IMG/VR virus record: IMGVR_UViG_3300033182_000371
Location: 10,030 to 74,029 of that record
From: a virus
DNA length: 64,000 bases
Reading direction: 5' to 3' (one strand)
Shown: piece after piece, positions 1-64,000 of the stretch
Numbering within the stretch: the stretch's first letter is position 1
Layout of the letters: each line of letters starts with the position of its first letter
Made by a program: the position numbers and the translations under genes
The notes under the pieces: model-generated
What the model was told of the DNA's origin: nothing
Seen by the model: the letters and a program-made list of their open reading frames with translations, nothing else
Database searches by the model: none

Positions 1-1
1 C

Positions 2-319
2 ACCTACGGCAACCTTTGCACGACGATGTTTGTTGTACAGTTCTGCCTCATGCTCTTTAATTTCAAACCCAATACCATCCCACTCGAAGCGGGACTCAAG
101 CAGAGCAGTATTGTTAGAGATCACAGGATGACCAGATCCAATCTCAACAAAAGTTCCTTTGGGTTTACCATCGTTCATGCACAGAACAAACATGTCCTGA
201 TAGCATTGTGAAAAGTTCTGGTGACTTACCAGTTCATATCCAGAAAATTTGTAACGGAGTTCACCTGCTTTCTCAGCAGTGTAAAAGGTTGGCATTTGCC
301 AGGCATTAGGGTCGCTCAT
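2..319 (-). CDS. FkbM-like SAM methyltransferase (partial, runs off window start)
   Basis: Manual translation MSDPNAWQ...SQCYQDMFV...FVEIGSGHPVISNNTALLE..FEWDG; ATG overlaps stop of GT6 gene (ATGA). Confidence 0.65.
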   Translation of the reverse strand, partial: MSDPNAWQMPTFYTAEKAGELRYKFSGYELVSHQNFSQCYQDMFVLCMNDGKPKGTFVEIGSGHPVISNNTALLESRFEWDGIGFEIKEHEAELYNKHRRAKVAVG

Positions 320-1011
320 ACTTGGTAAGATGAATTATCTTTGGCTAGGTGGATAATTTTTTGTTGATAGGGATAGTTAGGAAAGCATTCTGGAAATGCA
401 TAATCAGGAGGCAGTGCATTGACATTCTCTTGATTGTCAATAAAGAATTTATTAAGGTGACTTTCATCATGCCATATGGCAATTATATCATTCTTATAGT
501 CTTTGTCAACTCTATCTTTTAAGAGTTTCATCATTGGAATAACAGACTTGATCTTCCCTCCCCATAGACATCCCTGATAATAAGATACAGGATCTCCAGT
601 CACACATGCTTCAGATTCAAGACGCCGCTCAAAGGTCCCAGTTCCAGTATTGTAATGGCATGGGTGATGGACAGCGATGAAATCTTTCTGATCATCAAAG
701 AACTCTTCAGGAGTGATTACCTGATTAACTCTCATGTCAGCATCAAGGAATACTAACCAGTCATGCTGTTCCAATTCTTCTTGCGCTAACAAGATAGTGT
801 GGAACCTTTCCAAAGTGATAGCAGGCCATCCCTTGTGAGGAATTTGCATGACCGTTATATTGGAGGGAAGATCTCCATCCAATTCACCATCAGTGAATAC
901 GAAATATTGTTTGTCTAGACCAGGAAAAAGTTTTTCTTCACAGGTCTCGTAGTAATTGGGAAAGAAGTCAAGATACTTGTTAGTACCAATAAAGATAACA
1001 GCAACACTCAT
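316..1011 (-). CDS. Glycosyltransferase family 6 (ABO/alpha-1,3-Gal transferase-like)
   Basis: FLDADM (DXD), YYQGCLWGG, WHDESHLNK signature; start taken at MSVAVIF overlapping GT11 stop. Confidence 0.9.
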   Translation of the reverse strand: MSVAVIFIGTNKYLDFFPNYYETCEEKLFPGLDKQYFVFTDGELDGDLPSNITVMQIPHKGWPAITLERFHTILLAQEELEQHDWLVFLDADMRVNQVITPEEFFDDQKDFIAVHHPCHYNTGTGTFERRLESEACVTGDPVSYYQGCLWGGKIKSVIPMMKLLKDRVDKDYKNDIIAIWHDESHLNKFFIDNQENVNALPPDYAFPECFPNYPYQQKIIHLAKDNSSYQV

Positions 1012-1817
1012 ACAACTTCCCAACCTTCACAATACAAATCTTTAGTATTATTAGTTTGATCCAAAGGAGGACCAAACCACTTAGATGGTGCAATTACTCT
1101 CTTGTTCTCATTAGTAGAAAGCCATGCTCCCCACCAACTGAATGAACTATTGGCAATAATAAAATCACTGCAGAGAGACATCAAACAAAGATCAAGATAT
1201 TGATCCCTGTTCTCGGAAACTAAGAACCTGTCATTATCAAACAGATCCTCTTGAAGGCACCACTCTGGATCATCAGAAAAAATAATCACCTCACGATCAG
1301 AGTCGAACCGTGCCAACGCTTCCCTATAGTAATTTATATCACAAATAGGATGGTGAGAATACTGAGCGTAGTCAGTGCGACGAACATGCAATGCGATAGG
1401 GTTAGTTACCTCCTTACGCATTTTTTTACATGGTTCTAGATACTCGTCCTTGAATGTAAAGTCTGCAAGAATATCTTTTCTGATATGCTTGAAGTATTTT
1501 TCTGATTGGAAAAAACCAAATAAACTTACAAAGTCAGGGCAGTTGTTGAAAAGATTCTCATCAAATTCAAAACTTTCTTCCCTAACAATAGGACGGTCCT
1601 GATCGATATACTGAACTTGAAGTGCATTAAGGTCATGCAATTCAAAAGGAACGAACAGTTGATGCTCGTTCCATTCATCTGCTTTATTCTTATAGTTTGA
1701 TGGGGGGACACAGTAATTAAATCCCCTATTAGCAGCGATACCTTTGACAGCGGCATACTGAAACATTTGATTGGCAAGACGCTCTTTCATCTTGCCGACA
1801 TAATTAATACCAATCAT
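1008..1817 (-). CDS. Glycosyltransferase family 11 (alpha-1,2-fucosyltransferase-like)
   Basis: LANQMFQYA, GFFQSEKYF, HVRRTDY, FSDD, NSSFSWWGAWL motifs. Confidence 0.9.
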   Translation of the reverse strand: MIGINYVGKMKERLANQMFQYAAVKGIAANRGFNYCVPPSNYKNKADEWNEHQLFVPFELHDLNALQVQYIDQDRPIVREESFEFDENLFNNCPDFVSLFGFFQSEKYFKHIRKDILADFTFKDEYLEPCKKMRKEVTNPIALHVRRTDYAQYSHHPICDINYYREALARFDSDREVIIFSDDPEWCLQEDLFDNDRFLVSENRDQYLDLCLMSLCSDFIIANSSFSWWGAWLSTNENKRVIAPSKWFGPPLDQTNNTKDLYCEGWEVV

Positions 1818-2767
1818 CTTGTCTGTAAGTCAGTGTTTGCAATATACCATTCATAGGTCTTACGAAGACCGTCCATTAATTTATACTTCGGTTTCCAACC
1901 TTTATCCAGAAGTTTGGAGTAGTCCAAAGGACGCTTAGGTGTACCATCTGGTTTAGAAGTATCCCACTTAATCTCACCAGGATAACCAGTAATGCTAGCG
2001 ATCATCTCTGCCAGTTCTTTGATAGAAACATCTTCACCCGATCCAACATTCAATAACTCTGCAGACTCATAGTTCTCCATAGCGAAGATACATGCATCAG
2101 CAAGGTCATCACAGTGGAGGAACTCACGGCGAGGAGTGCCTGTACCCCAACAGGTAACAGGATCATCACCTTGCTGCCAGTTGTTGAACTTCTGGAGCAT
2201 AGCGGGGATCACATGCCCGTTCATGGGGTGGAAGTTATCGTTAGGACCATACAGGTTAGCAGGCATCAGAGAGACGCCTTTGAACCCATACTGCTTGTAG
2301 TAAGACTTCAGCATGTAGATGCCATGGATCTTAGCGAGAGCATACGCATCGTTGGTAGACTCTAGTTCTCCAGACATCAGACACTCTTCCTTCACAGGAG
2401 TCGGTGCAAACTTAGGGTAGATGCATACGCTTCCAAGGAAGAGAAACTTCTGCACACCATACTCATAGGCGTAATGAATGAGGTTGGTTTGGATCTGAGT
2501 ATTCTGGTAGATAAACTCCGCCGAGTAGGTATCATTGGCGTGGATGCCACCAACACGAGCAGCAGCATCGAACACATAGTCAATACCTTGAGACCTAAAG
2601 AACTTTTTAACTGCAACCTGATCCATGAGATCAAGTTCCTGCCGAGTTCTAGTGATGATGTTCTCGTAACCTTCTTGCTGAAGACGGCGAACAATGGCAG
2701 ATCCAACTAAACCACGATGACCAGCGACAAAAATTCTTGCGTGTTTCTGCATTGTTCTCAGTTTCAT
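1814..2767 (-). CDS. fcl: GDP-L-fucose synthase (start may be 2752)
   Basis: GHRGLVG, AARVGGI, GSVCIYP, YALAK, NLYGPNDNF, RREFLH. Confidence 0.95.
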   Translation of the reverse strand: MKLRTMQKHARIFVAGHRGLVGSAIVRRLQQEGYENIITRTRQELDLMDQVAVKKFFRSQGIDYVFDAAARVGGIHANDTYSAEFIYQNTQIQTNLIHYAYEYGVQKFLFLGSVCIYPKFAPTPVKEECLMSGELESTNDAYALAKIHGIYMLKSYYKQYGFKGVSLMPANLYGPNDNFHPMNGHVIPAMLQKFNNWQQGDDPVTCWGTGTPRREFLHCDDLADACIFAMENYESAELLNVGSGEDVSIKELAEMIASITGYPGEIKWDTSKPDGTPKRPLDYSKLLDKGWKPKYKLMDGLRKTYEWYIANTDLQTR

Positions 2768-4014
2768 TGAATAATTACAACTTCAGGTTCAGGTAGAGGG
2801 AACAGGAAACGCTTTCCTTTGAACTTAGGGTTCTTCAGGAAGAAGTCCCTGAAGTGCCAAGGAAGTACGATGTGAAGATCAAACTCACGCATCATGACAT
2901 CCTCTTCATCAACGATAGGAATCCATGTGCCAGGAGTAAATGATCCTTCCTTATCGGGATTGACATCACCAACCATCTGAACATCCTCAGGACCAATTTC
3001 CCAGGTCTGAAGAGTCACATTACCTTTGGTGCTGGCACCGAGAGCACAGATCTTTGCTCCATTGTTCTTGTAGAACTCAATAATCTTCCAGAACTGTTCC
3101 TTACATCCATTGATACGATCACTGAACTCTTCCCATGGTTGAACAGTATCGAGACCCATATCAATCTCTTGAGCAAGAACCCCAGTCAGTTTGACCGTAC
3201 ACTCTTTACGCTCACTATTAGTTGTGGGAGTAACAACAACAGAAATACTACCACCATTAACATCATTAAACTCAAAGTCAACGATCTTGAATCCAGACTT
3301 ATCCATGATGTATTTGAGTTGCCTCATACCATAGTAAGACAGATGCTCATGGCACACTGTATCAAACGAATTGACACGCAGCATCGTAGGCATGTAGCTC
3401 TGCTCAAGCACCCAAATACCCTGAGGATCAAGACACTCATGTACCTGACGAGCAAACTCACAGGGATCTTCCAGGTCATAGAACATCGAGAACGATGTAA
3501 TAATCTTTGCTTTCTGCTTACCAAAACGATCACGGAAAGCATCGGCAGAGAAGAAGTCTGCAATGAAATTCACATGATCAGGAATGTATTCTTTGAACTT
3601 CTTAGAAGTAGGATCAATGCTCATGAGTTGCAGGTCATGAGGGAAGCATCCAAGGAAGGTTCCATCATTACCAGCAATATCAACAACGATATCACCAGAC
3701 TCAAGGTCGGTGTCTGCCATGATCTTGAGTGCCTTCTCTTTGAGGTGGCGAACCATGCTACCGTTCAGACCAGAACGATACCCATACTCATCACCGTACA
3801 TAGTAGGCAGATCAAAGGTATGCTCAAGTTGAACATGACCACATCCACCTTTCTTTTCGTCACACTTGACGAGAGTCAGAGGACCTTTATACATGTCCTC
3901 ATCAATTTCTTTGGGAAAAATGCCAGAGAGATATTGATCACCAAGATCCAAGACTGTAATCAGGTGTTCATTACCACATACTCTACACTTTTCAATTTTG
4001 TAAAACTTACTCAT
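2764..4014 (-). CDS. NDP-hexose C-methyltransferase
   Basis: N-terminal Zn site (CRVC...C...CGHVQL), [26 protein letters not shown]. Confidence 0.85.
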
Positions 4015-5003
4015 TGTCCGTTAATGCACATGTCTTCTACGAGTTCTTGGAAACTAATTTCTGGTTCCCATCCTAGCACAGTTTTTGCCTTTGTGGCATC
4101 CCCAAGTAGTTGCTCTACTTCAGTCGGGCGGTAATATTTAGGGTTAACGCGAATGATCTCTTTATTCATATTCTTACAGAATCCAACCTCGTCTAATCCC
4201 TCACCACGCCACTCAATATTGAATCCAAAGTAAGACGCTGCCTCATTGACAAATTGTCTGACACTACGCATTTCACCAGTAGCAAGCACAAAATCATCAG
4301 GAGTCTCGTGCTGGGTAATCATCCACATGCCACGAACATAGTCCTTAGCATGACCCCAGTCACGCTGAGCATCCAGGTTTCCCAACTCTAAGACATCTTG
4401 GAATCCACTTGAGATGTTTGCGAGTCCTCTCGTGATCTTACGGGTAACGAAGGTTTCACCTCTCCGTGGGGACTCATGATTGAAAAGTATACCGTTGCTA
4501 GCATGGATACCATACGCTTCACGATAGTTCCTAACGATCCAATACGCATACATTTTTGCTACACCATATGGTGAGCGAGGATAGAATGGTGTTGTTTCTT
4601 TTTGTGGAACTTCTTGCACCAATCCATACAGTTCGCTAGTAGATGCTTGATAGAACTTGCAAGGGTGATCCAACAAACGAATTGCCTCCAGGAGACGCAA
4701 GGTTCCTAGAGCATCTACTTCTCCTGTGTACTCAGGCATATCAAAGGACACCTTAACATGACTCATTGCTGCCAGGTTATATACCTCAGTTGGTTTGATC
4801 TTTTGAATCAAACTGATGAGATTACCAGCATCAGTCATGTCTCCATAATGTTTATGGATTCTATTATAGATGTGATCAATACGATGTGTATTAATAAGAG
4901 AAGAACGGCGTACAATGCCATGAACTTCATATCCTTTTTCAAGGAGAAATTCGGCAAGGTACGAACCGTCCTGTCCTGTTATTCCTGTAATTAATGCTCT
5001 CAT
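4011..5003 (-). CDS. gmd: GDP-mannose 4,6-dehydratase
   Basis: [45 protein letters not shown]. Confidence 0.97.
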
Positions 5004-5192
5004 TTAAACGATTTTAATATGATCTTCAGCCATCAAATCTGCTGAAGACTTGTCTGCAATACTACGAAGACCCAGGTAATGACGCCACAATTCTGACAGC
5101 GTATTGGTCTCTTCGTCGTTATTTAGTGCAGCGATCAAAGCATCTTTGACTGCATCAGCAGCGTTTTGATAGTCAGTGTAAGTCATAATCAA
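5004..5192 (-). CDS. Hypothetical protein
   Basis: Tightly packed ORF in operon. Confidence 0.6.
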   Translation of the reverse strand: MIMTYTDYQNAADAVKDALIAALNNDEETNTLSELWRHYLGLRSIADKSSADLMAEDHIKIV

Positions 5193-5425
5193 TCGTATTT
5201 GCGATAGGCACCCACTTCTGGGTCAGGATCTAACCATTTGGTGTACTCTTTGTCTTCGATAGCAAGATGAAGTTGCATCTCGTTGTCGCAAAGATACATG
5301 TCATTGTAACGCTTTGTCCATTCGTGCCACTTCTGAATACGGCAATCAGGTTTACCGTTGATTTCTAGAGTGCCACAGGTTACATAGCGGTAAGGATACC
5401 GCTCAAGAATCACATTCGGTTTCAT
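5189..5425 (-). CDS. Hypothetical cyanophage protein
   Basis: MKPNVILERYPYRYV...; coupled to neighbours. Confidence 0.7.
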   Translation of the reverse strand: MKPNVILERYPYRYVTCGTLEINGKPDCRIQKWHEWTKRYNDMYLCDNEMQLHLAIEDKEYTKWLDPDPEVGAYRKYD

Positions 5426-5639
5426 TGATGACACCTTCTTCAAGAAGATCAGCATAGAGACAGTCTAGCAGAATCTCATAATCATCGCAAGGGTCATTCA
5501 TGAACTGAACGCCTTTCTCTTCGTAGTATTTGGTCACTTTACGAAAGACCTTTGGATATTGGTGGTCAAGAGCAACTTGACCCTCGACAGTGCCACGAAG
5601 AATGTTGATGTGCTTTTTGAATTTAGTGGTGACAGACAT
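5403..5639 (-). CDS. Hypothetical protein
   Basis: MSVTTKFKKH...; packed ORF. Confidence 0.65.
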   Translation of the reverse strand: MSVTTKFKKHINILRGTVEGQVALDHQYPKVFRKVTKYYEEKGVQFMNDPCDDYEILLDCLYADLLEEGVINETECDS

Positions 5640-5856
5640 CGTTTTGATTGTGTACCTTGTTATTATACTGCACCTGATCTGTTTTGGGAAGTTCAGGTGG
5701 ACGGTCGTTCCAGTGTCTGATGGCATTGGCAACGATCGCAACATTAGTTATGAGATAAGATACAAAAATAAGGGTGCGGATAACCGCAACCTTATCAGAT
5801 TCTTTATCACACCCTGTTGCTTTTTCTCCTAGAGCTTTACACCAGAGTCTCCACAT
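5623..5856 (-). CDS. Small membrane hypothetical protein
   Basis: MWRLWCKALGEKA... plus one hydrophobic segment. Confidence 0.65.
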   Translation of the reverse strand: MWRLWCKALGEKATGCDKESDKVAVIRTLIFVSYLITNVAIVANAIRHWNDRPPELPKTDQVQYNNKVHNQNDVCHH

Positions 5857-6079
5857 TGTTTTGCTTAGAACATGCCAACGAGTTACGAGGAACCTTGGAC
5901 TTGAATTCGTCTTTAAGATTATACTGTAGTTCGTAGTTCTCAGTCAAGACATAATAACCAGTAAGATCCTTACCGTTATCAATCCACCCGTAAGAGATAA
6001 CCCGTTCATTTACATCACGAAGATCAATCTTTTTATCGGTGTTGAGGTAGTGATTAAAACGCTGGTGAAGATTGATCAT
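5837..6079 (-). CDS. Hypothetical protein
   Basis: Packed ORF, ATGA overlap. Confidence 0.6.
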   Translation of the reverse strand: MINLHQRFNHYLNTDKKIDLRDVNERVISYGWIDNGKDLTGYYVLTENYELQYNLKDEFKSKVPRNSLACSKQNNVETLV

Positions 6080-6324
6080 CGTGTTTCGAAATTGAGTTTA
6101 CGAACTTTGCGTTTGCGTCTGTTCTCTTGGTATTCTAAGTCACCCTTTGACAGAACGCTAGTAGTCTTTAGATTGTTTTCTGAATTGATCAGAACAACTT
6201 TGTTGAGATCGACTGCAGTGACCTTATCGTCAACCACTGTCGTCATGTTCTCGCACCCGCAGCACTGAGTCTTGCTGGAGCTGATCAATTCTGTGTTGCA
6301 AACTTTGCATCTGACTGACAACAT
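6076..6324 (-). CDS. Small Cys-rich (Zn-ribbon-like) hypothetical protein
   Basis: CKVC...CCGCEN; basic C-terminus. Confidence 0.7.
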   Translation of the reverse strand: MLSVRCKVCNTELISSSKTQCCGCENMTTVVDDKVTAVDLNKVVLINSENNLKTTSVLSKGDLEYQENRRKRKVRKLNFETR

Positions 6325-6424
6325 GGTGTAACATTCCTTTAATTTGATCTAGTTCTTCGTGAATATCTTGATGATGAAACCTAAGAGGTTTTTGAATTAA
6401 CTCTTTCATTTTTTTCTTTTTCAT
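6230..6424 (-). CDS. Hypothetical protein
   Basis: ATGA overlap with upstream gene, but long overlap with downstream ORF. Confidence 0.45.
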   Translation of the reverse strand: MKKKKMKELIQKPLRFHHQDIHEELDQIKGMLHHVVSQMQSLQHRIDQLQQDSVLRVREHDDSG

Positions 6425-7068
6425 AGGAAAATTACTTCAGTAAATCGAGTAGTGTCTTTGAAGAAGTTATCGACTATAGTCTGACCATGAAACCACTGTC
6501 CAGGAAAAACAACTCCACAATTAAATCGATCCAGTATGCACAGTTCTTCTTCGAACTGTTTTGAATTCTTCCAAGGTTTAGTATGCTCAGTGTCAGTTTT
6601 CCCAATAAAGAAATTTGCCTTTGTGCTTTGTGCTTTGTATAAAGATGTTCCCGCTTTTAAATGATGAGTTTTATTCAAGAATGTAATGAAGTTTACTTTA
6701 CCATCAGTATGAGGGTGCCAATGATTACCTAGTCCAGGAAAATCATCTATCAATCTGAATTGATTGAAGACATTAAATGTTCCCTCTTCCTTCAATTCAT
6801 ATAAAGTATATAGTTTACTAATAAGAAATTTTCTATTAAGATCCCATCTATTATCCAGGAATAGTTGACCGTCCATAAAGTCAACACCATTCAAATTGTT
6901 ACCATGTTTATTGGAAACAATTGCATTTACAGATGTAAGATACTCATAAACTCTATCTGGATGTTTGTAGATGTTGTCTATGAATACTATCTTCGAATCT
7001 CTCCAAGGAATAATATCAATATTCCACAACGAATTATATTCGAAGTCAGATGGTCTAAAAAATTTCAT
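6421..7068 (-). CDS. 2OG-Fe(II) oxygenase-like protein
   Basis: PHTD...WFHG...TRF (HxD...H...R). Confidence 0.7.
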   Translation of the reverse strand: MKFFRPSDFEYNSLWNIDIIPWRDSKIVFIDNIYKHPDRVYEYLTSVNAIVSNKHGNNLNGVDFMDGQLFLDNRWDLNRKFLISKLYTLYELKEEGTFNVFNQFRLIDDFPGLGNHWHPHTDGKVNFITFLNKTHHLKAGTSLYKAQSTKANFFIGKTDTEHTKPWKNSKQFEEELCILDRFNCGVVFPGQWFHGQTIVDNFFKDTTRFTEVIFL

Positions 7069-7139
7069 GGGAAATACTGGATTCGAACCAGTGACTTATT
7101 GCTTGTAAGGCAACCACTCTACCGCTGAGTTAATCTCCC
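7068..7139 (-). tRNA. tRNA-Val(TAC)
   Basis: GGGAGATTAACTCAGCGGTAGAG...CTTACAA...GGTTCGAATCC...TTTCCCA cloverleaf. Confidence 0.93.
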
Positions 7140-7216
7140 TGGCGACTCAAGTAGGATTCGAACCTACGACCGACTGCTTAGAAGGCAGTTGCTCTATCCA
7201 GCTGAGCTATTGAGTC
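7140..7216 (-). tRNA. tRNA-Arg(TCT), encoded CCA
   Basis: GACTCAATAGCTCAGCTGGATAGAGC ACTGC-CTTCTAA-GCAGT...GGTTCGAATCC...TTGAGTCGCCA. Confidence 0.95.
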
Positions 7217-7814
7217 CTGAGAACATGAAAGTATAATTAACTCTCCGATGATCAGATCCTTTCTTCATAGAAACCTTGTTGGTTTCATGGAAGTATTTAG
7301 AGTTGAATATGAGAAGACGATTACACGCATATGGAATAATCGTTTTCTCACTTCTAGTGTACTCTAGATATTTTCTGATCAACTTGACATCGGTATTATA
7401 CTCGCGCCAGGTCCATGTCGGAGGAGGTTTGATGTCATAAAGAATCAAACCATTTTTCTCTGGATCATTAACAGAAGAGTTTGGTGTGACCCAGAGATTC
7501 ACATTATAGCATGCTGGATCAGCATGAGGGGTAACGCCGTTGGCGTTGTTGTCGTAAACGAATGCCCAACCTCTGTCAAAGTGACCGAGGAATGGGAACC
7601 TCGTTTCCAACCCTGTAATTATAGCAGATAGAAGGGGGTGACGCAAGTGGTCTGGAGAAAAGTTGAGTGAGTAATAGTCCTCGTAGATGTCGTCTGGATC
7701 ATCTGCATTGAGAGCATACTCACGCAAGTCATCAATAACATCTGGTAGAAATAAATTATCTACCACATGATATCTTTCCTCTTCAATTATCTTCTTTACG
7801 GTACTTGAACGCAT
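7194..7814 (-). CDS. 2OG-Fe(II) oxygenase-like protein
   Basis: PHAD...YFHET...RRVNYTF; stop lies inside tRNA-Arg. Confidence 0.75.
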   Translation of the reverse strand: MRSSTVKKIIEEERYHVVDNLFLPDVIDDLREYALNADDPDDIYEDYYSLNFSPDHLRHPLLSAIITGLETRFPFLGHFDRGWAFVYDNNANGVTPHADPACYNVNLWVTPNSSVNDPEKNGLILYDIKPPPTWTWREYNTDVKLIRKYLEYTRSEKTIIPYACNRLLIFNSKYFHETNKVSMKKGSDHRRVNYTFMFSGLNSSAG

Positions 7815-8313
7815 AGGTAAAACGATGTTCAGAGTTTAGGGGAGTTGCCCTGTGCAAAATTCTAGATGTAAACTTCACTAGTGTATTAGGTATTGGTGGA
7901 ATGGCAATTATTTTTTCATCCAGATAAAATTCCGTAGTACCTCCATCGTTTAACCCATTATAATTGGAGTTCGCATAGAAGATGAATGTTAATTGATCTT
8001 CATCATCTTCACAGTCTTGATGGAAGTTAGCAACCTCATTAGGGGCAAAACAATTAATGTATGCTCTATAAAGTCTATATCCACCTATGTCTGCAAACTT
8101 TTGGCAGATTAAATTGTGGAAGATGTCTACAATTTCTTGATGTTCTTCATCTTCTGGACATAACTCAGAAACCATTCCTGTTGGTTTATGACTTGAGTCA
8201 TCCCTTTCGCCATAAGTGAAGGCAGCATTTTGAGCAAACTCAGAGACAAACCTAAAATCTTCATTAGATAAAGATTTTTCTACTGCTAGGATGCTTGGTC
8301 TTTCTTGTGTCAT
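7783..8313 (-). CDS. 2OG-Fe(II) oxygenase (prolyl-hydroxylase-like)
   Basis: FHQD, GGTTEF, LHRA, HRFT. Confidence 0.85.
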   Translation of the reverse strand: MTQERPSILAVEKSLSNEDFRFVSEFAQNAAFTYGERDDSSHKPTGMVSELCPEDEEHQEIVDIFHNLICQKFADIGGYRLYRAYINCFAPNEVANFHQDCEDDEDQLTFIFYANSNYNGLNDGGTTEFYLDEKIIAIPPIPNTLVKFTSRILHRATPLNSEHRFTYAFKYRKEDN

Positions 8314-8321
8314 TTTAAATA

Positions 8322-8393
8322 AGCGGGGTATCGGAATCGAACCGACGACATCTAACTTGGAAGGATAGCGTTCTACCGCTGAACTAACCCCGC
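8322..8393 (-). tRNA. tRNA-Gly(TCC)
   Basis: GCGGGGTTAGTTCAGCGGTAGAAC...CTTCCAA...GGTTCGATTCC...CCCCGCT. Confidence 0.93.
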
Positions 8394-8403
8394 GATAGAT
8401 ACA

Positions 8404-8973
8404 TTATAACACATCTTCTAACTTTTTGACGCGCCAGACCACAGTATATCTATACACATAGGGATGGCGTGGTCCTAGACCTCTGTGAGGAATCTCAGAC
8501 GGAAAAATAAGAACTCTGCCAGGAACATACTCATGCTCCTCAATGACATTATCGTTGTCATCTACGATTTGAAACTGTCCACCCCACTCTTTAGTATCCC
8601 ATTTAGTATTAACCATGTACATGATAGTATGATCTCCAGGATCTCCATCAACATGGGATGTGCCATCACAAAAAGAATGCTGCAGATTGAAATCGATTCT
8701 ATTAAGAAACAGTCTCTCTTCAATGCTATTCTCAATATGATCTAGCATATCAAAGAAGCACTCAGTTTTAGGAACCCAGTTAACTATTTTATTAATCGAT
8801 TGTCTCTCAAAGAGATTCTCTCCAAATAGTTTATGAGTTCCATGCTGCCCTGCAGGATAACCTGTTCCGTTTGCCTCATTAATAGCAGTTACAGGAAGAT
8901 GAAGCATAGTCTTTTCGACTCGCATCATATAATCATAATCAAAAAGATTATCAAAAATTTGAGCAATCATCAA
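8404..8973 (-). CDS. 2OG-Fe(II) oxygenase
   Basis: SHVD, WGGQF, PHRG, YRYT. Confidence 0.85.
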   Translation of the reverse strand: MMIAQIFDNLFDYDYMMRVEKTMLHLPVTAINEANGTGYPAGQHGTHKLFGENLFERQSINKIVNWVPKTECFFDMLDHIENSIEERLFLNRIDFNLQHSFCDGTSHVDGDPGDHTIMYMVNTKWDTKEWGGQFQIVDDNDNVIEEHEYVPGRVLIFPSEIPHRGLGPRHPYVYRYTVVWRVKKLEDVL

Positions 8974-9284
8974 TCACGCTGTCTCCAGTCATCAGGTTTA
9001 TCTCTTTGAAACCAATCAACAATTTCATCTGCTGACTGGAATCCCGTTCTGTGGTTGGATGGGTCGGGGTCACCTAAACCCATCCTATTCATAAAATCAT
9101 CCATGCTCCCTTCTTGAATATCACCAGAAGCTTGGCGTCGTGCTTTGTTTAACCAGTCTCTTGCCGTTGTATATGACTTGGCAAGTTTCTCTGCCCAGAT
9201 CATATCTTCAAGATTCACCTCTTCGTTGTTCGATATCTTTTTGCAGATATCTTCAAGACGAAGACGATACTGTGTTGACAGCAT
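8970..9284 (-). CDS. Hypothetical cyanophage protein
   Basis: MLSTQYRLRLEDICKKI...DWRQRD; TAAATA upstream. Confidence 0.75.
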   Translation of the reverse strand: MLSTQYRLRLEDICKKISNNEEVNLEDMIWAEKLAKSYTTARDWLNKARRQASGDIQEGSMDDFMNRMGLGDPDPSNHRTGFQSADEIVDWFQRDKPDDWRQRD

Positions 9285-9316
9285 ACCACATATGTCCAAT
9301 CTTTCTAGTATTTAGA

Positions 9317-9403
9317 CGGAGAGTTAGGGATTTGAACCCTAGATGAAGTTACCCCCATACAGCATTTCCAGTGCTGCTCCTTAAACCACTCGGACAACTC
9401 TCC
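9317..9403 (-). tRNA. tRNA-Ser(GGA)
   Basis: GGAGAGTTGTCCGAGTGG...CAGCA-CTGGAAA-TGCTG, long variable arm, GGTTCAAATCC. Confidence 0.93.
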
Positions 9404-9456
9404 AAGGTGGGTCGGATATGATGATCCCGACCCATATGATAGACAACGCCTATCAA

Positions 9457-9528
9457 AGCCCCCGACAAGATTTGAACTTGCGACATCGGCTTTACAAAAG
9501 CCGCGCTCTACCACTGAGCTACAAGGGC
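9457..9528 (-). tRNA. tRNA-Thr(TGT)
   Basis: GCCCTTGTAGCTCAGTGGTAGAGC CGGCT-TTTGTAA-AGCCG...GTTCAAATC. Confidence 0.93.
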
Positions 9529-9537
9529 GTGTGATAT

Positions 9538-10179
9538 TTATTTCACCACAGCGATGACAGGTTTGTAAAGCCAACCTGTCTTGCAGTAATTGCAGTGCTC
9601 AGGAACTTCAACCTCATAAGGTTTGAAACTCATGTCAAACTTTGTTTCAAGTTCCATATTACTTAACATAACATAGAACCGATCAACATGTCCCTGCATT
9701 GGAGCACCTTGGGTAGAACAATAGAAAGAGAACTTTGCTTTCTCGTTCGAATGTTCACTGATACATGTTACCATAAAATGAATGATATCGCAACCAGCGT
9801 ATTGAAGAATCTCTGGTGTCATCCACTTCTCTTCAATGTAAGGATCATAAAAGAAGCAATCGTACTTTCCAAGATGATCCCTACAAGGCCATCCTTGATT
9901 GAGCACTGTAATGTTTTTATAATCCTTTGCCCATTCCAATGCTCTCGCATATGCAACAGGGTCTGGTTCTAGAACAGTATATGATTTGATGTCATGTTTC
10001 TGAAACTGGGTCGCAGAGTATCCCATACCAAAACCAACCTCTAGGATATCTCCGTAAGGTTCTAAGGCATCGACACATTCTTCCATATACTTCTTCTCCC
10101 ATTCCATCATATATTGATGGTCTTCGGAAGTTCCGTAAAGAATATCTTCGTCGTTTATGTCTTTTGTGTATTTTGCCAT
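9538..10179 (-). CDS. SAM-dependent methyltransferase (GAMT/Rmt2-like)
   Basis: MMEWEKKYM, ILEVGFGMGYSA, FFYDPY. Confidence 0.8.
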   Translation of the reverse strand: MAKYTKDINDEDILYGTSEDHQYMMEWEKKYMEECVDALEPYGDILEVGFGMGYSATQFQKHDIKSYTVLEPDPVAYARALEWAKDYKNITVLNQGWPCRDHLGKYDCFFYDPYIEEKWMTPEILQYAGCDIIHFMVTCISEHSNEKAKFSFYCSTQGAPMQGHVDRFYVMLSNMELETKFDMSFKPYEVEVPEHCNYCKTGWLYKPVIAVVK

Positions 10180-10601
10180 GGGAAATAATCTTTTTTCATA
10201 TACCTCCCAAGAATATTACTATTGTAATACTTTGGAGTTCCATCTTCTAAGGATTCAGTCAAAACATTATGAAGGAATAATTGCTTAGTCTCTTCGAAAT
10301 TAACAAATCCTTTCGTCTTATGTAGGCTTAAAATTTCTCTCTTGAAATTAGAGTTCCCAAGCTCCTTTCTTTCTGCGCTAAGTTCATCAGAACTGCCATA
10401 GTATTTCTTCCAGTCACTTTCACTTCTAACTCTCCTAGTTTTGCCTCTAGGCTTTCGTAGCGACCAGAAGTACTTTCTGCCAATGTAAATCCGACCAGAA
10501 ATGAGATTAGTGATACGGTAGACAAACCCGTAGTAATCACCAATATCCTCACTACTGAACGGAGTACCTTCGTAAGTCCATGGGTTTTCATAATCAACCA
10601 T
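10155..10601 (-). CDS. GIY-YIG family nuclease (Seg-like)
   Basis: GFVYRITN...YIGRK, YYGSS, E...YYN. Confidence 0.75.
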   Translation of the reverse strand: MVDYENPWTYEGTPFSSEDIGDYYGFVYRITNLISGRIYIGRKYFWSLRKPRGKTRRVRSESDWKKYYGSSDELSAERKELGNSNFKREILSLHKTKGFVNFEETKQLFLHNVLTESLEDGTPKYYNSNILGRYMKKDYFPWQNTQKT

Positions 10602-10652
10602 GCTCTAAAGTCTTTAAGATTATTTAGAGCTCATCCGAAAACCGACAAACCA

Positions 10653-10688
10653 ATTCTACTCATAAAAAAGGAGGGTGTCAAGCCCTCC
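10653..10688 (-). promoter_or_regulatory. Terminator hairpin with embedded sigma70 promoter
   Basis: GGAGGG-CTTGACA-CCCTCC-T6; TTGACA-17nt-TAGAAT. Confidence 0.75.
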
Positions 10689-10696
10689 CAGTATTA

Positions 10697-12430
10697 TCAG
10701 ACTCCTTTATATCCTGGTGCCTTAATTTCTTTTGGTTTCCCATCAGGACCAGTTACATACTTGACCCCAGACTTACCAGTCTTCGGAGACTCCCAAGGAT
10801 TCAAGGTTCCCTTAACTGGAGGGAATGCCTCGCCCAGGACCTCCTCTACGATGCTTTCGATCTGTTCAGCGGTCAGTTGCTCCATGATCGCCTCAGCGTG
10901 CTCTACGCTGTCCATGAGACCATTCTCATCAAGATATGTTAGAATGACATCATAGAGATTAAAATCATCCTTCATCCAACGGGGAACAGTATCGTCCTTC
11001 TGGGCTGCCATTTCCTTGCGAGCCTTCTCATTGTTCTCCTGACGCTTCTTCATATTTGTTTCCAAATACGAATCATCCTTCTTGTCTTTCTTGTATTGAG
11101 GATGATCGTCTACACTATGTCCACGCTTTTTCTCAAGACGCTTCTTACGCTCTTCAGTGCCCTTCTCGGCATCAACATCACGGACACCTTCCTTAACACA
11201 GTTAGGAACTTGACGACCGTCCTTAGTCTTAGTACCCTTTGCCTTGTAACCATCCCAGCACTTGCTAGCACCGACATTCTTCCGTGCCTGCTTCAAGGAT
11301 TCGATGACAGATTTAGTTTCTTCAACCATCTCACCCTCAACTTCATGAGAATTCATCAGAGGATTCTTAGTATTGTAAGTCATCTTAGACTTAGGAGGAT
11401 TGGCACTCATCAGGGGGTTAGGTGTCATGCCAGATCTTCTGCCATAGTTAGCACCAAACTTTGCCTTGAACTTAGTTTGTCCAAGAGTCTCTGCCTGTCT
11501 AGTAGCAGCAGATGCTGCTTTAAAGTCTCCTGCAGCACTAGCTGACTTTGCCTTTGCCTGCAGTGCCTTGTAGTCAGCGTTGGGATCGGGTTTGGGTGCA
11601 GGTTTGGGTGTAGAGGGTTGAGAAGAGTATGCAGACCCCGTAGAGGTCGATCCAGTTCTTGCTACCTGTGCGTTCTGCTTTGCTACTTCCTGTTTGGCAA
11701 CATTAGCAGCGGCAGAACGCACACCAGTTTGTGCGGGTGGTGGAGTGGATGCTGCTTTTGTTTCTGCTTTCTGTTGAGCAAGTTTCTGTTGCTTCTGTGC
11801 AGCAGTGATAGCAGTAGAGGTAGTGCTACCACCTTCACCATACTTATTGGTTCCAAAGAATTTCTCAGCATCAGCAGCTGGGACCTGTGGTCTAGGAGGA
11901 ACATACGGTTGAGCAACTCTTGGTCTTGGACCAACACCTTGTTCTGGACCTGGCGATTTTTTGTTCCTGTTGCGCCAGTTATTCATAGTGCCTCTAATAA
12001 GATCTAGAGGGAAAAATCCTGTTGCTTGCTGTTCAAAAACAATCGCTCTTGCCTGCTTTTTCTCAGCAGTCTCAAGATTCTCATGGATGCGAGGATTGAC
12101 TGCCTTCATGGCAGAAATAAACTCAGGTCCAACAACATCCATCGGGAGTGCTTCGATGATGTTATCCAGAAGTCTGGCACTCTCATATCCTTCGCCAATC
12201 AGAACCTCAGCAATGGCGCGATACTGCTCAGCATAGACAGGGTTCATTGCATGCAGTCTCTTCAGGTAGAAGGACTCGCATGTGCATTTATCTACTTTCT
12301 TCTTATCTACTTTCTTTCCTTGAGGATTGTCGTCTTTTCTGTTCCAATCTTTTACTTCTTCCTCAGATTTCTTGCCTTCGGCAATCTGAGCATAGGATTC
12401 AGAAAGTTTATCTAAGTGAGAGCGATTCAT
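10697..12430 (-). CDS. Late modular protein, putative internal head polyprotein
   Basis: TATAAATA at 12457-12464; basic modules bounded by Glu; CWDGY...VPNCVKE module. Confidence 0.7.
   Translation of the reverse strand: MNRSHLDKLSESYAQIAEGKKSEEEVKDWNRKDDNPQGKKVDKKKVDKCTCESFYLKRLHAMNPVYAEQYRAIAEVLIGEGYESARLLDNIIEALPMDVVGPEFISAMKAVNPRIHENLETAEKKQARAIVFEQQATGFFPLDLIRGTMNNWRNRNKKSPGPEQGVGPRPRVAQPYVPPRPQVPAADAEKFFGTNKYGEGGSTTSTAITAAQKQQKLAQQKAETKAASTPPPAQTGVRSAAANVAKQEVAKQNAQVARTGSTSTGSAYSSQPSTPKPAPKPDPNADYKALQAKAKSASAAGDFKAASAATRQAETLGQTKFKAKFGANYGRRSGMTPNPLMSANPPKSKMTYNTKNPLMNSHEVEGEMVEETKSVIESLKQARKNVGASKCWDGYKAKGTKTKDGRQVPNCVKEGVRDVDAEKGTEERKKRLEKKRGHSVDDHPQYKKDKKDDSYLETNMKKRQENNEKARKEMAAQKDDTVPRWMKDDFNLYDVILTYLDENGLMDSVEHAEAIMEQLTAEQIESIVEEVLGEAFPPVKGTLNPWESPKTGKSGVKYVTGPDGKPKEIKAPGYKGV
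11189..11296 (-). repeat. 108-bp coding module, copy 1 (LKQARKNVG..CWDGY..VPNCVKE)
   Basis: Same length as 20119-20226, with 29-bp and 16-bp identical blocks. Confidence 0.9.
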
Positions 12431-12470
12431 CTTTGGTACTCAGACTCCAATAAAGATATTTATATCTACA

Positions 12471-12530
12471 CAAAAAGAAGACTTCCCTGATATTTGCCAG
12501 GGAAGTCTTCTGCGCCGACGATATTCAATT
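12471..12530 (-). ncRNA. Candidate small RNA ending in 14-bp terminator hairpin
   Basis: TAAATA at 12532-12537; AGAAGACTTCCCTG/CAGGGAAGTCTTCT stem plus U-tract; no ORF. Confidence 0.45.
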
Positions 12531-12547
12531 TTATTTATCAGGAAGTA

Positions 12548-12631
12548 TTAGGGGAGAACGGCGGCGATCGTTCCCCCAAAGAAAAGAGTCATTACTGTTC
12601 CTAATGTTAAGGTGGCGGTTGTGAAATTCAT
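12548..12631 (-). CDS. 27-aa hydrophobic peptide
   Basis: MNFTTATLTLGTVMTLFFGGTIAAVLP; SD GGAGG and TATAAT upstream. Confidence 0.6.
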   Translation of the reverse strand: MNFTTATLTLGTVMTLFFGGTIAAVLP

Positions 12632-12665
12632 CGTCCCTCCATAGGTCTATATTATATAGCAATTA

Positions 12666-12682
12666 TGTATCATAATGATACA
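12666..12682. promoter_or_regulatory. Palindromic operator-like site
   Basis: TGTATCAT-A-ATGATACA just upstream of -10 TATAAT. Confidence 0.55.
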
Positions 12683-12727
12683 AAAGTCTGTCACAACCGC
12701 TACTAAATCCGAAGCAATTGTTAAAGA

Positions 12728-12889
12728 TTACAGATAATCCTTACGCTTGTACTTGTTCTTCAACGCTTGTAGCATCCATGCTTGAGCAAGACTCTTTGGA
12801 CCATGCATGATTACATTAGATTCCTTCTCACCGATTGTGGGATCAGCAAGAGCAAGTTTTTTCCATTCTGGCAGTTCAGAGTTTTCCAC
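12728..12889 (-). CDS. Small hypothetical protein
   Basis: Manual translation ..EWKKLALAD..HGPKSLAQAWMLQALK (GTG start). Confidence 0.55.
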   Translation of the reverse strand: MENSELPEWKKLALADPTIGEKESNVIMHGPKSLAQAWMLQALKNKYKRKDYL

Positions 12890-13094
12890 CGACTTTACCA
12901 TCATTCATTACCCTACTAGACGCTTCATCCCACCCCTCCTGTCTACCTTTGAGATAAAAACGAGTCATTCTAATACACAGTTTTTCAGACAAAGCAGTTA
13001 CTAATTCTTCACCATCTTTTGATGCACTGTGCCACATTTTATATTTTGTTTCGTAGACACGAAATGCATCATCATGCCATTCATATTCACTCAT
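12876..13094 (-). CDS. Hypothetical cyanophage protein
   Basis: MSEYEWHDDAFRV...VGGKL. Confidence 0.7.
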   Translation of the reverse strand: MSEYEWHDDAFRVYETKYKMWHSASKDGEELVTALSEKLCIRMTRFYLKGRQEGWDEASSRVMNDGKVGGKL

Positions 13095-13302
13095 AATTTT
13101 TTTTGTTAAATCCAAAGGGTTGGTTCTCAAGTTCTTTTTGAACCCTAAGTTTCTGTGCAAGCTTGCAGACAGTTTCCATTACTTTGAGTGTGTCCTCAAT
13201 GGTTGATTCCACTGGCATTTGATTACGGACAATATCAAACAATGGAAAGAATTGTTCTGCTGCTTCAGTAACTTCTTCAGTCGTTAATGGTTTTGTATTC
13301 AC
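13087..13302 (-). CDS. Hypothetical protein
   Basis: Overlaps nrdB stop. Confidence 0.65.
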   Translation of the reverse strand: MNTKPLTTEEVTEAAEQFFPLFDIVRNQMPVESTIEDTLKVMETVCKLAQKLRVQKELENQPFGFNKKNYE

Positions 13303-14480
13303 AATTGGAATCCTGCAAAGGTATCTTTTTCGACATCCTGTTTGATGCCACCGACAATATAGGACTCGACTTCGGTCTCTTGGGGAGCAACCTGAAGACC
13401 TTTGGACGAGATCCAGTGTTGTGTCCAGGGGAGGGGGTTATTTTTGGCAGAGATATCATAAAGAGGTTTCAGCCCAATGGCTTTCATACGACGATTAGCA
13501 ATCCATTCGACATACTGGCACAGAAGTTTTTCATTCAGACCAATCATGGATCCATCTTTGAACAAATATTCTGCCCACTGCTTCTCCTGATTTACAGCAT
13601 GCTGGAAGGTTTGAATCAACCAGGATTCCTCTTCCTTAGCAATCCTTTGCATGTCTGGGTCATCACCTTCACGCCATTTGTTGATGATGTTTTGAGTAAT
13701 GACAAGGTGCTGATTTTCGTCTCTTGCGATGAGAGAGATAATTTTAGCGGATCCTTCCATAAGCTTGAGTTCACCAAACGCAAACGAGCAAGCGAACGAG
13801 ACATAAAACCTGATGCCTTCGAGAATGTTGACATTAGCTACAGCACGAAAAAGTTTTCTCTTAAGTTCATAGCGATTTTCTTTAAAGGTTCCAGCACCTT
13901 CTTGTGCATACTTCCAGTCATCACTGACACCATACTGCTGAGCAGCATTAATGAAGTCGTCATATGCCTGAGTGATAGCAGCAGCTCTCTCCAGAATCCT
14001 CTCGTCGTCGATGATGGTATCAAATACTTCAGAGGGATCACTGTATACATTTTTGATGATGTATGTGTATGAGCGACTATGGATCATCTCCATGAATTGC
14101 CATACATTCATACATGCCTCCAGTTCAGGGAGGGAACAGTATGGCGAGAATGCCATACCAGGACCACGACCCTGAATAGAGTCTAGCATAACCTGATACT
14201 TTAGGTTGCTAGTGAAAATATGTTTTTGTTCTGGACGAAGTGTCTGATAATCAGCACGATCTTTTTGAAGAGAGACTTCCTCGGGTCTCCAGAAGTAACC
14301 CAATTGTTGTTGAGTCAGTTTGTCAAAGATTGGATACTTATAGGAATCGTATCTCTGAATGCTAAGGGGAGAACCAAAAAACATTGGTTGCTTTTTGGGG
14401 TCTGATGCGGTTGTATTGAAGACAGTCATTCCTTGAATAACTGGGTCTTGTTCTTTGATCCTAAATTGCACAGGCGTCAC
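13299..14480 (-). CDS. nrdB: Ribonucleotide reductase class Ia beta subunit
   Basis: FWRPEEV, EMIHSRSY, EGIRFY, DENQH, APQETEVESY. Confidence 0.97.
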   Translation of the reverse strand: MTPVQFRIKEQDPVIQGMTVFNTTASDPKKQPMFFGSPLSIQRYDSYKYPIFDKLTQQQLGYFWRPEEVSLQKDRADYQTLRPEQKHIFTSNLKYQVMLDSIQGRGPGMAFSPYCSLPELEACMNVWQFMEMIHSRSYTYIIKNVYSDPSEVFDTIIDDERILERAAAITQAYDDFINAAQQYGVSDDWKYAQEGAGTFKENRYELKRKLFRAVANVNILEGIRFYVSFACSFAFGELKLMEGSAKIISLIARDENQHLVITQNIINKWREGDDPDMQRIAKEEESWLIQTFQHAVNQEKQWAEYLFKDGSMIGLNEKLLCQYVEWIANRRMKAIGLKPLYDISAKNNPLPWTQHWISSKGLQVAPQETEVESYIVGGIKQDVEKDTFAGFQL

Positions 14481-16755
14481 ACTCCTCTTGCTTGCTTAAA
14501 TTTTCGAGTAAGTTTTCTAGTACTGATTCAGTTTTAGTCTCTTCTAATTCATCCGTTTTATTGTCGTAGGTGTTCTGATAGTAGGATGTTTTCCACCCGT
14601 ACTTATATGTAGTCAGAAGATCATTTGCCATGACAGAAACGGGTACTTCATTGTCGCTGTAGTTCTCTGGGTTGTAACTCCAGTTACCAGAGATAGCCTG
14701 GTCGAAGAACTTTTGCATTACGGCGACGATCTTGATATAGCCTTCATTAGACGCCATATCCCAGAGAAGGGTGTAGTGAGACTTGAGACTATTATACTGC
14801 GGAACGATCTGCTTGAGCGGACCCTTCTTCGATTTCTTAGTGGACAAGAATCCACGAGGAGGTTCGATTCCGTTGGTTGCATTTGACACAACGGAACTGC
14901 TCTCCGATGGCATCTGTGCGGACAGTGTTGAGTTCCGTAATCCGTATGCAACGATAGACTCTCTAAGACCTTCCCAATCATAGTTTAACTTATGCGGTAC
15001 AATTCCGTCAACATCCTTCTTGTATGTATCAATCGGAAGAATACCTGAAGAATATTTGGTACGGTTGAAGTAACCACAAGGACCAATCTCTTTTGCAAGT
15101 TGATTGGATGCCTTCAGCAGATAGTACTGGAACGCCTCTGTAAGGTCGTGTACGAGTTGATGTGCTTCTTGATCATCATAACCCACCTTATGCTTAGCAA
15201 GATAGTGTGCAAGACCAATATAACCCACACCCAGGGAACGACGATTCTTGGTGCCTACCTCTGCTGCTTTGACAGGATATCCTTGGAAGTCGATGAGAGC
15301 ATCCAGACCACGCACAGAGAGGTCACAGAGTTCCTCTAACTCATCAAGGTTACGAAGTTTGCCTACATTGATTGCAGACAGAATACAGAGAGCAATTTCA
15401 CCCTCTCCATCAATATGCTGAAGTGGTTTAGTCGGTAAAGTAATCTCTTGACAGAGATTGCTCATCTCTACCTTATCCAAGAAGGAAGAGTGGGAATTGC
15501 AGTGGTCGATATTCATGATATACAAACGACCAGTCTCTGCCCTCTCCTTGAGAATGCTCAGGAAAAGTTCTTGTGCTGAAACAGACTGTCTTGGAACAGA
15601 CTTATCTGATTCATAACCCACATAAAGCTCGTCAAATCTATCAGTACCAAAAGCATCATACAGACCAGGAACATCGTGCGGACTGAAGAGTGAGATGTCT
15701 TGGTTCTTGATGAAACGCTCATAGAAGAGTTTGGTGATTTGGATGCTATAGTCTAAGCGACGAACACGATTATCCTCAGTTCCCTTATTATTTTTTAGGA
15801 CAATGATGTCTTGGATTTCTTTGTGCCAGATTGGGAAGTGGACAGTTGCTGATCCACCTCTGATGCCATTTTGAGTGCAGCATCTGACAGTTGCTTCAAA
15901 CTTTTTGAGGAAAGGGATAACACCTGTGTGTTGAACTTCTCCGCCTCTGATCTTACTGTTGATGCCACGGATCCTACCCGCGTTGATGCCGATACCCGCC
16001 CTTTGTGCAACATATCTGCCGATAGCCATATCAGAACTAAAGATGCTATCGAGGGAGTCATCAACATCAACAAGAACACAGCTAGCAAATTGTCGAAGTG
16101 GAGTTCTAACCCCTCCCATGATAGGTGTGGGAATGTTGATTTTGTGCTTTGAGATTGCGTCGTAGTACCTCTTGACATAATCGAGACGGGTTTCCTTAGG
16201 ATACTCAGCAAAGATCGTAGCAGCGATCATCAAGTACATGAACTGGGGAGTCTCATAGACATCTCCAGTGCTACGATCCTGAACGAGATATTTATCTGCT
16301 ACCTGGCGAAGACCAGCATAGGTGAACAGGAAGTCACGCTCATGGTCAAGATATCCATTCAGTTTTTCCCACTCTTCTGCAGAATATTTTACCGCAATTT
16401 CTGCATCATAAACTCCTCTTTTTATGGATTGCTCCACATGCTGCTGCAAGGTGGGGCACTCATGCATACGACCCCACAGTTGTTTCCTGAGGGCAAACAG
16501 GAGCAGTCTGGCAGCAACGAATTGATAGTTCGGATTCTCAAGGTCAATCAGATCGCTAGCACTACGAATCAGGATCTCCTGAATTTCAGCAGTGGTAACA
16601 CCATCATAAAACTGAATACCAGAATTAATTTCAATCTGAGAAGCAGAGACGCCAGCAAGATCTTTACATGCTTCGTCTACCATCTTATGCATCTTATTGA
16701 GATCAAGTGATTCAAGTTCACCAGATCTTTTACGAACTTTAGTCCCGTTGGTCAT
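14461..16755 (-). CDS. nrdA: Ribonucleotide reductase class Ia alpha subunit
   Basis: ATP cone, PTPIM, SCVL, SNLCQEI, C-terminal CDAC. Confidence 0.97.
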   Translation of the reverse strand: MTNGTKVRKRSGELESLDLNKMHKMVDEACKDLAGVSASQIEINSGIQFYDGVTTAEIQEILIRSASDLIDLENPNYQFVAARLLLFALRKQLWGRMHECPTLQQHVEQSIKRGVYDAEIAVKYSAEEWEKLNGYLDHERDFLFTYAGLRQVADKYLVQDRSTGDVYETPQFMYLMIAATIFAEYPKETRLDYVKRYYDAISKHKINIPTPIMGGVRTPLRQFASCVLVDVDDSLDSIFSSDMAIGRYVAQRAGIGINAGRIRGINSKIRGGEVQHTGVIPFLKKFEATVRCCTQNGIRGGSATVHFPIWHKEIQDIIVLKNNKGTEDNRVRRLDYSIQITKLFYERFIKNQDISLFSPHDVPGLYDAFGTDRFDELYVGYESDKSVPRQSVSAQELFLSILKERAETGRLYIMNIDHCNSHSSFLDKVEMSNLCQEITLPTKPLQHIDGEGEIALCILSAINVGKLRNLDELEELCDLSVRGLDALIDFQGYPVKAAEVGTKNRRSLGVGYIGLAHYLAKHKVGYDDQEAHQLVHDLTEAFQYYLLKASNQLAKEIGPCGYFNRTKYSSGILPIDTYKKDVDGIVPHKLNYDWEGLRESIVAYGLRNSTLSAQMPSESSSVVSNATNGIEPPRGFLSTKKSKKGPLKQIVPQYNSLKSHYTLLWDMASNEGYIKIVAVMQKFFDQAISGNWSYNPENYSDNEVPVSVMANDLLTTYKYGWKTSYYQNTYDNKTDELEETKTESVLENLLENLSKQEECDACAI

Positions 16756-17720
16756 ACCTTTTTCCACTCTGTAAACTTAACTTTTGCTTCTAATCCTGAG
16801 TATGTATTTGATTTTAACATGCCGTTAACATCATGTCCAGCAAGGACCATATCATTGATGTCTTTTTCTACAATTCCACTTGGCCAGATGACGACTCTTT
16901 CGCCTCTTGATATGCAGTTGTCAATGCGATCGACAATCTCTCTATTGCGGGGCTCATTATCATAAACATAAATGAGATCATTTCCCTCAAGACAACGAAG
17001 ATCACCGTCAGCGCCACACAAAGCCACGCTATTGTCGATAAAAGTGCTGTCCAGGGGTCCTTCGACCACATAGACAGGTAGTCCTGAATCGATTGTGTCG
17101 TATCCATAAATTTTTGGTGCATGATCATCAAGCATCACGGTAATATATTTAACACGGTTAGGACCTATAGCCCTTCCCTGAAAACCAATTAGGTTTTGAT
17201 TATAAAACAAAGGAATGATTATCCTAGATTCTTCGTGAGAAGTGCTCGTGAATACCTCTTGAAAAGTATTGGCAAATGACTTGAACTTCTCAGCAAAGTA
17301 AAACTTGGACGGGTCAATCTTCCGTCCTTCCAGATACTTTTTTGCGGTTTCTACCTCACTGCACAGAGGAAGATCCAACTTTGCAATGAACTTAGGTTTT
17401 TCAAAAACAAACTCTGGTTCTTCAATAACAAAGTTCTTACCAGTATGTCCCTCTTTAAACTTCTCGATAGAATACTTTTTATGCAGAGTAGTATCTAACT
17501 TCTTCAAGAAGTTGTTAAGGGACATCGAAGCACCACAATTGTGGCACTTGAAGTTTGTATTATTTTTGACTGTATAGATGTACCCACGCGCTTTGTTCTT
17601 GTAACGCTGGGAGTCTCCACAGATAGGGCAACGAAAATTATAAAGATCTGCCTTTACTCTTTTAAACTTCTGGAGTCTAGCAGAGACAAGACCGATATAC
17701 TTGGAATCAATTAAGTCCAT
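16752..17720 (-). CDS. g61: DNA primase (gp61)
   Basis: CPICGDS...CHNC Zn finger, EGPLDS, YDNEPRN, DIND. Confidence 0.95.
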   Translation of the reverse strand: MDLIDSKYIGLVSARLQKFKRVKADLYNFRCPICGDSQRYKNKARGYIYTVKNNTNFKCHNCGASMSLNNFLKKLDTTLHKKYSIEKFKEGHTGKNFVIEEPEFVFEKPKFIAKLDLPLCSEVETAKKYLEGRKIDPSKFYFAEKFKSFANTFQEVFTSTSHEESRIIIPLFYNQNLIGFQGRAIGPNRVKYITVMLDDHAPKIYGYDTIDSGLPVYVVEGPLDSTFIDNSVALCGADGDLRCLEGNDLIYVYDNEPRNREIVDRIDNCISRGERVVIWPSGIVEKDINDMVLAGHDVNGMLKSNTYSGLEAKVKFTEWKKV

Positions 17721-18132
17721 TCACCAGACTAGTGCCTGGGACTATTGTACTCGTTATCGGTGCAGGTGTCAATAATCTGATGATAGGAGGAGCCACTTGT
17801 AGCACCGTCACAACTGTAGCGATGACAGCCATAGCACCAACAACAAACCTCCCATTCCTATCAACTTTCTTCTCAAGTTCACCTATCTTTTCATCGATGT
17901 TCTTGAACATACGATCATCATACTTCTGATGATCCTTAATCATTTGGATGATTGCTTGATTCGCCTTGTCGCCTTCATCGAGTCTATTCTCGTGGCGCTC
18001 TAGAATAATGGCAGTTTTATTCGTATTATCTTGAATAGAAGATACTGCACGCTCTAACTTGTCCAGCATTTCCTTGGACAAGTCTTCGTAGATGCTTAAC
18101 TTTGACTCAAGAACCCCTAGTTTTCCTAACAT
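17707..18132 (-). CDS. Coiled-coil protein with C-terminal TM segment
   Basis: ORF composition; synteny upstream of primase. Confidence 0.7.
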   Translation of the reverse strand: MLGKLGVLESKLSIYEDLSKEMLDKLERAVSSIQDNTNKTAIILERHENRLDEGDKANQAIIQMIKDHQKYDDRMFKNIDEKIGELEKKVDRNGRFVVGAMAVIATVVTVLQVAPPIIRLLTPAPITSTIVPGTSLVNGLN

Positions 18133-18295
18133 GGTCTAACCAGCGTTTGCGTGAACCTTTACCAAGGTAAATGTTTCTTCCAGCAACGGGTCCTTTGGGG
18201 TCAGATGTATCAGAAAAACCGCCAGATGCTCCTGGAGCATTGGCGACCATCATCTCTTTCAAGATGTCATACACTTTTTGTAAGCGTCGATCCAT
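18107..18295 (-). CDS. Small hypothetical protein
   Basis: MDRRLQKVYDILKEMMVANAPG...; TGATG coupling. Confidence 0.6.
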   Translation of the reverse strand: MDRRLQKVYDILKEMMVANAPGASGGFSDTSDPKGPVAGRNIYLGKGSRKRWLDHVRKTRGS

Positions 18296-18666
18296 CAGAC
18301 TGCTCGTAACTGTTCTAAACAATACTCGTCATCGATAATATTATTTAGTTCCGTGCGTGGATAATCAGGAACTCTGCCAAGATATGTCAAGAAACTTTTA
18401 GTACAAGACCAAAGATCTCTGTCTAATTTAAAAAACAACAAAGGAACTCCAGCGTCCCCAAACACATTAAAAAGGACTATGAAGTGATTAAGAATCAAGT
18501 GGGTCCTTAACTCCCCACTGTTCTTATACCTCTTCAGTAGCCTTTTAATATACTTAATTCTTTTTAGATCATCATAAAAATCCTCTTCGGTCACCGCTTG
18601 AGGATTCTCATAGTTCTTAATGGCAAATAAGAGATAATTGCTATCGTTCAATTCATGAAATTTCAT
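18295..18666 (-). CDS. Conserved T4-like phage hypothetical protein
   Basis: MKFHELN..NYLLFAIKNYENPQ...LILNH. Confidence 0.8.
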   Translation of the reverse strand: MKFHELNDSNYLLFAIKNYENPQAVTEEDFYDDLKRIKYIKRLLKRYKNSGELRTHLILNHFIVLFNVFGDAGVPLLFFKLDRDLWSCTKSFLTYLGRVPDYPRTELNNIIDDEYCLEQLRAV

Positions 18667-18676
18667 TCACTTATTA

Positions 18677-19177
18677 TCACTCGTCAGTAGGATAAGCGAT
18701 TCCATAATCGCCAGTTTGAATACCAGACATGGCAACAAGAACTTCGCTCTTGACTCTCAGGTTGCCGTGCATATCCATGTATGTCATAACACCGACATAT
18801 CCATGGTGAGCAACAGCATAAGAACCAGAGGTGTCCGTGGAAATACCATAAACCAGAGAGTCTGCTTCGCTTCTCTCTTCCTGGTAAACGCTATCCTTGA
18901 CGGTGTACATCGGCAGTTCGCTGATGTAATAAGAGGTAGCGGCGATGCTGGATGCGCTCAGACCCGCATCAGAATCGATGGTCAGAACTCTATCGCTGGT
19001 AATGCCAGTGATAACAGCATCGCCATAGTATGTACCTACGCCGCCACGAGATCCTACTCGGATGACTTGACCGACGCTGTAGTCGGTAAAGGTGGTGCCA
19101 GTACCAGTTACAGTCAGATTAGCAACGGTAACTGTACCCGCAGTTTCAATGTTGTCGTTAATGCCCCAAAGAGCCAT
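18677..19177 (-). CDS. Putative virion structural protein
   Basis: MALWG..., Thr/Gly-rich, RVKSEVLVAM; TATAAATA at 19211-19218. Confidence 0.7.
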   Translation of the reverse strand: MALWGINDNIETAGTVTVANLTVTGTGTTFTDYSVGQVIRVGSRGGVGTYYGDAVITGITSDRVLTIDSDAGLSASSIAATSYYISELPMYTVKDSVYQEERSEADSLVYGISTDTSGSYAVAHHGYVGVMTYMDMHGNLRVKSEVLVAMSGIQTGDYGIAYPTDE

Positions 19178-19220
19178 GTCCTTACGCCCAAACTACAGTT
19201 TTCGTACAATTATTTATAAG

Positions 19221-19424
19221 TCAAGCATCCTCGCGGTTTCTGATTGCAGCAGAAACTGCTTCCAGAAGCTTGTCATCCATATCGGTTTTGGTCAGTTTAA
19301 CTGCCTTACCGAGAATGACCAGACAGATTTCGATAAGTTTTTCGCCAAGTTCCTCGTTCTCGGGAATCTTAGCAACAGCATCGGAGATAATTTTCGATGC
19401 TAAGGGAAGTAAAAATCCTAACAT
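19221..19424 (-). CDS. Small hypothetical protein
   Basis: Clean ORF. Confidence 0.7.
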   Translation of the reverse strand: MLGFLLPLASKIISDAVAKIPENEELGEKLIEICLVILGKAVKLTKTDMDDKLLEAVSAAIRNREDA

Positions 19425-19455
19425 GATTTGAAAGGCAACGCCTTTCTATATAGGC

Positions 19456-20595
19456 TCAATCTCTCGCAGAGTCGTATTTAGATCTTGCCTGAGATTCCTT
19501 CTTTTCTTTAGAAGTCAGTCCATACTTAGAAATACGCTTGTTAGTCTTCTTGATTCTCTCTTGACTCAGTTCACCTTCGGTCTGTTTACGACCTCTTTCA
19601 CTTTTCTCTTCACGAGAACCAGGGTGCTCCTTACGGAACTTGCTGGTGATACCTTCATACTTTCCCTCTTTCTCGTATCCAGCAACCTTCTTGCCCTTCT
19701 CTTCGATATCTGGTCTGCGAGTTCCCTCTGCAATGGCAGCGATCTCTTCTTTTACAGATTTCTTCTCAGGAAGTTTAGTATGCTTAGTGGAGGCAAAATC
19801 CTTCACATCCTTCTTGTTCATGCTGGCAGCAACTTTGGCAACCTCAGGCGACGCTGCTCTCTCACCTTTCTGAGCAGCTCTGACCATACCCATGAAACGC
19901 TGCTGCTTTCTAGAGACTGCCTTTTCATTGACCTGTTCAACTTCTTCGGACACTCCTCTTGCCCTATTCATCGCATCATTAAATTTCTTATTTCTATCAG
20001 AGACCATTCCCTTGACTTTCTTGATGGCTTCCTGACCAATCTTAGTGCCAGCGATAGCAGTTCCTGCCATCAAACCAAGTTTAATAGCAGTAGCTGCTGC
20101 TTCATCAACTTGCTCTTCTTCCTTTACACAGTTAGGAACTTCTTTGCCACCCTTCTTCTTAGTTCCCTTAGCAACATATCCATCCCAACACTTACCCGCA
20201 CCGACATTCTTCCGTGCCTGCTTCAACCCTTCTTGAATATCAGGATTGATTTTGATTACATTCTTTACGGGTTTCTCTTCAATAGTTAACTCTTTTTCGT
20301 CAGAGTTCGTCGCCTTCTCGGCGGGATAAAGCTTTTTTTCGGTTAAGTCTCCAACCTTTTGACGCAGAGTCGCTTCTACTTCTTCCTTCTTAACACGCTT
20401 TGCTTTATCAGCAGCAATAGCAGCACCAACTGCCTTACGACGATTTCTCAGATAAGAATCGGACTTATCAGAGTCACCATCATTATCAATATCAGCGTCT
20501 TCCTTACCAACAGGATCCAACTTTTCGGTAATAAAAACATTTGCCATGCTGTTAAGCATGATCTGCTCGGCGCTATCTTCAATAAAGTTTTTCAT
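19456..20595 (-). CDS. Late modular protein, putative internal head polyprotein
   Basis: TATAAATA at 20628-20635; modules DPVGKEDADIDNDGD, CWDGY, KAVSRKQQRFMGMV..FASTKH. Confidence 0.7.
   Translation of the reverse strand: MKNFIEDSAEQIMLNSMANVFITEKLDPVGKEDADIDNDGDSDKSDSYLRNRRKAVGAAIAADKAKRVKKEEVEATLRQKVGDLTEKKLYPAEKATNSDEKELTIEEKPVKNVIKINPDIQEGLKQARKNVGAGKCWDGYVAKGTKKKGGKEVPNCVKEEEQVDEAAATAIKLGLMAGTAIAGTKIGQEAIKKVKGMVSDRNKKFNDAMNRARGVSEEVEQVNEKAVSRKQQRFMGMVRAAQKGERAASPEVAKVAASMNKKDVKDFASTKHTKLPEKKSVKEEIAAIAEGTRRPDIEEKGKKVAGYEKEGKYEGITSKFRKEHPGSREEKSERGRKQTEGELSQERIKKTNKRISKYGLTSKEKKESQARSKYDSARD
20119..20226 (-). repeat. 108-bp coding module, copy 2
   Basis: Homologous to 11189-11296. Confidence 0.9.
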
Positions 20596-20619
20596 CGAAC
20601 CTAAAAGCTCTGCTGTCTG

Positions 20620-21819
20620 CTATCTTTTATTTATAAACGACTTGACTTTTTCAAGTGGAGTAAGGGATTGTACATACTCTCGGTAGGAATCTGTACCTAT
20701 TTCTCTCTTCGAAGCAGGAACTCCAGAAGGAATGCGAGAGACATACTCAGTCAAGTCTCTAATCCAAGACTTGAACATAATACCCTCATTTGTAACTGCA
20801 ATTACATGGTTAGCACCACGGCGAATGATTCTACCAACTAATCCAGTGTTAAGAGATTCTACAAGAGAACCCATTCCAAAGATATTACCATAAAGATAAT
20901 TCTCTCTGAGTGTTTTTGAATCATACTTAGGAGCAATTTGCCACAGTTCAATACCCTCGGTAGTCGCTGCAGTTGCCATAGATCTTTGAACTGTATTGAA
21001 CAGTTCTCTAGCAACTACACCCTTTGCTGCTTTTGGCAATCCTTTCCTGAAAGATTCATAATCTCCATCTGCTGCTAGTGCTCGTAATTTCGAAGCAGAC
21101 ATGCCCTCGACCCCTTCAGCATCGGGGTCCCGTTCTCCAGCAGAGATGACATTAATCGCATCAAAATTATAGAGTTGTCCGTTGTATTTGTTTGCGAGGT
21201 TCTCAAACTCCTTTTGTCTGTCAGCACCAACCACGATGTTGATGCCACTATATCCTTCGACATCGGCTTGTTTTAACGCATCAAAAATAGTACGAATTGC
21301 GGGATCATATACAATTGCATTTGCATGATCAGGGAACATCTTCTTCATGAAGAGAACCTTGGTCTCAGAATCAAGAGGATTCTTTTGAGGATCTACAGAA
21401 TGAGAAGGATAAACAATATACTCCTCACCATCAGCAGTCTTTTTAATTGTATCTAAAAGTTTTTCGTGACCAGATGTGGGAGGATTGAATCTACCAAATC
21501 CAATGGTAAGAGTCCCTCTAGTTTTTTCTACTTCTTCAACTTCTCCTTCTTCAGGTTGCATTCCACCTTTTCCAGGAGCAGGTGGTGGTGGTTGGTCAGG
21601 AAGTGTTCCTCTGGCAGCAGGTCCAGGTCTTGTGGGATCACTCTCTTGTGCGGGTTTTCTGCCACTGGTGAATACCAATTCACCTTCGACTGTTCTTCCT
21701 ACAATTCTACCCTGAGGATCTAACCACGATCCATGACCGTCACCCTTCAAACCAAGCTTCTTCGCTTGCTTTGCAGCGTTAGTCTGTGCCTCGTTCAAAA
21801 ACTGGAAGAAACTCTTCAT
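20620..21819 (-). CDS. Cytidyltransferase-like nucleotidyltransferase
   Basis: FGRFNPPTSGH, VVGADR, MSASKLR; late promoter 21860-21867. Confidence 0.85.
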   Translation of the reverse strand: MKSFFQFLNEAQTNAAKQAKKLGLKGDGHGSWLDPQGRIVGRTVEGELVFTSGRKPAQESDPTRPGPAARGTLPDQPPPPAPGKGGMQPEEGEVEEVEKTRGTLTIGFGRFNPPTSGHEKLLDTIKKTADGEEYIVYPSHSVDPQKNPLDSETKVLFMKKMFPDHANAIVYDPAIRTIFDALKQADVEGYSGINIVVGADRQKEFENLANKYNGQLYNFDAINVISAGERDPDAEGVEGMSASKLRALAADGDYESFRKGLPKAAKGVVARELFNTVQRSMATAATTEGIELWQIAPKYDSKTLRENYLYGNIFGMGSLVESLNTGLVGRIIRRGANHVIAVTNEGIMFKSWIRDLTEYVSRIPSGVPASKREIGTDSYREYVQSLTPLEKVKSFINKR

Positions 21820-21821
21820 GA

Positions 21822-22430
21822 TTATTTTGCAAATACCCGCCGTGTATTCTCCGCAACTCTATTTATATTAAAGGATACAGTCATACGAAGATGTTTACTA
21901 TCATTCTTCTTAACAAAGTGCTTCAAGTGGGATGGAAAGATTAGTATGTCTCCCTCTTCTACAGGGATATCGGTATGTTCCAAGATGTGAGGATTCAATC
22001 TTTCATCCATAATGTTTCCATCAAACATGAAAGAAAATATATTATCTAGAGGATTGCAAAATGTTGTTCCTTCATGCTCAAGAGGATCAAACATCACATA
22101 ATGGATAGCAGAATAAAATCCAGGAAGATGAGTGTGAGGTTCTTGGTAATGAGAACGCTCATAGGTATTCAACCAAATCTCATAGATGTGAGGTTTTTCT
22201 AAAAGTCCAATATCCTTTCTCCACTGTTGCAAAACACCAGTATAATTATCACTAATCTCTTGAGGGAATGCACCTTCAAATTCTGTCCTGACATTACAAA
22301 ACCAACCAGAAGGAGTTCCATTGATAGAAAAATCCTTATAGGAGTTATACCTATCCAGCATGTGCTGTTTTATTTCTGTGGGGTCAAGGTGATATTTGTA
22401 TATTCTTTGAGGAAACAAATCAATGTACAT
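21822..22430 (-). CDS. Putative 2OG-Fe(II) oxygenase (TIGR02466-like)
   Basis: QEPHTH, EGDILIFPSHLKH, RMTVSFN. Confidence 0.8.
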   Translation of the reverse strand: MYIDLFPQRIYKYHLDPTEIKQHMLDRYNSYKDFSINGTPSGWFCNVRTEFEGAFPQEISDNYTGVLQQWRKDIGLLEKPHIYEIWLNTYERSHYQEPHTHLPGFYSAIHYVMFDPLEHEGTTFCNPLDNIFSFMFDGNIMDERLNPHILEHTDIPVEEGDILIFPSHLKHFVKKNDSKHLRMTVSFNINRVAENTRRVFAK

Positions 22431-22431
22431 A

Positions 22432-23766
22432 TTAACCAAAAATAATGTCTCTAGCGTTACCAAATTGTCCTTTGAGAAGAGATTTAAACTCTGGTGTTAA
22501 GAATGCTTGGAACTGTGGTTGGGATTTAAAGTCACCCTTATATCTTAACTCAAGATCCAGCAATTCTAACTTACCAGACTTCACTTTGAAATACAACTTA
22601 GCAGCGTTTGATGCCTGAGTTTTTGCTTTATCAATATCAATAACTTTAGGTTGCTTTCTAAGATAAGCAAGTGCCAATCCAACACTATCAATACCAATAC
22701 ACTGACCTGTACCTAGATTAATATTCATGCCAGTTGACTTAGATATAGTAACCTGTCCTACACCAGTTGTCAAGATAAACTCAAAGTCATTTTGAGTATA
22801 CTCACTCATCGTATCAAGAAGACTTTTCTTTAAGATGAGGTTAATAAGAGTGTCAGCAAACAATTGCTCATTCTGTTTAATGATACCAAGAAATTGACTG
22901 TACAAAGCGTTGGGTTGATTGCCAACCTTACCAAGTTTTGCATTGACAAAATCCCTCATCGCATTCGCATCAGTCTTAGAAATTTCTGATGTATTCAGGA
23001 GTGCAGGATCAGAGACCATGCTAATACTTTTAAGATTGATCAAGGGAACTGTTGTTGGTTTCCCATTCTTCATAATACCAATTTTGGTATTCCAAAGTTT
23101 TTCTGCAGGAGCATTTCTAGGATCAGTACCATCTGGAAGTTGTGCAATACCAACTAACGGCCCATTGGTCAATGCTTCTTTTATAACTCCAGCAAAGAAA
23201 TTTTGTCTTGCTGTTTGAAGCTGTGTCTTAATCCTAGCGAACTGTGGTCCATTGAGAACCGTATCAAATGCTTTGTTGATAAGAGTGGGATCCGCCGCTG
23301 TCCCCTTCGGTTTCTTTTTTAGCGACACTCCCACATAATTTCTACCATACTGTAAAATCAAATCGGATGAGTTGTAGTCCGCCATTCCAAATGCAGCGAA
23401 CTTAAATTGCTGAACCGCAGCTGGCCATTGCGTACCAGTTAGATATACCGCATTAGGAACACTGTTGGCAGAAATTCCCTTCATAGTAGAACTAGCAGCA
23501 AGATATTGTCTAACTGCTTTAACTGCAGAAATTCCTACTACTAAGTCAGAATAAAACTTATCTGTTTTAGCACTCGTTGATAGTGTGATTGCTTTCTCAA
23601 AATCCTGCTTTACTTTACCAGCCCCAACAACTCCAGCACTCATGTACCTTTGATACATGATGTTGTAGAAGTTTTGCAGACTGGTCTCATTAGCAACCGC
23701 CGCATCCATTTCTTGATTAGTGCATAAAGCACAACCAGCAAAAAAACCTTCTGACGGTTCAGCCAT
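22432..23766 (-). CDS. Hypothetical late protein, possible PD-(D/E)XK-like fold
   Basis: SSDLIL...VGVSLKK; late promoter upstream. Confidence 0.6.
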   Translation of the reverse strand: MAEPSEGFFAGCALCTNQEMDAAVANETSLQNFYNIMYQRYMSAGVVGAGKVKQDFEKAITLSTSAKTDKFYSDLVVGISAVKAVRQYLAASSTMKGISANSVPNAVYLTGTQWPAAVQQFKFAAFGMADYNSSDLILQYGRNYVGVSLKKKPKGTAADPTLINKAFDTVLNGPQFARIKTQLQTARQNFFAGVIKEALTNGPLVGIAQLPDGTDPRNAPAEKLWNTKIGIMKNGKPTTVPLINLKSISMVSDPALLNTSEISKTDANAMRDFVNAKLGKVGNQPNALYSQFLGIIKQNEQLFADTLINLILKKSLLDTMSEYTQNDFEFILTTGVGQVTISKSTGMNINLGTGQCIGIDSVGLALAYLRKQPKVIDIDKAKTQASNAAKLYFKVKSGKLELLDLELRYKGDFKSQPQFQAFLTPEFKSLLKGQFGNARDIIFG

Positions 23767-23767
23767 G

Positions 23768-23799
23768 AAAAAAGAGGGAGTTCTATTCCCTCTTATTTA
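23768..23799 (-). terminator. Terminator hairpin with late promoter at 5' edge
   Basis: TAAATA AGAGGGA-ATAGAAC-TCCCTCT-TTTTT-CATG. Confidence 0.65.
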
Positions 23800-23980
23800 G
23801 ATAGTCCTTTTCATTCTGATAAGGATGTTTTTCTCCAGTCCAAAGTTGATATCCTTCAACAAGATCTGGAATTAACCACTGGTCCACCCGATAGCAATAC
23901 TGCCAGTTAACAGGTTGAATACAATTCATCACGACAACTTGAAAGAATGCTGTCAGGTGGATCCAAAGAGAAAGCATCAA
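23783..23980 (-). CDS. Hypothetical cyanophage protein
   Basis: FFQVVVMNCIQPVNWQYCYRVDQWL. Confidence 0.65.
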   Translation of the reverse strand: MMLSLWIHLTAFFQVVVMNCIQPVNWQYCYRVDQWLIPDLVEGYQLWTGEKHPYQNEKDYLNKRE

Positions 23981-24630
23981 CGATCCCCTGCTTTACGATT
24001 TTCGGAATAGTAAGCATCAAAGGTTCCTTCGGGATAACGAGCAGCGAGTTTGCTGATGTTACGATCCAGAACTGCCTCAAGAGAAATGTCCAGTGCCATA
24101 CATGCCTGAGCAACATACCACATAACATCACCAAGTTCAATCTTTAGGTGATCAATGTTGTCCGAATTCCAGGGTTTGCCTTGGAAGGTGATCTTCTTAA
24201 CGATCTCCATGAACTCACCACCCTCAGCAGCAATGCCAACAGCAGCAGTCAGGAGACGCTGGATGTCGCAACCTTGTGCTTGCAGGGCAGCAACACGAGC
24301 AATGAACTGGGCATTGTCCTTAGAAGGAGCACTAGTGACCTGATCAACGAACTCAATATAATTACCATACTTTTTGGGTTGTTCGTTAGTAACTACCACT
24401 TGCATGTTTTGTACTGCTTCTTGCTGTTGTTTGGCAGGAGTTGGTTGTGCTGCAGGGACACCTTGAGGTCCAGTAGGATTGTTGGGATTGTCTTGCCACT
24501 GCTCAGTACCAGGATCTCCAGGCTCCATCTCCCAAAATTCCTTTGCACGAGGACGACGGGGAGCAACAGGTTGTTGAGGACGCTGAGGTTCGGGAAGATT
24601 ATCAGCGATTGCAGAGGAATAAGTAGGCAT
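23977..24630 (-). CDS. mazG: MazG nucleotide pyrophosphohydrolase with N-terminal extension
   Basis: AEGGEFMEIVKK, ELGDVMWY, KLAARYP. Confidence 0.9.
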   Translation of the reverse strand: MPTYSSAIADNLPEPQRPQQPVAPRRPRAKEFWEMEPGDPGTEQWQDNPNNPTGPQGVPAAQPTPAKQQQEAVQNMQVVVTNEQPKKYGNYIEFVDQVTSAPSKDNAQFIARVAALQAQGCDIQRLLTAAVGIAAEGGEFMEIVKKITFQGKPWNSDNIDHLKIELGDVMWYVAQACMALDISLEAVLDRNISKLAARYPEGTFDAYYSENRKAGDR

Positions 24631-24635
24631 AATAA

Positions 24636-25505
24636 TTATTCAAAGTGAGTTTGCTTGGGGTGATAGTTGAACAAAGTATCAAGTCTGAAATGCTCCCAGC
24701 TATAGGAGACAGTATCTATGTATCTCTCCTCAAAATCCAAATCTTCTGGAGATATAAAGTAGAAGATGGAGAGCATTAGTCTTTGTCTATCACTGAACCA
24801 ATTAGGTTCAATGTAGGCATTGTGCAGATTCGTGGTCGGATACAACACTAGACTATTATACTCCATGGTGGCGGAAGTTTCAAATTTAAAATCCTCATAG
24901 TCTTTTATTTGAAACCAAGATCCAACATCTAGTTCTTCGTGTCTACGATAAAAATTTTCTAGAGTGTTCTTATCGTTACGATTAAAATCTAATGAGTTTG
25001 TTTTTCCCTTCCAAGACCAAAATCCCGTAGAAACTGGATCATTACTTTTAGTGAAATTGATGTTAGCAACAAGACATGGAATTGGATCAAAAGAATCAAA
25101 GACAGGAACATCAATATGTGGATAGCAACAGAGACTACTAGTAGCATCTAGTGTCATATCTGCACTAGTACATTGACAGTACAAATCAAAGATGTCCATT
25201 TTAGAAACGCCAAACAAAGGTTTGACTCTTTCTTCTATCTGATTTGAAATTTGATCTTGAATAATTTCTGGAAAGTTATGTGTAAGACCAGGACGAATGA
25301 TTTGAGTGTTTTTGATTTCTCTGGTTTCCCAGTAATCAAGATTCTCAAAAAACTCAGATACTAAGTCTGGGTTTTTGTAGACATCATTTGCCACAAGAAC
25401 AGGAACTTTGCCATCCAACAGCAGGTATTCAAACTCTAAGTTGTTAACCTCAGAGATTTGATTCCAAATTTTATTTGCTGATCTAATCAAACTTAAATCC
25501 CTCAA
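24636..25505 (-). CDS. 2OG-Fe(II) oxygenase-like protein (TTG start, possibly 25490)
   Basis: YPHID, YNSLVLYP..LHNA, QRL. Confidence 0.7.
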   Translation of the reverse strand: MRDLSLIRSANKIWNQISEVNNLEFEYLLLDGKVPVLVANDVYKNPDLVSEFFENLDYWETREIKNTQIIRPGLTHNFPEIIQDQISNQIEERVKPLFGVSKMDIFDLYCQCTSADMTLDATSSLCCYPHIDVPVFDSFDPIPCLVANINFTKSNDPVSTGFWSWKGKTNSLDFNRNDKNTLENFYRRHEELDVGSWFQIKDYEDFKFETSATMEYNSLVLYPTTNLHNAYIEPNWFSDRQRLMLSIFYFISPEDLDFEERYIDTVSYSWEHFRLDTLFNYHPKQTHFE

Positions 25506-26859
25506 ACTTGTTAGTCTTCACAAATGCTTCTGCATTCTCTTCGTTTCCACTATCATGAAGACTTCCGCCTTCAGACTGTTCACAATCATACAGTCTCATC
25601 TTTGCCCTGTCAATACCCACAACAAATCTCTTGTTTACTGTTGGATCGTTGTACCTGTTCTTCAACTGCTTCACCATAATTTGCCCGAGTCCTTCAAGAT
25701 CTTCAGATGAAATAAGGGCAAACATAAGATCAGCAGTAGCAGGGAGCCCAAAGGACTCGCTAGTGTCAGTGATGTCAACATCACTGCTACTATAACCAGA
25801 ACGAGTGGTCTGGGTGGCAGATACGATAGGGACCTCTGCTTCGACAGCAAGTCCTCTAAGTTCTTCAGCAATAGCCTTGATATAGCTATATGAATTGACA
25901 CCAATCGCCCCGCGATAGCGTGAGGAAGCGCATATATTAAGGTAATCGATGAAAATAATATCAGGACGAAAAGATTTCTTGAGTGCCAGATCGTTGAGAA
26001 GAGATTTGAAATGTCCTGCATGGGCAGATGCAGTTGGGTATTCTTTAATTATAAGAGTACCTTGAGTCTTTGCAGCAACTTTTGCTACTTTTGTCTCGAA
26101 CATCTGACGAGGAAGTTCCACTAGATCTCTGATGTTAACATCAAGCAGATTAGCATCAATTCTTTCTGCAATTTTCTCTTCAGCCATTTCAAGCGTGATG
26201 TATAAGACATTCTTGCCCTGTAATAGCACCGAGCTTGCGACATGACACATAAACAAAGACTTACCAACGCCTGTGCCAGCCAGAGCAATGTTAAGTGTTT
26301 TATTAGGGAGACCGCCTTTCGTAATCTTGTTAAAGTACTCAAGGTCGAACGGGATCTTTGATTCCCGTTTGTGATAAGATTCGTAGCGTTGCTCATAGTC
26401 TTCAAGATAATCATGTCCAATGTGATTATCAAACGAGACTGCAAGTGCATCCGACAGAATGCTAGGGATTGCATCTCTAGTTTTCTTGGAATCTTTGCCG
26501 TCTGCAATTTGAATTGATTCCATTAGTGCCAAATAAATGGCACGATCACGACACCACTTTTCAGTGGCGTCAAGTAACCATTGAGTGTGAGTCTCTGCCT
26601 CACGAAGAATTTCAACCAGTTTAAGAGCGTCTTTGAACTCTTGCTCAGAAAGATCTCCCCTATTCTGAATTTCAATACTAAGGATCTCAGGAGTAAGAAT
26701 CTTGTCATATTCCTGAGCAAAAGAAGTAATCTCCTCAAAGACAATTTTTTCAACACGCTCCTGAAAATATTCAGGGTCAATAAAGGGAAGGACTTTCCTT
26801 AGAAACTCTTCATCGTGAACAAGATTTCTAAGGATAGTGAGTTCAATACGATCATTCAT
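25483..26859 (-). CDS. g41: Replicative helicase (gp41)
   Basis: AGTGVGKS, IDYLNIC, SESFGLPATAD, QLKNRY. Confidence 0.97.
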   Translation of the reverse strand: MNDRIELTILRNLVHDEEFLRKVLPFIDPEYFQERVEKIVFEEITSFAQEYDKILTPEILSIEIQNRGDLSEQEFKDALKLVEILREAETHTQWLLDATEKWCRDRAIYLALMESIQIADGKDSKKTRDAIPSILSDALAVSFDNHIGHDYLEDYEQRYESYHKRESKIPFDLEYFNKITKGGLPNKTLNIALAGTGVGKSLFMCHVASSVLLQGKNVLYITLEMAEEKIAERIDANLLDVNIRDLVELPRQMFETKVAKVAAKTQGTLIIKEYPTASAHAGHFKSLLNDLALKKSFRPDIIFIDYLNICASSRYRGAIGVNSYSYIKAIAEELRGLAVEAEVPIVSATQTTRSGYSSSDVDITDTSESFGLPATADLMFALISSEDLEGLGQIMVKQLKNRYNDPTVNKRFVVGIDRAKMRLYDCEQSEGGSLHDSGNEENAEAFVKTNKFEGFKFD

Positions 26860-27863
26860 TAGGCACCATAACTAAATTCAGATTTAGCAATCTCATCGAG
26901 TTGCTGCATTACTTCGTAAGTAAAATATTTTTCTGGCTCTTTATAGATTTGTTTGGCATAGACTTTTTTGCCATCAATCTCGTACCGTCCTGCGACATTC
27001 TTCCAAAGTCCACCGATCTCACCGAGTTCAAGAAGACCATAATAACGATCAAGACCACGCTCATCGTAGTAAAGACGAACTTCCACATCTTTGTTTTCCT
27101 TACTCAAACGAGACTTAGCAGTCTTTGCCTTGATAATGTTTCCGACGATTTCTGTTCCATCCTTCTCTTTCTTTTTGCTGAGATAGATGATTGTAGAAGC
27201 AGCATACTTGAGTCCACTACCTCCACCCATTTCTTTTGTAGGCACATAAGCTCCGATGACATCATAGGTATGGTTGGTAACAATCATGGGAATGTTTGCT
27301 TGACCCAACTTAAGAGTAAGCATACGGAACGCACCTTTGACAAGTTGAGATTTGGTCATATCCCGAACTTGTTTATCATTGAGAGCGTCTGTGATTTCCT
27401 TCTCGGTGGATAGCATCCCAAGAGAGTCTAGCACAAACATACAAGGTTTACGCTCATCTACAGGTTTTTTTAAGTAAATGTCTACTGCCTTGAGTGCTTT
27501 ACCACGAAACTCTTCAATAGTTACAACATTGACAACGACTAACCTAGATGTGTCAACACCTCTAGATTCGAGTAAGGACTTGGTGATAGCAGCTTCAGTA
27601 TCAAAATAGAGACAATAAGCATTGGGGTCAGAATCAAGAAAATTCTTAACCACAGCGAGAGAAAAGAAAGTCTTTCCAGTACTAGACTCTCCAGCAATAG
27701 CAGTAATCTTATTGCTAGATACACCGCCAAATACACTACCTGAGACAAGTGAATTAAAAATGTACGAACCTGTGTCAACATATGATTCACTTTCCTCAAT
27801 TTCACTAGCGAGTTTGGTGTAATCATCACCAATCTCTTTCACAATGTCTTTAAGAAAATCCAT
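26859..27863 (-). CDS. uvsX: RecA-like recombinase
   Basis: GESSTGKT, DSLGML, MGGGSG. Confidence 0.96.
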   Translation of the reverse strand: MDFLKDIVKEIGDDYTKLASEIEESESYVDTGSYIFNSLVSGSVFGGVSSNKITAIAGESSTGKTFFSLAVVKNFLDSDPNAYCLYFDTEAAITKSLLESRGVDTSRLVVVNVVTIEEFRGKALKAVDIYLKKPVDERKPCMFVLDSLGMLSTEKEITDALNDKQVRDMTKSQLVKGAFRMLTLKLGQANIPMIVTNHTYDVIGAYVPTKEMGGGSGLKYAASTIIYLSKKKEKDGTEIVGNIIKAKTAKSRLSKENKDVEVRLYYDERGLDRYYGLLELGEIGGLWKNVAGRYEIDGKKVYAKQIYKEPEKYFTYEVMQQLDEIAKSEFSYGA

Positions 27864-28058
27864 TCAATTCCAACGCAAAGTCTTCAGGTATTCTAGCACA
27901 TTCTCACGAACATCCATAAGTTCATGGTAGCACTTTTGATTGTGGGCGCACTGACGCAATTTGCTATCTGGTTTAAGAACAGACTCAATAAAAAGATCTA
28001 GACCCCTATTCCATTTGTCCTGTTTAGATTCTCCATCGGAGTAAACATATTCGTTCAT
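27864..28058 (-). CDS. Hypothetical protein
   Basis: Between g43 and uvsX, ATGA overlap. Confidence 0.7.
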   Translation of the reverse strand: MNEYVYSDGESKQDKWNRGLDLFIESVLKPDSKLRQCAHNQKCYHELMDVRENVLEYLKTLRWN

Positions 28059-30550
28059 GAGAAAAACATTTCTAGGTTTGCAGTTTTCTCTACAGACCAT
28101 CCAATAGCATCTAGGATAATCTTAAGAGGTTCTAAGAATGCCTTGTCAAATTGCAAGTCATAATCAACATACTTGGAGATATTAAGTTCTCTTGGAAAAT
28201 CCTGAATGAACGAAATAACATTCTCGTGAATGATATTTGGTTTCTTCAAATAGCAGAACTTAATCTTCTCTCCATTTTGGATCAGCGAATACTTGTTGGT
28301 AAGTTTTTCTTTCTTGATGTAGTGATTGAACAGAAGTGCGCCCCGAACATGTATGGGAGTACCTTTGATATAAATGTCAGAAGTAGATTTGTACTTCGTA
28401 ACTTCACTCACAGATCTTGGAAAGGAAATTTCCTCAGGAGCAAGTTTTTTGAACTTGCTACGGCACTGATCTATGTAGTCAATCATATCATCTTCTGACC
28501 CAGACATCATGATTTTAAAAGATTCCTTAAGCATTTGACGGCAGGGTGCAGGGGTAGAGGATTTCACTGCCTCAATACCCATAACTTTAAGTTTTGGTTC
28601 TGAATATGCAACTCCTTCACTGTTGTGAACATTCAAGATGTAGCGTTTCTTTGCGGTCCAAATACCACGGTCAGCAATATTCTCCCGCTTCATGCTCATC
28701 TTCTGTTCATATGCCGAAACATAATCCGCAAGTTCCTGATAACTGGATTCGATGAATGGTTCCAGCTTTTCTTGGCAGATCTTGTCAAGTATCCCCACAA
28801 TTGCTGTTTTGTCGCCAGACTTAGCACTAAAAAATTTAGTAACAAGAGGTCCAAGATTAAGATAGATTGAGTCGGTATCGCTAGCGATGACATAATCCTC
28901 GCTCTCCGTCTGCAAAAGTTTATTTAGATATTCGTTCATTTTGTTCTCGATCCAGCGAATCGAGACCTGACCAGACAGAGTGATTGCTTCTGCGTTTGCT
29001 AGTTTGAAATACCTGAAGTATTGATTACCAATAGCACCATAAGCAGAGTTAAGAGAAATCTTTTTCGCCATTTGAATGTTGTTACATCTGGCGATCTCCT
29101 TTTTAAGTGCATCAGTAGGCGTCTTCTCATACTCCTGCTTGGCTTTGAGCATCCGCTTTTTAAAAATGACCCGCTCACCATACATTTTCTCCATCAACTC
29201 TGGGAGAAATCCCTTCTTGTTCTTATGGTACATGGCACCGTTAGCACAAACAGCATAATCCTTGTACATCTCAAAGTTGATTTCTTCCTTCAGGATCCTT
29301 TCAACAGATGCAGTGGGATGCCGTTCGTCGATGAGGGTTTCAGGGGAGATGTTGTACTGCATAATAAGATGAGGATACAGGGAATTGAGATCAAAACTAA
29401 CCACCCAATCATATACCCCAGGATTCGGTTCCTTAACATACGCCCCCGCATACTTTTCATCCTTATCAGTCTGTTCTTTAGGAGGAATGACAATTCCTTT
29501 CTTCTTCAGGTAGTTATAGATGATGGTATCCCACATCCGAACCTGATAGAAGACATCATTATAGTTAACTTTGGCATCATATGCCATAGTCAGGGCGAGC
29601 TCGATCAACTTCATCTTGTCCTCAAGACGGTCTACGAGCTCCACATCGATGATGTTATATTCAACAAACTTCTGCCAACCGTTAGTATAGAACTCTTGGA
29701 AGGTATCGAACTCAGAGTGATCGAGTTTTTTCTGACCGAGTTCTACATTAGCAATGTGGTCAAGACGATATGATTCCTGGTTTGTATAAGTAAATTTCTT
29801 ATACAAATCAAGGTAATCTAGTTGCGTGATGCCACCAATGTCATAGAAAATCTGCTTGCGACCCTTGATGAATACTTCTTTCTGGGACACTAATCCCCAA
29901 GGAGACAGTCTCTTGGCAAGTTTCTCGCCAAGAACACGGTCAATACGCTTGGTAATAAACGGGATATCGAACAGTTGGATGTTCCAACCAGTCACGACAT
30001 CTGGAGTATTTGCCATCCACCAGTTGATGAAATCATTCAGCAGATCACGCTCATTGTTAAACTGAATGTAGCGAACATTGTCCTGTTTGATCTTGAATGG
30101 ACCTTGACCCCAGGTAGTGATCTCCTTTGTGTTGTAATCTTGGATGGTAATGAGCAGGATTTCCTGGTCAGCAGACTCAACATCGGGGAATCCGTTCTCA
30201 GAACGAGTCTCAATATCGACCGTTACAAGACGAATCTTACTGATATCAAAGTCAATTTGTTCTTGAGGATACTTATCAGAGATATACTGATAGATAAACC
30301 TCTCATTGCCATAGATCTTAAAGTTTTCTACCTCACTATACTTCTTTAAAAACTCCCGACAGTCTGAGACAAACCCAGGTTTAATGGGTTCGACATAATC
30401 ACCATCGAGAGTTTTGTAGAAGGTCTCTTTCTTTGCAGGAACAAAAAGAGTGGGTTGATATTTTTCACGAAACTGAATGTACTCACCATTTTCATAACCA
30501 CGAACGAGGAATTGGTCCCCGATCATTTGTACATTAGTATAGAATTTCAT
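28055..30550 (-). CDS. g43: Family B DNA polymerase (gp43)
   Basis: DIET exonuclease motif, DLNSLYP, KISLNSAYG, DTDS, KKRY. Confidence 0.98.
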   Translation of the reverse strand: MKFYTNVQMIGDQFLVRGYENGEYIQFREKYQPTLFVPAKKETFYKTLDGDYVEPIKPGFVSDCREFLKKYSEVENFKIYGNERFIYQYISDKYPQEQIDFDISKIRLVTVDIETRSENGFPDVESADQEILLITIQDYNTKEITTWGQGPFKIKQDNVRYIQFNNERDLLNDFINWWMANTPDVVTGWNIQLFDIPFITKRIDRVLGEKLAKRLSPWGLVSQKEVFIKGRKQIFYDIGGITQLDYLDLYKKFTYTNQESYRLDHIANVELGQKKLDHSEFDTFQEFYTNGWQKFVEYNIIDVELVDRLEDKMKLIELALTMAYDAKVNYNDVFYQVRMWDTIIYNYLKKKGIVIPPKEQTDKDEKYAGAYVKEPNPGVYDWVVSFDLNSLYPHLIMQYNISPETLIDERHPTASVERILKEEINFEMYKDYAVCANGAMYHKNKKGFLPELMEKMYGERVIFKKRMLKAKQEYEKTPTDALKKEIARCNNIQMAKKISLNSAYGAIGNQYFRYFKLANAEAITLSGQVSIRWIENKMNEYLNKLLQTESEDYVIASDTDSIYLNLGPLVTKFFSAKSGDKTAIVGILDKICQEKLEPFIESSYQELADYVSAYEQKMSMKRENIADRGIWTAKKRYILNVHNSEGVAYSEPKLKVMGIEAVKSSTPAPCRQMLKESFKIMMSGSEDDMIDYIDQCRSKFKKLAPEEISFPRSVSEVTKYKSTSDIYIKGTPIHVRGALLFNHYIKKEKLTNKYSLIQNGEKIKFCYLKKPNIIHENVISFIQDFPRELNISKYVDYDLQFDKAFLEPLKIILDAIGWSVEKTANLEMFFS

Positions 30551-30843
30551 TAACCAAGAAGTTCGTTGTATGCCTGAAGGATGAAAGATTCTGGATCAAC
30601 CAGAGTTAGAATCGTATCACTTTGGATTCTGCACTTTTTCTGAGAACTCAACTTCATTATAGTCCATGGTTTCAGACGATCTTTATATGGACCATCATAG
30701 TCCTCATCTTGAGGAATGAACTCATAAGGATTCGTAAGTTCGCAATCTGGTTCGCCAATATCAGCACCATAAACCTCTTCGACACCAGCGATGAGGCATT
30801 TATAGTCTTCTTTGAGGACGATAATTTTAGTTGAGGGCATCAA
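30550..30843 (-). CDS. Hypothetical protein
   Basis: IGEPDCELTNPY; synteny upstream of g43. Confidence 0.75.
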   Translation of the reverse strand: MMPSTKIIVLKEDYKCLIAGVEEVYGADIGEPDCELTNPYEFIPQDEDYDGPYKDRLKPWTIMKLSSQKKCRIQSDTILTLVDPESFILQAYNELLG

Positions 30844-31138
30844 TCAACTCCTTGTACATGTTTTTAAGATCCACAACTGGTTCAAATACTGTCTGAACAG
30901 TGCTTGGATTTACAATAAACATTGTATCAGATGTAAGCGGTTGCCAAGTAGCAAGAGAAACTTGGGAGGTGTTGGGAGGTTCTCCGCTCGCATCTTCCAT
31001 AAGTGTCATCGTTGGTTGCAAAATGACACGATATGGGTTGTTGAAAATGTATTGACGGGTCTTATCCTCAGGATCAATCATTTCTTTAATATCAGCAATG
31101 ATTTGATCATCGCCAATCACAGCAACTCTAACCGACAT
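30827..31138 (-). CDS. Hypothetical protein
   Basis: SD GAGG and sigma70 promoter upstream. Confidence 0.75.
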   Translation of the reverse strand: MSVRVAVIGDDQIIADIKEMIDPEDKTRQYIFNNPYRVILQPTMTLMEDASGEPPNTSQVSLATWQPLTSDTMFIVNPSTVQTVFEPVVDLKNMYKELIDALN

Positions 31139-31160
31139 AGTACACTTTTTACCTCTTAGT

Positions 31161-31203
31161 AGTATAGCATGAAAAAGGGGGGTGATCAACCCCCCGATAT
31201 TTA
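31161..31203 (-). promoter_or_regulatory. Terminator with embedded sigma70 promoter and adjacent late promoter
   Basis: TAAATA, G6-TTGATCA-C6-T5; TTGATC-17nt-TATACT. Confidence 0.7.
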
Positions 31204-31635
31204 GAACCAGTCCTTACGGTGGTGGTGCTCTGGAATAATTTTTCCCAAAGTCACTGTCAATAGTCCATCCTCAAATGTCACATCCCTTACCTCCGTCTCA
31301 TCAGAGAGCGTCCAAACCCTCGTAAAGGATCTCTGCGCCAATCCTTTATGCAAGTAGTCTGTAGCGGTCTCCTTGTCCTCCTTCTGCCCCTCTACGAAGA
31401 GTTTACCAGACTCCGTATAGACAAATACCTCTGCCTTCTTAAATCCTGCTAAGGCGAGCTCCAGCTTACATTCTGTGTTGCTGATATTGATGAGGTTATA
31501 TGGGGGATAATTGGAAGTTGTTTCGTGTAGTTTGAAGATACGATCAAAGTAATCATCCATTCCAATGCTATTGCGGGTAATTTTGTCCAGCAAAGCAGGC
31601 AAATCCGCAGCATGATACCTTGTAAGGTTAGTCAT
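31201..31635 (-). CDS. hsp20: Small heat shock protein
   Basis: NYPPYN, LALAGF, HKGLAQRSF, DGLL. Confidence 0.95.
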   Translation of the reverse strand: MTNLTRYHAADLPALLDKITRNSIGMDDYFDRIFKLHETTSNYPPYNLINISNTECKLELALAGFKKAEVFVYTESGKLFVEGQKEDKETATDYLHKGLAQRSFTRVWTLSDETEVRDVTFEDGLLTVTLGKIIPEHHHRKDWF

Positions 31636-31713
31636 TTAACTTCTCCTTTTTAAAGCGAGATTGTGTTGTGTGTACCCTTTCGGCGTACATTACTAATTAT
31701 ATAAGTTTGCATT

Positions 31714-31790
31714 AAAAAGGGGGGTCGGTTAACCCCCCATAAAGTAGCGTATATTCCGTATGTATAGAGTCGCGCACGAAAGAGCGACGA
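31714..31790 (-). ncRNA. Candidate small RNA between regA and hsp20
   Basis: TAAATA at regA stop, GTCGC/GCGAC stem, G6/C6 terminator plus T5. Confidence 0.5.
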
Positions 31791-31795
31791 ATTAT

Positions 31796-32239
31796 TTATG
31801 CGGTTTCTTCTCCTTCTACCTTAGTCTTGCGACCAATGTTATATTTTGTTTCAAGAACCCAGTTGTTCTTATCTTTGTAAGAGAGAACTTTAATTTGGTT
31901 GAGAGGAGCAATGTCCTGAATCTTCTCAGCATCAACAACAGTAATCAATCCCCAATCAGCAAGCAGTTGAGAAATTCTGTTACGACGCTGAACATCGTTG
32001 ACAGTGAGGTTTGCTTTCTTACCATCAAGAGCAAACAACTCTTTGAAATGAACGATGTAGTATCTACCTTGCTTGTGAAGAATATGGCAAGATTGATAGA
32101 GTTTCTTTTCCTTTCTAGATGCTACACCGATTCTGGTTAGTGTTTCTCGCACCTTCAGGAAATCATCAGGTTCACTCAGAGAAACTTCAATCATCTTCTC
32201 GGGCGACCAGTCAACGGTCGGTTCAACAACGACACTCAT
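31796..32239 (-). CDS. regA: Translational repressor RegA
   Basis: DFLKVRETLTRIG, LYQSCHILHKQGRYYIVHFKELF. Confidence 0.97.
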   Translation of the reverse strand: MSVVVEPTVDWSPEKMIEVSLSEPDDFLKVRETLTRIGVASRKEKKLYQSCHILHKQGRYYIVHFKELFALDGKKANLTVNDVQRRNRISQLLADWGLITVVDAEKIQDIAPLNQIKVLSYKDKNNWVLETKYNIGRKTKVEGEETA

Positions 32240-32263
32240 CTCAATATATCAAAAATGTTTTTA

Positions 32264-33094
32264 TTATTTAGCAAAACTTTTCTTGACTTCTTCTAGAGAT
32301 TCTTGAAGTATCTGCTTTGCTTTACCATATCCCATTTTATTCATCCACTTTTTATCCCAGAATTCTTCTAGTTTACAGCTCTTACCAGTGAAATCTTCAT
32401 AGATTCCTAAGAAAAGACTGAATAATCCCCATTGACTTGGTGGAAAATATGCTGGAGAGAGACAAACAAAGATCGCATCGTATTGATAATCTCCATGATC
32501 ATATTCTTCAGCAAACATTGTCTCCCACTTACAAGGTGTGCCAATATTTTCGCAGATGAATTGATTGTATGGTGTGCGAGTATCCTCTACTGCCTTGCCA
32601 TCATTGTTTCTAATCCAAATCATGTTCTTCAACCTACCCTGAGAGTGAAGATATGATCCCCAACTACCCTCATCTACCTTTCCATATGCTTTTGCCATGG
32701 CATATTCAGTAAGGTATCCTGCCATATGAAGATGTTCGTTATCAGCATCTTCTGGATTCACATAACATCCAGCAAGAAAATCATCATGGTGATCAATGTT
32801 AACAATCTCAATATCATTCTTGTCATGAAGATATTTAAGGATATAATCATGATCCATTCCAAACCAGACATGGGCGTTTGGACTAGAAGAAAGCGCCCTC
32901 GTAAATGTTTCAATAAGATAATCTAAGCATTTTTCATCGATTATCTTTTCCCTTGTATTTAAAAAAGGATACCTCAGAAAATAATAATACCATTTCGTAT
33001 ATGGATGCCACTCAGAGAACATCTCATTATCTTCATTTGGCCATTCATCTACAGTAGGAAATGAGTAATCTATATCAATGCTCAAGACTTTCAT
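32264..33094 (-). CDS. Putative metallohydrolase (UPF0489/arginase-like motifs)
   Basis: SIDIDY, NIDHHDD, CLSPAYFPP. Confidence 0.55.
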   Translation of the reverse strand: MKVLSIDIDYSFPTVDEWPNEDNEMFSEWHPYTKWYYYFLRYPFLNTREKIIDEKCLDYLIETFTRALSSSPNAHVWFGMDHDYILKYLHDKNDIEIVNIDHHDDFLAGCYVNPEDADNEHLHMAGYLTEYAMAKAYGKVDEGSWGSYLHSQGRLKNMIWIRNNDGKAVEDTRTPYNQFICENIGTPCKWETMFAEEYDHGDYQYDAIFVCLSPAYFPPSQWGLFSLFLGIYEDFTGKSCKLEEFWDKKWMNKMGYGKAKQILQESLEEVKKSFAK

Positions 33095-33471
33095 TTTTTA
33101 ATCCCACCAGTGTCCATTTTATTATGGATAAATTTAATTTGCTCTGGAGAAAGAATCTTAAGTGCTTGCTGCGCCTTTTCGTTACTGTACCCGTAGTATT
33201 TTTTCACTACCTCAAGATCAGCAATCTTTTCTTGCTTCAACCAGGGAGAAAACCGTTTTCTTTTCCTGAGACTATGTAGCATGAAGTGGTATTGCATATC
33301 TTTACTGAGATGCGTATTCTTGTTCATCTCATTAGCAAACAAGATTGCATCAATATGACCAGACATACAACGATTTACGATGTAAGCAGGATACTTCTTG
33401 CATGCCTCAGGATCTTCACTGAGATCCTGTTTGTTCATGTTGATAGAGTTCAACCAGTCTTTCAGTTCCAT
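33091..33471 (-). CDS. g62: Clamp loader small subunit (gp62)
   Basis: ANEMN, RKRKRFSPW, YYGYS. Confidence 0.93.
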   Translation of the reverse strand: MELKDWLNSINMNKQDLSEDPEACKKYPAYIVNRCMSGHIDAILFANEMNKNTHLSKDMQYHFMLHSLRKRKRFSPWLKQEKIADLEVVKKYYGYSNEKAQQALKILSPEQIKFIHNKMDTGGIKK

Positions 33472-35162
33472 AGCAGGTAGTTGCCAATAACGAGATAATC
33501 AATGTCCATTTTCTTGAATGATGCGATAGCATCCTCTGGAGTTTCAACAATTGGTTCGCCACTGAGATTGAAAGAGGTGTTCATCAAAACAGGAACCTCA
33601 AGTTTACGAAGCAACTGGCACAATCTAGGATTCAATTCATCATTCACAGTCTGAATACGACAGGTATTGTCCCTGTGAGAAATAGCGGGGAGTTTCTTGG
33701 TGATAGATGTCTGAGAGTACAACATATATGGAGTAGTCATACCCTCGTCGAAATATTCATCAACATACTCCTCTAACATTATACCAGCAAACGGACGCCA
33801 ATACTCCCTTTTCTTAACTCTATCATTCATAATGCTTTTATTCTCTGCTTTCTTAGGACTCATCAGCAGAGATCTGGATCCTAATGCTCTAGGACCATGC
33901 TCAGAGCGACCTTGGAACCACCCCACAATCTTATCCCGATCCAATTCATGAGCGATAACCTCACACAGTTCATCAAAGTCTTCGTAATATTCACAATTAG
34001 TTTCTTCAGGAACAAAATCATCATAAGACTTGCCAAGCAAAGCAATGTTTGCTGGCATCTCAATAGTTTGATTCATTTTATATGAACCCCATGCAGCTGC
34101 TCCAAAGTGAATTCCAGAGTCGTTGGTGTATGGAGGGATGTGTAGGTTTCTAAACAGAGGTTTGAGTAAAGTATTCGTAGTAATGTTTAAGAAACATCCA
34201 CCAGCGAAGCAGTGATCTTCCTCAAGATATCCTTCGTCCTGTGCTTTTCTGACGAAATAAACTAATGCTCTCTCAAACCAATGCTGAACATAGAATGCTT
34301 TATCTTCTGGAGAACCCTTTAGATAGTTCCATATGATTTCATAATCATAAAAATGAACTTCTGGCAATCCAAACTCCCAGCGATCAATATCAAACATTGA
34401 CTTAGGAAACTCGGAAGAAAAACAAACAGGAGCTTCTTGTCCTAGATCATCACCATAAGCAGAGAGACCCATGATCTTACCCTCTTTAGGAGTAACATCA
34501 AAGTTCTGAGCAAACTGAATATTTTTGAATACATCCTCAGGAAGATCGGATTCCTGACGCATCAGTTCTCTATGCTTTTCATCATAGATGTACTTTGACA
34601 TATTGCAGTAATACTCTCCGAAAGAGTTCATACCAAGATCTCCAGTCCCTCTGAAGAACCTGAACATCCTTTTCTTCTTATCAAAATATCCAATGCTATT
34701 ATTTTCGCCACCGCGAAGCATTCCACTAGCAAAGTCCCACAGTCCACTACCAAGACCATCGATAGTCATAAAACTACCGCAGTTAAATGGAGCAGTAAAG
34801 ACCGCAGATGCTGCATGACAAAGGTGGTGGGACAACATCCACACTTCTGCGTTAGGGAAAGACTCCCTGAGCATTCTCTTGGCAGTATGGTCTACTAGTT
34901 GCTCGTTACTTATTTCTGGAAAAGATGGAACATAACAAACAATATCAATATCTTCTGGCGTATACTCACCCAACACATATTCAATAGATTTGCGTGGGTA
35001 ATTACCTTCATCCTTAATACGAGTTAGTCTCTCCTCATTGATGGATCTTACATGCTTACCATCGACGAAGAGAGTTGCTCCAGCATCATGAATGTATGTG
35101 TTGGGTTTATTAAAATCATTCGCGTCCCAATCTAGGGCACCATATACACCAATTACTTTCAT
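33462..35162 (-). CDS. Carbamoyltransferase (NodU/CmcH family)
   Basis: HDAGA, EERLTRIK, HHLCHA, EGKIMGL, GPRALGSRS, RPFA, NTSFN. Confidence 0.93.
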   Translation of the reverse strand: MKVIGVYGALDWDANDFNKPNTYIHDAGATLFVDGKHVRSINEERLTRIKDEGNYPRKSIEYVLGEYTPEDIDIVCYVPSFPEISNEQLVDHTAKRMLRESFPNAEVWMLSHHLCHAASAVFTAPFNCGSFMTIDGLGSGLWDFASGMLRGGENNSIGYFDKKKRMFRFFRGTGDLGMNSFGEYYCNMSKYIYDEKHRELMRQESDLPEDVFKNIQFAQNFDVTPKEGKIMGLSAYGDDLGQEAPVCFSSEFPKSMFDIDRWEFGLPEVHFYDYEIIWNYLKGSPEDKAFYVQHWFERALVYFVRKAQDEGYLEEDHCFAGGCFLNITTNTLLKPLFRNLHIPPYTNDSGIHFGAAAWGSYKMNQTIEMPANIALLGKSYDDFVPEETNCEYYEDFDELCEVIAHELDRDKIVGWFQGRSEHGPRALGSRSLLMSPKKAENKSIMNDRVKKREYWRPFAGIMLEEYVDEYFDEGMTTPYMLYSQTSITKKLPAISHRDNTCRIQTVNDELNPRLCQLLRKLEVPVLMNTSFNLSGEPIVETPEDAIASFKKMDIDYLVIGNYLLWN

Positions 35163-35163
35163 G

Positions 35164-36015
35164 TTAATAGTTTACTAGAACTAATTCTTTACGCTCTTGC
35201 TGTTCCCGCATATACTGTCCAACCGAACGCATCGTGTAGGTGAGATCAAACTCAGATGCTTTCCAGTTAGTGAACCGATCTTTAACGAGTTGACTAGAGT
35301 TGTAACTTACAAGAGTATCTAGTTTACATTCGTCACAGTCTTTTGCAAACTTGTCGTGATCAAATCCTTTGTGCATCGATCCTTTACGACCATAAAGATT
35401 GTCCTTGATGTCATATGGAGGATCAAGATAAACAAAAATATTTTGGTCCACTTTGCCAAAGGTCAGATCTGGAGAATCGTCCAGCAGATAATCATAAGAG
35501 TAGTTTGTGATAGTCCAGTTCTTAATTAGTTCTGAGTAGAGTGGCAGTTTGTCGATTCCCCTGAAGGAGAAATTAGAGTCACTTGCTTGCTTGGAAAAGG
35601 AGCTGGATTCAGTAAGACCTGAGAAAGAACACTTATTAGCAATATAGAAGGAAATAGCACGGTGGAAATTTTCAGAGTCCTCCAAAGGTCTAGCAAGATA
35701 TTCTTTGGCGTCAAGGAATAGCGATCTTGCACTTCCATGATCAATATGACGATGCTTAAGTTGATTCAATTCATTACGCATCTCTACACCAAACATCTGG
35801 AGTTGCTGCCAGAAGTTCACCAGAGGTTCGTAGAGATCATTTACCCATACGGAGGTGTTAGGATACCTCTTCGTCCATTCCAGGGCGAAGGAACCGCCAC
35901 CTAGGAACGGTTCCCTGAACTCATCATACTCCTTGTCAGGTATATACGAAAAAAGTTTCTGGACAGCACGGGACTTACCGCCAGGATAACGAAGAGGAGT
36001 TTTCAAAGATTTCAT
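35164..36015 (-). CDS. dam: DNA adenine methyltransferase (Dam/D12 class)
   Basis: LRYPGGKS, EPFLGGGS, DPPY. Confidence 0.9.
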   Translation of the reverse strand: MKSLKTPLRYPGGKSRAVQKLFSYIPDKEYDEFREPFLGGGSFALEWTKRYPNTSVWVNDLYEPLVNFWQQLQMFGVEMRNELNQLKHRHIDHGSARSLFLDAKEYLARPLEDSENFHRAISFYIANKCSFSGLTESSSFSKQASDSNFSFRGIDKLPLYSELIKNWTITNYSYDYLLDDSPDLTFGKVDQNIFVYLDPPYDIKDNLYGRKGSMHKGFDHDKFAKDCDECKLDTLVSYNSSQLVKDRFTNWKASEFDLTYTMRSVGQYMREQQERKELVLVNY

Positions 36016-36668
36016 TCAAAGAAGTCCATTACGGTTTTCTGACTCTGCGGGAAAAAGAAATCAGGGTTTTCTTGTATAATTTTAACATCATACTTGGCAG
36101 AAAGCAATACTGATGCATAGTTAATCTCAGAGACTTTCCTCTGAGTAAATGACCTATCAAATGCAGCACTCTTTGCCTGCAAAAAATGCCCATTCTCATC
36201 CAAGGGAACTTGATCAGAATCGATCTTAAAGATCAGTTCTCTGAGTGGTGTCCACAAAACATGATAGAAAACATCAATGTCATTGGGGCCATAAAACTTT
36301 CTCCCAGTATTCACATTTGATTTCTTTGAACCAGCAGACTGGAATCTAAAATCAAAAGTTGGACGACGAATTTCAAACCCCCTTTTCTTACTTGCAGCAA
36401 CATCAAGTTTCATCTTGAAGACTACTTTCTTGACTTGTGCTCGTTTAATAGTTCCGTTGTCCTCTACCCAGAAATCATTTCCTTGATCAATTGCTGGTTC
36501 TGCAAAATTGATTTTATTCCTGAGTAAGTAACTAGCGATGATACTCTCTGCACTTTTTCCTGAAAAGATCGTGTCAGAGTTTTTCCAGTCCATTCCTGTG
36601 ACAAGTTCTTCCTCCAAAAGAGGAGGCATCAGTTGAGAGATAATTCTAGACATCTCAATTCCCCTCAA
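36012..36668 (-). CDS. PD-(D/E)XK endonuclease, I-Ssp6803I-like
   Basis: GKSAE...P..D..DFWV...RAQVK...Y..NDIDVF. Confidence 0.6.
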   Translation of the reverse strand: MRGIEMSRIISQLMPPLLEEELVTGMDWKNSDTIFSGKSAESIIASYLLRNKINFAEPAIDQGNDFWVEDNGTIKRAQVKKVVFKMKLDVAASKKRGFEIRRPTFDFRFQSAGSKKSNVNTGRKFYGPNDIDVFYHVLWTPLRELIFKIDSDQVPLDENGHFLQAKSAAFDRSFTQRKVSEINYASVLLSAKYDVKIIQENPDFFFPQSQKTVMDFFE

Positions 36669-36855
36669 TGAATTTCTTCATCGCGGTTGCGAGTTCAAAA
36701 ATTTCTTGTTCTGTTGGGTAGGTCGGATACTCTCCAGCATCCACTCCTTGTTCTGTCAACCTGTCCCAACGACTTTCGGCTGCGTGATATCGATTTACTA
36801 GACGCGATTCTGCGTTCTGGAAAAGATCCCAGCGCAATTCATATGGGTTAGCCAT
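36655..36855 (-). CDS. Small hypothetical protein
   Basis: MANPYELR...; SD AGGAG; TATAAATA at 36910-36917. Confidence 0.75.
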   Translation of the reverse strand: MANPYELRWDLFQNAESRLVNRYHAAESRWDRLTEQGVDAGEYPTYPTEQEIFELATAMKKFIEGN

Positions 36856-36942
36856 AACACTCTCCTATTCTGTGTGTGTCTGTTGGTCCACTGTATGTGA
36901 ACTCGTGGTTATTTATAAGGTTTTATTGATGATCCCTCTTCA

Positions 36943-37422
36943 TCACACACCTTGTTGCTTTTTTACATGATGAGAATTTTGCCTTGGTGTTACCCACCTC
37001 AAATTATCTACATGATTATTTGTGGGGTCATCATCAATATGATCAACATATGCCGTATCTCGAACCCACTGACGCCATTCTTCGGGCACATCATTCCAAG
37101 TATCTTTTAAAGATGCAGGAGGATGTTGATCGATGGGTCTCCAAGTTTCCATTACTGCTCTGTGAACAGTAAGTGAAAATGATTGCGTATGTTTATTTTT
37201 TTGATGATATTGATAATCATCAAATAAATTATCTGGGATAGTAAGACTAAGAAATTGAGACTCTAATCTATCACTTCTTTTAGAAATAATATTTCTTACC
37301 TTCATCAATTTGTTTGTCTTCAAGTTAGCAACTCTACCATCCTCAGAAACATAATAATTTGGAATAACAGTGCCATTTTTAACCAATGGCTTAAATTCTT
37401 GATTGCCAAATATATTAATCAT
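36943..37422 (-). mobile_element. Free-standing HNH homing endonuclease
   Basis: YYVSEDGRV, VHRAV, VDHIDDDPTNNHVDNLRW..N; AT-rich. Confidence 0.85.
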
Positions 37423-38363
37423 TTAAAGTTACACTCTACCATAATTTCAGTCAACGCCGCGAGGAGGTTGATCTCCTGGTCGGCAACAAATGCGATCTGA
37501 TACTGATACTTAGCAATAATGAGCACGGCAGCAGCAATAGAAGGGCCTTCAAGGGTGCTGTAAAGAGCATCGTAAACACGCCGCAGAAGTACACCAGGAT
37601 CATTATCCAGGTTAGAAACGACCCACTTACGGACAGACTGAAAGTCCTTTTGCTTAAGTTTTTGAATGAGATCATTTACTTTTACATCTCCAAAGGAAGC
37701 GAGAATAGCAGAGTCAATCTTACCCCCGACCGAGTAACGCTGGCACTCATTGAGCACACGACGCCAATCAGGGAAGTGCTTATTGACAAGTTCTACCAAG
37801 ACCTTGTTATCATATTCAACACCTTCTGCAACCAAGATTTCTTGGAGACGCTTGAAGAAGGATGCTGCGATTGCAGGTTTTTGGGTTCCGTTGATAGAAA
37901 ACTCAACGACTGCACAACGGGAGTGAAGGGGTTCAATGATTTTGTTTTTGTAGTTGCAAGTGAAGATGAATCTACAGTTGCCATAAAACGCCTCAATATT
38001 AGCCCGTAGGAGGAGCTGTACATCGTGGGTGGTGTTGTCAGCCTCGTCGATAATGATGACCTTGTGAGGTGCATCTGAAGAAAGTGAGACGGTCGAAGCA
38101 AAGTTCTTTGCTTGATTCCGTACAGTATCGAGAAATCTCCCTTCATCGGATCCATTGATAATAATGTAGTCACAGTTGAGTTGCTCACACAAAGCACGAG
38201 CAATGGTGGTCTTGCCACAACCAGCAGGACCCGCAAGAAGCAGGTTAGGAATCTCTCCCTGTGCTAGGAAATCATTGAATGTTTTCTTAGTTGATTCGGG
38301 AAGGATGCACTCATCAATAGTTTTGGGGCGATACTTTTCGACCCAGAGAAAATCACTACGCAT
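37419..38363 (-). CDS. g44: Clamp loader large subunit (gp44)
   Basis: LWVEKYRP, GPAGCGKT, DEAD, SRC. Confidence 0.97.
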   Translation of the reverse strand: MRSDFLWVEKYRPKTIDECILPESTKKTFNDFLAQGEIPNLLLAGPAGCGKTTIARALCEQLNCDYIIINGSDEGRFLDTVRNQAKNFASTVSLSSDAPHKVIIIDEADNTTHDVQLLLRANIEAFYGNCRFIFTCNYKNKIIEPLHSRCAVVEFSINGTQKPAIAASFFKRLQEILVAEGVEYDNKVLVELVNKHFPDWRRVLNECQRYSVGGKIDSAILASFGDVKVNDLIQKLKQKDFQSVRKWVVSNLDNDPGVLLRRVYDALYSTLEGPSIAAAVLIIAKYQYQIAFVADQEINLLAALTEIMVECNFK

Positions 38364-38550
38364 TATCAAGAACCTCAATGTGGGACAAAAACGATGGAGG
38401 CATATTCCACCATAATACCTGGGTATCTTCCCAGTTATCAAAGATTATAAAGTCACCATCAGCTTTGACTACTTTATAACGATGACGGAGATAAGGATCC
38501 TTGGATGTCTCAGTAAAATACCGAGAGTCATTCTTATCAATTAGTTTCAT
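38356..38550 (-). CDS. Hypothetical protein
   Basis: Packed ORF. Confidence 0.65.
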   Translation of the reverse strand: MKLIDKNDSRYFTETSKDPYLRHRYKVVKADGDFIIFDNWEDTQVLWWNMPPSFLSHIEVLDNA

Positions 38551-39095
38551 ATCAAATTGAATGAAATAATCACACGCTCCTCTTCGCTGTCATGCGGTGG
38601 TGCCATGTGCATTAGGTTCGATGGGAAAATTACCATGTCCCCTTCACTACAAGGAAAAGAAGAACACTGGTGAGTTCCTGTCTCGTCATTGAATGGCGAG
38701 AAGAAGAGAGTGCTCGGGTGTTCTGCATTCATTTTAGCATACAAAACACACGAATACCCCATACATCCATGATCATGTGGAGTATGATAATCTCTTGCAC
38801 TATACTTTTGGCACCACATATTTGCAATGCCTTTGAACTTATACTCAGCAATTTTATGAAATTCTGAGAGATATGGTTCTACAATTTTAATAACAGCATC
38901 TTGATACTCTGGTGTTTTGAACTCAAAGTAGTCAGTGTACTTGATATGCTTTTCTGCATTGTTTGTTTCGGGGATCATACCTAAGATATGATCCCGTTCT
39001 TTTGCCCACTCTTTTACATTGAAGTGAAAGACTGAAACTGTGAATAAGTCAACCTTCGTAAGTTGAGTCGGGTTCAAGTGCGATGTAGTAGTCAA
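38547..39095 (-). CDS. Putative 2OG-Fe(II) oxygenase (start uncertain)
   Basis: PHDH, EGDMVIFPSNLMH, RVIISFN. Confidence 0.75.
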   Translation of the reverse strand: MTTTSHLNPTQLTKVDLFTVSVFHFNVKEWAKERDHILGMIPETNNAEKHIKYTDYFEFKTPEYQDAVIKIVEPYLSEFHKIAEYKFKGIANMWCQKYSARDYHTPHDHGCMGYSCVLYAKMNAEHPSTLFFSPFNDETGTHQCSSFPCSEGDMVIFPSNLMHMAPPHDSEEERVIISFNLI

Positions 39096-39720
39096 GGTTG
39101 TAACTGTGATTGGTGAACTTGGAAAGCAATTTCTTAGAGATTACAACATCATAAGAACCAGGAATCAATTTAATGTTCTCGATCTTGAAGTTGAATTCAA
39201 AGGTCTTGTCAGTTTTACCAACGGTCAGGGCAAACTCATTAGAGTTATCGTTCTTCTTATCACGAACCATCAGGGTGATGGTTTCGCCGTCACCAACAGC
39301 AGCAAGGTCAGGCAACTGGTAGACAGAGGATGCCTTCAGCAGTTTCTGCAGTTGAGCACTTTCAAGTTGGAAGCAAACATCTTGAGAAGGAAGAGTGATT
39401 GCTTTCTCGGGAGGAGTGATAATGACCTCAGGATCAGCAAAGGCAAACTTGACCTTAGTAGTCTTACCCTCACGGATGATCATGTAAGAGTCATGCTTGA
39501 GGTCGATGTCAGGATCGTTCATCAGACCCACACCGTTCAGGAACTGAGGTAGGTCATAGATACCAAAGTCCTTTTCAAAGTTCTCGTCGATATCTGCTTC
39601 TGCGAGAATGTTCTTCATCACCGAGATAGTGCGAAGTTTAGATCCTTTCTTCACCAGAATAGACTGGTTAATAGAAGAAAAGTTTTCGAGAAGGTCAATA
39701 GTTTTTTCAGAAAGTTTCAT
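39049..39720 (-). CDS. g45: Sliding clamp (gp45)
   Basis: NFSSINQSI, IYDLPQFL, YYIALE. Confidence 0.95.
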   Translation of the reverse strand: MKLSEKTIDLLENFSSINQSILVKKGSKLRTISVMKNILAEADIDENFEKDFGIYDLPQFLNGVGLMNDPDIDLKHDSYMIIREGKTTKVKFAFADPEVIITPPEKAITLPSQDVCFQLESAQLQKLLKASSVYQLPDLAAVGDGETITLMVRDKKNDNSNEFALTVGKTDKTFEFNFKIENIKLIPGSYDVVISKKLLSKFTNHSYNLDYYIALEPDSTYEG

Positions 39721-40153
39721 ATCCACGCTCAGTAGTCTCCTTGTCTAGTCCAGCGAAGTGATAAAGAAGAACAGCATAGTGAATGATCTTCTTGATGTCC
39801 ATTTTAGCAGATCCCTTCTTATCGTAGCGGGATGCATACTTTAAAATATTGCTACGGCAGAAAGCAGCAGCATCTCCACAGGAGTCAATCAGATCAAGAG
39901 TCTGAGTGCCGCTGCCAGAGTTATAGTGAGCACGATAGGTCTCACTAATATAATCCTTCACTTCTTGAAGGATTTTGTCTTCATTGTATTTGTACACAGA
40001 GTTGTTAGGGGTTGTAATCTTAAGTTCAACAGCTGTTGCGTAATCAGGACTGTTAGAAGCAGGAGTCCATTCGTAACCGCCATTGGCAGCAATAAATGCC
40101 TGTTCGTCTTCAGGACCGTACATTTCGTCGTATAAAAAAGACCATGCTGTCAT
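39707..40153 (-). CDS. DUF3310-like protein
   Basis: HY...FCRSNILKYASRYDKKG. Confidence 0.7.
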   Translation of the reverse strand: MTAWSFLYDEMYGPEDEQAFIAANGGYEWTPASNSPDYATAVELKITTPNNSVYKYNEDKILQEVKDYISETYRAHYNSGSGTQTLDLIDSCGDAAAFCRSNILKYASRYDKKGSAKMDIKKIIHYAVLLYHFAGLDKETTERGYETF

Positions 40154-40165
40154 TGTAGCATCTCC

Positions 40166-40768
40166 TCAATGAAATTGCAAATCAAAAATATTGAAACTCA
40201 TTGTAATTCGAGTTACATCACTTGTAAAGGGATACACGCAATGCTTTAGATCTGCAGGGAAGACGAATATCTGTCCCGTCTTTGGAGTAATTTTGTACGA
40301 TCCGTTCGACATAAAACTCTTAGGACCATAAACAAATTCCAACATTCCAGGAGAAGGACAATTTGTTTTGTCTTCCCAGAAGACATGTTCTTTTTCTATT
40401 TCTTCTGGAATGTCAATGAATATTACTGCACTGAGAACTCCATCATGAACATGTATTGGATTAAACTCATGCTTCTTTTGATAGTTAATCCAAGGACCAT
40501 TTCCAAGATCATATGAAATCGAATCGGGTGGTTCTCTGTCACCATATCTTTTGAAGTTACTATCAACATATTCTTTTATATGAGGATAGATGTAATCAAC
40601 AAAAGTATTTGGTTGCAGTACAGCAGTTCTTTGATTTACTATGTTTCCTGCCAGATCGGATATGTGACTTGCATCTACAGAATTCTGAGCACCTTCTTTA
40701 AGGAAGGAAAGAAACTCCTCAGATATATCTGCGACATATAGTGAAGGACCAAAAGGATTAATCAGCAT
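40166..40768 (-). CDS. Putative 2OG-Fe(II) oxygenase
   Basis: NPIHVH, FPADLKHCVYPF, RITMSFN. Confidence 0.8.
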   Translation of the reverse strand: MLINPFGPSLYVADISEEFLSFLKEGAQNSVDASHISDLAGNIVNQRTAVLQPNTFVDYIYPHIKEYVDSNFKRYGDREPPDSISYDLGNGPWINYQKKHEFNPIHVHDGVLSAVIFIDIPEEIEKEHVFWEDKTNCPSPGMLEFVYGPKSFMSNGSYKITPKTGQIFVFPADLKHCVYPFTSDVTRITMSFNIFDLQFH

Positions 40769-41880
40769 CAGGAAAGGTCTCCCACAGAACTTTCTTGTAC
40801 TCCTTCCACAGGTTTTGCGAAATCGACATCTGCATCAACTTTATCGTAAAGGTCAAGGAAAGCACTCTTGGTCTCATCGTCAAAACGATTCAAGCAAACT
40901 TCAATTGCTTTTTGCTTGTCATTCCAGATGGAGAATGCACGAACAATGTGAACAAGACGACGAGTAGAGATGATTTCATCAACGCCACCATCGTAGAAAG
41001 TCTTACGAATGATGTCTGCCCAGTCAGTCAGACGCTTACAGAAATCACGATCTTCCATACCAAGATCCAGAGAAATACCTTCAAGGATTTTCTGTTCGGT
41101 CTTAGGAGTCGGATACTCCTGCTCAAAGGTCACAGGGAAACGCTCTAGGAATGCTTCGTTCAGAACATTAGTGCCAATGAAACGACCGTCATCAGAACCC
41201 TTACCTTTGGTATTGGCAGTAGCAATGACATTGAAACCAGCAGCAGGAGTCACTTGCTTACCGATTTTCTTCAAGAAGACACCCTTACCTTCCAGAATAG
41301 ATTGCAGGCACAGGATCTTGTTGGAAGCAAGGTCGATTTCGTCTAGAAGCAGCACAGCTCCGCGTGAAAGAGCCTCCACGACGGGTCCATTATGCCAGAC
41401 AGTTTCGCCATTAACAAGACGAAACCCACCAATAAGATCATCCTCGTCAGTCTCAATGGTGATGTTCACACGAATGAGCTCCCTATTTAGTTGAGCACAT
41501 GCCTGCTCTACGCTAAAGGTCTTACCGTTACCAGAGAGACCAGTGATAAAAGCAGGGTAAAAGATACCAGACTGAATAATCTTTTTAATATCTGCAAAGT
41601 TACCAAACTTGACGAAGGTATCATCTTTTTGAGGTACGAGATTTTGTTGTTCCTGAGCAGGAACAATTGCAGCAGGTGACTGGTAGGTTTGCTCCATTTG
41701 TTCCCGAACGGTAAGGTCCCAAACACCACGCTTAACTTTGAATTGCTCAAGTTTCTTGGTGGCGGTGGGATAAGAAATACCTTGGGCAGCACAATACCCA
41801 CGGACATCAGCAGCAGTGATGTGGTCTCCGAAGGAATCACGGAGAGAGTTGATCAGGTGTTCAGAAGTCAAGCGAGACAT
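40768..41880 (-). CDS. cobS: CobS/MoxR-like AAA+ ATPase
   Basis: GLSGNGKT, LLLDEID, TANTKGKG, AFLERF. Confidence 0.92.
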   Translation of the reverse strand: MSRLTSEHLINSLRDSFGDHITAADVRGYCAAQGISYPTATKKLEQFKVKRGVWDLTVREQMEQTYQSPAAIVPAQEQQNLVPQKDDTFVKFGNFADIKKIIQSGIFYPAFITGLSGNGKTFSVEQACAQLNRELIRVNITIETDEDDLIGGFRLVNGETVWHNGPVVEALSRGAVLLLDEIDLASNKILCLQSILEGKGVFLKKIGKQVTPAAGFNVIATANTKGKGSDDGRFIGTNVLNEAFLERFPVTFEQEYPTPKTEQKILEGISLDLGMEDRDFCKRLTDWADIIRKTFYDGGVDEIISTRRLVHIVRAFSIWNDKQKAIEVCLNRFDDETKSAFLDLYDKVDADVDFAKPVEGVQESSVGDLS

Positions 41881-41903
41881 TAGATTTCCTTTGGTATGTA
41901 TAC

Positions 41904-41952
41904 ATTATAGCGTGGGGGTGGTGGTTCACCGACCCCCTGTGGACAGTTTGTC
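41904..41952 (-). promoter_or_regulatory. Early-type promoter: GACA/TGTC dyad, GC hairpin, TATAAT
   Basis: GACAAACTGTCCAC-GGGGG..CCCCC-TATAATGTATACA. Confidence 0.55.
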
Positions 41953-44071
41953 AGGCGACCAACGCAATGAACTCGTTCAACACACGCTTGTTCATTTTCT
42001 TATTCGCTAGAGACTTCCTAAAAGCACTCTTAATTTGAGACTTAGATGCATCATCAGATACTTCAAATTCAGAACTTTGAGAAAGAACTTGATTGCCAAG
42101 AACAATGTAAGAATTATATCCATAATCCTTAATGGTGAAGGATTTTTCTTTCTTCCATTGAGTACGAGCTTTCTCTTGATCCAAGTACTCAGGAATATAA
42201 GAGTAGATCATAGAGTTGTAACTACATCCAGGTCCAATGATACGGAACCCAACAAAGTTAACTTCGGAAAATGTTGACTTAAGATCATCAAGGAGTGCTT
42301 TGGTGAAAAGGTGATAGATCATTGACAGACGAGTAATTTCTCCAGTCTTGTGATTACGCAAGAAAGTTTGATCAGTACACCGACGATTACGAATCTGTGC
42401 TTCTCCTTCCCAGTTACGCTGAAGCATTACAGTACGAGAAAGTGGAGATGCTTCACCATCAGTCAAAATAACACAATTAACCTTTTCAAGACCATGCATT
42501 TTCTTGAAACTAGGAATAATTTTATGAAGAGTTAGCAGTGCTTCATTCAAAGGAGTGCCAGAAAGATACATCCGAGGAGGACAAACCCCAGAATAATCAG
42601 TGAATGAATGTGCAATATTCCAAATGTTCTTCATTTGCTGTTCAGCAACAGCATTACTCACCTTACTAGTGAGAATATTCATCATAGAAAAAGAATCTCC
42701 AATATGAAATTTGTCTTCCTCAAGAGGAAGAGTGGGAAATTCCTTTGCCCTGTAATTCCACTCATTAGTGAAAGCAAATACATCATATGGAATACCAACC
42801 TTCCTACAGAACCAGATCAAGTTATACAGTTGCTTGAGAGTAGAGACAAGAACATCCGCCATAGATCCAGACCAGTCAAGCACAAATACCAGACCATGAT
42901 TCTTGCCGTCAGGAATGACGGTTACTTTTTTGAAGAGGTCTTCATTGTACTTGTAGGTATGAAGTTTGGAACAGTCAAGAACACCAGTGCGAGAAGTAGT
43001 AGCACGAGCATATGCAGCAGCAGACTTCTTACATTCAAATTCTTTCACAAGATAGTTGACTTCTTTTGCAGATTCTTTTTTGAACTTGACATAGTTGTCA
43101 TGATGAATCCCAGCAAGACGCTCAATAAATTCCAGAGACCGTCCCCTCCACTCATCCCAAACAGATTCAATATACTCATGAATCTCTTTGGTGGGAATAA
43201 TAATATGCTCCATATCCATGCTAGGAATAGAAACATATGAAATGAAGTTGTCACTAGTATCAGCAAGTTCACGCAACTTATCTGCTAGTGAGTCAACAGT
43301 TTTAGTTTCATTCTCATTGACAGCAGTGTTGTTTTCTTCTGAAAGGTTACCGTCCTCTTCAGACTCAGATTCTTCTGACTTGTCCTCTCCTTCACCACTG
43401 TCCTCAGAATCGCCAGCAGGAGTCTCCTGCTGCTGAGGCATTGATTGCATACCCTCTCCACCATCAGAACCCGTTGCAGACGATTGTGGTGGGGTGACAG
43501 GTTCGGTTTCAGACGAAGTAAACTCATCAGCATACTCACTAATCATACGAGCAGCATCTAGAGCATCATCAAAGGACTCTGCATTGGCAACTGCATTAAT
43601 GATTTGCATTTCCCTGTCGTTCTTAACAGGGACTTTGATGTAATTACCAATCTTGAACCAGAGATTTACGCGATCAGCGAAAGAGAACTTGTTAAGATCT
43701 TCTCCCTCCAGTTCAAAGAAATCTTGATCTTGGAGATTGGAGTACCCACGATAGAAAGTTTTGCTCAGACCAGCATAACGACGCTTGATCAATTTCTCAA
43801 TGCGAGCATCCTCAGTGATGTTCACAAAGTTTTGAGGAACATTCTTCCACTTCTCTTCTTTATCCCAAGGACGAGGGTCAGTGAACAATGCATGACCAAC
43901 CTCATGTGCAACGAGGAGATCATACACATCCTCAGAGGAGATCTTCCAAACAGGGAGAGTCAGGACACGACGAACGACATCAAACTGAGCGGTCTCTACA
44001 TTGCGGTGCTCGATGATCAGGTTCTCAGTAGCGAGCAGTTTAGCAAGTTTGCCTTTGACTTCGTGCAGCAT
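41951..44071 (-). CDS. CobT-like VWA protein with N-terminal metallopeptidase motif
   Basis: HEVGH, EDARIE, LDWSGSM (MIDAS), GTPL, LTDGE. Confidence 0.85.
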   Translation of the reverse strand: MLHEVKGKLAKLLATENLIIEHRNVETAQFDVVRRVLTLPVWKISSEDVYDLLVAHEVGHALFTDPRPWDKEEKWKNVPQNFVNITEDARIEKLIKRRYAGLSKTFYRGYSNLQDQDFFELEGEDLNKFSFADRVNLWFKIGNYIKVPVKNDREMQIINAVANAESFDDALDAARMISEYADEFTSSETEPVTPPQSSATGSDGGEGMQSMPQQQETPAGDSEDSGEGEDKSEESESEEDGNLSEENNTAVNENETKTVDSLADKLRELADTSDNFISYVSIPSMDMEHIIIPTKEIHEYIESVWDEWRGRSLEFIERLAGIHHDNYVKFKKESAKEVNYLVKEFECKKSAAAYARATTSRTGVLDCSKLHTYKYNEDLFKKVTVIPDGKNHGLVFVLDWSGSMADVLVSTLKQLYNLIWFCRKVGIPYDVFAFTNEWNYRAKEFPTLPLEEDKFHIGDSFSMMNILTSKVSNAVAEQQMKNIWNIAHSFTDYSGVCPPRMYLSGTPLNEALLTLHKIIPSFKKMHGLEKVNCVILTDGEASPLSRTVMLQRNWEGEAQIRNRRCTDQTFLRNHKTGEITRLSMIYHLFTKALLDDLKSTFSEVNFVGFRIIGPGCSYNSMIYSYIPEYLDQEKARTQWKKEKSFTIKDYGYNSYIVLGNQVLSQSSEFEVSDDASKSQIKSAFRKSLANKKMNKRVLNEFIALVA

Positions 44072-44240
44072 GGATCTCCTCCTGTATGCACCTATTATAA
44101 AACCCCTGGCGTTTGCCAGAGGTTTGCATGTGACACTTTTTAAAGTGTCTTAGCCTCGCCTTTGCCTGGCGAAGTGCTTGTGGTTTTAGTTTGCGCTTTT
44201 GTTCTTTCTTGGAGTGGTGTTGCCAGTTTGGAGTGTTCAT
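44040..44240 (-). CDS. Small basic hypothetical protein
   Basis: PNWQHHSKKEQKRKLKPQALRQAK. Confidence 0.55.
   Translation of the reverse strand: MNTPNWQHHSKKEQKRKLKPQALRQAKARLRHFKKCHMQTSGKRQGFYNRCIQEEIHAARSQRQTC
44094..44149 (-). promoter_or_regulatory. Early-type promoter: dyad, hairpin, TATAAT
   Basis: GACACTT-TAAA-AAGTGTC; CTGGC-AAAC-GCCAG; TATAAT; SD GGAGG. Confidence 0.55.
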
Positions 44241-44262
44241 GGCACTATGCGAGAGAATCTTT

Positions 44263-44793
44263 TTATCTTATCATACAAGCAACCGTCACTCTCCAAAATG
44301 GAGTATCTACTTTGATCGGAAGAGCATCATGCAGTTCATTTGATCTGAACACAACAAAATCTCCAGGTTCAAAAGTATATATACGATCTTCGATTTGTAG
44401 TTCTCCGCCCCAGGAAGGATCCCATTGAGGTGATAAGAATCCAACGATGCTCCAAGTATACTTTCCCTTAGCATCACCGTCAGTATGGAACAAAGAGATG
44501 TTACCCTTTCTCTGTGCATTGAATCCTACTGCACCAAGACCACCAACGGGAAGAACAAATCCATACTCTTCCTCAATCTGGTCCCTAATCCTACTCATCA
44601 GAGATACGAAGTATCCAGCAAGGAAGGGACTGTGGATACCATTAGCATCCATGGCAACTGCCCTTGGATAATGAGTGAGAGGATCATCACTGCCAGCATA
44701 GGCACCACCGATCTTCCAGATCGATTCTCCCATTAAGTGACCATATAACTGATCGATGTCACCTTTACTTAAAACATTTTTCGCAATGTACAT
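44263..44793 (-). CDS. 2OG-Fe(II) oxygenase
   Basis: FHTD, WGGEL, LHDA, WRVT. Confidence 0.85.
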   Translation of the reverse strand: MYIAKNVLSKGDIDQLYGHLMGESIWKIGGAYAGSDDPLTHYPRAVAMDANGIHSPFLAGYFVSLMSRIRDQIEEEYGFVLPVGGLGAVGFNAQRKGNISLFHTDGDAKGKYTWSIVGFLSPQWDPSWGGELQIEDRIYTFEPGDFVVFRSNELHDALPIKVDTPFWRVTVACMIR

Positions 44794-46523
44794 TATCCAT
44801 TAACCAAAGATTTTTCAGACATGTAAGAGAATCCACCCTTCTTGGAGAACTCAATTACATTATTAAATTTATCTAGCATATCTCCTTTATGAGATATGAC
44901 AAAAGTGTTTGCGTCTTGAATGACATACCTGATAATCTTGGTAAACTCATCTGTACCAACAGTATCAAGTGAACTGTCAAACACTTCATCTAGGATGAGA
45001 AGATTTGTGTTTGCCGAGTTTTTGAACCTGGCAACTTCTCTCCAAGCGAAAAGAAGTGCCAGGTCAATTCTCATCTTCTCCCCCTCAGAAAACGAGGAAT
45101 AGGTGAACTTGTCGTGAACAGGACTTTGAATGGTCTCGTTAAACTCTTCATCAAGATGGAAGTTAATATAAAAGTCCATCATCTGAAGATAACGGTTAAC
45201 TTGCTTATTGATGAGAGGAAGATACTTTTTGATTATCTTTGCTTTTACTCCGCCGTCCTTAAGGAGCGAGTACGCGAAATCGTTGTATTTTACTTCCTCG
45301 TTCTTTTCAGCAAGTTTCCCGTAGATTATTTGGAGATCATTCTTGAATCCTTCTAACTTCTCATGCTCAGAATTTCTGTTTTGTAGCTGACTGGTAAGAA
45401 TTTGAATTTCTGATTGTAGATCTCCGACCTGTCGCTGATACCCAGCAATCCGAACATTGTTTTGAGAAATGTCATGCGTTAGACTAGTAACCTCCGAGGA
45501 CAGTTTAGTGAAAAGACGCTCTCTGTTCTCTTCCTCTTTTATCGACTCCTCCAGTTTTGTGAAACCTTCTTTGAGTTCCTTTGCCTTATTTTGAGCGTCT
45601 TTAATTTTATTTAGACGGAATTCCTCTTCAATCGACTGAGTACAAGTTGGGCATACCGTATTCTCAGTAAAGAACTGATGTTCTCTGGTAATGGTTGTAA
45701 CTTTCTGTGAGATTTTGCCTCTAAGATTACCTAATTTGCGAAGTTGTTGTGTGGAATTCTTGACACCCTCCATCTCCACAGAAAGAGATTCAATCTGTTT
45801 AGAGAGATCCTCATTTTTTTCATTAAGAAGATTACTATCAAGAGTAAGTTTTTCAATCTTAGACTTATCTTCTTCGATTCTAGTCTTGTGACGATTCTCC
45901 AGGTCCTCAATGAACCCTTCTTGCATCTTAATCTTATCCTTGATGTTTTCTTTCTTCAAGGTTAGACTCTTGATGACTTCCTTAGACTGCCGTATTTCCT
46001 CCTTGAGGATGTTATTCATGGCAGAGAAGATACGAATATCCAAAAGGTCTTCGATGACCTCTCTACGGTGCGCCTGGGCGAGCTGCATGAATGGCACGAA
46101 GTTGCTGCTACCCAGAATCACAATCTGAGTAAAAGACTTATAGTTGAGTTTGAGGATTTGTTCTTCTAGAATCTTTTGGTTAGAGCGATCATCTGCCTCC
46201 TTATTTCTCATCTCGCCGTTCACAAGGATGTCAAACACATTAGGTTTGATACCACGACGAACAAGATAATTCTTAGGACCAACAGAGAACTCAACTTCTA
46301 CTAGGCACCCCTTTTCGTTGGTGCTATTTACAAGTTGGGGTTTGTTAATTTTACGATATGGTTTGTTGAACAGAGAGAAACACAAAGCATCGAGCATTGT
46401 GGACTTACCTGCACCATTAGTTCCAACAATCAGAGTCGTAGAAGATTTATTCAGAGAAATTTCAGTCCACTGATCGCCAGTAGAAAGAAAATTCTTCCAC
46501 CTAATTTTTTCAAATGTTATCAT
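44793..46523 (-). CDS. g46: Recombination endonuclease subunit, Rad50-like (gp46)
   Basis: GTNGAGKS, CPTC hook, FSEGEK, LDEVFD. Confidence 0.97.
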   Translation of the reverse strand: MITFEKIRWKNFLSTGDQWTEISLNKSSTTLIVGTNGAGKSTMLDALCFSLFNKPYRKINKPQLVNSTNEKGCLVEVEFSVGPKNYLVRRGIKPNVFDILVNGEMRNKEADDRSNQKILEEQILKLNYKSFTQIVILGSSNFVPFMQLAQAHRREVIEDLLDIRIFSAMNNILKEEIRQSKEVIKSLTLKKENIKDKIKMQEGFIEDLENRHKTRIEEDKSKIEKLTLDSNLLNEKNEDLSKQIESLSVEMEGVKNSTQQLRKLGNLRGKISQKVTTITREHQFFTENTVCPTCTQSIEEEFRLNKIKDAQNKAKELKEGFTKLEESIKEEENRERLFTKLSSEVTSLTHDISQNNVRIAGYQRQVGDLQSEIQILTSQLQNRNSEHEKLEGFKNDLQIIYGKLAEKNEEVKYNDFAYSLLKDGGVKAKIIKKYLPLINKQVNRYLQMMDFYINFHLDEEFNETIQSPVHDKFTYSSFSEGEKMRIDLALLFAWREVARFKNSANTNLLILDEVFDSSLDTVGTDEFTKIIRYVIQDANTFVISHKGDMLDKFNNVIEFSKKGGFSYMSEKSLVNG

Positions 46524-46779
46524 CTTGAGATGGCGGGATCACAATATCCTCAGGTGTAATAATAGTGTACTTGTAATTATACAGCTCGCACGCTTTTATT
46601 GCAACTTCTTCGTCAACTTCCACAGTCATCATTTCTACACCATGATCTTCTTCTAATTGCATGGCATATCTTTCAGCATCGTCCTCTTCTTCAAACATAA
46701 AGAGAACTTTATCCCCACTCTTATCCTTTACGGCATAAGCACCTTCGTCCTTTTTATCTTTTTCCGAAAGAAGAAACAT
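46510..46779 (-). CDS. Hypothetical protein
   Basis: FEEEDDAERY; between g47 and g46. Confidence 0.75.
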   Translation of the reverse strand: MFLLSEKDKKDEGAYAVKDKSGDKVLFMFEEEDDAERYAMQLEEDHGVEMMTVEVDEEVAIKACELYNYKYTIITPEDIVIPPSQDDNI

Positions 46780-47831
46780 TACTCAACTTCACACGCTTTT
46801 GTGTATAAAGAACCGAACAGAGTTTTGATCTTTGATTTGTCGATCTCAACCTCTGCTTCTTCAATATATCTATTCAAGATAGAGATCGTGTTTTCTTCTT
46901 CACTGATTTCGGTTTCTTCGCTATGCAACCACCCTTGATTGTAATCAAAGTTCTCGATTACTTTTAGTTCCTCAACACCAACGGTATAGAGTTTATCGAC
47001 AAACTTCTCAAATTCTTTGGGTTTGGTTTTCTTACGAACGATTAACTTCACAATCTTTCCAGCATATTCTGCTGCATTGAACATCTGATGAGGGGTATCT
47101 TCGTAATAGATGTTATGGAACATGTGGTTGGGATTATCGACAGGAGTCAGTTCATAAGACTCAGTGTCAAAGATGTGGAATCCCCTAGGATCGTTTACAT
47201 CATTCCAATACAGTTCGTAAGGATTACCAAGGTAGAAAATTTGACCGTCGTTACTACGGGTGTGATAATGTCCACTAAACACACGATCAAACTTTCTCAA
47301 ATAGTCAACTTCATATCCACGATCTTGTGTGAATCCACGATAAGCAGCAAACCCATTCAGTTCAAGGTGACCAACAGCGACCTTTGCCTTACTCTTTTTA
47401 ATTGACTTCATGGTTTGCTCTTCATTCTCCTTGTTAATCCAAGCGATGAATGCAAACTTTGTACCACCAATTACATGTTCAGCATAGTCAGTGATAGGGA
47501 TGATATTATCATACTCTCGTAAAAGTAAATCAATTGTGTTAACTGAGTTGTTATTTTTGTAATAGGTTGTGTGATTACCCACAACAGTGTACACAGTGAT
47601 TCCCATATCACGGAGACGATTGTAGTAATTCTCTTTAGCCCATTTGAGAGACCAGAGATCAATGCTTCTCCGATTATCGAAAGTATCGCCCATATCGATA
47701 ACAGTTGTGATACCTTCTCGATTAAGCGTAGGAAAAAAAGTCCCATCGTAAAATTTTGCAAAATAGTCATGAAAGAGTTTGCTGCCCTTTCTTGCACCAA
47801 AATGCTGGTCAGTTATGATCCCGATCTTCAT
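46779..47831 (-). CDS. g47: Recombination endonuclease subunit, Mre11-like (gp47)
   Basis: TDQHFG, GDTFD, GNH, SGHYH. Confidence 0.97.
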   Translation of the reverse strand: MKIGIITDQHFGARKGSKLFHDYFAKFYDGTFFPTLNREGITTVIDMGDTFDNRRSIDLWSLKWAKENYYNRLRDMGITVYTVVGNHTTYYKNNNSVNTIDLLLREYDNIIPITDYAEHVIGGTKFAFIAWINKENEEQTMKSIKKSKAKVAVGHLELNGFAAYRGFTQDRGYEVDYLRKFDRVFSGHYHTRSNDGQIFYLGNPYELYWNDVNDPRGFHIFDTESYELTPVDNPNHMFHNIYYEDTPHQMFNAAEYAGKIVKLIVRKKTKPKEFEKFVDKLYTVGVEELKVIENFDYNQGWLHSEETEISEEENTISILNRYIEEAEVEIDKSKIKTLFGSLYTKACEVE

Positions 47832-47904
47832 CCTTTTCTTTTCCTTTTTCTAAATCACGAAGTCTTTTGCGCCAGTATTCATTTTCCTGTTGCTGTTCGG
47901 TCAT
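47809..47904 (-). CDS. 31-aa ORF bridging g55 and g47
   Basis: MTEQQQENEYWRKRLRDLE...; ATGA overlap with g55 stop. Confidence 0.35.
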   Translation of the reverse strand: MTEQQQENEYWRKRLRDLEKGKEKDEDRDHN

Positions 47905-48374
47905 CGACTTGTCCTGTATTGAATGTTGTCTTTGATCGTATTATAATCACTTGCTTGACCGTTTGCACCATCCTCAACAACCATCACTTGATCATAACCA
48001 GTTCTCTCAATGATCTTGGTTTTGATTTCTAATTGCTTCTTCTCCTTTTGAATCCTACGAAGGAATGCATAATAAATGATTTGGGTGAAATATGCAAACG
48101 GATTATTAGATTTTTCAGGATCAAAGTTATGTATATACTGAACGCAGTTCTCAATTCCGTCACCGATCATGTCCTCTCGGAACATGTAGTTCACGAAGTT
48201 CGGTTTGTATGAGAGGTGTGTTGCAATCTTTAAAAAACAATCACCCAAGTAATTACTGATCGGAGGAGGAGCAGTGCCATTTTCTTTCGCTCTCTTGCAC
48301 TTGATACGATACTCCACCATTGCATCTAGCAATTCTTTGTTATTTACATAGTGCTCCGATCTTTTCTTGGGCAT
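47901..48374 (-). CDS. g55: Late transcription sigma factor (gp55)
   Basis: HYVNNK, NFVNY, NPFAYFTQI. Confidence 0.96.
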   Translation of the reverse strand: MPKKRSEHYVNNKELLDAMVEYRIKCKRAKENGTAPPPISNYLGDCFLKIATHLSYKPNFVNYMFREDMIGDGIENCVQYIHNFDPEKSNNPFAYFTQIIYYAFLRRIQKEKKQLEIKTKIIERTGYDQVMVVEDGANGQASDYNTIKDNIQYRTSR

Positions 48375-48397
48375 GTTATGTGTTAATTCCTGTATAC

Positions 48398-48439
48398 ATT
48401 ATAGCACAGCTTGACAAAGGTGTCACTCATAAGTAGAAT
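48398..48439. promoter_or_regulatory. Overlapping divergent sigma70 promoters
   Basis: Minus: GTGACA-17-TATAAT to g55; plus: TTGACA-17-TAGAAT. Confidence 0.65.
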
Positions 48440-48488
48440 AACTTTGTCGAAGTTCAGAGAAACTATAGCTTAGCTTTAATCTTTAAGG

Positions 48489-48923
48489 TTATACATGAGT
48501 GGCAATGCCTGTTTTGGGATCTACTTCAAGTTTAAATAAAGATTCTAGTTTTTCTTTTGCTTTAGTAACACTTCCAAGATATCCCATTTTTTCTGAGGGT
48601 CTTACTTTTTTTCCACCAACAGATCTTATACCAGTTACTCTTTCCTCTGCTGCATCTAAAAGATACTCGGTATAGTAATCAATCATGTCATTGTCATTAG
48701 CAACTTCTGTCATTGTAATGACTTTATCCTTATCAATAAAGAAGAACTGATCATCTGGAACATGCATCCAAGGTTCAACTCTAATATAAGAACCTCTAGG
48801 TCCATGAACTGTTTGAATGCAAACTGGGTCTTGTAGAATTAATGTATGTTCTTCAGCTGAAGTAATTGCAAATAACTCTTCTCCAGAGACCAACTTAATA
48901 CTTGCGTAAAACTCTTCGGTCAT
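48489..48923 (-). CDS. Hypothetical protein (Sm-like fold suspected)
   Basis: IKLVSGEEL; synteny uvsW-g55. Confidence 0.75.
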   Translation of the reverse strand: MTEEFYASIKLVSGEELFAITSAEEHTLILQDPVCIQTVHGPRGSYIRVEPWMHVPDDQFFFIDKDKVITMTEVANDNDMIDYYTEYLLDAAEERVTGIRSVGGKKVRPSEKMGYLGSVTKAKEKLESLFKLEVDPKTGIATHV

Positions 48924-50389
48924 TCTTTTTTCCTCAGATTGATGGTTATCATGTCATAATGAAACTTCTCTTCGTTGTAAATTTTTATGCGTTCGATGAG
49001 ATGGTTCAATGTGTAATTTCTTTTTGATCTGTAGGTGCAGTCGTCTGCAATATCATATAAAGTTGCACTAAACTTGTTTGCACCTTTTCTGAGCACTCTC
49101 CCGATTGATTGCAGATTTCTTATCCTTGATTTTGAAGGAGAGGCAAAGATTACATTGTGTAAATTTTTGATGTTAATGCCTGTGGAAAATGTTCCGTAAG
49201 AGGCAACAATGATTGAATTTTTTTCGTTTTCGATAATGGAACGGGCTAGTTCTCTGTCCTCAACATCGACCCCTCCATGAATAAAGAAGACCTTTCGATC
49301 ACTCTCAATATTTTTATTTATTAAATCGAAAAGTACCCTTCCATGATCTTCCACTCTATTAAACAAAACGAGAGTATTCCCAGGAAGATCTATAGCAAGA
49401 TTTTTAATGAACTTATTCCTTTGCTCATGCTTAATCAGGTATTCAATTTCCTCTAGATAAGAATCAAATACTCTTTCATCATGTTTCAGCAAAAGGATCT
49501 TTGCGTTGAGTTTTGCAAGGTATCCCTTGTTCATTAATTCTTCTGTGCGGATCAGTTTGTAAGAAGGTCCAAACAATCCTTCCAGCACCCATTTGTGGGT
49601 TTGGGTTCCATCAAGAGTTCCAGTAAAACCAAAACGATATTTTGCTTGATGTAACTTCGTCATGATCTGTGTCAAAGACTTTGCTTTGAACAGGTGTGCT
49701 TCATCTCCAATGACTACATTGAATCTTTCGAAGTAATTTCTCTCTAACTTATAGATAGATTGCCAAGTAGTAATAACGACAGGTGATTTTGCCTCTCGTT
49801 CACGACCAGCGTAAATCTTGTGACAGTATGACTCAGCGTCCCATCCATAATCCTCAAAGTCCTTATACATCTGCTCTACCAGAGATGTCGTTGGAACAAC
49901 TAGGAGGATATTTTGTTTGCGCTCTGTATAGTACCTCACGATTGAGTAAATCATCAAAGATTTGCCAGAGGCTGTTGGGCTTATCACTAACCTTCTATTG
50001 TGTCTTAGAGCACCGTATACTCCCTCTATTTGATAGTCTCTTGGAGGATGATTGCTAATAGACTTCATGTAGTCTTTTACACCCTCACGAGAAATTAGTT
50101 CATTCTCTTCGTAAGGTGTTCCGTAGAACTTACTATCAATGAACTCATATTCATATCCATGCCTCTGACAGAAAGAGACAAGTTTATCCAAGAGACCAAC
50201 ATACAGTTCTCTGGTGTGAGTAGAAAACAGTCTGATCTTTCCATCCCAATATCTTTTACGATACTGGTTCATGTACTTTGCTCCTTCAATATCAAAGGAG
50301 AAGTGATCTGCTAGTTCCTGATAGACATGAGGTTCTGATTCAATTTTCAGATAGACCTCATTCTTCTTGGATATGACAAGTTTGCTCAT
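48920..50389 (-). CDS. uvsW: SF2 helicase UvsW
   Basis: PTASGKS, DEAH, QSIGRVLR. Confidence 0.96.
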   Translation of the reverse strand: MSKLVISKKNEVYLKIESEPHVYQELADHFSFDIEGAKYMNQYRKRYWDGKIRLFSTHTRELYVGLLDKLVSFCQRHGYEYEFIDSKFYGTPYEENELISREGVKDYMKSISNHPPRDYQIEGVYGALRHNRRLVISPTASGKSLMIYSIVRYYTERKQNILLVVPTTSLVEQMYKDFEDYGWDAESYCHKIYAGREREAKSPVVITTWQSIYKLERNYFERFNVVIGDEAHLFKAKSLTQIMTKLHQAKYRFGFTGTLDGTQTHKWVLEGLFGPSYKLIRTEELMNKGYLAKLNAKILLLKHDERVFDSYLEEIEYLIKHEQRNKFIKNLAIDLPGNTLVLFNRVEDHGRVLFDLINKNIESDRKVFFIHGGVDVEDRELARSIIENEKNSIIVASYGTFSTGINIKNLHNVIFASPSKSRIRNLQSIGRVLRKGANKFSATLYDIADDCTYRSKRNYTLNHLIERIKIYNEEKFHYDMITINLRKKE

Positions 50390-50391
50390 TA

Positions 50392-50817
50392 TTACCCCGC
50401 ACGGAAGTTGTGCCAGTCGATGATGTTCTTAATCAAATATCCTCTGGTGCTTACCTGTTTGATGATATCTTCCAGGTATGTCAGCATGACATCGTAATAT
50501 TTGATTTTTAAGGTAGCAGTTTGTACCTTCTCGTCTGCTGCCATATACCGTTGAACAGCATCCTTTTCCCTCACTTTGTAAGGAAAGGGATCGTTTACAT
50601 AAACTTCTGGATTTGCTTTTCCAGTGTAATAAAGGTGACGCTCTAATTTAATTTTATTCTCTGTTGCTACTGCTCTCTCCCGCAACAGTTTTATGTTATT
50701 GTAGAGGTCAAAATACTTTGCATGCAAAGAAGGGATCTTTGCGGATTCTTCGTGTAAATTGTCTTGATCAATCTGTGAGTCTTTCTCCCACATACTTTGT
50801 ATAGTTTCAAGATTCAT
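50392..50817 (-). CDS. uvsY: Recombination mediator UvsY
   Basis: IPSLHAKY, YYTGKA, IKNIIDW. Confidence 0.9.
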   Translation of the reverse strand: MNLETIQSMWEKDSQIDQDNLHEESAKIPSLHAKYFDLYNNIKLLRERAVATENKIKLERHLYYTGKANPEVYVNDPFPYKVREKDAVQRYMAADEKVQTATLKIKYYDVMLTYLEDIIKQVSTRGYLIKNIIDWHNFRAG

Positions 50818-50820
50818 AAA

Positions 50821-51351
50821 TTAAGTTTCCACTTCAATGGTATAGAACAGATACTTGAAAGATACTGTTGCTGTAAAGTATGTATAATCGCTTTCTGTAG
50901 CAGTAAATTCGAGAGAACTTAAAGAAATAGGATATAAATCTCTGAACTTTACACGAGCACTAACATTGAAATTGCTATTCAGAATAGCAAGAGTTCCATC
51001 ACTGAACTGCTCTTTGACATCTTTCTCTCCCTGAGCATTTCTAATCAACTCTTGAAATTCAGAAACACTTTCTGGATAACCCAATCCATAGATCCAGTTG
51101 TGAATCTCTAAGTAGTTTTCCAGGTTTTCATCCACAATAAACTGGAGAGTCAGATCTTCAAACTCGATGTTGTCTCCAGGGAGATCAATTGCTTTGAGAT
51201 AGTTTCCTACTTTGACATTTCCCAACTGAATACCAGGAATCTTGGCACTGTTGGAAAAGAAGTCAACCTTAGGTGTCTTTACGATATTAAATTTGAAACC
51301 AACAGGCGACAAGTAATTCTTGTTCGCTATCTGCTTTCCCAGAAAAGACAT
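50821..51351 (-). CDS. g3: Tail tube terminator (gp3)
   Basis: FIVDENLENY; synteny after g23. Confidence 0.85.
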   Translation of the reverse strand: MSFLGKQIANKNYLSPVGFKFNIVKTPKVDFFSNSAKIPGIQLGNVKVGNYLKAIDLPGDNIEFEDLTLQFIVDENLENYLEIHNWIYGLGYPESVSEFQELIRNAQGEKDVKEQFSDGTLAILNSNFNVSARVKFRDLYPISLSSLEFTATESDYTYFTATVSFKYLFYTIEVET

Positions 51352-51369
51352 TTTTATTTTTATTTAGAC

Positions 51370-51396
51370 AAAAAAAGGGGACCCTTTCGGGTCCCC
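51370..51396 (-). terminator. Rho-independent terminator after g23
   Basis: GGGGACCC-GAAA-GGGTCCCC-T7. Confidence 0.9.
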
Positions 51397-51426
51397 AACA
51401 CTTCCTTCACACGGAAGTCTATTATA

Positions 51427-52866
51427 TCACATGAGGTTCTTAACAACTGTACGCTGGTAGTAGCGGTTGCTGTTAGAGGTGATACGACCGAGACCCTGGT
51501 TCGAAACATTGCCTTCAGCGAAGGGGTTGGAGACAAGACCGTAGCGGGTCTTGAAGCCAATCTTGGGCTGGAAGCTGTTCTCACCGACGGCACGAACCAT
51601 CTGGAGGGGAACATAGGGGCAGTAGAAGAGACCAGCGTCATAGGGGCTGGTGCCCTTGTAACCGACAACATAGTACTGGTTAGAAGCACTGTTGGCAGAG
51701 AAGGGATCGATGTAGACTCTGTACTTGCCGTTGATGGTTCCAGCGAAGGTGTTACCAGTGTCGTCAACTTGCAGGTTGGCGTTCAGGGCAGGGGTGTAAT
51801 CGAGTACACCAGCCATGGTCAGAGCGGAGGCGACATCAGCAGAGGTCATGATGATGTTGCCCTTCCCTCTACGAGTTCTCTGGGCGATTCTGTTAGCATC
51901 TCTTTCGATGTTAAACAGCAGACCCTTGAACTTCTCAACGCTCCAGCGACCGTTGGAGTCAACATCGAGGTCGAAGAAACCAGCGTTGGCAACATTGACC
52001 TGAGAACCAGCTTCAGCGGTCTTGTAGATGGTTCTGATGACTTCGCGGTTGATCTCAGCAAGGATCTCGCTAGACAGAATGTTAGCGAGTTCTGCTTCAG
52101 CGTTCAGACCGTGGATGGCACGCAGGTCCTGAGCCAGCTCCATGCTGTACTCAGCTTTCAGAGCACGAGACTTGGCGGTAACGGTGACCTTCTCGATCGA
52201 GAATGCCATCTCGTTGAAGTTGGTGCCGTTGCCGTCACCCAGAGCTTCAGAGTCGCCAGTAGCCATACCCTGACCAACGCTGTACTGAGCTTGAACAGCA
52301 TCAGAAGCGGTGCCTTCCAGGATACCAGGGTTGGTGCCACGCTGAGTAGCGGTAGAACCAAAACCAACAGCCAGACCATCATCGGTGGCAGCGGTGTAGT
52401 CGCCTTGGGTGGAGGTGCCACCAGCGACATTGGCGGAGAATGCAGAATCGGGCTCGTCGAAGAATGCCTCGGTGCCAGACTGGTTGGTGTAGCGGGAGCG
52501 CATTGCGAAGATCAGTCCAGTAGGACCGTTCATCGGTTGAACGCCAGCCAGTTCATAAGCAACCAGATTCGGCATAGAGCGACGAATCAGGGAGATCAGA
52601 ACGGGGTCGAAACCAGCGGTAGGACCAGCAGCAGTAGAACCACCACCGAAAGCACCAGAAGCGCCAGCGGCGTTACCAGAGTTGGTGGGAGCTTCGGTCA
52701 GCATCGAGGTGCCGCTTTCGAAAGCAGCTTGCTCACGCAGGAAACGCTCTTGGTTTTCCAGGAGAACAGCGGTAGTAGCACGACGGTGAGAGTCCTTAAT
52801 AGGATCTACACCCTCGGCATCGAGAAGGGGAGACCACTTCTCAATTAATTGTTGTGCGTTGTACAT
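51427..52866 (-). CDS. g23: Major capsid protein (gp23)
   Basis: GVQPMNGPTGLIFAMR, EINREV, FYCPYVPL, GFKTRYG. Confidence 0.98.
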   Translation of the reverse strand: MYNAQQLIEKWSPLLDAEGVDPIKDSHRRATTAVLLENQERFLREQAAFESGTSMLTEAPTNSGNAAGASGAFGGGSTAAGPTAGFDPVLISLIRRSMPNLVAYELAGVQPMNGPTGLIFAMRSRYTNQSGTEAFFDEPDSAFSANVAGGTSTQGDYTAATDDGLAVGFGSTATQRGTNPGILEGTASDAVQAQYSVGQGMATGDSEALGDGNGTNFNEMAFSIEKVTVTAKSRALKAEYSMELAQDLRAIHGLNAEAELANILSSEILAEINREVIRTIYKTAEAGSQVNVANAGFFDLDVDSNGRWSVEKFKGLLFNIERDANRIAQRTRRGKGNIIMTSADVASALTMAGVLDYTPALNANLQVDDTGNTFAGTINGKYRVYIDPFSANSASNQYYVVGYKGTSPYDAGLFYCPYVPLQMVRAVGENSFQPKIGFKTRYGLVSNPFAEGNVSNQGLGRITSNSNRYYQRTVVKNLM

Positions 52867-52900
52867 TGTTTTGGGAAATTGTGTTAAATTTGGGACTTGT

Positions 52901-53953
52901 TTACTTCATTCCAAGGGCTTTCAAATAAGATGCCATCGAAGAGGTTGCTTCGACGCCAGTCTCTGAGGTTACGCCCTCAGACAGTGTTTCCACTTTATTA
53001 GAAGACTGCTTTTGCTCGCTGGGGAAATAAGATTCTCTCAGCGTAACCAGCTTCTCACGATAAGATTCTTCACCCTCAAACTCAACACCTTCAGACAAAG
53101 CGTACAGTTTCTCTCTTTGTGTTACAGCAAGACCTTCGGTTACTTCACGGAAAATTCCATCAGCTGTAGTTTCACCGAGTCTCTTGTTGAGAGAGATGTT
53201 AGCTTCAATCTGTTCGTCAAGTCTGGCTTCCATTTCATCAAGTTTGGAGACCATGCTCTCCAGGACATCATATTTATCGTCAGGGATAGAAACATAATGA
53301 TCTTCAAAAAGACTCTTCATTCCTTGCAGGAACGATTCGGTCATTTCGGTCTTCAGACCGTGCTCAACTTCGATCTTGTTCTCGGAGACCCACTCTTCGG
53401 AAACATACTCAAGGTATGCATCGACGCGCTCTACGAGTTCTGCCTTAACAGACTCAAGATGCTCGGTCAGTTGAGATTCGTACTCAGCAGCCATTGCTTC
53501 TTGAACTTCCGTTACCTTAGCGGCAACAACAGCCTCGAAGATGGTGCGAGCCTTTTCTTGGAATTCTTCGGAGAGTTCTTCGCCACCAAACAGAGCAGCA
53601 AGATCTTCTTCGATGTCAACAGCGGGAGTCTCTTCGACTTCCTGCTCAGCAACGACTTCCTGAGTCTCTTCGACTTCAGGCTCGTCGCCTTGCTTCAGAA
53701 CTTCAGTGCCAATCGACTGCATAGCGTCAGCTTTGCCAGCGCCACGGTTGACAACATCTCTAACGGTTTTGACTTTGGGTTCTGCGAGCTTAGCGGACTC
53801 GTTATCGGGCTTATAGTTCTCGGGGGTAGGACCACCGAGATCTTGTACAGCCGCAAGACCAGTTCCAGGATCAGCCAATGTAGGCATTCCTTCGCCAGCT
53901 TTCGCACCCCTTGTTACAGGATTTTCCATTTCTTGTAATTCCTTAGCGGACAT
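52901..53953 (-). CDS. g22: Prohead core scaffold protein (gp22)
   Basis: Acidic coiled coil, YLEYVSEEW; synteny; TATAAATA upstream. Confidence 0.9.
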   Translation of the reverse strand: MSAKELQEMENPVTRGAKAGEGMPTLADPGTGLAAVQDLGGPTPENYKPDNESAKLAEPKVKTVRDVVNRGAGKADAMQSIGTEVLKQGDEPEVEETQEVVAEQEVEETPAVDIEEDLAALFGGEELSEEFQEKARTIFEAVVAAKVTEVQEAMAAEYESQLTEHLESVKAELVERVDAYLEYVSEEWVSENKIEVEHGLKTEMTESFLQGMKSLFEDHYVSIPDDKYDVLESMVSKLDEMEARLDEQIEANISLNKRLGETTADGIFREVTEGLAVTQREKLYALSEGVEFEGEESYREKLVTLRESYFPSEQKQSSNKVETLSEGVTSETGVEATSSMASYLKALGMK

Positions 53954-54003
53954 TAGTGAACTCTCCGAATAAATCGTTGATATAAACTATATTTATTTAT
54001 AAA

Positions 54004-54654
54004 TTAGAGGCTTGAAAGGAACTTATTGAACAGTGCCAACTTGTTCTCTTCAAGAGCTCTTTGATCTACAAGGGTATTAATTTGCTTGTAAGTCTTTTCT
54101 ACGAGTCTTTCTCTAACGATTCCGCCTTCCATAACCCAGTCCTTTCCTTCCATGATTCCTTCAACGAATGCGTCAGGAGCGGAGGGATCTGCTACAATGT
54201 CAGCAGCAGTAGCGAGCATAAAGTCATCAGAGACGATCTTTACACCTTCGTTATTTACACTCAAAGTACCAAGACCACGAGAAGAAACTCCGAGTTTTAC
54301 TCCATCTTCAACTAAGGCAGCAGCAATCTTACCCATCGGAGTAGATAAAATCTTTGCCTTACCGATGAAGTTGCTACCACTCTCTCTGAGAGAAATAATT
54401 TTGTGAGACACTCTATCGAGGTTAAGAGTAGGTCCATCAGGATGTCCGAGTTCACCAAGAGCTCTGCCTTTATTGACAAAGTTTTCGTTGTAACGAGTTA
54501 CTTCTCTGCGAAGAGTTTCCATGGGATACATCCGACCATTACGGTTCTTGATGTCTCCTTGCAGGAATACACCTTCAATAAACATCGACTTCTTACCGTT
54601 GCGTTCTTCAACGATAAGTTCGACCTGTTCGATTTCTTCCGTGATCAGTTTCAT
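54004..54654 (-). CDS. g21: Prohead protease (gp21)
   Basis: NRNGRMY, GELGHP, GVSSRG, DPSAP. Confidence 0.96.
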   Translation of the reverse strand: MKLITEEIEQVELIVEERNGKKSMFIEGVFLQGDIKNRNGRMYPMETLRREVTRYNENFVNKGRALGELGHPDGPTLNLDRVSHKIISLRESGSNFIGKAKILSTPMGKIAAALVEDGVKLGVSSRGLGTLSVNNEGVKIVSDDFMLATAADIVADPSAPDAFVEGIMEGKDWVMEGGIVRERLVEKTYKQINTLVDQRALEENKLALFNKFLSSL

Positions 54655-54658
54655 TTGA

Positions 54659-54925
54659 TTAACCTGTGAATCCTACTTTGGCTACTTTAAGTGCTCCTCC
54701 AACACCATAGATAAGGTCAGAGGATTTCTTCTCGATCAACTCAGATGTGTTGTTGAGCATGGTGATAGAACCAATGCCTGTAAAGGAAGAATCCTGCACA
54801 TGAAGAACAACGGTACTACCAGAGTCATTCAGAACTCTGACAACAGTAGCGTTGCCTACGGAAGTACTATTACCAATGCCAGCTGCCAGTGGAGTTTCCG
54901 CAGCGAGAATTAAAGTTCTCGACAT
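54659..54925 (-). CDS. Hypothetical protein
   Basis: Between g20 and g21. Confidence 0.7.
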   Translation of the reverse strand: MSRTLILAAETPLAAGIGNSTSVGNATVVRVLNDSGSTVVLHVQDSSFTGIGSITMLNNTSELIEKKSSDLIYGVGGALKVAKVGFTG

Positions 54926-55089
54926 TATTCTTCCTCAGTTGAATCTGGTGTACCAAAAAGACTCGCTGCTGCACCAGGACGCATTGCATCTACTTTTGTA
55001 GCAGCTCTTGTATAAAGAAGGTCTTTAATTTGATCGCTGATATCAACTGCAGACGAATCCGTCGCAATCATATTAATTAGTTCTTCCAT
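54925..55089 (-). CDS. Small prohead core protein (gp67-like position)
   Basis: Manual translation MEELINMIATD...KDLLY..A; TAAATA upstream. Confidence 0.65.
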   Translation of the reverse strand: MEELINMIATDSSAVDISDQIKDLLYTRAATKVDAMRPGAAASLFGTPDSTEEE

Positions 55090-55119
55090 TGATATAAATC
55101 AGAGGTATAAACTTATTTA

Positions 55120-56796
55120 TCAGATCTCCCCTTCTGATGCCTTGGGTTGCTTAGGTGCCGCCGCAGGTGCAGGTGCAGGTTGTTCCTGTTGTGCATTAGG
55201 ATCTTGACCTTGCATCATAGGATCCGCAGCAGACATTGCTTCCATTTCAAGCATTTGTTGATTAGGATCAGGGATAACTCCCCTTGCAATTTCGTCCTCA
55301 ATTTGCGCATCAATTTCAACAATTTCTTGATCTCTTTGACGCAGAACTTGGCGTCTTACATACTCGGTAGAGTAGTAACGACCAACATAAGGTTCGACTT
55401 GCATCAGGAGAGCTAAGCGACCCTCAAGCAATTCTTTATCCTTAAGTTCTGCAAAGTGGTTATCATATAAGAAGTCGAACTGAATGTGCTCGGACATTAC
55501 TTCCCAATCCTGGGGAGTAACAATATTCTTCAGAAGAAGTTGTGTCTTGAGCATATCCAAGAACATTGCACTGAAACGCTTACGCAGACGACCAACAAAC
55601 TTACTAAATTTGAGTTCGTCGCGTAAGATTTCAGAAGATCTGCCTAGGTTGAATCCATCGCCAGAACCAGCGATTCTGGATTCGGGCACTGCTAGGGATC
55701 TATAGAGTTTTTTCTGGAAGTACTCAATGTCTGCCAGTTCTCCGAGGTTTTGCCCGCCAGGGAGGGTAGAGATTTCTGTACCGCGCCCTCCCTCGCGGCG
55801 AGGAAGCCAGAAGTCTTCCAACATACTCATCATCTTTTTGTCGTCACGAATCTCACCGCTGTTGGAATCATAGACCAACTTATTACGGTAACGCATCATG
55901 ACTTCACGAAGGTATTGTTCCGCTTTTACCTTCGGAAGATTGCCAACATCAATATAGAAAATACGACGCTCAGGTGCGCGAGACAATCTGTAAATTACCA
56001 GAGAGTCCTCAATCATACGAAGTTGATTGAGTGCCTTAATTGCTTTATGCAGATAAGAAAGACCTGTGCCTTTATTTCTATCTACAAGTCCAGAGGTGCA
56101 ATAAGTGATCGAATCTTTAGCGATCTTTACACCTTTCATTGCTGCACCTGCTCCAGGTGCATTCATGTTTGTAGGATATTGAGGTTTCGGAGTATACAAG
56201 AAATATTCTTCGATTTCAGGGAAATATACTCTCTGTTCCTCGTGAACATTCCTGTTATTAAACAAGTCCGATCTATCATCTTTCTTCTTTTCTTTGCGGA
56301 TGTACCGCATTTTGAGAGGATCAATATATCTCAGTTCTTGCAATCCTGCCGTAGGATTCTGGATATCAATTACTTTGTTGTAGTAAAGTTTACCATCAAC
56401 ATACCAATTCCTAAAAATTTCATGCGACTTTGTATCAAAGTCAAGAAGATCTTTAATGTGCTTGAACTCTTTGCGAATAATGTCCTTAATTCCATCACTA
56501 GCGTTTAAGTTTTCCAAATCGATCTCTACGGGAGAATCGTTCTGGTCAGAAACGATAGCTTCGTTAACAACATCTTCGATGGCATTATCCACTTCTGGGT
56601 GAAGTGCCATTTCTCTATATTTTCTGATGAGTTCGTGTTCAGTTTTGTAGATACCTTCAATATCTACAACCTGACTAGAAAATCCGCCCTGAATATAATA
56701 GTCAACCCCGTCCTCACCAGTAGTGGGAACGGGGGAAACTACACCCTTAGGGTTCTTTTCATTATCCTCAATAGAAAATCCGAAGAGTTTCGCCAT
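55120..56796 (-). CDS. g20: Portal protein (gp20)
   Basis: RAPERRIFYIDVGNLPK, EDFWLPRREGGRGTEI. Confidence 0.98.
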   Translation of the reverse strand: MAKLFGFSIEDNEKNPKGVVSPVPTTGEDGVDYYIQGGFSSQVVDIEGIYKTEHELIRKYREMALHPEVDNAIEDVVNEAIVSDQNDSPVEIDLENLNASDGIKDIIRKEFKHIKDLLDFDTKSHEIFRNWYVDGKLYYNKVIDIQNPTAGLQELRYIDPLKMRYIRKEKKKDDRSDLFNNRNVHEEQRVYFPEIEEYFLYTPKPQYPTNMNAPGAGAAMKGVKIAKDSITYCTSGLVDRNKGTGLSYLHKAIKALNQLRMIEDSLVIYRLSRAPERRIFYIDVGNLPKVKAEQYLREVMMRYRNKLVYDSNSGEIRDDKKMMSMLEDFWLPRREGGRGTEISTLPGGQNLGELADIEYFQKKLYRSLAVPESRIAGSGDGFNLGRSSEILRDELKFSKFVGRLRKRFSAMFLDMLKTQLLLKNIVTPQDWEVMSEHIQFDFLYDNHFAELKDKELLEGRLALLMQVEPYVGRYYSTEYVRRQVLRQRDQEIVEIDAQIEDEIARGVIPDPNQQMLEMEAMSAADPMMQGQDPNAQQEQPAPAPAAAPKQPKASEGEI

Positions 56797-56831
56797 TTTA
56801 ATAGGGTGTCTTTGATATCAAAGACTATTTA

Positions 56832-57452
56832 TCAAGCGACATCGCCACCATTTCCAGCAGCTTCCCACCACTGGACTTGGAGTGTGACGGTGAACTCTTC
56901 AATAGAATCTGCGGAATCATAAGAAAGATCCTGTGCAGAAATATTCGTGGGGAATACGCTGTAGAACTTGTAGGTTCTCAGGATGGGCAGATTAGCATCA
57001 GACTCTTGAGATTGCTGAGCAACTGCAGATCTACCAAGTTGATATACATAAGCATCCTTGGTATAATCTTCAGGGTTGGTATTGCCAGCGCCATCAGAAA
57101 CTTTGACAATAGAATTCATCCATCTTTCGAAGGAAGAACGCAGAGCAAAGTCAGTGTCATTGATAACTGTGATAGTCCATTCATCGAATGTTCTGTCACC
57201 AGCGATCTTCAAAGTACGACCTCTGAAGGGAACACTGATCGGAGCAATGTTCGATGCGGGGAGAGTAGCTGCCTTTACCAGGAATCTGGACTTAGCATCG
57301 ATGTCGTTAACCGACTGATCTACTACTCCGTCAGGGAAAGCAAGAACAACTTCAAATAGATTAGGTCTTGCGATACCGCCAGACAGTCTCGACTTAAACT
57401 TGTCGATTGTCCTGTCTGCGGTCTTTGGGGGATTTTGTGAATTGATAGCCAT
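56832..57452 (-). CDS. g19: Tail tube protein (gp19)
   Basis: ARPNLFEV, AGDRTFDEWT, IEEFTV. Confidence 0.95.
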   Translation of the reverse strand: MAINSQNPPKTADRTIDKFKSRLSGGIARPNLFEVVLAFPDGVVDQSVNDIDAKSRFLVKAATLPASNIAPISVPFRGRTLKIAGDRTFDEWTITVINDTDFALRSSFERWMNSIVKVSDGAGNTNPEDYTKDAYVYQLGRSAVAQQSQESDANLPILRTYKFYSVFPTNISAQDLSYDSADSIEEFTVTLQVQWWEAAGNGGDVA

Positions 57453-57486
57453 TAGTTTTTACCTCGTTGAGTTTATTATAAGGCGA

Positions 57487-59853
57487 TCAAACTCGACCAA
57501 TAACTTCTTCAAAGCTGACACCCGTGCGGGTGGCAACGAAGGTCAGACCGATGAAGTTAATCGATCTGTTCGGTTTGATGTAGATGTCAGCAACGAATTC
57601 ATTGTTATCAATGACCGCAGCAGTGTTGTTTGTTTCGTCACAAACAACGATGAAGTCTGTAACACCTCTCTTCGATTGAACATCGCGGAGGAAGGGTTCT
57701 ACGATGTTGATGAAGTTCAGTCTTGTGATTTCATCGTTGAATTCAAACAGTTGATCTCTAGCGGCAGCAGCGATTGCTTTTTCGAGATAGATGAAGAGGC
57801 GGCGAACATTGATTCTGTCGAATGCAGATGCTTTGCCAAGAGCAGTCTTATCACCGAAGAGAATAATACCAGCACCAGGAGAGAAGATGACAGGGTTGAC
57901 TCTTGCAGAGTACAGTCTGTCTCTTTCAGTCTGAGAGGGGTTATATGCCAATTTAACGGCATTCAGGATAGCACCTCTATTAGTTCCACCAGGAGAGAAC
58001 CAGGGGAAGTTGTTGATATCGTTTCTAGCACAAACACCAGCGATGTCTCCGTTCAGAGGAACATATCGGAAGTTTCTGCTGAAGCGATCATACATGTACT
58101 TGTAACCACTGTCAAAGATGGCATAAGAAGAAGATGTGACGGAGGAGTAGAATGCAGTTACGGCAGAAGTAACAGCGTCAGAACTCAGTGTCAGATCTTC
58201 ACCATCTCCAGAGGTTGAGAGGAAAGCGCCTCTCCACGGAGAGATGCAAGCAACACAATCTTTTCTAACTTCAGCAATAGAAATCAGTTTATTTGCAAGT
58301 GCTTGTGTTGCTTCTCTACCATGAGCACCAGATCCCATGATGAGGAAGTCAAGCTCGTAAGCATCTTTGTTGGAAAGCAGATCGTAACCAGTCGAAAGAT
58401 CTCCAACGCTAACTTTCAGAGCGTCTGTGGTTTCAATGCTTGTCTTACCGCCGTAATCTAGACCACCAGCAAGAGATGCTTGATAGTTACCGATAGCAGC
58501 GAAGGAAACATCCTCAGCATCTTGATCCCATGCAACATCCGACTTAGGATCAAAGTCGGCATCCAGATCTACTGTAACCACTCCAGCTGGAGCGCCACCA
58601 CCAAAGACATACTGACTAGCAACTTCAAGTTGCTTTCTCCAGTAAGAAGCAGTTCCTGTGGAGAGGATAGCGTCTTTTGCTTTAGAACCAGCGATAAACT
58701 TCTCAAGAAGTGTTCCAGCGTTTCCAGTAATCTTACCAGTATCGTCTAAGAGGACGACATGGACTTCATCGTTTCTGGAGTTTCTTGCTTCAGCGTAAGA
58801 AGAAGTTCCAGGTCTGTCCCCGAGAGTATTCCAAGCGATTGTGTCGCCATTGTTCAGAGTGATGCTCTGGTCATCGAACCAGTCCTTAGCGCCAGTGTAA
58901 TCTACATTGCCATCATATCCCAGAGCAGCGAGATAGCGAGGATCACCAGCAGTGATGCCAGCACCAGTCAGAGCAGTCAGGAAGTCTGAGGTTGTGAAGC
59001 TAGATCCATAAGCAACATTGCTTCCTACCCATCCAAGTTGACCAGTACCGACTCCAGACTGAACATGAACATACAGAGAACCAGAATTTTGGAACTCATA
59101 GATTCCGCCAGGAGTGTAATCAACTTCTGTTTCTGTACCAGCGGCACTTACATGAGAAACGACTTTGACCGAAACCTGACCAGAACCAACTTCTGTAATT
59201 ACGCCCTTAAGATAACCGTCCAGAAGGGAGGTAGCACCTACGCCAGCAACAACAGTTCCTGCGGGGATTGCCTGAGTAACACCAAGACCTACGCTGAGGT
59301 CAAGAGCGCCGATACCATCTTCATATCCAGCAACAGCAGCAAGACCGCCATTAGCAGTAGAAGAGAACCCAAGAATGGCAGAGGTGTCAATTCCAGTGAT
59401 GATCTGGTCAGCAAGACCATCAATCATCGCCAGCTTGATTCCATTCGCCCATGTTCCAGGGTTCTTACCAGCAACGACTACGCCAGAGATTGTATTCTCG
59501 CCGTATCCCTTGTTTGTGTAATCGTCATCACTCTTGATGGTGACGCTGCTTGCTGTTCCAACGAAACCGTTTTTGAGTCCAGCTTCATTAGATCTTACTA
59601 CGCGAAGTACACCGCCGTAGGCAAGGTAAGAAGAGGCAGTAAGCCAATATTCGTAGTGATTGTTGTCCTTATAAGGAGCGCCGAAGGTATCAAGCAGATC
59701 CGCTTCGGTTTCGATAAGGGTGGGTTTCTCGACTGGTCCTTTGGCAAAGGGGGCTACCAGACCACCTGCTTTGGTAGAAGTGGGGTCCACTCTACCTTGG
59801 GTCAGATCAACTTCCCTTACGACAATTCCAGGAGATGCTAAATTGAGCGGCAT
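57487..59853 (-). CDS. g18: Tail sheath protein (gp18)
   Basis: SPGIVVRE, PWFSP, FDRINVRRLF, FEFND. Confidence 0.97.
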   Translation of the reverse strand: MPLNLASPGIVVREVDLTQGRVDPTSTKAGGLVAPFAKGPVEKPTLIETEADLLDTFGAPYKDNNHYEYWLTASSYLAYGGVLRVVRSNEAGLKNGFVGTASSVTIKSDDDYTNKGYGENTISGVVVAGKNPGTWANGIKLAMIDGLADQIITGIDTSAILGFSSTANGGLAAVAGYEDGIGALDLSVGLGVTQAIPAGTVVAGVGATSLLDGYLKGVITEVGSGQVSVKVVSHVSAAGTETEVDYTPGGIYEFQNSGSLYVHVQSGVGTGQLGWVGSNVAYGSSFTTSDFLTALTGAGITAGDPRYLAALGYDGNVDYTGAKDWFDDQSITLNNGDTIAWNTLGDRPGTSSYAEARNSRNDEVHVVLLDDTGKITGNAGTLLEKFIAGSKAKDAILSTGTASYWRKQLEVASQYVFGGGAPAGVVTVDLDADFDPKSDVAWDQDAEDVSFAAIGNYQASLAGGLDYGGKTSIETTDALKVSVGDLSTGYDLLSNKDAYELDFLIMGSGAHGREATQALANKLISIAEVRKDCVACISPWRGAFLSTSGDGEDLTLSSDAVTSAVTAFYSSVTSSSYAIFDSGYKYMYDRFSRNFRYVPLNGDIAGVCARNDINNFPWFSPGGTNRGAILNAVKLAYNPSQTERDRLYSARVNPVIFSPGAGIILFGDKTALGKASAFDRINVRRLFIYLEKAIAAAARDQLFEFNDEITRLNFINIVEPFLRDVQSKRGVTDFIVVCDETNNTAAVIDNNEFVADIYIKPNRSINFIGLTFVATRTGVSFEEVIGRV

Positions 59854-59934
59854 CTTTAACTCCCAATAGAATCCAATTTGTCTACAAGTATTTAGAGTTT
59901 AGACCATTTTCAGTGGGGAAACAGTCCATGAACA

Positions 59935-60165
59935 CTACCAGTCTGGATACTCCCATCTATCAAATACCCTGTTAGTCATTCGGCTCACAACTACTCTCAT
60001 TTTTGTACACTCTTTGCATTCGTAAGAGTATGCTGACGGAATATCTCCACGATCTTTATGCGTTCTATAGAAGTCGTTCATTAGATCTTTGGTAACACCA
60101 CACGATCTACACTTTCTCTCCTTCATGAAGAGGTGACTGAACTCAAATTCCTCTTCAAAATCCAT
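59935..60165 (-). CDS. Small Zn-finger protein
   Basis: CRSC...CKEC; TGATG coupling to g17. Confidence 0.7.
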   Translation of the reverse strand: MDFEEEFEFSHLFMKERKCRSCGVTKDLMNDFYRTHKDRGDIPSAYSYECKECTKMRVVVSRMTNRVFDRWEYPDW

Positions 60166-61826
60166 CAATAATACTCCCACATATATGACATGTCTCCATA
60201 AGTAGAAGACATTTCCTTATCAACTGTCCATCTATCTCCACCTTCCATAAATGAGTCGTCATCTAGACCATCACTAATAAATCCAAAAGGTGCCATATCT
60301 TGTTCAATCTGTTCCTTTTGGTCTTCATAGATTCTCTTACGGACATCATTGTCCGTCATCTCTCGGAAGTAATCCTGAGCAACTAGCCAAGCAAAGATAA
60401 CCAAACACATAGCAAGGTCATCATGACAACCATCCTCTGCTTCCCATGATTGTTTTTTCTGAACAAATGTAGTCAACTCAGCGATTATATCGTAATCGCT
60501 TGTAATAAGTTTATCTTCTTCGATAAGTGCTTTGAGGTTAGAGCATCCTGTCTTCTTAACAGCAGCAGTCATCCTCACACCCATCTGAGTTTTCTTACCA
60601 CTAAACCCAGTTCCAACTTGCTGACCAGCTCTACCTCTCATAGCACACATCAGCATATTCTCATATTCTAGGTCATATTGTAAAATTGTTGCAACTTGTT
60701 CACCAATATCATTCACTTCCACTAATACATAGGCATTATTATATGCCTTTGCCATATCCAAAATAATATTTGGAAATAGCATTGGTTTGATTTCATTATT
60801 TTTATATCTTGCTACCGTCTTATACGGAAATTCTGAAATATCAAAAATTACGAAGGCAGAATAGTCATGATCTATGCCACGCGCAGTGTCAACAGTTATA
60901 ATATAATCACGATCCTTCTGTGGCTCTGTGTATACCACGAGTCCCTTTCCATTGTTCTTTACTGGATCCTCAAAGACAAGGTTTCTTAATTTAGATACAC
61001 TAATCAGCGTGTCAACAGATCCAAGGAATTCGCACTCGAACTCAACTTTGAACTGCTGCTCGGAGGTGTTAGCAATGGTCTGTGCCTTCCATGCTGCATC
61101 CCTACCAGGGACCTCAGACCAGTGAACCTCTGTTGCGGTATATTCGTTCTTACCTCTTTGTGCGTCGTGCCAATATCTGTAGAAATGGTTCATGCCGTGA
61201 GGCGTTGAAACCATGATTACTTTTGTTGTTTTACCAGAAGTAATAGTAGGATAAACAGAACTAAAGAATTGCTCTGCAATATGGTTTGGAACGAACGCAA
61301 ACTCATCGAGGAAGATGATGTTAAACGACATACCTCGGACAGCAGACGCAGATGTAGAAGCTGCCAATATCTTACTGCCATTTTCTAACTCGATAGAACC
61401 TTTATTCCATGATATGATACCTTGCTGCATCCATTTTGGCAAGTTCTCATATGCAGTTGCTAACCTTCCTAACAATTCTCTAGCAGTCGCTGCCTTGTTA
61501 GCAAGGATACCCACATTGACACTATCGTTAAAAACGATATAGTGTAGAAGAAACGCCACACAGGTAGTAGACTTACCAGTCTGTCGCGGCATCTTACAGA
61601 TATTAAATCTCTTCTCGTGGAAGTTCCGAATCAACTTCTCTTGGAAGTCGTACATATCGAATCCAACCAGACCTTCGTCCAGAGAAACAATCTTTACATA
61701 GTTTCTGGCAAAGTATACTGGATCATCCTTGCACATCAAATACTCTTGAACATCTTCTGGAGAAAATTCAATAGCAGTATTTGCTTTTTTTAGATTAGGA
61801 TTACCAAGATAAATGTCTTCGGGCAT
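60165..61826 (-). CDS. g17: Terminase large subunit (gp17)
   Basis: PRQTGKST, LDEFAF, STPHG, HDDLAM. Confidence 0.98.
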   Translation of the reverse strand: MPEDIYLGNPNLKKANTAIEFSPEDVQEYLMCKDDPVYFARNYVKIVSLDEGLVGFDMYDFQEKLIRNFHEKRFNICKMPRQTGKSTTCVAFLLHYIVFNDSVNVGILANKAATARELLGRLATAYENLPKWMQQGIISWNKGSIELENGSKILAASTSASAVRGMSFNIIFLDEFAFVPNHIAEQFFSSVYPTITSGKTTKVIMVSTPHGMNHFYRYWHDAQRGKNEYTATEVHWSEVPGRDAAWKAQTIANTSEQQFKVEFECEFLGSVDTLISVSKLRNLVFEDPVKNNGKGLVVYTEPQKDRDYIITVDTARGIDHDYSAFVIFDISEFPYKTVARYKNNEIKPMLFPNIILDMAKAYNNAYVLVEVNDIGEQVATILQYDLEYENMLMCAMRGRAGQQVGTGFSGKKTQMGVRMTAAVKKTGCSNLKALIEEDKLITSDYDIIAELTTFVQKKQSWEAEDGCHDDLAMCLVIFAWLVAQDYFREMTDNDVRKRIYEDQKEQIEQDMAPFGFISDGLDDDSFMEGGDRWTVDKEMSSTYGDMSYMWEYY

Positions 61827-61834
61827 AACTCACT

Positions 61835-61933
61835 TTACTTTTTCTTCCCACCATTCTTAGCTTTCTTCGCAGTCGCGTTTCCTTGATTCTGCTTCGATTG
61901 ACCCTTCTTGCCCTTGTTCGCGGACTTGGCCAT
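61835..61933 (-). CDS. 32-aa Lys-rich peptide
   Basis: MAKSANKGKKGQSKQNQGNATAKKAKNGGKKK. Confidence 0.55.
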   Translation of the reverse strand: MAKSANKGKKGQSKQNQGNATAKKAKNGGKKK

Positions 61934-62045
61934 CTTCTTCTAGTTCCTTAAATGATAGGCGTAGAATATATATAACACAATACAGCGTAAATGCTAACCC
62001 ACAGCAGAGAAGGATAATAACTGACCAGACAGGTTCCTGTGTCAT
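61857..62045 (-). CDS. Small membrane protein
   Basis: One TM segment. Confidence 0.55.
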   Translation of the reverse strand: MTQEPVWSVIILLCCGLAFTLYCVIYILRLSFKELEEDGQVREQGQEGSIEAESRKRDCEES

Positions 62046-62191
62046 TTGTGACTCTTAGCGAAAGGTTCCCAGTGCTCCCACTTGAATTTATGAACTGCCC
62101 AGATTCCCATGATGGGAACAAAGACTAGAATATAACAAAAGAATCCTAAGACGAAAGGATTGTTTAGTGCTGCTGCTGCGAAGTGTCCCAC
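62042..62191 (-). CDS. Small membrane protein
   Basis: Manual translation GHFAAAALNNP...GIWAVHKFKWEHWEPF. Confidence 0.55.
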   Translation of the reverse strand: MGHFAAAALNNPFVLGFFCYILVFVPIMGIWAVHKFKWEHWEPFAKSHK

Positions 62192-62388
62192 TTTTCTTTG
62201 AAGTATCTATCTACATTATATAAACAATCTAGAGGCGTTTTTTCATCTTGTGTTGCCCATTCATGACAAAAGTCAATCATGCTTCCAGTAACATGACTGA
62301 CTCCATATATTCTTGAAAATGAAGACCAAGCAAAATGAAACCGCTTCCTAATGTGCGGTTCCATTTCCCTTATAGTGTTCGGATTCAT
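62164..62388 (-). CDS. Hypothetical protein
   Basis: Packed ORF. Confidence 0.55.
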   Translation of the reverse strand: MNPNTIREMEPHIRKRFHFAWSSFSRIYGVSHVTGSMIDFCHEWATQDEKTPLDCLYNVDRYFKEKWDTSQQQH

Positions 62389-62479
62389 AGTAGTGCCCCT
62401 TCTTTGAACCGAAATAAATTGTAGTTAATACAAAGGGTATGGCAACGATTGCAAGTGCCTTTCCTAATAAATGCTCCAT
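62348..62479 (-). CDS. Small membrane protein
   Basis: MEHLLGK...YKGNGTAH. Confidence 0.6.
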   Translation of the reverse strand: MEHLLGKALAIVAIPFVLTTIYFGSKKGHYYESEHYKGNGTAH

Positions 62480-62616
62480 TATTGGTCTATCCCAAGTTCC
62501 TTTAAGTAGTCGATCCACCATTGGGGGTCTCTGTTCCTTCTCCATCGTGGAACCTCCATACCTTTCTCAGAGTAGTATTCAAACAGAGCATCATCGATAA
62601 TCTGTGCGACTTCCAT
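62479..62616 (-). CDS. Small hypothetical protein
   Basis: MEVAQIIDDAL...PQWWIDYL. Confidence 0.55.
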   Translation of the reverse strand: MEVAQIIDDALFEYYSEKGMEVPRWRRNRDPQWWIDYLKELGIDQ

Positions 62617-62800
62617 ACTCCTCGTCCTCTTCATCAAGGTCTGCATATGCATTTGCCACATAAGGTCCGTGTGATTTTCTGGATTCATCTCTGACATAGG
62701 TCCTTTCAGATTCTATACCTAGAAACCATACTGATAGTTTCATTACTATGTAGATAATGGCGAGTGGAGCAAAGCACAGTAATAACTTAAATGTCATCAT
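62591..62800 (-). CDS. Small membrane protein
   Basis: N-terminal TM segment, acidic tail. Confidence 0.6.
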   Translation of the reverse strand: MMTFKLLLCFAPLAIIYIVMKLSVWFLGIESERTYVRDESRKSHGPYVANAYADLDEEDEEYGSRTDYR

Positions 62801-62918
62801 CGTCCTCCCAGTAACCGTCGAATGGTTCTTGTAGTAGTTCTCTATGCTTTAGGAATCTCATTGCTTGACGCAGAAGTTCTTCATCTCTGTCGGTAAAGAT
62901 AATTTCTTCCTCGTTCAT
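62787..62918 (-). CDS. Small acidic protein
   Basis: Manual translation MNEEEIIFTD... Confidence 0.5.
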   Translation of the reverse strand: MNEEEIIFTDRDEELLRQAMRFLKHRELLQEPFDGYWEDDDDI

Positions 62919-63097
62919 TTATCCTTGAGTAACTCTTCTATTCTACGACGGGTGTCTTCAGATTTTTTACTCTCACGCTCACAGTGTTTGTAACCATGTT
63001 TTCCATGAAAAATAAAGTGACCTTGCACAATCATAGTTATACCAAAAAGGAATAATGTTAAGATTCCTATCAAATCTATAATGTTATGTTTATCCAT
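62915..63097 (-). CDS. Small membrane protein
   Basis: One TM segment. Confidence 0.55.
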   Translation of the reverse strand: MDKHNIIDLIGILTLFLFGITMIVQGHFIFHGKHGYKHCERESKKSEDTRRRIEELLKDK

Positions 63098-63261
63098 GGG
63101 AACAATGGTGGAATAACGCCAACTAGTCTTAAAAGTCCCTCAGCAAATAAAGCAAGAACCACCCAACCAACGCACATGCTAATGATAGAAGCATTACGGT
63201 TGTGTCGTCGTATTGCTGCATCGATCATCTCCTGAACTTCTTCTTTAGTTATGGGTTCCAT
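63076..63261 (-). CDS. Small membrane protein
   Basis: EVQEMIDAAIRRHNRNASIISM. Confidence 0.65.
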   Translation of the reverse strand: MEPITKEEVQEMIDAAIRRHNRNASIISMCVGWVVLALFAEGLLRLVGVIPPLFPWINITL

Positions 63262-63559
63262 CTTCTCTGTAAAAATCTTCCATTCTTTTTTTATCTTCTG
63301 GATAGTCTTTCTCAAGAACTTCCAGACGCTTTGCCCAGGTGTCTCCACCATCTTGTCCCTTCTTGGGATTGACGCATTGGAAACTTCCTAGTTTGTTGCA
63401 AACAAGACCTGCAAGGTCTAATTCATTTCCGAGTTTTCCTGTACCAGACCAATAGTGTTGTCCATTAATCCAGGTTGCTCCGCACTTAGGACACTCAACT
63501 CTGGTCATACTTAAGTCAGAATATTCTTTTTCCGAATCATATTCTGGTCTATCAGTCAT
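63245..63559 (-). CDS. Hypothetical Cys-containing protein
   Basis: CPKCGATWINGQHYW...LAGLVCN. Confidence 0.7.
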   Translation of the reverse strand: MTDRPEYDSEKEYSDLSMTRVECPKCGATWINGQHYWSGTGKLGNELDLAGLVCNKLGSFQCVNPKKGQDGGDTWAKRLEVLEKDYPEDKKRMEDFYREDGTHN

Positions 63560-63767
63560 TCTTGTACTCCTTGAGGAACTTTTCAAAATTGGTTGTATCT
63601 TTGATCAGTTGCCTTCTAAGTTTCCTTTCCATCCACTTCATCTGAACACGGATGAATGCATAACGAACCTGTAAGTCCGCATATGCAAAAAGTCGCATTG
63701 TTTCTTCATATCCCGCATACGCTACGAGAATGAGAAAGAATACGACTACGAAATAGGCACCGTACAT
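63552..63767 (-). CDS. Small membrane protein
   Basis: N-terminal TM segment. Confidence 0.6.
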   Translation of the reverse strand: MYGAYFVVVFFLILVAYAGYEETMRLFAYADLQVRYAFIRVQMKWMERKLRRQLIKDTTNFEKFLKEYKND

Positions 63768-63864
63768 ATGCGAGTATCAACCTGATACTATTATACAGAT
63801 ATTTAGAAATCTGTCTGTAACTTTAAGCTACAATGTTTTGAAAAGAGTATGAAGTTATGTTCAC

Positions 63865-63999
63865 TCAAGTATCGTTTTTAATAAGAATGAGGTCAAAATT
63901 AGAAGTAACCCGTGTGTTGTTTGATTCTACATTGTCAGCACGAATGTCAATGTCACTCTTTTCTTGGATGACTAAAGGAATAGGAAAATCATATCGGTA
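63865..63999 (-). CDS. 3' end of a hypothetical protein (partial)
   Basis: ...PLVIQEKSDIDIRA...FDLILIKNDT*. Confidence 0.55.
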   Translation of the reverse strand, partial: YRYDFPIPLVIQEKSDIDIRADNVESNNTRVTSNFDLILIKNDT

Positions 64000-64000
64000 A

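Follow-up and report, generated by a model that had tools for sequence, protein, structure and literature searches.

Tandem dioxygenases and tRNA-linked hot-spots in cyanomyoviruses

Hypervariable hot-spots of cyanomyovirus genomes co-occur with tRNA genes, and several 2OG oxygenases were found in 14 of 16 such genomes (Sullivan et al. 2010, PMC3037559). Cyanophages also carry divergent dioxygenase genes in tandem arrays, whose products were proposed to tailor peptides or metabolites; Syn9 carries an array of ten (Iyer et al. 2010, PMC2938197), and S-SCSM1 has 24 copies of 2OG-Fe(II) dioxygenase (PMC9602691). Both the tandem divergent dioxygenases and the tRNA-linked hot-spots of cyanomyoviruses are already published. 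In T4, the GIY-YIG enzyme SegB, encoded within a tRNA cluster, causes the region to be inherited preferentially (PMC2330249). It has also been reported that, in hosts of high GC content, the tRNAs of T4-like cyanophages serve codons low in GC (PMC3152331), and that ALKBH8 and TYW5 are eukaryotic 2OG oxygenases acting on tRNA (PMC2938197).

The locus described here lies in the window, a 64-kb stretch of a 74-kb contig from an uncultured marine T4-like cyanomyovirus. The block at 6421-10179 holds, all on the minus strand, a methyltransferase (MTase) gene, five tRNA genes, a small ORF and four divergent 2OG-Fe(II) oxygenase genes (ox1-ox4), which are packed with spacers of 0-15 nt or overlap each other (Table 1). 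Like the published dioxygenase sets, these oxygenases are small, mutually divergent and tandem (PF13640 and related families) and lie in an accessory hot-spot of a kind that often holds tRNAs, but the cassette contains neither a halogenase nor a JmjC member. No counterpart of the five-gene cassette (GAMT-like MTase plus ox1-ox4) was found in 50,697 deposited phage genomes, in which ox3 had one match at 37%, the MTase had one match, in an uncultured phage, and the best match of ox1 was 45%. Clustering of tRNAs with oxygenases in this genome is clearly non-random. We consider it likely that two independent accessory modules are intermixed in one hypervariable island, where tRNAs were inserted into an older oxygenase operon.

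Table 1. Features of the island and its left border, in window coordinates
Feature	Position	Strand	Evidence
ox4, DUF6445-type, 2OG-Fe(II) oxygenase superfamily, 215 aa	6421..7068	-	Family profile
tRNA-Val(UAC)	7068-7139	-	ARAGORN, RF00005 (71.5 bits)
tRNA-Arg(UCU), ox3/ox4 junction	7140-7216	-	ARAGORN, RF00005 (72.4 bits)
ox3, 2OG-Fe(II) oxygenase by predicted fold, 206 aa	7194..7814	-	AF2 pLDDT 85
ox2, 2OG-Fe(II) oxygenase, P4H-like, 176 aa	7783..8313	-	PF13640, 31.0 bits (cut-off 27)
tRNA-Gly(UCC), ox1/ox2 junction	8322-8393	-	ARAGORN, RF00005
ox1, 2OG-Fe(II) oxygenase, P4H-like, 189 aa	8404..8973	-	PF13640, 29.7 bits (cut-off 27)
Small conserved cyanophage protein, 109 aa	8970..9299	-	phrog_507, E 8e-59
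tRNA-Ser(GGA), long variable arm	9315-9404	-	ARAGORN, RF00005 (55.9 bits)
tRNA-Thr(UGU)	9457-9528	-	ARAGORN, RF00005 (67.5 bits)
SAM-dependent MTase, GAMT-like, 213 aa	9538..10179	-	Family profile, PF27704 clusters
SegE-type GIY-YIG homing endonuclease, conserved left island border	10155..10601	-	PF19835, E 1.4e-53
Best sigma70-like promoter match, upstream of segE	10653..10681	-	TTGACA-17-TAGAAT, 11/12, consensus match only

Layout and borders of the island

ARAGORN, Rfam RF00005 and the minus-strand ORFs confirmed the gene and tRNA content and order given by the first-pass annotation. ARAGORN and Infernal/Rfam RF00005 agree on exactly five tRNAs in the window (55.9-72.4 bits; the gathering score is 29), and no others were found across the entire 74-kb contig. 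tRNA-Val(UAC) and tRNA-Arg(UCU) have no spacer between them, and the A of the ox4 ATG is the last (discriminator) base of tRNA-Val(UAC). On the other side, ox3 runs 23 nt into tRNA-Arg, whose sequence encodes its final seven codons (GLNSSAG and stop). The end of ox2 overlaps the start of ox3 by 32 nt, and the stop of the phrog_507 ORF and the start of ox1 share 4 nt; in relatives, the phrog_507 protein is also found apart from the cassette.

The island lies just downstream of nrdA-nrdB and the SegE-type endonuclease gene and precedes a glycan operon headed by gmd. This border was compared in 27 records of relatives for which nrdA was the sole selection criterion and which have at least 8 kb of downstream sequence; 24 of them have a SegE homologue between nrdB and the tRNA/oxygenase region, once on the opposite strand. 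The layout resembles the T4 tRNA region (PMC2330249), a co-transcribed tRNA cluster with small ORFs and a seg-type GIY-YIG gene within or beside it, the whole being passed on as a mosaic unit. It differs in that the endonuclease is SegE-like and at the border, with putative cleavage and homing, and in that the cargo consists of oxygenases, not the small T4 ORFs. By analogy with T4, we infer homing by the SegE-like enzyme. The promoter match in Table 1 is a candidate start of a single unit comprising segE, the MTase, the tRNAs and the oxygenases, and no minus-strand terminator-like site occurs downstream of it until 5975-5959.

The oxygenases and the methyltransferase

Pfam matches, predicted fold, family profiles and the invariant HxD...H...R residues together bear out all four oxygenase calls of the first-pass annotation. 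The motif positions are invariant within each of the four families: H107, D109, H163 and R175 in ox1; H98, D100, H154 and R164 in ox2; H97, D99, H176 and R190 in ox3; and H120, D122, H194 and R208 in ox4, across all 90 sequences of its family. ox4 itself has no Pfam match and its AF2 model is poor (pLDDT 50). Its family (231 cluster representatives) matches DUF6445 (PF20043) in 68 of 90 sequences and PF13640 in 17 of 90, and hhalign aligned its triad with that of ox3 at a probability of 78%. ox2 matches the FlmC family weakly (71 bits against a cut-off of 240). Foldseek revealed that the closest PDB structures to the ox3 model are the Pseudomonas prolyl hydroxylase PPHD (P. putida P4H; 4j25/4iw3), whose substrate is EF-Tu, and PHD2; the same two proteins are the best PDB sequence matches of ox1. 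They share the HxD...H...R active site, but identity is about 11-15%, TM is about 0.6 and the substrate-binding loops are not comparable, and a prolyl or EF-Tu substrate is unsupported. No AlkB-type domain was found among ox1-ox4, which show PF13640, a P4H-like fold and DUF6445 instead. The four enzymes would most likely hydroxylate a protein, a peptide or a small molecule, not specifically the neighbouring tRNAs. A fifth 2OG oxygenase gene is located at 44263-44793, 35 kb from any tRNA.

The methyltransferase call was also real, and the class is guanidinoacetate-N-methyltransferase (GAMT)-like. The family profile matches the SAM-binding half of the GAMT structures 1xcj, 1p1b, 1khh and 3orh (E 1e-10 to 8e-9), and the nearest Atlas clusters all carry PF27704. 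An N-terminal WE..YM helix, motif I (LEVGFGMGYSA, with LEVGFGM aligning) and D..YDxY correspond to GAMT, but the alignment is limited to roughly the first 105 residues. Beyond it, the C-terminal substrate half is specific to the phage proteins and has conserved cysteines (C196-N-Y-C199). A Trm9-like assignment was rejected on the basis of the profile and the nearest clusters. The enzyme would N-methylate a guanidino or amino group, not specifically the adjacent tRNAs.

ALKBH8 is a single protein whose oxygenase domain is AlkB-type and whose MTase is Trm9-type; it also has an RRM, and its substrates include tRNA-Gly(UCC) and tRNA-Arg(UCU). The locus is similar to it in combining 2OG oxygenases with a SAM methyltransferase; here, however, these are separate genes, the oxygenases are P4H-like or DUF6445-type and the MTase is GAMT-like. 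In bacteria, cmo5U is made through TrhO/TrhP-CmoAB and mnm5U through MnmEG-MnmC, and 2OG oxygenases are not known to take part in either pathway.

The cassette and the tRNAs in relatives

The order MTase-ox1-ox2-ox3-ox4 is kept in 36 distinct uncultured cyanomyovirus contigs, at 99% to 42% amino acid identity, and zero to three of the three tRNA slots are filled. Slot identities vary: Thr, Asn, Ser or Arg in the first, Gly in the second, and Arg, Asn, Tyr or Val in the third. The Gly slot is occupied solely in the window phage and two near relatives. In 14 of the 36 contigs the cassette is intact while tRNAs are absent from the locus and from the record as a whole (ten contigs at ~50-70% identity, three at ~43%, and L131), although most cassette contigs are fragments, so that these arrays could come from phages with tRNAs elsewhere. 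RF00005 had no match in G002, G003 and G006, whose records are 40-45 kb long. Conversely, 18 of the 27 nrdA-selected relatives have tRNA arrays at the same locus without ox1-ox4, in the conserved order Arg-Thr-Gly-Asn-Val-s82-Ser-Pro-Ile-Met. ox1-ox4 occurred in one of the 27, and that record had no tRNA. The window tRNAs are up to 90-99% identical to tRNAs with the same anticodon from oxygenase-free relatives.

The first-pass annotation had proposed a possible ALKBH8-like tRNA-modification module, in which ox1-ox4 would hydroxylate and the MTase methylate the tRNAs encoded alongside them, at wobble U34 or elsewhere, and had suggested checking the oxygenase-tRNA linkage in related phages. Tight same-strand interleaving, tRNAs in several cassette junctions of relatives and the existence of ALKBH8 and TYW5 in eukaryotes are in its favour. 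It was also correct that four of the five tRNAs have U34, but this is the background state, found in 102 of 154 tRNAs (66%) of related phages without ox1-ox4. The linkage is not conserved: homologues are unlinked to tRNAs in the 14 contigs above, which is the first half of what the annotation had said would refute the module. Together with the P4H-like, DUF6445 and GAMT-like classes of the enzymes, this leaves the module unsupported, and we regard it as very improbable. ox1-ox4 and the MTase could act on host tRNAs instead. Since tRNAs and cassette occur independently in relatives, the data point to two unrelated modules rather than a tRNA-modifying machine.

It is also conceivable that tRNA arrays are the hot-spots and that the oxygenase genes entered one by one between tRNAs that were already there; Sullivan et al. 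(PMC3037559) proposed tRNAs as recombination substrates. The junction between tRNA-Val and s82 is conserved both with and without ox4, and ORFs for ferritin (6), lysozyme (5), HNH (2-3), transaldolase (talC), porin and glycosyltransferase, as well as other 2OG oxygenases, lie next to tRNAs in oxygenase-free relatives. PF13640 was found in 2 of 25 tRNA-adjacent ORFs of the nrdA-selected relatives, against PF13640 or PF13759 in at most 6 of 137 non-adjacent island ORFs (Fisher p = 0.36). However, tRNA-free arrays show the identical ox1-ox2-ox3-ox4 order with overlaps of 4, 32 and 4 nt, on both sides of the midpoint root of the ox3 tree, and the 32-nt ox2/ox3 overlap is never interrupted. Independent insertions would not recreate this single order, and we consider them unlikely. 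The insertion-hotspot alternative in the first-pass annotation comes closer than its tRNA-modification module, in that the hypervariable island is shared, but insertion seems to have gone the other way: the conserved backbone appears to be the order of the oxygenases, and tRNAs come and go at its junctions. The tree was rooted by midpoint only, and under such a root there may have been one gain and one loss, or the interleaved state may be ancestral and the tRNAs lost from it.

The close packing might instead reflect expression coupling, with tRNAs as processing punctuation and RNase P/Z cuts setting the stability or translation of oxygenase mRNAs. The short spacers, the ox3 stop within tRNA-Arg, the ox4 start on the tRNA-Val discriminator base and the lack of an internal terminator are consistent with this, as is, weakly, an RNA-library contig spanning ox3-ox2 into tRNA-Gly, since the library may contain DNA. 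There is little probability in this explanation, however: in many relatives the cassette does without tRNAs, and slot occupancy and tRNA identity vary freely. Furthermore, cutting out the tRNAs would take with it the stop codon of ox3 and the context of the ox4 start, which looks more like a scar that is tolerated than like a designed arrangement.

Two probable modules in one island

In the reading with two modules, the first would be the GAMT-like MTase and the four mutually very divergent P4H-like oxygenases in fixed order, probably coupled translationally via the 4-nt stop/start overlaps in the tRNA-free form. The second would be a tRNA set of the usual cyanomyovirus kind (Arg-UCU, Thr-UGU, Gly-UCC, Val-UAC and others). 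tRNA genes would have been inserted into junctions of the older operon, and lost from them in some relatives, leaving scars such as the ox3 tail read from tRNA-Arg. In tRNA-free arrays ox3 ends in FMFE/K before the stop, and where tRNAs are present its C-terminus varies. Against this reading, tRNAs entered the cassette at three different junctions among relatives, and in the G001 relative (93% complete) two of the three tRNAs lie within it; there is some real affinity of tRNA genes for cassette junctions. The whole block, on one strand, is probably a single early transcript, judging from the consensus promoter and from RNA-library contigs that may contain DNA, and, as in the tRNA region of T4, host RNase P together with 3' processing would excise the tRNAs.

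GC content is 35.5-37.6% in contigs with tRNA-free arrays and 38-42% in tRNA-bearing ones, a split that fits the rule that tRNAs serve low-GC codons (PMC3152331). The tRNA module would provide an AT-rich phage with tRNAs for A/U-ending codons in a Synechococcus host that is GC-rich, and Seg-type homing and recombination among co-infecting phages may have produced the mosaic.

Layout of the tRNAs and enzyme genes

The stretch under study (6421-10179, minus strand) carries five tRNA genes mixed with four 2OG-Fe(II) oxygenase genes (ox1 to ox4), a methyltransferase gene (MTase) and a small ORF (hyp). The first-pass annotation had described it in this way, and tRNA, ORF, family and fold evidence all agree with that description. 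ARAGORN and Infernal concordantly called the five tRNAs that had been reported, and there are no further tRNA genes in the window or in the entire 74-kb contig.

Features of the oxygenase and tRNA stretch (window coordinates)
Feature	Position	Strand	Evidence or family
MTase ORF	9538-10179	-	GAMT-like
tRNA-Thr-UGU	9457-9528	-	ARAGORN + Infernal RF00005
tRNA-Ser-GGA	9315-9404	-	ARAGORN + Infernal RF00005
hyp ORF	8970-9299	-	
ox1	8404-8973	-	PF13640
tRNA-Gly-UCC	8322-8393	-	ARAGORN + Infernal RF00005
ox2	7783-8313	-	PF13640
ox3	7194-7814	-	predicted fold
tRNA-Arg-UCU	7140-7216	-	ARAGORN + Infernal RF00005
tRNA-Val-UAC	7068-7139	-	ARAGORN + Infernal RF00005
ox4	6421-7068	-	DUF6445 family

The genes are tightly packed. 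Spacers are 0-15 nt, hyp and ox1 overlap by 4 nt, and ox2 and ox3 overlap by 32 nt. The ox3 frame extends 23 nt into tRNA-Arg, which gives it the tail GLNSSAG before the stop (window 7066-7216). tRNA-Arg and tRNA-Val are contiguous with zero spacer, and the last base of tRNA-Val is the A of the ox4 ATG. In relatives without tRNAs, ox3 ends at ...FMFE/K before the stop and overlaps ox4 by 4 nt; therefore, the ox3 tail and the tRNA/ox4 junctions look like insertion scars.

Oxygenases and methyltransferase of the cassette

All four oxygenase calls of the first-pass annotation hold, by Pfam for ox1 and ox2, by fold for ox3, by family profile for ox4, and by invariant active-site residues. A Pfam scan at E <= 0.01 gave PF13640 alone for ox1 and ox2 and no match for ox3 or ox4 themselves. 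The 2OG-Fe(II) superfamily is marked by an HxD/E...H iron triad and a distal R/K that binds the C5 carboxylate of 2OG. HxD...H...R is invariant within each family: H107/D109/H163/R175 in ox1, H98/D100/H154/R164 in ox2, H97/D99/H176/R190 in ox3 and H120/D122/H194/R208 in ox4. The AlphaFold model of ox3 (pLDDT 85) matched prolyl-4-hydroxylase (P4H)/PHD2 in Foldseek with probability 1.00, that is, the double-stranded beta-helix fold. Its best PDB neighbours were PHD2 and the P. putida prolyl-4-hydroxylase PPHD, the EF-Tu prolyl hydroxylase. The same fold is implied for ox1 and ox2 by PF13640 matches above the cut-off, and the best PDB sequence matches of ox1 were HIF-type prolyl hydroxylases. The assignment of ox4 is profile evidence only: its AlphaFold model, from a 10-sequence alignment, was unusable (pLDDT 50), and a homologue search found close relatives only, none with a name or a Pfam assignment. 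The ox4 family comprises 231 cluster representatives, and of 90 scanned, most match DUF6445 and some PF13640.

No relative of ox3 or ox4 emerged when the PDB was searched with their family profiles, and hhalign runs between the shallow family alignments (Neff about 2) yielded no significant match. The four proteins were not alignable with one another by BLASTP and are therefore not recent duplicates. A quick PF13640 search of the source contig missed ox2 and is not the basis for our counts. A fifth 2OG-Fe(II) oxygenase (176 aa; PF13640, 33 bits) lies at window 44263-44793 on the minus strand, about 35 kb from any tRNA. For ox2 we rejected an identity as FlmC, as its match to the NCBIfam 'FlmC family 2OG-Fe(II) oxygenase' reached 71 bits, far under the 240-bit cut-off. 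In Caulobacter, where flagellin is glycosylated with pseudaminic acid, FlmC has been treated as a putative cytidylyltransferase of that pathway (PMC7591256). This evidence is too weak, and thus we draw no link between the cassette and the neighbouring glycan operon.

The MTase family profile matched guanidinoacetate N-methyltransferase (GAMT) structures at E 1e-10 over profile positions 15-119, the SAM-binding half, and all ten of the best Atlas clusters carry PF27704. In the profile alignment the protein has the class I SAM fold with the GAMT-specific N-terminal helix and motifs. Judged from these profiles, the MTase is real and GAMT-like (PF27704). Its C-terminal half gave no alignment to GAMT structures. 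This half is phage-specific and aligns to no solved structure; among its conserved Cys residues are those of a C-N-Y-C/T motif close to the end.

Linkage between the cassette and tRNAs in relatives

We queried IMG/VR with each oxygenase and with the MTase, collected 34 distinct contigs and mapped genes and tRNAs on them by tblastn and ARAGORN. The order segE-MTase-(hyp)-ox1-ox2-ox3-ox4-s82-s80...gmd (s82 and s80 being small ORFs beyond ox4) keeps its synteny across amino-acid identities of 99% to 42%, and tRNAs are the variable part. Ten contigs (about 50-70% identity) and a further three (about 43%) carry the full four-oxygenase array at a locus without tRNA; two records with such arrays (40-45 kb) have zero tRNAs by Infernal. 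The genes of the tRNA-free arrays are coupled by 4-, 32- and 4-nt overlaps. Relatives with tRNAs fill up to three junctions, and tRNA identities change: Thr, Asn, Ser or Arg after segE/MTase; Gly between ox1 and ox2, filled here and in two near relatives only; and between ox3 and ox4, Arg, with or without Asn and Tyr, then Val. ox4 or the MTase has been lost from some cassette relatives. The gmd gene is far more conserved than the cassette: nearly all relatives that carry the cassette have it at 82-94% identity.

We also selected relatives by nrdA, blind to both enzymes and tRNAs; 80 NrdA-matched loci yielded 27 records that extend 8 kb or more downstream. tRNA arrays of up to 24 tRNAs occupy exactly the same locus in 18 of these, with the recurring order Arg(UCU)-Thr(UGU)-Gly(UCC)-Asn-Val(UAC)-s82-Ser-Pro-Ile-Met. 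Two records are especially dense, L146 (G021:C1:17379-26233) and L143 (G018), with 20-24 tRNAs within about 4-7 kb. ox1-4 occur in one record (L131; HMM-confirmed), which is without tRNA. ORFs adjoining tRNAs in the nrdA-selected relatives encode ferritin, phage lysozyme, HNH endonucleases, transaldolase, OprB/SLH porin, glycosyltransferase and some other 2OG oxygenases. In several relatives, ferritin directly follows tRNA-Val, and a 490-aa OprB/SLH porin-like gene directly follows tRNA-Gly. PF13640 was found in 2/25 tRNA-adjacent ORFs versus PF13640 or PF13759 in at most 6/137 non-adjacent island ORFs (Fisher p = 0.36); therefore, 2OG oxygenases are not enriched beside tRNAs. The enzyme-tRNA linkage expected from the first-pass annotation is not conserved across relatives, as 14 contigs have the cassette without tRNA and 18/27 nrdA-selected relatives have tRNAs without ox1-4.

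Comparison with ALKBH8-type tRNA modification

An ALKBH8-type system consists of an AlkB-type oxygenase and a Trm9-type carboxymethyl-uridine methyltransferase. Here, in contrast, ox1 and ox2 are PF13640 proteins, ox3 is nearest to P4H/PHD, the ox4 family is DUF6445/PF13640, and the MTase is GAMT-like. The AlkB-type domain (Pfam 2OG-FeII_Oxy_2) was not found in ox1-ox4 by the Pfam scan at E <= 0.01, and the MTase had no match to Trm9-type PF08241 (Methyltransf_11). The ALKBH8 analogy therefore fails on each testable defining feature.

The anticodons are also ordinary for this group. Arg-UCU, Gly-UCC, Val-UAC and Thr-UGU are among the commonest tRNA species of oxygenase-free relatives, and the window tRNAs are up to 90-99% identical to tRNAs of such relatives. 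By sequence, they are the standard cyanomyovirus set. Window GC is 41%, and the top Arg codon is AGA. Limor-Waisberg et al. (PMC3152331) showed that T4-like cyanophages remain low in GC and bring tRNAs suited to their own low-GC codons, for use in high-GC hosts. GC is 35.5-37.6% in tRNA-free cassette contigs versus 38-42% in tRNA-bearing ones. The tRNA-free, lower-GC contigs, contrasted with the window clade, are L004-L012, L027, L029, L031-L033 and L131. The GC split suggests Prochlorococcus-type versus Synechococcus-type putative hosts, and tRNA content seems to follow the composition of phage and host rather than the presence of the cassette. The proposal that the stretch is a tRNA-modification module is thus unsupported: linkage is not conserved, U34 is present in 102 of 154 tRNAs (66%) of oxygenase-free relatives, and there is neither an AlkB-like nor a Trm9-like enzyme.

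Order of events and genome context

When ox3 is placed on a maximum-likelihood tree, arrays without tRNAs fall to either side of the midpoint root, and tRNA presence requires one or two changes. On the simplest reading, tRNAs would have been inserted into an older oxygenase operon, rather than oxygenases landing between tRNAs, because gene order is fixed, tRNA-free arrays have 4-nt overlaps, and the ox3 C-terminus is variable and scar-like where tRNAs are present. Precise deletion of tRNAs could also have produced the tRNA-free arrays, as the root is not secured. If insertion is correct, the alternative in the first-pass annotation, that tRNAs are hot-spots for oxygenase cassettes, comes close, as this is a shared variable island, but with the roles reversed: tRNAs enter the oxygenase operon.

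The source contig comes from a T4-like cyanomyovirus; it is a fragment in IMG/VR with a completeness of about 39%. Minus-strand order is nrdA, nrdB, a 577-aa protein, a SegE-type GIY-YIG homing endonuclease, the stretch, the small ORFs s64/s82/s80 and a gmd-led sugar operon. Downstream of nrdAB-segE and upstream of s82/gmd, this locus holds variable tRNAs and cargo genes in relatives, and the window carries such a hypervariable tRNA island. The gmd-led sugar-nucleotide/glycosyltransferase operon (window 1-5003, minus strand) is immediately downstream of the island, also in relatives. The 577-aa protein (window 10697-12430, minus strand), upstream of segE, is mosaic; relatives match separate segments only, e.g., residues 45-140 and 370-436, at 37-89% identity. 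The segE gene matches PF19835 at E 1.4e-53 and adjoins the mosaic region, and a Seg-type GIY-YIG gene borders the island in 24/27 nrdA-selected relatives. In T4, SegB lies within the tRNA cluster and causes that region to be inherited preferentially when infections are mixed (PMC2330249). By analogy, the Seg-type endonuclease is a plausible source of the island's mosaicism.

The best sigma70-like promoter match is directly upstream of segE, and the same strand has no terminator-like site until 5975; a single predicted transcription unit spanning segE to ox4 is therefore plausible. Read coverage was taken from assembled contigs only, of three metatranscriptome runs and one DNA run. RNA-library contigs from relatives at 90-95% identity span ox4, ox3-ox2 and ox1-MTase-segE, although DNA carry-over is possible. 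Contig joints skipping oxygenases were set aside as evidence for deletion variants or transcription; their sides are only 27-50 nt, in tRNA sequence common to many phages. Contig depth is 5- to 50-fold higher over tRNA bins (window 7136-7302 and 8305-8471; runs X18, X19 and X1), and numerous loose ends coincide exactly with the borders of tRNAs. A pattern of this kind fits tRNA sequences that many co-occurring phages share but with different neighbours.

Putative function and biological meaning

Several 2OG oxygenases were found in 14 of 16 cyanomyovirus genomes, and hypervariable hot-spots in these phages are marked by tRNAs (PMC3037559). In cyanophages, divergent dioxygenases form tandem arrays (ten genes in Syn9), for which a role in tailoring peptides or secondary metabolites has been proposed (PMC2938197). 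Following that proposal, we think it most likely that the cassette would hydroxylate a protein, peptide or small molecule and N-methylate, a putative chemistry. The five-gene cassette was not found in 50,697 deposited phage genomes, among which ox3 had one match at 37%, the MTase one match (an uncultured phage) and ox1 a best match of 45%. The cassette recurs in marine, seawater and estuary metagenomes from several studies. What is new is this five-gene cassette in an uncultured lineage; cyanophage dioxygenase arrays as a kind were already known.

P4H-like enzymes carry out prolyl/arginyl hydroxylation of EF-Tu and ribosomal proteins, and Rmt2/GAMT-like enzymes carry out arginine delta-N-methylation. 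With these precedents, the MTase and the four P4H-like oxygenases might form one coherent, translationally coupled, lineage-specific pathway that remodels the host translation apparatus post-translationally, or, in a variant, targets host or phage tRNA, with repeated tRNA capture reflecting selection for a co-expressed 'translation takeover' unit. We regard this as quite improbable. No relevant paper came up when the literature was searched for prolyl hydroxylases of phages that act on EF-Tu.

Cyanomyoviruses rank with the ocean's most abundant viruses and carry many 2OG oxygenases. Our analysis removes the attractive but unsupported idea of a phage tRNA-modification island. tRNA genes appear instead to behave as mobile inserts able to land within a working operon. 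The conserved MTase/oxygenase cassette, absent from cultured phages, is a tractable unit for biochemical work, and if it does target the translation machinery or tRNA, phages would have a host-takeover chemistry of a new kind.

Follow-up and report, generated by a model that had tools for sequence, protein, structure and literature searches.

Two mosaic late proteins of a divergent T4-like cyanophage resemble T4 internal head proteins and carry candidate prohead-protease sites at their cassette junctions

The 64,000-nucleotide stretch of viral DNA analysed here (the window) harbors two otherwise dissimilar genes, ORF1 and ORF2, with a short module in common, and the question is what these proteins do and whether they are cut into pieces inside the phage head. 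The source of the window is a divergent T4-like cyanomyovirus (74-kb contig), and the genes gp17 to gp23 are present, among them the gp21 (S77) prohead protease. All features located below lie on the minus strand. The original prediction regarded both ORFs as capsid-packaged polyproteins cut into a library of exchangeable and possibly injected peptides; as a whole, this interpretation is partly supported. With moderate confidence, ORF1 and ORF2 are cyanophage counterparts of the internal head proteins of T4, processed by gp21 with retention of basic mini-domains. That they are packaged by this phage, cleaved, kept in the head and injected is what we infer.

Organization of ORF1 and ORF2

ORF1 (10697..12430 in the ORF list) codes for a 577-aa mosaic protein formed, in this order, by a leader, a conserved N-domain, a Pro/Ala/Gln-rich spacer, the CW and GVRD cassettes, an acidic helical cassette and a basic tail (architecture HDijKl), with cassette swaps visible in the family alignment A2. 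Its N-terminal domain occurs in none of the 50,697 phage records, which leaves ORF1 without proteomic support from a cultured relative. ORF2 (19456..20595 in the same list) codes for a 379-aa mosaic protein and is syntenic with S-SCSM1 ORF91-95; its slot is variable and is flanked by a conserved nucleotidyltransferase gene (CT) and a conserved 67-aa gene.

The leader of ORF2 is followed by an acidic dockerin/EF-hand-like (Dock) cassette (aa 25-72, KLDPVGKEDADIDNDGDSDKSDSYL..., 20380..20523), which is common to ORF2 and the virion protein S-SCSM1 ORF92 (27/40 identical, E=3e-13). ORF2 contains a DIDNDGDSD loop of the DxDxDG type and gave no match to Dockerin_1 (PF00404) in the Pfam search; precomputed matches to this family are found only in the distant relatives P0031, P0032 and P0108, and the cassette appears to resemble Dockerin_1 rather than to belong to it. 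The basic cassette at aa 225-279 (19759..19923), preceded by V-N-E/K (here and below the slash marks the candidate or known cut), is DUF3008-like: its Pfam match (PF11450, E=0.0025) is sub-threshold, with aa 226-279 reaching 18.4 bits where the cut-off is 24 and covering the full 57-position model, and a precomputed PF11450 match is present in the ORF2 orthologues P0014, P0017 and P0022. The family is without known function, hence membership in it explains nothing about the mechanism. The C-terminal region (aa 291-379, 19459..19725) begins after I-A-E/G, and its basic tail (aa 300-379) has a net charge of +11.

The CW cassette is a basic module of ~37 residues with two cysteines. The module common to both proteins, with its 29- and 16-bp blocks of identical DNA, had been noticed in the original prediction and is confirmed by BLASTP and DNA comparison. 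ORF1 aa 375-414 and ORF2 aa 120-159 are identical at 31 of 40 positions (E=2e-13), this being the sole significant match; all other BLASTP matches between the two proteins have E>0.6. At the DNA level (11186-11302 vs 20116-20232) 91 of 117 nt are identical, including uninterrupted runs of 29 and 16 nt. The same codon is used at 23 of the 31 identical residues, vs 13.6 expected from the codon usage of the window, and nine identical codons in a row have P ~1e-4. The identity of the DNA exceeds the amino-acid constraint. The ORF1 copy (aa 378-414, 11189..11299; net charge +7) is flanked by V-I-E/S and V-K-E/G, and the ORF2 copy (aa 123-159, GLKQARKNVGAGKCWDGY...PNCVKE, 20119..20229) by I-Q-E/G and V-K-E/E. 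The AF2 model of the cassette is a helix with a beta-hairpin, at a pLDDT of only 67.

Late-promoter motifs

The octamer TATAAATA, proposed earlier as the promoter of both ORFs, has six exact matches in the window, vs 2.35 expected, and every one of them lies on the minus strand; this number was reached by 4 of 100 shuffles. Copies are situated 33-47 nt 5' of ORF1, ORF2, CT, a gene for a 166-aa virion-protein homologue and gp22, and gp20 is preceded by GATAAATA. The copies of ORF1 (12457..12464, 33 nt 5' of the ATG) and ORF2 (20628..20635, 39 nt 5' of the ATG, where the upstream gene has its 3' end) are on the coding strand; that of CT is at 21860..21867. Directly upstream of the ORF1 promoter, a GC-rich hairpin with a T-run can be read from the sequence (12472..12510); we infer a putative terminator here, with which ORF1 resembles a separate late transcription unit. 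The motif in common with gp22 makes ORF1 and ORF2 look like late genes, so their predicted lateness is borne out indirectly, and they would be made late from the TATAAATA promoters.

Cassette junctions and the prohead protease

The proposed processing enzyme is the gp21 prohead protease of the phage itself (Peptidase_S77, 54004..54654; PF03420, E=4.2e-34). Its specificity can be judged from gp23, where L56-T57-E58 (52693..52701) was aligned to the T4 site via PDB chains 6uzc and 5vf3: M-L-T-E/A of the window gp23 corresponds to F-L-T-E/A of T4, behind which mature gp23* starts. This common site indicates that protease specificity is conserved, in line with the gp21-type cleavage suggested originally, and the motif found at the cassette junctions matches it.

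The idea that cassettes are shuffled is well founded: 813 protein clusters contain the CW module, which may lie anywhere along the protein, and the order of modules is not invariant, with 79 orders counted among 383 relatives. Cassette swaps and indels fall exactly at hydrophobic-x-Glu sites (alignments A1 and A2). In unique contexts, taken from mutually related sequences that were gathered by similarity to the window proteins, the junction upstream of CW has Glu at P1 in 107 of 135 cases and Asp in none, with L/I/V/M at P3 in 99/135 and a variable P2. The corresponding junction of DUF3008 has P1 Glu and P3 I/L/V in 28/28 contexts each, and that of GVRD has P1 Glu in 19/20 and the P3 residue in 15/20; the GLW cassette has the site 2-4 residues upstream in 58/62. 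The C-terminal end of CW is itself [LIVM]xE in 126 of 162 contexts, and in 88/162 the next 13 residues contain a second such site (42 +/- 5 in shuffles). The lack of Asp at P1 of the CW junctions agrees with T4, in which Asp at P1 blocks processing (PMC9026906). The DUF3008 domain is also found at the extreme N-terminus of another protein, S-SZBM1_194. The hydrophobic-x-E bounds listed in the original prediction are present and over-represented, and the [LIVM]-x-E logo is position-specific at cassette boundaries.

With a hydrophobic-x-Glu before every cassette and V-K-E at the end of CW, cuts by the protease would fall between cassettes as well, and ORF1 and ORF2 may be described as putative polyproteins with candidate sites at every junction. 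Another explanation, unlikely in our opinion, is that they are flexible, long, virion-associated mosaic proteins which stay uncut between cassettes (perhaps trimmed at the leader), the hydrophobic-x-Glu serving another purpose, for example helix capping, scaffold docking or a folding boundary. The abundance of sites by itself is unspecific: ORF1 has 16 vs 7.6 expected (z 3.3) and ORF2 12 vs 7.3 (z 2.1), comparable to gp22 (z 3.1) and gp21 (z 2.5), and the clamp-loader gene of the window, surely no substrate, reaches z 3.8. Poorly ordered predictions (Atlas pLDDT ~0.5 for both ORF1 and ORF2, and the AF2 value of the module given above) also fit flexible chains, and T4 gp21 cuts accessible sites only. 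However, P1 is Glu and never Asp, even though P2 and P4 often have Asp, the P2 residue varies, and the site is retained across more than 100 unrelated upstream contexts; this pattern is predicted by a protease site and not by a structural cap. The site also falls outside the Pfam boundary of the DUF3008 domain.

Leaders and capsid targeting

The ORF1 leader (aa 1-18, MNRSHLDKLSESYAQIAE/G, 12377..12430) ends in I-A-E and is a candidate targeting propeptide with the site kept in 8 of 9 relatives; its motif is common to ORF2-type proteins and S-SCSM1 ORF92. The ORF2 leader (aa 1-24, MKNFIEDSAEQIMLNSMANVFITE/K, 20524..20595) ends in I-T-E, kept in 10/10 orthologues; it opens like T4 IPI (MKTF...) and has its closing I-T-E in common with the IPI propeptide (NC_000866). 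Both leaders (IAE at aa 18, ITE at aa 24) resemble the 19-aa IPI propeptide.

Targeting was defined by a 10-19-residue N-terminal propeptide, aromatic or hydrophobic at positions 4 and 7, with L/I-x-E at 8-10 (regex M[KR]x[FYLW]xx[FLIMW][LIVMT]xE). The regex scan did not find the canonical T4 decapeptide in ORF1 or ORF2; only the neighbouring CT matches. This CT/NMNAT-like nucleotidyltransferase (20620..21819; Pfam and PHROG matches) starts with MKSFFQFLNE/A and, judging by this decapeptide, would be cargo of the same system as ORF1 and ORF2. Cyanophages obey the T4 targeting rule, as seen in S-CREM2: in all six frames only four ORFs start with the decapeptide pattern, and each of these belongs to the 52 virion proteins detected by mass spectrometry (P ~0.003 by our own arithmetic). 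Melnitz gp18 is a fusion of leader, CT and CW cassette, and gp34 of Paraglaciecola virus GD1 has two CW cassettes behind (M)KTFKQFTLE/K, with L-x-E preceding each of them; S77 proteases are encoded by Melnitz and GD1 alike.

Comparison with known head proteins

Like T4 IPI, IPII, IPIII and Alt, ORF1 and ORF2 appear to be expressed late in a T4-type phage that encodes the gp21 protease, with basic mature parts and with a short leader ending in I-x-E (MKTYQEFIAE/A and MKTFKEF...TITE/A in T4; ...YAQIAE/G in ORF1 and MKNF...VFITE/K in ORF2, besides the CT decapeptide). T4 internal-protein loci are likewise hypervariable between related phages, and cleavage of the internal proteins takes place at the leader, with Alt being trimmed at the C-terminus too (PMC9026906). 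In contrast to them, ORF1 and ORF2 are many-cassette chains in which every junction has a candidate site, and their leaders of 18 and 24 residues fail the decapeptide pattern; no match of either to any family of internal proteins, IPI, IPII, IPIII and Alt included, was found in Pfam, PHROG, NCBIfam or PDB. By analogy with the T4 internal proteins, ORF1 and ORF2 are probably packaged inside the phage head. Having entered the prohead core via the short leader ending in [LI]-x-Glu, they would be trimmed after Glu by the gp21-type protease, and cuts between cassettes would release the two-Cys CW hairpin, the DUF3008 unit and the basic tails. These mini-domains would remain on the DNA inside the head, while the leaders and the acidic linkers would be lost. 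The cassettes are swapped by recombination among marine T4-like phages.

T4 gp22, gp67 and gp68 are converted by multiple gp21 cuts at L/I-x-E into small peptides, some of which are kept in the head; those kept are acidic, and they derive from a conserved scaffold. It is conceivable, and in our estimate improbable, that ORF1 and ORF2 are likewise assembly-only core or scaffold accessories, taken into the prohead and then degraded by gp21 as gp22 is, with the fragments leaving and nothing functional being kept or injected. Their site density is similar to that of the window gp22 and their linkers are acidic and helix-prone. However, their cassettes, the putative products, are strongly basic (+6 to +11), as expected of DNA-bound internal proteins, and the precursors are mosaics of hypervariable, shuffled cassettes, which is unusual for scaffolds.

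The inner-body and ejection proteins of phiKZ and SPN3US prefer a small residue at P3 (S/A/G-x-E) and are large paralogues, unlike the shuffled cassettes of ~40 aa described here. They are alike in processing after Glu by a T4-related prohead protease: many head-internal proteins of these phages are reported to be cut after Glu and injected (PMC5694885, PMC7411985).

Virion proteomes of related phages

S-SZBM1_139, which carries a CW cassette and is encoded directly after CT, was detected together with CT by mass spectrometry of S-SZBM1 virions (PMC9146016). In S-SCSM1 virions ORF91 (CT) and ORF92 were detected in the same way (PMC9602691), ORF92 occupying the same slot as ORF2 and having the Dock cassette in common with it. 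Each of S-SZBM1_139 and ORF92 shares just one cassette with the window proteins. CT orthologues are known from the virions of S-SM1, S-SZBM1, S-SCSM1 and S-CREM2. Since gp22 and gp21 are still detected in the virion proteomes of S-SZBM1 and S-CREM2, detection is no proof of retained functional products, which suits the scaffold alternative; against it, the emPAI of S-SZBM1_139 (0.39) exceeds that of gp22 (0.19). It is highly improbable that ORF1 and ORF2 are non-virion late proteins (e.g. DNA-binding or lysis-related) and that the signal of their relatives is carry-over of abundant late proteins, a caveat that the proteome papers themselves raise for non-structural hits in CsCl-purified virions, since detection at the same locus recurs in four independent phages and laboratories, 4/4 targeting-motif ORFs of S-CREM2 are virion proteins and the CW cassette of Melnitz is fused behind a leader-bearing CT.

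Biological implications

Few viruses of the ocean are as abundant as T4-like cyanophages. To our knowledge, nothing like the injected internal proteins of T4 has been described for them, and no paper linking a capsid targeting sequence to cyanophages was found in the literature searched. The virion-proteome papers class CT, SAM hydrolase and neighbouring hypothetical proteins as unexplained non-structural hits. If ORF1 and ORF2 are internal head proteins, these hits would be accounted for and a simple sequence rule would mark packaged cargo. A wider and more tentative proposal, which we consider doubtful as yet, is a combinatorial head-cargo system common to cyanophages, the OM43 phage Melnitz and the Paraglaciecola phage, in which the targeting code and gp21 junction sites would load and release an exchangeable stock of basic mini-domains along with enzymes (nucleotidyltransferase, SAM hydrolase, kinase). 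All of these would enter the host together with the DNA and act early in its takeover or against its defences. In that case the injected proteome would be predictable from sequence alone. The internal-head-protein reading by itself would make the large, fast-shuffling set of small basic domains candidates for effectors of the first minutes, or for DNA counter-ions, when marine phages infect their hosts.

The phage and the module common to ORF1 and ORF2

The 74,029-base IMG/VR virus contig, of which the window covers bases 10030-74029, encodes nrdA, nrdB and a gp61-type primase as well as gp17, gp18, gp19, gp20, a gp21-type protease, gp22 and gp23; this gene set identifies the phage as a T4-like cyanomyovirus. 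Judged by its sequence it is a divergent one, and the identity of its nucleotidyltransferase (the CT/NMNAT-like gene neighbouring ORF2) to counterparts in 464 phage records is at most 53%. A nucleotide search with ORF1 and ORF2 gave no match among 50,697 phage records, which therefore contain no close cultured relative.

The two late proteins under study, ORF1 (10697-12430(-), 577 aa) and ORF2 (19456-20595(-), 379 aa), had been noted to share one module and to be otherwise dissimilar. Their comparison agrees with this: the single significant match joins ORF1 aa 375-414 to ORF2 aa 120-159 (31/40 identities, E=2e-13), and the remainder gives none. The identical DNA blocks of the original prediction are also present in this basic two-Cys module (CW cassette), with 91/117 nt identical, including unbroken stretches of 29 and 16 nt. 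The same codon is used at 23/31 identical residues versus 13.6 expected from the codon usage of the window, and for nine identical codons in a row P is ~ 1e-4; thus, the copies share DNA ancestry beyond protein constraint. No exact match to the 29-nt block was found in IMG/VR contigs. Being absent from other viral contigs, it is not a widely conserved DNA signal, and the idea of a conserved recombination signal was dropped; intragenomic common ancestry or gene conversion is the more likely origin.

The promoter motif claimed for both genes was found as well: TATAAATA stands 33 nt ahead of the ORF1 start codon and 39 nt ahead of that of ORF2. This octamer also precedes the nucleotidyltransferase, a 166-aa gene and gp22, while GATAAATA precedes gp20. 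A hairpin and, after it, a T-run can be read from the sequence (12471-12537(-)) just upstream of the ORF1 promoter; they resemble an intrinsic terminator, which would end the preceding unit. Immediately downstream of ORF1 the window encodes a SegE-like GIY-YIG homing endonuclease (10155-10601(-), PF19835, E=1e-53). Since nucleases of this kind promote local gene conversion in T4, it could help exchange at the variable locus of ORF1.

Mosaic architecture

By their sequences ORF1 and ORF2 are true mosaics. At E<=0.001 ORF2 has 3,213 and ORF1 968 database relatives, most of which cover only parts of the query, and separate pieces of the proteins match different PHROG families. In the alignment of ORF2 orthologues four blocks are retained (the first 122 residues, the CW cassette, a segment resembling DUF3008 and a basic tail), and the inserts between them are unrelated. 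Two orthologues have the CW cassette swapped for other sequence exactly after ...PDI(Q/A)E/G (here and below the slash marks the predicted cut position after the P1 Glu). Among ORF1 relatives the CW cassette is replaced by a glycine-rich hydrophobic cassette or duplicated, and a 'KKGLWxNIHAKRKRG' (GLW) cassette is present or absent. A survey with 13 cassette queries revealed 79 different architectures among 383 proteins, so the cassette order is not invariant, as the shuffling proposed originally implies. Several cassette pairs occur in both orders (MD/DM, bD/Db, DF/FD), and both kinds of N-terminal head are always N-terminal. The CW cassette alone is found in 813 clusters (50% identity), where it may take any position and is present in 1-3 copies. 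It is present in 153 phage records, nearly all of them cyanomyoviruses; Melnitz, a phage of OM43, and a Paraglaciecola virus are among the other carriers.

The nucleotidyltransferase, too, is built of modules. In Melnitz gp18 it is fused to a CW cassette and further domains, so that leader, nucleotidyltransferase and CW cassette are found in one 650-aa protein. In P-HM2_163/164 the enzyme is split with its C-terminal SH3-like domain on the mosaic protein, P-HM2_164 having this C-terminal domain joined to the Dock, GLW and CW cassettes. Gp34 of the Paraglaciecola virus GD1 reads (M)KTFKQFTLE/KDDDDPCW...NCVKEEKDLKTE/KDDDDPCW.... Proteases of the S77 family, to which gp21 belongs, are encoded by Melnitz and by GD1.

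The CW cassette is characterized by invariant two Cys, Trp, Gly, Tyr, Gly-Thr-Lys, Asn and Val. AF2 places a short helix before a β-hairpin whose closure lies close to the two Cys; confidence in the model is moderate (pLDDT 67, with 72-80 for the hairpin). Cutting at the conserved sites would yield strongly basic fragments (CW cassette of ORF1 +7, DUF3008 +8, ORF2 tail +11); leaders and linkers are acidic. Sequence searches of Pfam, NCBIfam and the PDB assigned neither the CW cassette nor whole ORF1 or whole ORF2 to a family, the ORF1 N-domain had no tblastn match against phages, and ESM Atlas returned only unnamed viral clusters (scores <0.9, TM <0.5), together with hints of NT5C or SAM-lyase domains in relatives. 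Glycine/alanine-rich hydrophobic cassettes also occur, AAATAIKLGLMAGTAIAGTKIG and APALAAGAALGIGAAGLGLV (ORF2 aa 166-191, window 20023-20100(-); also P0274, P0275, P0015). They resemble membrane-active segments of the glycine-zipper type and would be an odd cargo for a library of DNA-bound peptides.

Leaders

The T4 propeptides (taken from NC_000866) are MKTYQEFIAE/A in IPII and IPIII and MKTFKEFTSTTTPVSTITE/A in IPI. The N-terminus of the window nucleotidyltransferase (20620-21819(-)), MKSFFQFLNE/A, closely matches the decapeptide of IPII and IPIII, and its orthologues start with MKSFLQFLKE/A (S-SCSM1), MRFRQFIIE/A (S-SZBM1), MKNFSSFLTE/A (S-CREM2) and MKKFSEIIE/A (Melnitz). The pattern M-[KR]-x-[FYLW]-x-x-[FLIMW]-[LIVMT]-x-E was applied to the complete S-CREM2 genome (OR473000; six frames, ORFs of at least 40 aa), where only four ORFs match: gp6 (SAM hydrolase), gp13 (78 aa), gp14 (APH-like kinase) and gp154 (cytidylyltransferase/nucleotidyltransferase). 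All four belong to the 52/219 ORFs detected in virions (P ~ 0.003 by our own arithmetic); targeting sequences are not mentioned in the S-CREM2 virion paper. Two further virion proteins of this phage have longer leaders, gp12 (FMAE/A, residue 25) and gp15 (LFE/K, residue 16).

In the window the nucleotidyltransferase is the only real gene passing the decapeptide pattern; ORF1 and ORF2 fail it. Their common leader type is L-[ND]-x-[ILM]-[SA]-x-x-[FY] and then [LIVM]-x-E, which is located at residue 18 in the ORF1 type and at residue 24 in the ORF2 type. This leader is found in 190/378 collected Met-starting proteins, a set biased by having been gathered by similarity to the window proteins, and in the virion protein S-SCSM1 ORF92 (MTHLNDISKVYME/K).

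Relatives in virions

The order nucleotidyltransferase, mosaic gene, 67-aa gene, 166-aa gene in the window is syntenic with S-SCSM1 ORF91-95 (identity 87% for the 67-aa and 49% for the 166-aa protein). The S-SCSM1 annotation lists ORF91, ORF95 and the mosaic-slot gene ORF92 among the virion proteins, and the corresponding paper reports 45 phage proteins detected by mass spectrometry and names ORF91 (PMC9602691). The Dock cassette is common to ORF92 and ORF2 (E=3e-13). In S-SZBM1 virions the nucleotidyltransferase (gene 140) was detected along with the 457-aa product of its neighbour, gene 139 (PMC9146016), and gene 139 contains M-T-E/GLKQARKNVG...CWKGY. The nucleotidyltransferase was found with 25 peptide counts in S-SM1 virions and together with the two genes after it in S-CREM2 virions. 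Altogether, mass spectrometry has found its orthologues in the virion proteomes of four cyanophages; it is not listed in that of S-SCSM2R, so detection in virions is not universal. Another component of S-SM1 virions is T4-GC119, a 'structural protein' whose size varies greatly and which from the cluster numbering we guess to adjoin gp15/gp16. A second mosaic locus lies beside gp15/gp16 (P-SSM7_106 and S-SZBM1_194).

Two small ORFs are located between gp20 and gp21 (54659-54925(-), 88 aa, and 54925-55089(-), 54 aa), the interval occupied by gp67 and gp68 in T4. The 54-aa ORF has an acidic tail and the GATAAATA motif upstream. The 88-aa ORF resembles S-SZBM1_195 (50% over 28 aa, E=2e-6), which ranks among the most abundant small proteins of the S-SZBM1 virion proteome (PMC9146016).

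Cassette junctions and the gp21 protease

Counting unique upstream contexts only, P1 is Glu at 107/135 CW, 28/28 DUF3008 and 19/20 GVRD cassette junctions and Asp at none of them, with L/I/V/M at P3 in 99/135, 28/28 and 15/20, respectively. In the CW contexts P2 is variable, Asp is common at P2 and P4, and the 26 contexts with Gly at P1 represent a variant shifted by one residue. A [LIVM]-x-E-type site lies 2-4 residues upstream of the GLW cassette in 58/62 contexts. The CW cassette ends with V-K-E in 126/162 contexts, and in 88/162 there is another site no more than 13 residues further on, versus 42 ± 5 in shuffles. The Pfam DUF3008 model starts after the junction site and in S-SZBM1_194 the domain begins at the protein's own N-terminus; therefore, the site belongs to the linker and not to the domain.

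The junction logo agrees with the known specificity of T4 gp21, which is L/I-x-E with processing blocked by Asp at P1 (PMC9026906). The window protease gene is assigned to PF03420 (E=4e-34), and M-L-T-E/A of the window gp23 aligns with F-L-T-E/A of T4, where mature gp23 begins after F-L-T-E in solved structures. The alignment argues that protease specificity is conserved between the two phages. Within the window [LIVM]xE is enriched in ORF1 (z 3.3), ORF2 (z 2.1), gp22 (z 3.1) and gp21 (z 2.5), a non-specific measure because a clamp loader scores z 3.8.

Interpretation

Somewhat more probably than otherwise, ORF1 and ORF2 are internal head proteins, which their leaders would load into the head and gp21 would process. 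Virion association is the best-supported step of this mechanism; removal of the leaders is likely, and cutting at most cassette junctions is plausible. Flexible virion proteins that stay uncut would also be associated with the virion, and set beside the junction contexts this reading appears unlikely. That they are core accessories, degraded and then expelled, we find improbable. Least probable, and very unlikely, is that they are late non-virion proteins carried over in the virion preparations.

As internal head proteins, ORF1 and ORF2 would belong to a system working like the capsid targeting sequence, internal proteins and gp21 of T4; in the searchable literature no paper was found linking cyanophages with capsid targeting sequences or internal head proteins. 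ORF1 and ORF2 have no homology to any T4 internal protein, and as they also fail the decapeptide pattern they are not placed in that family. The products may be retained with the DNA, injected and active as effectors. Neutralisation of DNA charge would be the conservative function for the basic products, and an effector role the more novel alternative.
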